Positions 1-27,954 of a DNA stretch of 27,954 nt are shown piece by piece. This DNA is from Geosiphon pyriformis uo1 (taxonomy: Eukaryota > Fungi > Glomeromycota): the NCBI GenBank assembly GCA_016748015.1, contig JAAOMT010000177.1, forward strand, positions 1-27,954. Direction: 5' to 3'. Made by a program: the position numbers and the translations under genes. The first letter of the stretch is position 1; every line of letters starts with the position of its first letter. The notes under the pieces were generated by a model. The model was not told where the DNA came from and made no database searches. It saw only the letters and a program-made list of their open reading frames with translations.

Positions 1-536
1 TAAAAAATATTGGCTTTAAATTAAAAATACTATTAAAAAAAATCGCAAAGAAAAAAATAGCTTTATTACTAATTTTTATTAAAATTCTTGGATTTTTTAT
101 AGTAATAGTAATTATAATAAGATTGGTTTTAGTTAGTTGTTTGAAAAAAACTTTTAATAATATAACAATATTTATATTTTAATATTAATTATATTACCAA
201 ATTTTTTTATTTATTGTTTAATAAAAATACAAGAATTTTTTATCACATATTATTAAAATTAATAAAAATTTGTAAAAAATAATTCACTTATTTATCATAT
301 AATTAGTGTAATAATAAAATTCTTTTAATTAAAAATTAAAATACATTAGTGTTTTATAGGAACAATTACCAAATAAAAGTGATTTTTAATGTATTTTAAA
401 TACGAAGGACATTTTAAAAAACATGAATTTTTGTAAATAAATTAATGTTACACCAAAAAAGAATTAGAATTAGTGATGAAATTGAACTGTATAGGCTTTA
501 AGAGTTTCAAATTCCCATAACAACACTGGAAAATTC

Positions 537-1444
537 ATGGAGGCGATTCCAAGTGAGGGGCAGCAAAAGCAGCTGTCAAGTAAAATCACAAGCCTGAAGG
601 TAATGCCAAGTTTAACAGATCTTTTAAACTGGTTCTCTTTATACAAACCCTTCATCTCAATTTTTGATAGTTCATGCAAAGAAGCCAGATCAAAGAAGAG
701 CGTGAAAAGGCAGCGAATGCCCAAAAACAGGAACTGGACGAGGCACACTGGGTTCTTGAAACAGATTATACAAAGGAACTCAAGCCGTATGAAAATATTC
801 TATGCTATCGGACGGCAATTATTGATAACATTAAATTTGACATTTACTGTTTTCAATTGCTACATAGGAAATTCCAAATTGATTATGAACCTTCATACCT
901 ACCATTTCTCCGAACTAAACCCAACTTTCGTCGTTCATTTACTCCAAACGGAGCGCCTCCATTCATTGATTCGGCTTTGCTACGAGCTTTTAATCCAGTT
1001 TTTATTAAAGAAAGGACCAATAAGATTCACGAATTTTCACAAAAAAATCTTGATAATTCACAAATGGAGAACGCAATTCGTGCTCCAGAGCTCTCAAATG
1101 AAGAACGTACAGCACGCCTCCAACAAGAATTTTGTGAAAGACTGCGTGCGCTGGATGTGGAAGAACATCTAAGGGATGACACAGCTAAAGTGGGGTTCAT
1201 AAGTTACGCTGACACCCAAAGTGATGGAAATGAATGGGTGACATTTCCAACCCGCAAAATTAGCTCTTCAATAATAGATCAGAGTGTTCCCCGAGATCCA
1301 GAAGAAGCTTCAAAAAAATTGAAGCGAGATCGTGAAGTTGGGGTTACGGTCCAGAGTTCCATTAATAAGCAAGATAACCCAAAAAAATCGAAAACCAATG
1401 TTGGCAAGGTTAGAAAGTCGAAAAAAAGTGGTAAGTTCTTATGA
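537..1444 (+). CDS. MPP6: M-phase phosphoprotein 6-like nuclear exosome cofactor, ~251 aa; exons 537-599, 671-786, 868-1444
   Basis: Splicing GT-AG intron 600-670 joins LSSKITSLK|FMQRS, matching the MPP6 N-terminal LS...MKFMQR motif, followed by EAHWVL, an RRSF...FNP segment and a Lys-rich C-terminus ending GKFL. Second probable intron 787-867 (GTATGA...TAG, 81 nt, in frame). GTAAGT at 1431 could mean an alternative 3' end. Confidence 0.75.
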
Positions 1445-1952
1445 CTCTCTGAATGATCCAAAACGGATCTACCAAGGAAAACTTCTAGGTCACAGATGAT
1501 GCATTTGGTTAATAGTCATGGAACCTGGACAGAGATTAGTAAACAAGTAAACTTTCGAGGGATTAGATGATTTTAACTATACTAACTTGAACGATTGATA
1601 AATTTAGTGACTTTATATGAAATGGAATTTAAAACCAAATCAACAGTCCGAAAGCGACGCCGCTTAAATCAAACATAATATAACAGATATGCATAAACAC
1701 AACGGTATATCCGATAATAGGCTGATTTCTTTGTGTATTTTTATTTTAGCTCCCACGAACAAGGATAAATAACATGTACACAAAAAACTTAACAAAACGG
1801 AAACTTTGTTCGTTGCCCTTTGATAATCGGCCAATTGTTCCAAAATTTTCATTAGAATGATTCTGACGGATGGTATTCCTTATGTTAGCTGATTTTTAAA
1901 ACTTGAACGATTTCAAGCAGGTTTTGTTATTGTTGAGATTATAGTCTGTTGG

Positions 1953-4900
1953 TCACATGGCAGCCAATATTTTATCAACATCAAATTTGAAATTCAAAAA
2001 GACATTTTCCATTTGATGAGACGGAACTTGGGGGTTATAGGTCTCCTCATTGATAACTCTTGGGGCTGACGAAAGAAACCCTGGTATATGCCTTGGATCA
2101 GGAGGTAATCCGGTTAATTCAATCGTACCTGCGAGCATAGGGCCATCGCAACCTCCTCTTTCAGCATTTGTGGTTTCCATTCTGAAATCGCTTTCATTTG
2201 GGAAGTTGGTATTAGTTGTAAGATAAGATAAAGGATCCATGAAACCACTATTTTTTCCTATTCCAGTAGATGAAACATTCGGATCCGAGACAATATCAGC
2301 AACGCGATTTAAATTTATGGCATCAATGCCAGAACCATCAAGGTCGGCATTCAACTCGTTTGCAATTGTAGTTGTAGAAGATCCACCACTATCAATACTC
2401 GCGGTGGCACTGGTATCATTATCATTGGTATCGTTATCACCACTGGCAAATTTTAAAAATCTCATCAAAACTCTTTCTTGTTCTTGAATTTCTGCACCGA
2501 TTGGGCCTGTTGCAAATTTGGCTTGTGGTGGAGGCGAAGCTGTAATAAGACGTAGCAAATTTTCTTGGCTTGCTCGAAGCACATTCGGACTACTTGGAGT
2601 ATAGGATTGTTGACTAGAAGTCAGGGTCTGATTGATAGTTTCCATTCCATTTGAAAAATAGGACGATGAAATAGGTGGAAAATGATTGTTGACTGCGCCA
2701 TTAATAAAACCGCGATGATTCAAGCTAGGAGTGCTCCTAAAATTTTCGGATTGATGGTCAGATGACAATAATCCTAATAAGGATATTTTGCGAGAAATAT
2801 CATCAATTTCACGACTTGTGTGATCTAGACCATGGATATTATTGTAGTCATGATGGCGATTGGGTGGTCGTCCTTGACCCACAAAACCAAAATGCTGAGA
2901 GGCCATCGATGTTATATATCCTTGGGTCGAGTACAAGCTAAACATCGAATCATGCCGGTTCCCTAAGAACATACGAGATTCCCCATCTGTAGTATGGTGG
3001 TGATAAGGTGGTATAGGGTTCGGCTGAGACATTGGTTGTGAAAACATACTGAACAAACTATTATTATTTTTATTTTGAGACATGGGAAGAGAAGGATGCT
3101 GCAAGAAATGAAGCATTCTCTCTTGGTTTTCGGAGCTATTATCAGATCCTAATACATTACGTTTTGCTGGAATAACCGAGTTCCCCATTACAGATCGTTC
3201 CATTTTGCGAGGTATTGGAGTTTTTTCCAGAGGGGCGGTCTCAACTTCAGGTTGAAGCAAACCAAGTAAAGAATTACGACGTCTTTCGTCATTATCGATA
3301 GAAACAGAAGACGAGGATACTGTATTTCCTGAAGGTCTTCGGCTCCCTGAGGGTGTCGATTCAGTAAATAACTTGAATATTGAATTGCGTCTAAGCTGTT
3401 GTTCTGGATCCAAAGCGGCAATGTTGACGTTATTATTGGCTGATCGAGGAATTGGAGCAGTGATGTCGCGATCAATCGAAGGAGCCTGCATAGCCATTGG
3501 AGAAAATAAGGGTAACACTTGAGAAGGAGGAACAGGTGGAGGCCCATCGACAAGGTAAGGGACAGTCTGGTCTTCAACACCCAAAATTGATTTCAAAAGA
3601 TTTTTGGCTGCTGTTTCGTTGGAATCTGTTAATCCCCGTTGAGGTTCATCATTGGGAATAGGAGATTGTCCTTTTGCACTCCCTTCGCTTTCAGTACCTG
3701 GAACCGAGGCTTCAGATGAAGTTTTCTCGCCCTCGAATACAATTGAAACGAGGGTTTCGGAAGCTTGGCCATTGATTGCCATCGCTCCGGGGCTTTCTTC
3801 TTGATTATTTATTTCTAATGGCCTTTTTCTAGCAAGTTTTTTTTGAAGTTTAACCCAATTACGTAATTTACTATTTATAAAAAATCAATAAATCAGTATC
3901 ATAATAAAATTAAGGGAAAAATTTATGTATTTTATTGTTTAAACAGTAAAGTCCCAACTTATTAACTCATTAAATTAACATACCTAACAAATGGAACCAC
4001 CATATAAAATCTACTACTTCCGTATTTTACACATCCCCCTCCACAGTGATATGGTGAATCTTTATCTTTACTTCGAATCCAAGTTGGTAATTCCGAAAGT
4101 TTATGCCACTCAATTTTCTAACGTGAGGTTAAGTATAATGGTTCGTACTAAATTTAATATACACTAGCGTATTAAGACAATTTTATTAAGGATTCACCTA
4201 CACTAATTTCTTTTCGAGTACGGGGACAAAACTCGGTATCTTCTGAAACACCGACAACAATGTACAAACGTATTCGTTGTTCACGAATTGTTATTTCCAC
4301 ATAATCGTTTTCTTTTATTAATGGAGATATATCGTAGCCAGTTTCTTCCAAAACCTTTTTAATTGATGATTGGTTTTGATGAGAGAAATAGTGATCAAAC
4401 AAGCAAAATTATGAATCAGAAGCCTAACCTCTCGTGCAGCACAGATGGAATCTGGCTCATCTTTATTAATTTTTCCTTTGGGAAATCCCCAACCTGATCT
4501 TGAAGACCATCCTTTTACTAATACACACTATGTAGCAATCCAGACAACAAAATAAGGATTAATAATTTAAGCTGAAGAATCCAAAAGAAAACAATAAATT
4601 GAAGCAGCCCAAAGGTTCTTACCAATTCCATTGTTCCATTTAACATTATAGCCCCACAAACTGGGATTCTAATTTTATATTGCATAAAATCTGAAAATGC
4701 CTTTTCATGTTCATGTGACCATTGGTGAAGTAATGGGCAATGCTGAAAGAGTTTGAAAGCGAGTCAAGGAGTGAATTTTCGATATTCATTTTGATTAAAT
4801 CTCGATTATCCTTTGGTGATCTTAGTCTATTCTAATATGTACTAATTAAAATATAATGTCTTTGAAACGCTCTTTGCCATAATTGATAATAAGAAAGGAT

Positions 4901-5176
4901 ATATTTTGCCGAAAAATTTTTTAGTGTAAAACTCGGTAGATTTGGATTTTGCTCTCGTACAAAATCTTCATAAAACCAGTGCGCCTGCTCTATCTGAAAA
5001 CATATTCGTTCCACTGATGCTAGCTCTTCTTCTGGTACATTTATAATGAAGCGGCTATAAGAGTGACCAAAAAGTTTAAACCTTTAAATAGTGTTCTACA
5101 AAAACCCAAATTAAGAATAAAGTTACCTAGACAAGTCGTCCAAAATTTCGGGAAAAGTTGCTGTAGGGAAAGCCAT
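1953..5176 (-). CDS. DCP2: mRNA-decapping enzyme catalytic subunit, ~877 aa; exons 5176-5127, 5054-4903, 4750-4623, 4527-4429, 4354-4202, 4117-3984, 3870-1953
   Basis: Box A ([38 protein letters not shown]), YKIRIPVCGAI, Nudix box GWGFPKGKINKDEPDSICAARE|VLEETG, RTRKEISKIEW, FYMVVPF, then a long low-complexity tail (ORF 1953-3782). Exon lengths sum to 2634 nt, one open frame. Confidence 0.95.
4751..4902 (-). other. U12-type (minor spliceosome) AT-AC intron, DCP2 intron 2, 152 nt
   Basis: 5' end ATATCCTTTC at 4902; branch site TCCTTGAC at 4770-4763; 3' end AAAC at 4751. Removal restores NFSAKF-FQHCPLL in frame. Confidence 0.92.
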
Positions 5177-5707
5177 TTTTATGACGGGGTGAACGGGTGC
5201 AAAGCAAGATGAAGGGATAACGGAAGATTGAAGCGGAGAAAAAAATGGAAGTAAAAAATTAAATGATAAAACAAATTTTAAAAGTTCAAAAAGCTATCAC
5301 TCGGTAGGTAAGGCTAGAAAGTTTAAAGTTATTGAGTTTAAGTGAGCAAAAAATATATATATGAAAAATTAGAGGGAGTGTTACAAAGTCAAGAAAAATA
5401 AAAGAAGGAAGGGAAAGGAAAGGAAGTGCGTTTTGGCTGTTCATCAAACAATCCAAACTGGGCGACGCATGATATCACTATGGCGAATTGCCTTCTGCAT
5501 ATCAGGATTATATTAGGCTCGGACTGAATGATAAATCAAACTTTGCAGGTCATGGGTTCCACTTATAAAATGCATTTATGGCCAAAATTGAATTCGGAAA
5601 TTTCTCTGTTGCGTGTAATTTGTGATATTTTCTTCTCAAAGAATATTATAGTACAACAAAAAATAAAGGTTAAGAGCCGCCATTCTTTTTGAAGATCAAT
5701 TTTCACT

Positions 5708-6628
5708 ATGCTTATCACATCATCTTCGGCCGTCCTCTCTGTTTTAAAAAACACCCAAGTGATCCCGGATGGTATTTAAAACTTGGGTCAAATACTGATA
5801 TCTTTTTAGGTTTACTAATCAATTTAAAAATACTTGATAATAAGTAATCGACGAATTCCAAGAGTTAACTACATTGGCTGTTGCTTATGGTGGGGTATCT
5901 CCTCTTCGTTCTCGAGAGAATGAACAAGAAGAAGGGTCTTTGGACGTTACCATTGGAAACGAAATATCGATGGAAGGTAAGGCTATTCACGTGAGATGGA
6001 AATCAATCCCATCATGATCCATCAGCAAAATGGTTTTTTAATTACATTTTTATGGAATCTTGCTAATATGTCAAAAGCCGCTGCTGAAGCACCAAGAATT
6101 TGGTTCATGCCTGAAGAAAATAAGGCTGATTCGCAATACGCATTGTTGATGGTATGTGCTGGGTTCTTTTGGAAATCGCTTAGTCGGTTTTACCAAGTTA
6201 GTAACTTTTACTCTATTTACATTGGGAAGGTTGATCCGGATGCTCCTAGTCGTTCGAATCCAATCAACGGAGAGTGGCGGCATTGGGTCATTGGAAATAT
6301 TCCGGGTCAGTGCACATTCAATAATTTATGGTTCATATTGAGAATTTTTATAGACCCATTGTTCATCACTTTTACAAACATGATAATAGCAAATGGAAAC
6401 TTGTTTGAAGGTCAAGTTTTAACCTCCTATAATGGCCCAACTCCTCCACCTGGCACAGGTCAACACCGCTACGTGTTTTTACTGTTCAGACAGCCAAACA
6501 AGGATATCGATTATGAGCCTTTTCCTGAGGATCGAAGGGGGCTTAAGTCACGTGAATTTTCCGAAAAGTATGGGTTGACGTTGATCGGTGCTAATATGTT
6601 TTTCTGTGAAAGGAAATCAAATCAATAG
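5708..6628 (+). CDS. Phosphatidylethanolamine-binding protein (PEBP/RKIP/TFS1 family), ~194 aa; exons 5708-5771, 5845-5976, 6078-6151, 6230-6305, 6390-6628
   Basis: VIPDVIDEF, VTIGNEI, YALLM|VDPDAPSR, EWRHWVIGNI, YNGPTPPPGTGQHRYVFLLFRQ are PEBP hallmarks; four GT-AG introns give a 585-nt frame. Start codon inferred. Confidence 0.92.
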
Positions 6629-8198
6629 TATTTCAAGTTGTATATCTAGCTTAATACTTTGAAACATCTAATGATGATCATATTGAGCCTCGATAAAAGT
6701 TTCGCTTTAAGAGTGAGTAAAAAGATTTTTGGACAGGGCTAGCTTTTACATTGGAGCATTAACTGGTAGGAGTTTTCTGATATAGCTGAAAAGACTCATT
6801 TTCAATTGTGAAATCCAACTTTTGGAAATATAATATAAACCTAATGATCTAAAAATGAAACTAATTATATATATTTTTCGATCTAATTTATATTCCATTG
6901 GTAAAACAGAAACTTTTAGATTTTGAAAGCGATTAGGCAACATTATTGATATTGATTCGTCTCAAAACATCAAAAATTGACATTTTCAAAAGATAGGCTT
7001 ATATTAACATGTGATTTATTAGATATATTCTTAATTAGTATTTCCTTTTCAAATGTGGTAAAATAGAACTTTATTCTCTCAGTTCATTAAATTTTTTTTG
7101 TACTATATCAGTTTTTAAAGCTTTTAAGATTCTTTCTTTTATAATTGTTTACTAAAAATATATTGCATTTATTTGATATTTATAAGTTAAAGTTTTGGAT
7201 TTTAAGTATTTTTTCAAGATTAATTTAACCAATAAATTTAATAATTAAAATTTATTTGATTATTTTAAAAGAGCATAATTAATAATTCTTAAATGAACAT
7301 AACTTATTTGTATGTATTATATTTTATTTGAGCTTAATTAAAAATCTAAAAAAAAGACTTTTAATTAATATTAATATTAATTTCAAAAATAAGTTCAAAG
7401 TATTTATAATTACATAATTAAAAAATAATATATATTCATAATTTAATATAAAAATTTAGATTTTTATATTAATTTTTTTATTGTGGGCGAAAATAAATGT
7501 AAAACATTATAAAAAAATCAAATTTACGATTTTAAAAATCTAAGATATTAAAAATGAATTTTATTTATAATACAAATAAATTATTATTATTATTATTATT
7601 TTTAAAAAGTTGTGATTTTTAAGAATTTTTGTTATTGGTCTAATTAATTACAATTTTATTTAAAATATATTTTAATGTTATAAATTTGAAAGAAATTTTT
7701 TACAATAAAAAAAATTAATTTCAAATTTCAAAAAATAAATTGTTAAAAAACTTGTTTAAATAAAATAAATATTATAAGCTAAAATTTTTAAACTTTTTTT
7801 TAATATCAAAAACAATAGATTACAGATAAAGACACGAATTTTGTTTGTATATGTTTTAATATTAATATATGGCAGGAATATTATTTATTAAAAGTAATAG
7901 AAAAAAGACAATCTAAAAAAAATACGAAAATTTTTTTGTTACTTAATATGAGATCTGAATAATATTCACAAAACTATATTTTCATAAAATTAAATTATTC
8001 CAATAAAAAATTGTAAATACCAATACAAAATATTTATAACTCGATAATAATGTACCAATTTTTTATCTTGACAGAATGTTGTTTTTATTAAATAATAAAT
8101 ATTTTGAGTAAATAAAATATTTTTGGAATATTAAAAAATTGTGGATTAAGTCTTGTGTTAATAAATTTTAAAAAAATTAAAAATGAAAATTGAAACAA

Positions 8199-8200
<2 letters not shown>

Positions 8201-8236
<36 letters not shown>
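8201..8236. repeat. (AAT)12 microsatellite
   Basis: Twelve perfect AAT units read directly. Confidence 0.95.
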
Positions 8237-8240
<4 letters not shown>

Positions 8241-9389
8241 TTCAAAGTCTTAATATGTGAATTTACAATTTAATAATATTTGATGTTAAATACGTTTTTT
8301 TGTCAAGAATATGCATAAAATTAAAAAACATTTACGTATATTATATTATGATTTATTTTTTATTAAATTAAATTAACAAATGCTTATTTTTATGTAAATA
8401 TTAAAATAATATTTCAAGCTAATAAAAAAACATGATTTTATTGATTTTTGTTTGAAATTTAATTTAACATTTTTCTTTTTTAAGTAATAGATATATTTTT
8501 TTTAGTTTAATTATTTTTCGTATTAGTAATATCACTTTTTTAAAACTTTCTTGACTTAGCAACTGTAGATTAAAGCATTTGCAACCATATTTTTTATAAA
8601 GTGTTATTTAAGAAGGTTGATAATTTATTGATTATATATTTCAAGTATTTTTTCCCATGTGTTTTGAATTGCATTAATTTTTCTATCTTGATGTAACTAG
8701 ATATTAGATATCCAAAAATTCAATAAATTTGAGCATTTTAGGATGCAGAAAACAGATTTTTATTTATCTTTTCTTTCATGAAATTAAAATTTTCAAAGTT
8801 AGTTAAATTTTCTTTAAATAAGAAGATATTTTAAGGTACTGTGATATCATTTCATTTTGATTTTTATAAAAAGAGATTCTTATCAAGATAGGAAAATCAA
8901 AACAGAATTTCGTAATGTAAACAAATTTAATGAGACTTAAACTTATAAGAAGAGGAATAATTAAATTCCGGTATTTTAAGGATAAATAGGCAGCAGCAGT
9001 CTTAAAATAAATCATAAAATTTTATCCTTCATAAAATTTCAGATAAAGTATTTTTGAATGAATTTCAGCAGCATGATATTTTTCATGCTTTACAAAAAGA
9101 CTAAATTAGTTTTTTATTGTTGTTGTTCTTATGTACTATAGCTACTTAAAATTTATTCATATTCAGTAAGGCTGTTAGCTAATGATAAGATTAAATGGTT
9201 CAATTTATTGTGTTCACAAAGAGAAACAGCATAAATATGAACTCCAGCTTTAAGGAGTTACTTTCTAAACTTACTATTAATAAAAGCTTTTAAGAAAAAA
9301 TTTCTATTTATCAAAAATTTTCATAATAGCTATTCAATTTTATTCAAACTATAGAAACCTTGAAATTAAAAGAAATTTTTGAGAGGCTC

Positions 9390-9715
9390 ATGATTGTAAC
9401 GAGTTTTGAATACAGCATTCAAAAAAACTTGAGAATTACTGCAATTTATGCCAATTCTTGAAATTTGAAAAGCTTTAAAAGAACTTTTCAAACGGCAATA
9501 AATTAGTTCATGAAATAATTAAGAATCCAATCTATCTTCCATCTAATTGTGAATATGATAATATTTTTATTTTTATTATGAATTGATTTCATAAGAAATC
9601 TTAACAAAATTGGCGAGGGAGGGTTTGGTACAATCTATAAAGCAATAATATAAAAGAGAAGAGTGGGAAGTAGTAATAAAATTTATGAAGAAATTTTTAA
9701 AGAAATAATCAAATT
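9390..9715 (+). pseudogene. Decayed protein kinase fragment (Glomeromycota tyrosine-kinase-like type)
   Basis: KIGEGGFGTIYKA (subdomain I) at 9606-9644, EVVIK (subdomain II-like) in a shifted frame, upstream YCNLC...KNFSNGNKLVHEII resembling the CxxC/NWTSGN N-terminal segment of these kinases; in-frame stops and frameshifts; no later subdomains seen. Boundaries approximate. Confidence 0.7.
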
Positions 9716-11499
9716 ATTCTTATTTAAATATTGTTAATTTAATTAATTATCGTTTTTCACTTTTAATAGTCAAATATTTGGAGAACTATATTATTAATAA
9801 TAGTAATAACATAGACTCTATCTCTGAATTAAATAAAGCACTCGGTATGGGATTTTTAGCAATTTTTTAACTTAAAATTGCTGAAAGATATCATTATTAA
9901 ATAATAATAAAGAAAAAAAGAAGCATAAATTATCTGATAACAAAGAACCAAATTATAGCCAAAAAAAATTATTCTTTAATAAAGTAATTAAACCCAGTAA
10001 TTGAGAATGAAAATTGTTAAATATAAAACTTATTAAAAATGTTCCCTTACAAAAATATTAGTAGTTTTAAAAATAAAAACCTAACAGCTTTTACAACAAA
10101 TATTATTAGATATACTGTTATCTATTTTAATTATTTTACACGTGGTAAAGTAGATTTATTAATTTTTTTGATTTTAATAGGCTTAAATTGTTCTCTATTA
10201 TAAAATTGTTATTTAAATTTTTAAATGGCATATATACTTAGTTTATAGAAAAATAGTTTAATTTAAAACAAAAGTAAAAAGTCAAATTAACATGCTATTA
10301 ATAACATTTGACATCAGTGTTTTTAAAAGTATTAAAAAGATTAAAAGTGTATGTAAATTAGTTAATTAATTAATAATTTTAATGTTTTATTTGTATATTA
10401 ATAATTTTTGTACAACTTTATTTAAATTATTAGTATTAGAATATAAAAAAGTATTTTTTAAAACAAATAAAGAATTATTTGACTATAAAATCTATCTTTA
10501 AATTATGAAAATATATTTTACAATACATATAAGCACTTTTTTATTTGTGGTATAATAATTGTACTTGTGAATATTAAGCTTTTATTACTAGTATTAATAT
10601 ACTACTTTAAAATATTAATATTGTAAAGAGAAAATGGTTTCAAAAGTCAGTATTATACATTGAAAAATAGATTTGAAAATTAAAATTTAAGAGCAATGTA
10701 TAGAATTTAATTATATTAAATATGTTTAAGTACTAATATTTATTAAACTTTTACATATTAATAAATATATATTTCAATACATATTTATTTCTAATAAAAT
10801 CGTTAAAAATTTGTATTTTAATTTGCAAATAAAATATGTTCGTACTATTTTATATTATTAAATTAAACTTTTTATTACAATTATCTAATATTAAAACTTT
10901 GTGTTAAACATTAGAAATATTATATTTCTTCAAGGTTTAAAAAAATAATTGGTTTTTTTTGGAAAATTTTTTTATTTACTTTATTAATTATAAAAATATA
11001 TAATGCAAAAAACTATTGTATTATTACAATTCAGCATATAAAAAACTCATAATTTTTTTCTAGTATGGTATCAAAAAAAAGCAAAACATAAAAATATTAA
11101 ATTTATTAGATTAGTATAGTTTATACTACAGAAACATAATTAAATATAAGATTTTTATTGATACTATCAATATTTTATATGTTTATTACTTTTAAATAAT
11201 AGTTTTTATCAATTGTTAATTTGTTATTTCTTTGTTTATAAAACTGAATTTAAATTTATTGTTAAATATTATTATATTGCAATAAATTTATGGTAAAATA
11301 AATTTTGGTTGAGAAAATTTGTAAACCATTAGCCAAATTGTTGCTAAAATATTTTAGATTAAAAAAGTTTAATAAAGCATAAATCTATATTTTGAAATTA
11401 ACCTACATATTGATTTATATAAATACTAATCTTTTGAACTTGATAAAATTACTATTTTTAGAAAATTATATTTAAGTAGCTTAATATATTTAATTTTGC

Positions 11500-12120
11500 T
11501 GTTTATTTTTTTTTCAAAAAATAGTTATTAATATAATCATTAACTTGAATAATAATTTAATTATTAACTTAGTTATTCATTTGATCAATCATTTAATTAT
11601 TAATCTAATCAATTGTTTTTTTGAAAATATATAAGCAAAGCTTTTTCAAAGCTGTAAAAAAGTAACTTGTTCTTTTTTATATTTTGTCTTTATTAATTAA
11701 AACATCTAAGAATAAAAAATTATAATTAAGGTTTTTTTGATTTGTATTTGTGTTAGCTTTTAAGATGTATTATTGAATAAACATTTACTGAAAAATATAA
11801 ATAATATCTGTTATTGAATTTTAAAAGTGCAAATTAAAGCATAGAATTGTATTAACTGTGTTTATTAATAGTATAAGCTATTTCCTTATCTTCAAATTTT
11901 TTTAAAAAAATAACAACCAAAATATTTATGAAATTAATCTTGTATATTAAATTTATACAAATTTAATTTACTTTATATTAAATATATTTTTTTAATTAAG
12001 TTTTCAATATTTGCTCTTCTTTGCTATTTGTTAATATGTTATTTCGATATGTAACAATATTATAATTTGTTCTTAATAACAACTTTTTTGGTTTGATTAA
12101 TACCCAATTTTTTTTTTTGT
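11500..12120. repeat. Degenerate dispersed repeat, copy 1, containing a 6 x 12-bp array (11539-11610)
   Basis: Units such as ATTAACTTAGTT with 12-bp period; collinear patches match 21290-21960 in reverse orientation (agaacaaatt, aaatagcaaa, agcaaa.cttttt). Boundaries approximate. Confidence 0.55.
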
Positions 12121-12589
12121 AATACTTTTTATTTTTATAAATTTATTAATTTAAATAAAAAATAAGAAAATAAATATTATTAAATTGTTAGTTAATATTG
12201 TAAAAATTTTATTCAAAAATAATTTTATAATTATTTTGAATTTTATTTCAAATAAAAAATATATTAAATAAAGATTTTTGAAAAATTTAATATTAAAATT
12301 GATTTATAATACCTTATATAACTTTGATTAAAAATATAATATTTTATAAATAATTTAAAGTTTTGAGAAAATCAAAATGACAAACTCAAAAATATCTTAA
12401 AATATATACAGTAGATGTGAATAAAGAATCAATATAATTAATAATTTTTTAGTTTAATTATAATTATGTTAATTATTATTTGAATTCTTTTGGAATATTA
12501 ATTAGAATTACAAAATTTTGTTTACTTTGTTAATAAAAATAATATTAAAAATGATATTGAAATAGTTTATTCAATATTAAGCAAATAAT

Positions 12590-13460
12590 TTTGAAATAGG
12601 TATAGTAATCTATATATTAATTAAAAAATCAAAATGAAAGATTAGTTTTAATTTAAATATTTTTTTTTTTTGAAAACTTGCTAAGTTATAACACTATTGT
12701 TATTTGATTTAATATTTTTTATTTACCTTTTCAAAAAGAGTTTACTTTTTAATAATAAAATTTTCCTTATTAAAAGTTTTAACCAAATACTAATTAAAAC
12801 TTATTGAAAATCAAAGATAAAAATAAAATTTATAAGTTAATTGTTACATAATGTAATTGATATTAAAAAATTTCAATTTTACTAATAATAATTTGAATGT
12901 TTCTTAGGTCAAAAACTAGCATATTTTTAAAAATATATATTGGCCGAAGATAGATCGAAACTTGAGCAAAATCTTAATTTTAAATTCAAATTCCTTGCTT
13001 AAAATAACAAATTAGTCCAATATAAATATTCCATTGTAACCTAGAATTAGATAAAAAATACAGTGTATGAATTGCCCAAATATAGCTGAAATTACCCAAA
13101 AACCACCTGAATAAGATATCTCATTGTAACTTAATATTAGATAAAAAATACAGTATGTGAATTAACTTTTATATCAAGCCAGAACAGCAAAGAAAGTTTT
13201 TATTGTCACCATATGAACATTTAAGTAGTTTTAATTGTCCGCGTATGTGAATTTAAGTAAAACAAAATTAACGCTATCGGCAATTAAATGTCAATAACCT
13301 ATATACACTAGGAAAAAGTCTTTATTAGAAAAATATTAACGCTAAATTTTATTTAAAGTTTCAAATTTCGCTAGCTTGATTATCAAAAATTTATTAATAT
13401 GGTTTGTGTAATTCAAAGGTAAACTTAAAATTTATCAAAAATACAAGAATTTCAATGTGA
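12590..13460 (+). promoter_or_regulatory. Orphan (gene-less) copy of the peptide-gene upstream module
   Basis: Aligns by eye with 23062-23935 (ttcttaggtcaaaaac, gatagatcgaaacttgagcaaa, gccagaacagcaaag, aaatttcgctagcttgattat) but stops before the TATA/5'UTR/ORF. Confidence 0.75.
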
Positions 13461-13559
13461 TTTGCCATTAAGAATTTCTGATTGTTATATATGCCCAATT
13501 GTACTGATAATATACGAATTTTTTTTAGCTCAAAATCCAATTTATTTTTAAAAATATAT

Positions 13560-14278
13560 TCCTGAAGAAAATAGATCAAAAACTCCTCAATTTTAAATTC
13601 ATATTCCTTGCTTAAAATAGATTTTGCTCAAAGTGTAACAATATAGGTATTTCATTGTAACATAATATGAGACAGAAAATATAGTAAATAAATTGCCTAA
13701 ATATAACTGAAATTATCCAGGTGATCCACAAATTAGTTTGAATATAGATATTCCATTGTAACCTAATATGAGATAAAAAATACAGTATATGAATCAACTT
13801 TTAAAATAAATCCAGAACAGGAAAAGGAAGTTTTCATTGTTGGGCGTATGAAAATTCAAATAACTCAATGGGTAATCAGATATTATTGATAGAGGAAAAA
13901 ATTTTTATTAAGAAATATTAATATTAAACTTTATTTAAAGTTAACAAGTATTTCAAATATAGTCTAGTTTGATTATTAAGAAAGAGTTCAAAATTATTTT
14001 TATTGTTTGTGGATTTATAGCTAAACTTAGAATTATTACGAATACAAAAATTTAGCACTTTAATATTCTGTAAAATAAGAAAGTTATCAAGTAGTAATAA
14101 TATTAAATAAAAACTTATCAAAGGTTTTCATATAAAATGGGATGGTAAAGACGATTAAAAAAAAATTCTCTATCCACTTGCTATTGGAAAGAATTATATA
14201 AACTCAAAATTACCCAAGCACTCGATCTATATTAGCTGCCTATTTCAACCAAGCTTTTATTTGAAAATAACAGAAATC
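13560..14278 (+). promoter_or_regulatory. Upstream module of peptide gene A (repeat units, TTTTCATTGTTGGGCGTATG motif, TATAAAA at 14131)
   Basis: Highly similar to 18875-19577; the proximal ~300 bp are nearly identical. Confidence 0.75.
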
Positions 14279-14467
14279 ATGAAAATCTTACAATGTATCT
14301 TGATAAATTTTATTGTCACTATCATTTTGTTCTATGGCCTCGCATCGGCACTTCCAACACCCAACGAACTCGATGAACGCGCTGTTGCTCCTGCCGCCGA
14401 TGGTGGTCCCGGTGGGCGTCCTCCACCTAATTTTGCAACCTTTAGTCCCATAAATCATAACTATTGA
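14279..14467 (+). CDS. Small secreted prepropeptide A, 62 aa; predicted mature AVAPAADGGPGGRPPPNFATFSPINHNY
   Basis: MKILQCILINFIVTIILFYGLASA signal peptide, LPTPNELDER pro-region; paralog of B, C, D; GC-richer island in AT-rich DNA; true start is the ATG at 14279, not the TTG at 14261. Confidence 0.85.
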   Translation: MKILQCILINFIVTIILFYGLASALPTPNELDERAVAPAADGGPGGRPPPNFATFSPINHNY

Positions 14468-15276
14468 ACCGCTAAAAGTATCAAATGTAGTAAATTCAAA
14501 GTTAGGAAGGTATATTTATGCTAAAACAGAAAGTATTTCAATATCTGTTTTAAAATATATAGTTTACAGTTTGTATAAATTAACTTCTATTAGTGATTTA
14601 AGTTTTCAATTTGTATTTAGTGGCTTTATAATCTGTTATTTTCTATTTAGTGTTAAATATTGTTAATATTTAATAAATCTCTTATCAAAGATTGAAATTT
14701 TTGTTCTAAAATATATATTTAGAATAAAGCAAACAGCGAATTTTTTTTTTAAAACTAAAAAACATATCAAAAATTTTTTAAAACCATATTTTTATTGTAC
14801 ACTACCAGTTTTGATAATGTAGTATATAAATGAAGTGTGTTAGATAGGATAAGAATGATCATATTCTATTGTTTTTAAGCAAAAAAATTGTTTACTTATT
14901 CATTATTTAATACATTATTACATAGTTTTTATTTGAATCTGAAAAAAATATTTTTCGTAAAGCACCATTCAGAAGTGCATTATGCACAAAAAGATTAAAT
15001 CTCAACTTTTGTTTAAAATCAAAATTATAAGAGAAAAAACATTAGTCTTAAATTGATTCTTGATGAAACTGTAAAATTTATGGAAAGTTTTAGATAATTT
15101 TTGCTTTTAAACTTATTTAAAAGCTTGAAACCTTAATTTTACTCTTTAAAAAATTTATCTGTTTTAATTTTCTTGCTTTATTAATTTTGATAAAAATTTT
15201 TTATAAGCGTTTTTTTATTAAAGATGAATTTATTTATTTATTTTTTTTGTAATTTTTAAGATTTGAAAACTTTATA

Positions 15277-16791
15277 TCAAACTGTTTTTTGAAATATATC
15301 CCAAGCTTCTTTAATATTTTTAGCCCCTTGAAATGGTGTACAATCACCCATCTTGACTCCAAAATAAGGACCATAATGAAAAAACTCATCTGGAACATTT
15401 TCTATAGATTGCCCTGCATTGCATTCCTAAAAGAAAACATTTATCAATTGAATTTGGTTACGAAGATATTTTAAGAGAGTAAAAACCAACCATATTTTCT
15501 TCATTAGCTTGTGTGGATTTTTGTGACCGCGGAATTGAAAGATTATTACAATCCCAATATACATATTCTTTATCAGGACAATAACAATTATTTGATTGCT
15601 CGATCCAAATTTCACTACCAAAATGTTTCCAATCCATTGAGACAGGAGGATATTGAGGGACATGATCATTTCCATAGGTAATACGTTGATGAACTATTCC
15701 CTGATTCATAAGTAGACTCATTGCACTATTACCCACTCTTGGAGCTCCAAAAGTGAAAATAGCTTGACCTATTCCAGTAAAATTAGTCTCAGGCCAAAGT
15801 TTAAAACTTACAATCTTATCTCTTTCAAGGGCCCACCGAAAGCCAGCGAGTGAGGCAAGTGCTATATTTCGAAATAAAATGTTAAATATTTTATAATTTT
15901 ATTTTCAAACTAAAAAGTAGAAAGAAATATTTTATCCAACCTCCACCGATACCATGCCCCGTGAAAAACACACTTCTAATCTTTGGATTATTATTCAAAG
16001 AAGTTCGTATATTTCTTAAAAGAGAGGGAAAAATAGCGTCTATATCTTCCAACACCATTTTATTGACACGAACGTTAACTTTAAACGAAGGGAGGTGTTT
16101 CACCTGGAATAAAAGTTTTCTCTGATTTATTGAATGCCATTGTTTTTTTGTTAATTTCTAAAAAAAAAAAAAAAATGAAAAATGAAAAAATAACTTTTAT
16201 TATCTTCACCATACCCTGTAAAAATATTGAAATTTCCGATTAAGAATAGTGAGAATATTACCGGACCCGGAAAGTTTACAAACAACCAATTTAAATTGGG
16301 ACTCGTCTTAAAGACTGTAAAATCAACTTGAAAAATTTTTTACAAAAAAAAGTTTTTTTTTTTAAATCAATTCAATTAATTTTAAAATTTATTTTTTTAC
16401 CATCAAAGAGAATCAAACCTTGAAATTCATACTCTGGAAATTTTTTGCAGTATCCTTTATTTGTGAAAAATGCAAGTGGTCTATAAACCAGATAATATTC
16501 ATTCCCAATTTCCATTTGTGTTTTGGAATGCGACTTTGACCGTTTAATAATTTGACTTTTTTGTAAAGGAATTTTGATTTGATTGTTCCATTTCGTTAAG
16601 CTAGAAAAAGAGTGATTTGCCTTTTGTATTTGAGAATTTTCAAGTTGAATTTCTTTAGAAACTATCCAGCTTTTGAAATCTTGATTCATGCCAAAGCAAA
16701 ACGTGGATAATAATAAAAAAATAAAAAATAATAATTTATTTCTTTCAGAGAAATTGAATCTTTTAGCGTTTAATTTTCCAAAAGATTCCAT
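15277..16791 (-). CDS. Secreted class-3 lipase-like alpha/beta hydrolase lacking catalytic Ser, ~393 aa; exons 16791-16401, 16314-16262, 16157-15941, 15861-15491, 15426-15277
   Basis: N-terminal hydrophobic segment LLFFIFLLLSTFCFG; VFFTGHGIGG|ALA; FTFGAPRVGN; RITYGNDHVP; HFGSEIWI; ECN...FHYGPYFG. Four GT-AG introns give an intact 1182-nt frame. Confidence 0.88.
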
Positions 16792-18033
16792 TATTTTATC
16801 TGGTATAATTTTTTCAACTATTAAGAAAATTTTATTTCAGTATCATCATCATCATTTTTTTTTAATTGGGATTAGAGAAACAAAGATATTCCCACTTTTG
16901 TTTATTCCTCTGTTTTTCACGCTTATAAACGAATAAATAAATTTTATTTATGAAGTAAGGATGTGATATATTATTTTGGGAACTAGATTTCTGAATTTAA
17001 TCTAAACGTAAAAATATTTTAATTAATAATGATAAGAATTTTTATAAAAAGGAATTAATTCATAAAAGTTATAGATTTTCGATTGTTTTTAAAAACTTTA
17101 TGAATAATTTTTTATTTATTTAAGAATATCAAAAGACATAATATATGAATATTTTTGAATATATCGTTGATAAATCAAAACTTTTCGGATAAAAAGTCAT
17201 GAAAAATCAATTCGTAAATATATGAATCTTCAATAACCAAACAATTATCGTCTTCAACTACCAAGTTAAAAAAAATGTATTTTTAAGGAATTTTTGATAT
17301 GATTTTAAGTTTTTTAAAAAAATATATAATTACTTCTTTTTAATCTATTATAAATATATATTTTATGACGAAATTTTAACATTAAAAAGAGAATATTAAA
17401 TTATAATTATACCAAATAAAAAAACTGGTTTTAAAGTTACTATATACAAATTGAAAATTTTTTCTACCAAAATTTCATAAAGATAATTATAACATAATTT
17501 TCGGTGAAGGTTCCTATAATTTTTGGCGATTCAAAATTTATTTGCAAAATATATCATTTTACAAGTTCGGGTAATATAAAGCAACATTTAAACCCCTTAA
17601 TATCGAGAAATCTCTATGTGGTCTGATCTTATTTTTCATTCTAGGTATAGAATAAAAAATTTTTCAGTTATCACCTACTCGAGGCTTAATTTAAAAATAA
17701 TATATATAGTATATTATTATTATTATTATTATTATAATTATTATTCAACTCAGAAATTAATCTTTATTTTGTAAAATAACTATATTTCTAATTAAAAATA
17801 AATAATATTAATAAATTTGCTAAGAATATAATTTTATAATTTAAATTATAAGATTAACTAGTTAATTTACCATTTATTTCACTAAAAAATACTTTTGTAC
17901 TTTTCATCTATAACTCCAAAGCAACGAAATATCTTTTTAATCGATAATAATGAGTGAGCTTACAATATAGAAAAGATAACATGAAATGCAACTAACTGCA
18001 TCCATGTAATTTGGAGTTTTTGCCACATGACAA

Positions 18034-18216
18034 TTAATTACATTGGTTACAAGGTTCTTGGATGGTAATTGTACTGTGATAATTGGCATCTGGATTGGTA
18101 GCACCAATAGTACGGCGTTTACCGAGCTCGTTGGGTGTTGGGAGTGTCGAAACAAGGCCATAGAATAAAATGATAGTAATGGCAAAGTTTACTAAAATAT
18201 ACTGTAAGGTTTTCAT
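18034..18216 (-). CDS. Small secreted prepropeptide B, 60 aa; predicted mature (R)TIGATNPDANYHSTITIQEPCNQCN
   Basis: MKTLQYILVNFAITIILFYGLVST signal peptide, LPTPNELGKR pro-region with dibasic site; paralog of A, C, D. Confidence 0.85.
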   Translation of the reverse strand: MKTLQYILVNFAITIILFYGLVSTLPTPNELGKRRTIGATNPDANYHSTITIQEPCNQCN

Positions 18217-18700
18217 AATTTGTGTTATTTTTAAATAATAATTTGTTTAATATAAGTAGCTTTTATCGATCAAGAATTTGGATATTTTTAGATTATATGA
18301 TTATTCTTTTCAATTGTAAGTGGATTAAGTGTCTTTTTTAATTCCTTTTACCCGTGCTATTTTATAGAAAAATTTTCTCTAGAAAAAATTAATATCCTGA
18401 ATTTTTTTTATTACATGATTCCCAATTTGTGCAAGGTTGTTTAATTTAATTTAAAAATTTCAAGTTCTAATAATTAAATTTAGAAATTTTAAAATACTGG
18501 TTCAATTTCTGTATAACTTCAATATTCATACGCCGACAATGAAAAAATCCCTTTCCATTCTAACTTGATTTAAAAAGATTGATCTACCATACTTTATTTT
18601 CTATCTAATATTAGATTATGGGTATTCTGCTAATTTCTAGATCACCTGGATATATATTGGGCAAAATCTATTTTAAAGGAGAGAACTTGAATTTCAAAAT
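18217..18700 (-). promoter_or_regulatory. Upstream module of peptide gene B (inverted, more diverged copy; TATAAAA at 18366-18360)
   Basis: Reverse complement carries aaaatagattttgcccaa, caggtgatc, taatattagatagaaaata and ttttcattgtcggcgtatg as in the other copies. Confidence 0.7.
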
Positions 18701-18874
18701 CAATATTATTTTAAGTTTTATTGCTAAAAATTTGTATTGTTCTTATTAAATTTTACTTGAATTTTAATTTATTTTGTTAGAGTTTCATAAGAAATTTAGA
18801 ATCAAGGAAATTAAAAATTAATTTAGTATTCAAGAATTTATTTGGGTTTTTGAATTTAATTAACGAAAAATGTC

Positions 18875-19577
18875 TTGATTAAAATAGATTTTGCCCAAAT
18901 ATAACTGAAATTATTCGAATATAGTTATTTCATTATGACCTAATATTAGATAGAAAATACAGTATATGAATTGCCTAAATATAACTGAAATTATTCGAAT
19001 ATAGTTATTTCATTGTGACCTAATATTAGATAGAAAATACAGTATATTAATTGCCTAAATATAACAGGTGATCCACAAATTAGCTGAATATAGATATCCC
19101 CATTGTAACTATTATTAAATAGAAAATACAGTATGTGAATAAATTTTGGAATCATGCCAGAACAGCAAAAAGGAAGTTTTCATTGACTTAATATTAACAT
19201 TTTAAGTAGTTTTCATTGTCGGCGTATATGAAATTAAATATTATACTAACTTTAAATTTTATTTAATGTTAACACGTATTTCAAAGTTCAAAATTATTTT
19301 TATTGTTTGTGGATTCATAGCTAAACTTATTATTATCATTAATACAAAAATTTAACACTTTAATATTCTGTAAAATAAGAAAGTTATCAAGTAGTAATAA
19401 TATTAAGTAAAAACCTATCAAAGGTTTTTCTATAAAATGGGATGGTAAAGACGATTAAAAAAAAATTCTCTATCCACTTGCTATTGGAAAGAATCATATA
19501 ACCTCAAAAATATCCAAGCACTCGATCTATATTAGCTACCTATTTCGACCAAGCTATTATTTGAAATAAGAGAAATC
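18875..19577 (+). promoter_or_regulatory. Upstream module of peptide gene C (TATAAAA at 19431)
   Basis: Homologous to 13560-14278 and 23500-24134. Confidence 0.75.
18891..19139 (+). repeat. 80-bp tandem repeat: 18891-18970, 18971-19050, plus a degenerate third unit
   Basis: First two units differ at 3 positions; each contains the palindrome CTAATATTAG. Confidence 0.92.
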
Positions 19578-19754
19578 ATGAAAGTCTTACAGTATATCTT
19601 AATAAACTTTATCGTCACTATCATTTTATTCCATGGACTCACCTTGGCACTTCCAACACCCAACGAACTCGATAAACGCGGTACTACTCAGACCAACGAG
19701 AGTGGTTTCCCTACTGGCCCTTTTAAGTGGCCCCCACCCTTTGTTTATTATTAG
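19578..19754 (+). CDS. Small secreted prepropeptide C, 58 aa (not in ORF track): MKVLQYILINFIVTIILFHGLTLALPTPNELDKRGTTQTNESGFPTGPFKWPPPFVYY
   Basis: Hand translation from ATG 19578 to TAG 19754; same signal + LPTPNELDKR as paralogs; same gaaatcATG context as A and D. Confidence 0.87.
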   Translation: MKVLQYILINFIVTIILFHGLTLALPTPNELDKRGTTQTNESGFPTGPFKWPPPFVYY

Positions 19755-21289
19755 TGATGCATATTTATCTTTTAAATCTTGAGGGCTCACCCATTATTAT
19801 TGATTAAAAAGATGTTCTAATACTTTGATTTATACATAAAAGTGGAGCAGCATTTTTATATTAAATCAGTTATTTAATTTATACTTGAAATAATAAATTT
19901 TTTGTACTTTTAAATGGTTATTTTGCAAATAAAGGTTAATTCATGAGTTGAATATACATTACTTTTAAAATTGAAAAATTATTTCATCTCATATTTATTA
20001 ATTATACCTAAACTGAATAGATAATTTATAACTCTTGAATCATTAAATATAAAGTTTGCTAGTTGTAAGAAAATAATTTTTTTTGCTCTTTTAATTTTTT
20101 ATTAAAGAAAATGATCCCTTATGCCAGAATTAGCTTGGCTTTTTCAAAAAAAACTCTCCTTAATTTCCATTAATATTGCATATAATTTTATAATTCTTAT
20201 ATTTATTTTTCATAAAAAATCTTATTAATTTCACACAGATTTTAGGATATTAGCATTTAAAACGGGAAAAAATTATTAAAAAATAAAAAAGGATATATAA
20301 TATATATGCTGTATTTAATGGACAAGGTTATATTTTTATTGGCCTAACGGTAATTATTATAATACATTAAGATAAAAATGAGACAAAAATAGACGATTGA
20401 ATTAAAATTTTTACATATAAGAAAATTCTGATTCAGATCAGAACCACAAAGTGTGAAAAACCCTGCGAAATTTCTAGAAAATGAAAGCCTCTTATATGGA
20501 TTGATTTTCCTTTTTTTCATTCTAATAACTTGAATAATAAAATATTTTCATACAGTGCAAAAAGCCATAAAAGTGCTTATAATTTTACTCTACTTTAAAA
20601 TCTATATAATACTTCAATTTAAAAAATATAAATTAAAAGTGCAAGAGAATATTCTCTCGGATAAGGGTTACAAACATAGTTTTTTATTTTAATTAATTAA
20701 CTATTAGTACATGTAATTTAGAATTTAAGTTAGGTTTTATAAGTTTTGTGATATTTACATTGAGAATTTTGCAAATGTCGTTCATCAATTAAAAAATGGT
20801 ACAATTAATTCTCTTCACTAGGAAAAATTTATTATCAAACACATCTCAATTTAGTTTAATTCACAATAATGCTTAAACTTTTTAAATTTCAAAAAGGTTG
20901 CTAAAGAAAATAAGATTGCAAAACAAGAATACAGTAGTAACAAAAATTTTAATTAGAAATTACAATCTAAATCTTTTTCAATCTTTTTAAAATTATAACA
21001 ATCAATAAAAGTTTAATCGAAAATATTATGCTTTATAGAAATTTTGCCTAGAAAACTTTTTGTTCTTTTTAAAATAAATGTTTTGCATAAGAAAAAAATA
21101 TTATTTTGTATTTTAGGGAATTTTTAGTAATTAAATATAGTTTTACCAAAATTGGAACTTTATTAAATTGAAAAAAAAACTTAAAATTGATTTTAAATTA
21201 ATTCAATCTGAATTTGTTGTAGTTCTCTAAGCTATAAATTATTATGTATGAAACTTTTTGCTATTAGAAACTGTTCAAAAAAATTGATA

Positions 21290-21960
21290 AAAAAAAATTG
21301 GTTAATCACGTTGATATTAAATTAAAAGTAAGTCTATAGCATTTATTTACAAAACAATTTAAATTTCTAAAGCTATGTTTCAACAACAAAAATAGAACAA
21401 ATTTTTAACAGCAAAATACATTATTATTAAATAGCAAAAAATAATTATTAAAATAATAAAAATATCAAAGAGAAATTTTAACAAAAAAGTATATTACATA
21501 AATAAACTTCAATATACATAATTAGTTTTATAAAAATTTAAAAGTAAGATATAATCTATACTTGTTAATAAGATAATACTGTTATAATTATTTTATCTCT
21601 TATTTAGTAATTCTTAAAATTAATAATATATTTTTGTATTTTTAATTATGTCTTTATTTAATGAATTAAAAAAACAAGATAATTAATTCTTAATTAATTT
21701 TAATAATACAAAATAAGAAGAGAAAAAAGATATGTAAATTCCAATAAGTAATTTTTTATTACAAATAATGTATAAATAAATAAAAAGAGATAAAAAGATT
21801 GAATTTTAATTGCTTGATAATTATTTAATAATATTTATATAATTTAAAAAAGTTTTGCTCGTATAATTAATAAAAAAAATTAACAACCAAGTTAATAACT
21901 AAGTTAAAAATTAAATTAATAATTAAATTAATATATAATAAATTAATAAAAAATAAAAAT
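21290..21960. repeat. Degenerate dispersed repeat, copy 2 (inverted relative to 11500-12120), with a 4 x 12-bp array at 21885-21932
   Basis: AACCAAGTTAAT/AACTAAGTTAAA/AATTAAATTAAT/AATTAAATTAAT, reverse complement of the copy-1 units; collinear flanking matches. Boundaries approximate. Confidence 0.55.
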
Positions 21961-23061
21961 TTTAACTGCAATATTGTTTTTTCCAAAAAGACTAAACTTT
22001 AATAAACTCAAACTATTTATAAAAATATTTGTTTAAGGTGTTTTTTTTAACTCAAAACTAACTAATTTAGTAAAATTTTAAAAACAAAATAAAGTTATAA
22101 TAAAACGTGTTTTGACTTTAAAAGACTAAATTTTTTATATAGATTTTGGTTTTTTTAGTAATAATTATAATTTTTATTTAATTTTCAAAGTTGTTTTCTT
22201 CAAAAGCTTATATATTTCATAATTTTATCGAAATGCTTATAAAGCTTTAATTTTTTTTAAATTATTAGTTCCTATTAATAAACAAGGTTTTTTCAAGGTT
22301 TTTTTAAAACGTTTAAAAGACAATAGTATTGTTATTCTTATGTATTGAACTATTTATTTATTAATTTATTATCTGTTTTCATTTTTTTAATAAATGATAT
22401 TTAGAACTATGTTATTAATATTTAGAAAAAGTATTTTATGTTTTTTTAAACTTTTTTTAAAACTATTAATTTTTCTTGTGCAATTATTTGTGTTTTTAAT
22501 AATAATTTAAGAATAATATCAAGTTTTTTTTACAAGATGTCTTTGTATTTTTCTGTAAAAAAATAAAAATACTGTTTTAATATTCATTTTTATTGATAGT
22601 GTTGTTATTTTTCCATAGAACAGAAAGAAATATTTATGACTTGTTATAATATATTTTACAGTTTTGTAAACAAATAGTCCTAAAAGTAAAACTTTGTCTT
22701 ACAAATTTCTATCTTTACTGGTTTTTGTTAAAATATTTTATTTATTTATGAATAATAAAAATGAGATTTTTAAATTAATATTATTCAGTTAATTATTTTC
22801 TTAATTAATTACTTTTTAATTGATTTTATTTAATTTTTTTACTTATGTTATAAATTGCAATATTCAAATAACACTTTAATATTATATAGTAATTCATTAA
22901 TAATTACATATACAAATTTTTTAATTTAATCAATAATAATAATTATTTTTAATTTTTATACACTTTGAATTTTGTTTTAAATGAAATTCTGTTCAATAAA
23001 TTTCTTCTTCGTGATATTTTGTTTCAATTTAAATGTGATTTTAAATTACCAACTTAAAATG

Positions 23062-24134
23062 TTTTGAAATAGGTATTCTTATGTAATAAATTATAATAAT
23101 TGAGATTTACTTTTTAATTATATTATAATTTTTAATAATTATACATAATTTTTTTCTTATTAAAAACTTTTTTGCTTGGTTTATCACCCAATTATTGTCT
23201 TATTTTATATTCTTTTAATTTTGTTTTTGGAATATAAACATCAGTATTACTATATAATATATTTAACATATTTTATTTTATGTAAATATATTAATAAAGT
23301 TCTAACTAAATACTGATTAAAACTTATTGACTTGGAAAAACCTTATTGAAAATCAAAGATCTTTATAAATCTTGCAAAGCTAATTGTAGATAATGTAATT
23401 GATCTTAAAAAATTCAATATTACTGATAATGCTTCGAATTTTTCTTAGGTCAAAAACCACATTTTTTTAAATAAATATAATTATCGCAGATAGATCGAAA
23501 CTTGAGCAAAAATTTTCATTTAAAATTCAAATTTCTTACAAAGTAGTCCAACATAGAAAATACAGTATATGAATGCCCAAACATAACTGAAATTATCCAC
23601 AGACTAGCTGAATATAGATATCTCATTGTAGCCTAATATTAGATAAAAAATACACTATGTGAATAAACTTTTATATCATGCCAGAACAGCAAAGGAAGTT
23701 TTCATTGTCACCCATATGACATTTTAAGTAGTTTTCATTGTCGGCGTATGGGAATTTAAGTAATAAAAAATCGACTCAATCGACATTTAAATATTAACGC
23801 TAAATTTGATTTAAAGTTAACAGGTATTTCAAAAATACTTCTAAATTTCGCTAGCTTGATTATTAGAAAAGTATTAATATCGATTGTGTATTCATTGCTA
23901 AACTTAGAAGTATCAAAAATACAAGAATTCACCATGTATATATTCTATAAAAATAAGAAAAGTTATAAAGTAGTGATTATATTAAATAAAAAACCTATTA
24001 AAAGTTTTCCTATAAAATAGCACGATAACCACTTTTTTATTGGAGAAAATTATACAGTTTCAAGAAGATATAAATCCTCGATCAATATTAACTGCTTATT
24101 TCAACTAAGCTATTATTTAAAAACAACAGAAATC
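23062..24134 (+). promoter_or_regulatory. Upstream module of peptide gene D (TATAAAA at 24011)
   Basis: Homologous to 12590-13460 distally and to the A/C proximal promoters. Confidence 0.75.
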
Positions 24135-24320
24135 ATGAAAGTCTTACAGTATTTCTTGGTAAACTTTATCGTCACTATTATTTTGTTCTATGGTCTCGCC
24201 TCAGCAATTCCAGCACCCAAAGAACTCGATAAACGCCGTGCTGCCCCTGTTGTCAACAATTTGGGTGGTCCTGCGCGCCCTCCGTTTCTTACTGAAATAC
24301 TCAAAATCAAAACTTCTTAG
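24135..24320 (+). CDS. Small secreted prepropeptide D, 61 aa; predicted mature (R)AAPVVNNLGGPARPPFLTEILKIKTS
   Basis: MKVLQYFLVNFIVTIILFYGLASA signal peptide, IPAPKELDKR pro-region; paralog of A-C. Confidence 0.85.
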   Translation: MKVLQYFLVNFIVTIILFYGLASAIPAPKELDKRRAAPVVNNLGGPARPPFLTEILKIKTS

Positions 24321-25839
24321 TAGTTTATAAAACTATTTACTTTTACTTTCAAATTGAGCCTCGATCAGGTGAAACCTAAAATAAATTTCATCTCCAAAAT
24401 GAAAATTTTAGATTCTCCAAATAGATAATTCTTTAGCTGTTAAAAAAGTTTTACTAGTCGCAACAAAATGAATTTTACACCCGTGTTGTTCTTCTAACAA
24501 AATATAAAGAAAAAGCTCCCTCACGGATAAAATTAGTAGCTCAGATTTTTCTTTGTTGATGGTTAGATTTTTGATTTTCTTGACAAAATTCATTAGTTTT
24601 ACACAAATTTCAGGATATCAACGTTTAAAAACAGAAAAAATAATTAGTAAAAGATAAAATATATTACACATATTATATTTAAAGCTTTAATAATAATTAA
24701 ATAGAAATTACTCATTTTATAACTGTGAGTTATCATTTTATTCTTGAATTTACCATTAAAAATTTAACCAATTTGAAAATGTAAAATTTCATTAAATGAT
24801 TTATGAATTATCGCTCCTTTTGAGTGCTAACACACCTGGGGAAAGAGTTGAACCAATTATTCAGTTAGACCAGTTTACCTTCATAATATATATAAAATTG
24901 TAAAAGAAGCTTCATTTTTGCAGATTAATACTTAAAAAAGCTAAACTCGTTTTATTTATTTTCGGACAAAATAAAATAATAATTTCTCGGAAAAATGTAT
25001 TATTTACATTCTTTTTCGGATATTTCCGGTTAAATGTCTAGAGGTTCCAAGCTCAAAAGCATTTATTATGATACAGTAGTACAAAAATGAAACACCCATA
25101 GGTTATAGAATTTAATCTTTTACATATTATAAAATTTTAATTCCAATTAAAAACACACACAGTATAAAAAAACTTGTTTTAAAGAATTCCTAGATTGGAA
25201 AGGTTAAAAAACTGCAATATTTTTGGCTTTCATTGCAGATTATTTGCTAAATACTAAAGGAAAATACTTTTGCATCCGAAAAAAACTTGAAAACTCATTT
25301 TATATTTAACGGAAAATCTTTTACATTGCTAAATTTGAAAAGATCATGTTAAAATGCAAGAACAAAATATTTTTTGAAGATTTGATTATTTTTATTTATC
25401 CTTGTTGAACTAGAATATGGATGATTTTCATAATATTTTAAATCCATGTTAAACAATGTAAATCTTTTGTGACTATTCCTTTAGAAATCTCTTATTAAAA
25501 AATAACCTTTAATTTAAACTGGTTTCTTATATACATGTCAAAATAAATCAAATATATTCTTTGAAAGGTTCCCGAAATTTTTGACCAAAGCCCATCTGAA
25601 ATAATGTAATCGCATTATATTTCATTACTATCACACTAGTCAATCAAGTGTATATCTTATTGACCCACCACAACAAATGGTAGCTTTGAATCTAGTTTTT
25701 CCGAAGATTTTCATAATAAATACAAAGATTTATTTCAAGTAATCCCGTTCAAATTTTACAGAAAAATATTTCAAGAGATTCAATTATAGCACTTTTTGGA
25801 TGGTTATTTATACCAGACTCATTGAAAAATAAATAACTA

Positions 25840-27162
25840 ATGAAAGGAATAGAATTTTCATTTCGTCTTATAAAGAAAAACCAATTTTTTTGGATTACTA
25901 TATTCTTATGCTTGACTTTTTCAGCTACAAATTCTTCTGCTGATGAGAAGGAACCCGAGTATCCCGACGCTCCATCATGGCAATTATTTTTTTCACCTGA
26001 AAATTTAGTCGACTGGCTCAGAAACGTTCCAATGAATTTAAGGCCTACTCAAACCCAAATAACAAAGAAAACAAGTTTATCATTTTTGTACAAGGTGACA
26101 AAATTGGCGCAGCAAATTTATTGCCTGAACAATCCAGAATCGATGATTGCGCCTGGAATATATGGTAAGTGAAAGAAACATGAGATTAAACTGAAATTAT
26201 ATTAAACGAAACTAATCGAAAGATAAAATTTCGAAAATTTAGTTTGGATATCTCCTCTCACTGAAAAAATTGATTCTCCACACCAAGATAAGATCTATGA
26301 GTATTATAAGGAAAAGTGGTCAGGTGACGCAGTAGTCGCAAGGTTTAGGACTCCAGATTTAAATTATAATGAACTTATTAGCATGGGCAAAAAGCCAAAA
26401 CGGATAGCTCTTCCTTATAATACACAAGCTATGATATTAGGAGACTTTTTCACAAAATATTGGGATCTTGCAAATAATCAGATCCTTGAAAGATTAAAAT
26501 ATTATGGAAATGGATATTTGGATGAATACGATAATTTTATTTTTACTGGACATGGCGGGGGAGCAGGTAAAAGTTTAAATAAGTAAAAGATGAATTTAAA
26601 TTATTTCCCTGCCGATTAATTTTTTATTTCAATTCTTTCATAGTATTGGCAACTTTCGCGGCATTAGTTTTCCAGCATAAGTGGCCTAAAAAGAATATAA
26701 AATTGGTAACCTATGGAGCTCCACGCATAGGAAATAGCCAGTTTGTAATGTATTTACAGTCACGATTCTGGGTTGAACGAGTAACAGTCGGTCAAGATCA
26801 TGTTCCTCTATTCTTTGGAAACAAATATTTAACTCACACTGCCTATGAAACTTGGATTGCTGAAAATGAAGATTGTGATTGTTCAGATGTTGACGAGAAC
26901 GTAAAAACAGAGATATACCGATGTACCATTTTAGTGGGTGGTGAGAATAAGGTTTGGTTGAGCTTTATACTTTGAGAGGGGGGATATAATAAATTCTATT
27001 TCTCTTTCTTTTTCTCTTTACTCACAATATTTATTCAAATTTCCCCAGAAATGTAACTTAAAATTCGAGAAACCAAAACGCGAGTTTCCAGAACAAAGAC
27101 AAACTGACCATTTAGGACCATATTTCAATTATATAATGTCTCCTGAAGGATGTAGGGGATAA
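25840..27162 (+). CDS. Secreted class-3 lipase-like alpha/beta hydrolase lacking catalytic Ser, ~356 aa; exons 25840-26164, 26243-26566, 26644-26951, 27049-27162
   Basis: Hydrophobic N-terminus FFWITIFLCLTFSA; FIFTGHGGGAVLA; VTYGAPRIGN; RVTVGQDHVP; KCN...DHLGPYFN. Three GT-AG introns give an intact 1071-nt frame; the last two intron positions correspond to those of the other lipase. Confidence 0.88.
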
Positions 27163-27954
27163 GTTTTACTTCTTGAAATTAAAAGAAACAGTTTTAAACT
27201 AAACTCAACATTACCACCTATCAAATCTCTGATTTATGCATGTTTCGACCTTGGAATTTTAATTTTTTCTCTAATAATTATATATTTCATGTTAAAAAAT
27301 TTTTATTTTCAAGCGAAAATTAATGATATCTCATCATATATTTGGCGAACAATTGTTGCATTTTATTATTTGAAAATTAATTAATTTAGTGTACATATTT
27401 GTTAAAAATATTTACGATAAGTCATTTTGTTCATAATTAAAAATATTTTTTATCATCTATATAGATATAAACTGTCATATTTTATGTTAATTAGTTTAAT
27501 TCATAAATTTTTAACAGAACAAAAATAAAACTATTTGCAATAAGAATTTAGGTCTTTTAGACGTTGAAATTCCAAAAGATCACTAGTTGATTAGACCATA
27601 AAAAATAGATACAATCATCGATCCTACTCCCTAAGATCAAAAAATTTGCTTATAGAAGTACTTTCTATAATATTATATTTCAATAACAAAATAGGGCAAT
27701 TTTCAAGTGAAGTAATTTATAAGATTGTAGAAAGTAACATACTATATATATTCATAAAAAAAATTATCTCCTGAAAAATTTTAGCTTTTACTTTATAATT
27801 GATCATAATTGATCATTTGTATTCAGGTTATCTGGGCTATGTTTTTTACTTTTTGATCTATTGATATATTTAAGTCTATAGTAAATAATATAAGTGGGAA
27901 ATTGGTTAGATTGAATGTCACATATTCCCCACTTTTAAATTTGTTTCATTTTTA

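Follow-up and report, generated by a model that had tools for sequence, protein, structure and literature searches.

A family of candidate prepropeptide genes

Four short open reading frames (genes A to D) on a contig of Geosiphon pyriformis (27,954 nucleotides, analysed over its whole length and referred to here as the window) form, together with a fifth paralogue (E) located on contig C727 by a six-frame search of the genome, a low-copy gene family. The explanation that we favour, with about even confidence, is that A–E are stand-alone single-exon genes that would encode secreted Kex2-type prepropeptides of 56–62 residues, and would represent a new family within this known kind of fungal gene. 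According to this model, the N-terminal 24 residues would direct the precursor to the ER as a signal peptide and be cleaved off behind a small-x-small motif (ASA, AAA, TLA or VST), and the remaining 10-residue pro-piece (LPTPNELDKR) would be cut off in the Golgi by kexin at KR or KRR. The product would be a linear peptide of 22–28 residues, mostly cysteine-free and rich in proline and glycine, with a [G/S]P-x2-3-PP(P)F core as its constrained part, and might act extracellularly as a signalling or effector-type ligand. The steps of this route, from transcription through signal and Kex2 cleavage to secretion and any activity of the peptides, are predictions from the sequence.

The four open reading frames of the window (58–62 codons), reported in a preliminary description, were all found at the positions listed in Table 1; that of gene A was taken from its ATG. 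A genome search with the leader, proposed in the same description, adds copy E and an identical copy of D on contig C337. The leader HMM, run in six frames over the 128-Mb genome, returned six loci, with E-values between 1e-18 and 1e-24, and no further match below 0.1, so the similarity between leaders is not due to chance. The block that D shares with C337 spans 1 kb at 100% identity between unrelated flanks, and is hence uninformative on selection. Over the 128 Mb, the 1-kb gene unit is confined to the six gene loci, apart from an upstream remnant on contig C513. This copy number rules out a transposon end, the possibility against which the preliminary description had cautioned.

Table 1. 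Positions of the candidate peptide genes and neighbouring features in the window
Feature	Positions	Strand	Remarks
Gene A	14279–14467	+	62-codon ORF; leader 14279–14380, D-E-R site; 28-residue tail 14381–14464 with GP..RPPPNF
Gene B	18034–18216	−	60-codon ORF; leader 18216–18115 ending G-K-R; 26-residue tail with CxxC, without PP(P)F core
Gene C	19578–19754	+	58-codon ORF; leader 19578–19679 ending D-K-R; 24-residue tail ending WPPPFVYY
Gene D	24135–24320	+	61-codon ORF; leader 24135–24236 ending D-K-R-R; 27-residue tail with GGPARPPF
Conserved block of ~75 nt, A	14204–14278	+	abuts the ATG; upstream of all five copies (alignments)
Equivalent block, B	18217–18291	−	alignments
Equivalent block, C	19503–19577		alignments
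Equivalent block, D	24060–24134		alignments
TATAAAAT box	24011–24018	+	124 nt upstream of the D start codon
3' flank of C	19755–19899	+	77% identity with the 3' flank of E over the first 100 nt
Equivalent 3' flank, B	17829–17982	−	common to C and B
Lipase_3-like pseudoenzyme 1	15281–16791	−	GHGIGG; introns 15427–15490 and 15862–15940; neighbour, separate from the peptide genes
Lipase_3-like pseudoenzyme 2	25840–27189	+	GHGGGA, Gly in place of the nucleophile Ser; own ATG and signal peptide

Architecture and conservation of the leader

The first 34 residues of A, B, C and D align without gaps, with 74–82% identity to A and 19 invariant columns, in agreement with the common N-terminus described previously. 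The consensus given for it, ending LPTPNELDKR, holds as to the 34-residue layout and not in every copy, since A has D-E-R, B has G-K-R and D has IPAPKELDKR. By inspection, several traits typical of signal peptides could be seen: an MK n-region, a hydrophobic core of about 18 residues and a Gly, followed by A-S-A, A-A-A, T-L-A or V-S-T before L/I-P, with small residues at positions −3 and −1 of the putative cleavage site. The mean Kyte-Doolittle hydropathy of residues 3–24 is 1.6–2.2. After the putative signal peptide comes a 10-residue pro-piece that ends with KR in four of the five copies (all but A), extended to KRR in B, D and E. The proposed succession is present as an architecture, in the form of a signal-like N-terminus, a short pro-piece and KR, with the exception of A, where ER leaves no dibasic site.

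At the DNA level the leaders are 77–87% identical, with zero indels in every pair (per-region counts on MAFFT alignments). Despite a nucleotide divergence of 13–23%, the ATG and reading frame are intact in all five, and neither a stop nor an indel has arisen. Pairwise dN/dS values lie between 0.19 and 0.61, below the neutral value near 1 that the preliminary description had named as evidence against the family, a difference that shrinks to a marginal one when the bias towards transitions is taken into account. Substitutions in the leader are heavily transition-biased (133 vs 36), and at a kappa of 3–4 the synonymous excess has a P of about 0.05–0.08. Changes at codon positions 1, 2 and 3 number 15, 7 and 19, second positions being depleted (P=0.017); between A and C there are 7 synonymous and 6 non-synonymous changes. 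The leader is under purifying constraint, at moderate significance.

The tails and their proline-rich core

Similarity collapses after the leader, as previously stated, both in protein and in DNA. The BLAST matches A-C, A-B, B-C and C-D stop 0–13 nt from the last leader codon, and nucleotide identity in the tails is 31–51% in gap-rich alignments, as it is in most flanks (the D-E upstream figure is distorted by misalignment). The tails measure 22–28 residues across the five copies; the range of 24–28 given earlier is right for A–D and is widened by E.

The view of these tails as four unlike, hypervariable peptides captures their strong divergence and overstates it, for a [G/S]P-x2-3-PP(P)F core is retained in every copy except B. 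The pattern PP.?F occurs in four of the five tails; shuffles that preserve composition put the joint probability of this at 4e-5. The codons of the core prolines vary by copy (CCT CCA CCT, CCC CCA CCC, CCT CCG), which indicates that the core has been kept via synonymous changes. Aromatic residues and proline are frequent in the tail of C. The peptides contain 0–2 cysteines and carry a net charge of −1 to +3, three of the five being neutral or acidic. Gene B is the most divergent of the five paralogues. The KR site is lost from A and the PP(P)F core from B, so that these two copies may be decaying or changing function.

A closer inspection of the substitutions did not bear out the suggestion that the tails are diversifying: tail dN/dS is about 0.4–1.9 at saturation near 1, and copies differ in frame, homologous tail DNA being read in different frames in A vs D and in C vs E. 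Tail dN (0.5–1.2) compares with a leader dS of 0.2–0.74 and a tail dS of 0.5–3.2, all tail values coming from short, gapped and partly frame-shifted alignments. In the GC-rich tails, alternative frames are open too, as is the opposite strand. The frame shifts and the dN/dS near 1 would fit relaxed constraint as well.

Base composition and flanking regions

The GC fraction is 0.37–0.41 in the leaders and 0.38–0.52 in the tails, and 0.20–0.27 in the flanks, where about 8.7 stops per 100 codons are found; in gene A the respective values are 0.38, 0.52 and 0.20–0.24. Leader and tail are therefore exon-like in composition. The conserved block of about 75 nt that abuts the ATG is probably a 5' UTR or core promoter, to judge from the alignments. 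The CTATAAAAT motif, a conserved TATA box, also aligns upstream of A, B and C. The 3' flank of C has stop codons in all frames and is therefore probably a 3' UTR. A coding second exon in the B, C and E 3' flanks was rejected on account of these stops and of a donor that overlaps the stop codon and leads into another stop. As this flank is shared among C, E and B, the duplicated unit covers the whole gene, with the tail as its fast-evolving part.

These features also weigh on the possibility, which we regard as unlikely, that A–E are silent or decaying duplicates, i.e. relics of a small gene or first exon that were copied with a lipase cassette and whose leaders are alike through recent duplication or gene conversion. 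In one RNA run, available as contigs and compared with positions 14000–19999 (D and E lie outside), no contig was found on A, B or C, and the region yielded only a pseudolipase contig. This result, which leaves the transcription expected by the preliminary description without support, is in line with silent copies and is not evidence of silence. The loss of KR in A and of the core in B, the tail dN/dS of about 1 with frames that differ between copies, and the marginal leader signal under transition bias point in the same direction. So does the A-C pair, in which the upstream 300 nt are more similar (91–93%) than the leader (87%), fitting a conversion or recent-duplication tract that ends at the leader. 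Decay is less easily reconciled with five intact leaders next to indel-rich flanks, with the shortage of changes at second codon positions, with tails of 38–52% GC in a background of 20–27%, or with a PP(P)F core that survives through synonymous changes.

Relationship to the Lipase_3 pseudoenzymes

Genes B, D and E are each followed, 0.8–1.6 kb downstream and on their own strand, by a lipase paralogue (B, at about 1.3 kb, by pseudoenzyme 1, which is transcribed and spliced according to the RNA contig), whereas no lipase remnant is seen on their strand downstream of A and C. Under the favoured explanation, the family arose by segmental duplication of a cassette that linked a peptide gene to a Lipase_3 pseudoenzyme gene across a spacer of about 1 kb; the tails then diverged far faster than the leader, partly via indels and frameshifts. 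In the C513 cassette the peptide gene has been lost and the lipase kept, with its own ATG and signal. An obligate peptide/pseudolipase pair (ligand and receptor, or toxin and immunity) is unlikely, since A and C keep the peptide alone and C513 the lipase alone.

Copy D is the only one with an annotated trace, a GenBank model in which exon 1 (24135–24267) is fused to pseudoenzyme 2 and which is probably a prediction artefact. Four of the five copies are unannotated and the remaining one, D, is fused to its neighbour, in keeping with the earlier remark that genes this short would be missed by annotation. Copy E, the ancestral linkage to Lipase_3 pseudoenzymes and the model using D as a first exon had escaped the preliminary description.

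Taken at face value, the GenBank model (KAG9297898, KAG9302725) would make the leader ORF an alternative first exon from which the Lipase_3 pseudoenzyme downstream obtains a signal peptide, the mature peptide being mostly intron. We consider this improbable. The annotated models of 342 and 335 residues do splice D codons 1–44 in frame to the lipase ORF, using a donor GTCCTG at 24268 and an acceptor AG at 25923–25924; the position of B, D and E upstream of lipases is suggestive, and RNA-supported local donors are non-canonical (GTTGGT, GTTGGA), so that weak donors are possible. However, the lipases begin with a conserved ATG and signal peptide of their own, the acceptor in question falls within this signal, and lipase entry P0003 is annotated from its own start with no D upstream. 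The intron would need 1657 nt, against 64–97 nt in known local introns, and the stretch after KR has 38–52% GC, against 15–25% in real local introns. The other copies do not conserve the donor position, and among 1.8 billion representative proteins the leader is found only in the D model. Independence of the peptide genes from the lipases is supported by A and C without a lipase, by the lone lipase of C513, by the conserved N-termini of the lipases and by the synonymous changes between A and C.

A further reading, to which we give little credence, takes the N-terminus as an uncleaved, functional transmembrane helix of membrane-anchored micropeptides (for instance regulators of a membrane protein) with a loosely constrained tail. 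Conservation is indeed highest in the 18-residue hydrophobic stretch, where the invariant polar residues (N10, T14 and G20 are invariant) are unusual for a mere signal peptide, and the near-neutral evolution of the tails, with frameshifts tolerated, would agree with it. Against it stand the helix-breaking Gly, the small-x-small motif, the conserved polar pro-piece and the KR, which follow the arrangement classically seen where a cleaved signal precedes a Kex2 site, together with the core kept in the tail; signal sequences are, moreover, typically highly conserved in young, tandemly duplicated secreted-peptide families.

Homology searches and processing enzyme

None of the five peptides matched Pfam, and HMMER over the 1.8 billion representative proteins returned the D-lipase fusion model as its sole match, in accordance with the initial impression that this is not a named or already described family. 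The exact A–E peptide sequences are absent from 15 billion called proteins, Logan assemblies included. A word-index protein search with C gave no candidate, the best score of an ESM Atlas feature search (0.79) was at noise level, and a scan of metagenome contigs produced 600 pattern matches, none of them confirmed. Rfam gave nothing across the whole window. An encoding-contig look-up with a 609-residue neighbouring ORF and P0002 found no match in a collection that may omit this genome.

The enzyme on which the favoured prepropeptide model depends is encoded in the genome: a kexin gene on contig C608 has a P_proprotein domain (604583–604753, 53 bits), preceded directly and in the same frame by the C-terminus of a kexin-like catalytic domain.

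Possible roles and comparison with known systems

To our knowledge, Geosiphon pyriformis is the only fungus with intracellular cyanobacteria, and it is closely related to arbuscular mycorrhizal fungi. Among candidates for signalling between partners, peptides that are small and secreted rank first, and annotation systematically overlooks them. There is a slim chance that A–E are host-made symbiosis peptides, sent via the secretory pathway into the bladder symbiosome or released around hyphal tips, that would recognise or control Nostoc (hormogonium or primordium behaviour, growth, differentiation); by analogy, they would then play in a fungus the part that NCR peptides play in legumes, and would diversify along with the partner. 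If expressed, the genes would constitute a peptide family that is restricted to its lineage, has a defined PP(P)F core and could be tested with synthetic peptides on Nostoc. If silent, the locus would still be an instructive case of birth-and-death evolution among micro-genes and of a chimeric model in public annotation.

Least probable is that A–E are RiPP precursors whose leader would be recognised by tailoring enzymes and whose variable part would form the core: the layout and the proline and aromatic residues of the core agree with it, but an exon-by-exon search of the genome gave no match to UstYa/DUF3328 (PF11807; control genomes also gave none), the core is not repeated (two points that also weaken a dikaritin-type RiPP), the domain search of the larger ORFs of the window found only PEBP, Lipase_3 pseudoenzymes and unassigned ORFs and no tailoring-enzyme domain, and the putative signal peptide sets A–E apart from the cytosolic precursors of the MSDIN type.

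With conotoxins, amphibian skin peptides and legume NCR peptides the candidate prepropeptides share a (putative) signal and pro-region far more conserved than the mature part, and very short, annotation-escaping genes clustered by tandem or segmental duplication. The resemblance is one of architecture, with no homology; here there are five members, no cysteine framework and a PP(P)F core, and the tail dN/dS, saturated near 1, demonstrates no positive selection. Precursors of the defensin-like plectasin and copsin have the order of signal, pro-piece, KR and single C-terminal mature peptide that is predicted for A–E, whereas the 0–2 cysteines found here imply no CS-alpha-beta fold and the charge of −1 to +3 is not uniformly cationic. 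Insect peptides of the apidaecin/drosocin type are short, cysteine-free, Pro-rich antimicrobials that derive from secretory precursors via dibasic cleavage. The RPP and PPP motifs of the tails recall them, with no homology, but those peptides are strongly cationic, unlike the three neutral or acidic ones of this family.

Secreted peptides processed by Kex2 abound in Glomeromycotina (PMC6339444, PMC5293756). Kex2-processed repeat proteins (KEPs) and alpha-factor-type precursors resemble the layout predicted for A–E in the signal peptide, the pro-region, the KR/RR site and the short linear peptides, those released from alpha pheromones measuring 9–24 residues (PMC6339444, PMC5293756). KEPs are defined by at least three tandem repeats parted by Kex2 sites (PMC6339444), whereas each ORF here has one KR and one C-terminal peptide and falls outside that definition; the repeated Ste13 X-Ala/X-Pro spacers are also absent, and the peptides diverge among the five paralogues. 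An alpha-pheromone reading is weakened by the missing STE2-type receptor (PF02116), which gave no match in an exon-by-exon, six-frame search of the genome (nor in control genomes). A STE3-type receptor is present on contig C642.

A conserved leader followed by divergent tails

The ORF list and the alignment confirmed the four short ORFs of the window (A to D), putative prepropeptide genes, and the common leader described for them. Residues 1-34 can be aligned without gaps, with 19 invariant columns and an identity to A of 74-82%. The consensus first proposed holds for this gap-free length but not for every residue, as A ends in D-E-R, B ends in G-K-R and D reads IPAPKELDKR. The collapse of similarity in the tail, that is, the residues after the leader, was also seen in the DNA, where the BLAST matches A-C, A-B, B-C and C-D end 0-13 nt past the last leader codon, and where MAFFT pairwise alignments gave an identity of 77-87% for the leaders of every pair and of 31-51% for the tails.

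The suggested search for the leader across the Geosiphon genome was run over the 128-Mb assembly as a six-frame profile search and revealed six loci (E-values 1e-18 to 1e-24), with no other match below 0.1. These are A to D, a fifth paralogue (E) on contig C727 and an identical copy of D on C337. The latter contig (16.8 kb), a partly palindromic near-copy of the end of the window with the D block 100% identical over ~1 kb, represents either a palindromic duplication or an artefact of assembly, and its copy of D is thus not counted as an independent gene. A DNA query of 1 kb around C found the same loci and one upstream-only remnant on C513. Six gene loci and one remnant indicate a low-copy gene family and rule out the transposon terminus considered in the preliminary description.

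All copies have in common a block of ~75 nt that precedes the ATG and, ~125 nt upstream, a TATAAAAT box. The stop-rich 3' flank is shared by C, E and B (C and E are 77% identical over 100 nt), so that the duplicated unit takes in the complete gene, with the tail as a fast-evolving island between conserved flanks. An 80-nt tandem unit, which may be a promoter-region repeat, lies 500-700 nt upstream of C; related copies are found elsewhere in the window, and related upstream blocks are duplicated 5' of A and D. With about even confidence, we read A to E as stand-alone genes for Kex2-type prepropeptides, a lineage-restricted family whose peptide has a PP(P)F core.

Coordinates of the features described (window positions unless a contig is named)
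Feature	Position	Strand	Remarks
Gene A	14279-14467	+	Mechanical ORF list, counted from ATG
Gene B	18216-18034	-	Mechanical ORF list
Gene C	19578-19754	+	Mechanical ORF list
Gene D	24135-24320	+	Mechanical ORF list
Gene E	C727:198401-198571		56 codons; tail ends NPPPFIRI; six-frame profile search
Lipase_3-like gene 1	15281-16791	-	GHSLG replaced by GHGIG
Part covered by RNA contig	15281-16111	-	Introns 15427-15490, 15862-15940
Lipase_3-like gene 2	25840-27189	+	GHSLG replaced by GHGGG
Putative pseudolipase downstream of E	C727:199386-200646		Two in-frame stops in first exon region
Putative pseudolipase on C513	C513:33361 onward		Intact; peptide gene upstream deleted
80-nt tandem unit	18891-19065		x2.2, 96% matches
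Related copies	12874-13206, 13496-13840, 23553-23664		
C337 repeats	C337:1-2135, 6450-8584		Both 100% identical to 25820-27954, opposite orientations (C337 compared with 23583-27954)
STE3-type receptor homologue	C642:334886-335808		148 and 75 bits
PBP-domain ORF	5996-6628	+	54.7 bits
GC-poor stretches	7001-13000, 20001-23000		14-23% GC, between gene islands

Constraint and expression

That the ORFs are genes is supported by these shared flanks, by the tail motif described below and by the following features. The ATG and the reading frame are intact in all five leaders, which are full-length and free of stops and indels at a nucleotide divergence of 13-23%, unlike the DNA around them, which is full of indels. 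Leaders (GC content 0.37-0.41) and tails (0.38-0.52) are richer in GC than the 300-nt flanks (0.20-0.27, with ~8.7 stops per 100 codons) and the real introns of the neighbouring gene (0.15-0.25). The minimum numbers of leader changes at codon positions 1, 2 and 3 are 15, 7 and 19, and this depletion of second positions (binomial P=0.017) marks the reading frame as the constrained one. The leader dN/dS is 0.19-0.61 rather than near 1, the value named beforehand as contrary to the proposal, but with kappa 3-4 the synonymous excess on two independent contrasts reaches only P ~0.05-0.08. Simple dN/dS tests are weakened by a strong transition bias among the leaders (14279-14380 and equivalents; 133 transitions vs 36 transversions, summed over pairs), a bias that would agree with mutation pressure of the deamination type.

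That the peptide genes are expressed is unproven, and this constitutes the main weakness of the finding. One public run, stored as contigs, includes part of the stretch in a single 688-nt contig, whose splicing identifies the run as RNA (library type unrecorded) and which covers only part of Lipase_3-like gene 1. Over 14000-19999, the part of the window compared with this run, no contig corresponds to A, B or C, assembled RNA contigs being informative on presence and not on absence. That A to E are silent relics would agree with this lack of contigs, and is judged unlikely given the intact leaders.

Relation to the neighbouring Lipase_3-like genes

An exact look-up matched the GenBank proteins KAG9297898, KAG9302725 and KAG9297897, all from Geosiphon pyriformis, and among database proteins the leader is present only in a GenBank model of 342 aa and the two proteins clustered with it. 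In this model (KAG9302725 in the window, KAG9297898 on C337), codons 1-44 of D (24135-24267) are joined to the downstream Lipase_3-like ORF from 25925 onward, through a 1657-nt intron with donor GTCCTG at 24268 and acceptor AG at 25923-25924. The leader ORF as an alternative first exon of the lipase is a rather improbable reading, more so than that of relics. The RNA-supported donors at this locus are themselves non-canonical (GTTGGT, GTTGGA), so the donor sequence alone is not decisive. However, the known introns at the locus measure 64-97 nt, the other peptide-gene copies do not share the fusion donor, and the lipases have an ATG and a signal peptide of their own, both conserved, with the fusion acceptor falling inside that signal peptide. 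Furthermore, a database protein gives the lipase of the fusion its own start at a place that lacks an upstream D, no lipase remnant follows A or C, and in the C513 cassette a 1.1-kb piece with the peptide gene was lost while the lipase, 83% identical in DNA to gene 2, was kept with its own start. The fusion is thus probably a chimeric prediction artefact. Each of B, D and E is followed, 0.8-1.6 kb downstream on the same strand, by a lipase paralogue, implying that the ancestral duplicated cassette held both genes; an obligate peptide-lipase pair is argued against by A and C, which have no lipase, and by the C513 lipase, which has no peptide gene.

Judging from the nucleophile elbow, altered in both Lipase_3-like genes of the window (gene 2 aligned to the solved lipase 6unv), the two are predicted pseudoenzymes. 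Together with the transcription and splicing of gene 1, this suggests a conserved non-catalytic secreted Lipase_3-like family.

Predicted processing and comparison with known precursors

Inspection of the sequence is consistent with the signal-like start, pro-piece and KR site proposed earlier, with D-E-R in A. The leader comprises an MK n-region, a hydrophobic core of ~18 residues, Gly-Leu and a small-x-small motif (ASA, AAA, TLA or VST), followed by L/I-P and a polar stretch of 10 residues with KR or KRR at its end. This layout matches the classic arrangement of signal peptide, pro-piece and kexin site, and a kexin gene is present in the genome (a P-domain match scoring 53 bits, preceded in frame by kexin-like sequence). 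The signal peptide would be cut off, kexin would then cleave at KR or KRR, and linear peptides of 22-28 residues would be secreted, all three steps being predicted from the layout. These peptides would be Pro/Gly-rich, with 0-2 cysteines and a net charge of -1 to +3; since they are not uniformly cationic, a plain antimicrobial reading is not favoured. A membrane micropeptide, for which the hydrophobic core could be invoked, is a slightly less probable product than the lipase exon, given the kexin-type layout.

Of the known kinds of precursor, the family comes closest to those of fungal secreted peptides processed by Kex2. KEPs are defined by three or more repeats (Le Marquer et al., PMC6339444), which the ORFs of A to E lack. 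Apart from the fusion model, the family had no match in Pfam, Rfam, Atlas, metagenome contigs or two protein homology searches, in keeping with the earlier failure to recognise a named family. An alpha-pheromone precursor is weakened by the lack of a STE2-type receptor match in the genome, where a homologue of the STE3-type (lipopeptide pheromone) receptor was found. A RiPP precursor is very improbable, its dikaritin form being weakened by the absence of a UstYa match in the genome and of repeated cores in the ORFs. Conotoxins and NCR peptides likewise combine a conserved prepro region with a variable mature part, a likeness in architecture only. The predicted secreted peptides of Geosiphon are worth testing, although the family is tiny and architecture is the sole clue to function.

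Tail motif and mode of evolution

The tails, first described as hypervariable, are not random with respect to one another, since a common core, [G/S]P-x2-3-PP(P)F, is kept in A, C, D and E. Composition-preserving shuffles put the joint probability of PP.?F, a pattern picked after inspection of the tails, at 4e-5. The copies encode the motif with different Pro codons, so its conservation is that of the protein sequence.

When the tails were aligned by codon, pN was 0.38-0.60 and pS was 0.38-0.74, with dN/dS roughly 0.4-1.9 at saturation. The tail dN (0.5-1.2) exceeds the leader dS (0.2-0.74), which fits accelerated evolution and fits equally well turnover by indels and frameshifts; A and D differ in reading frame over their homologous 3' ends, as do C and E. 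The first interpretation is thus supported in part, in its prepropeptide layout and not in its diversifying selection. Between A and C the upstream 300 nt are more similar (91-93%) than the leader (87%), so the sharp boundary may be due in part to gene conversion, or to a recent duplication, that ended at the leader.

Elsewhere in the window, long GC-poor stretches separate the gene islands, and an ordinary neighbour gene is represented by an ORF that contains a PBP (phosphatidylethanolamine-binding protein) domain and in parts resembles intron read-through.
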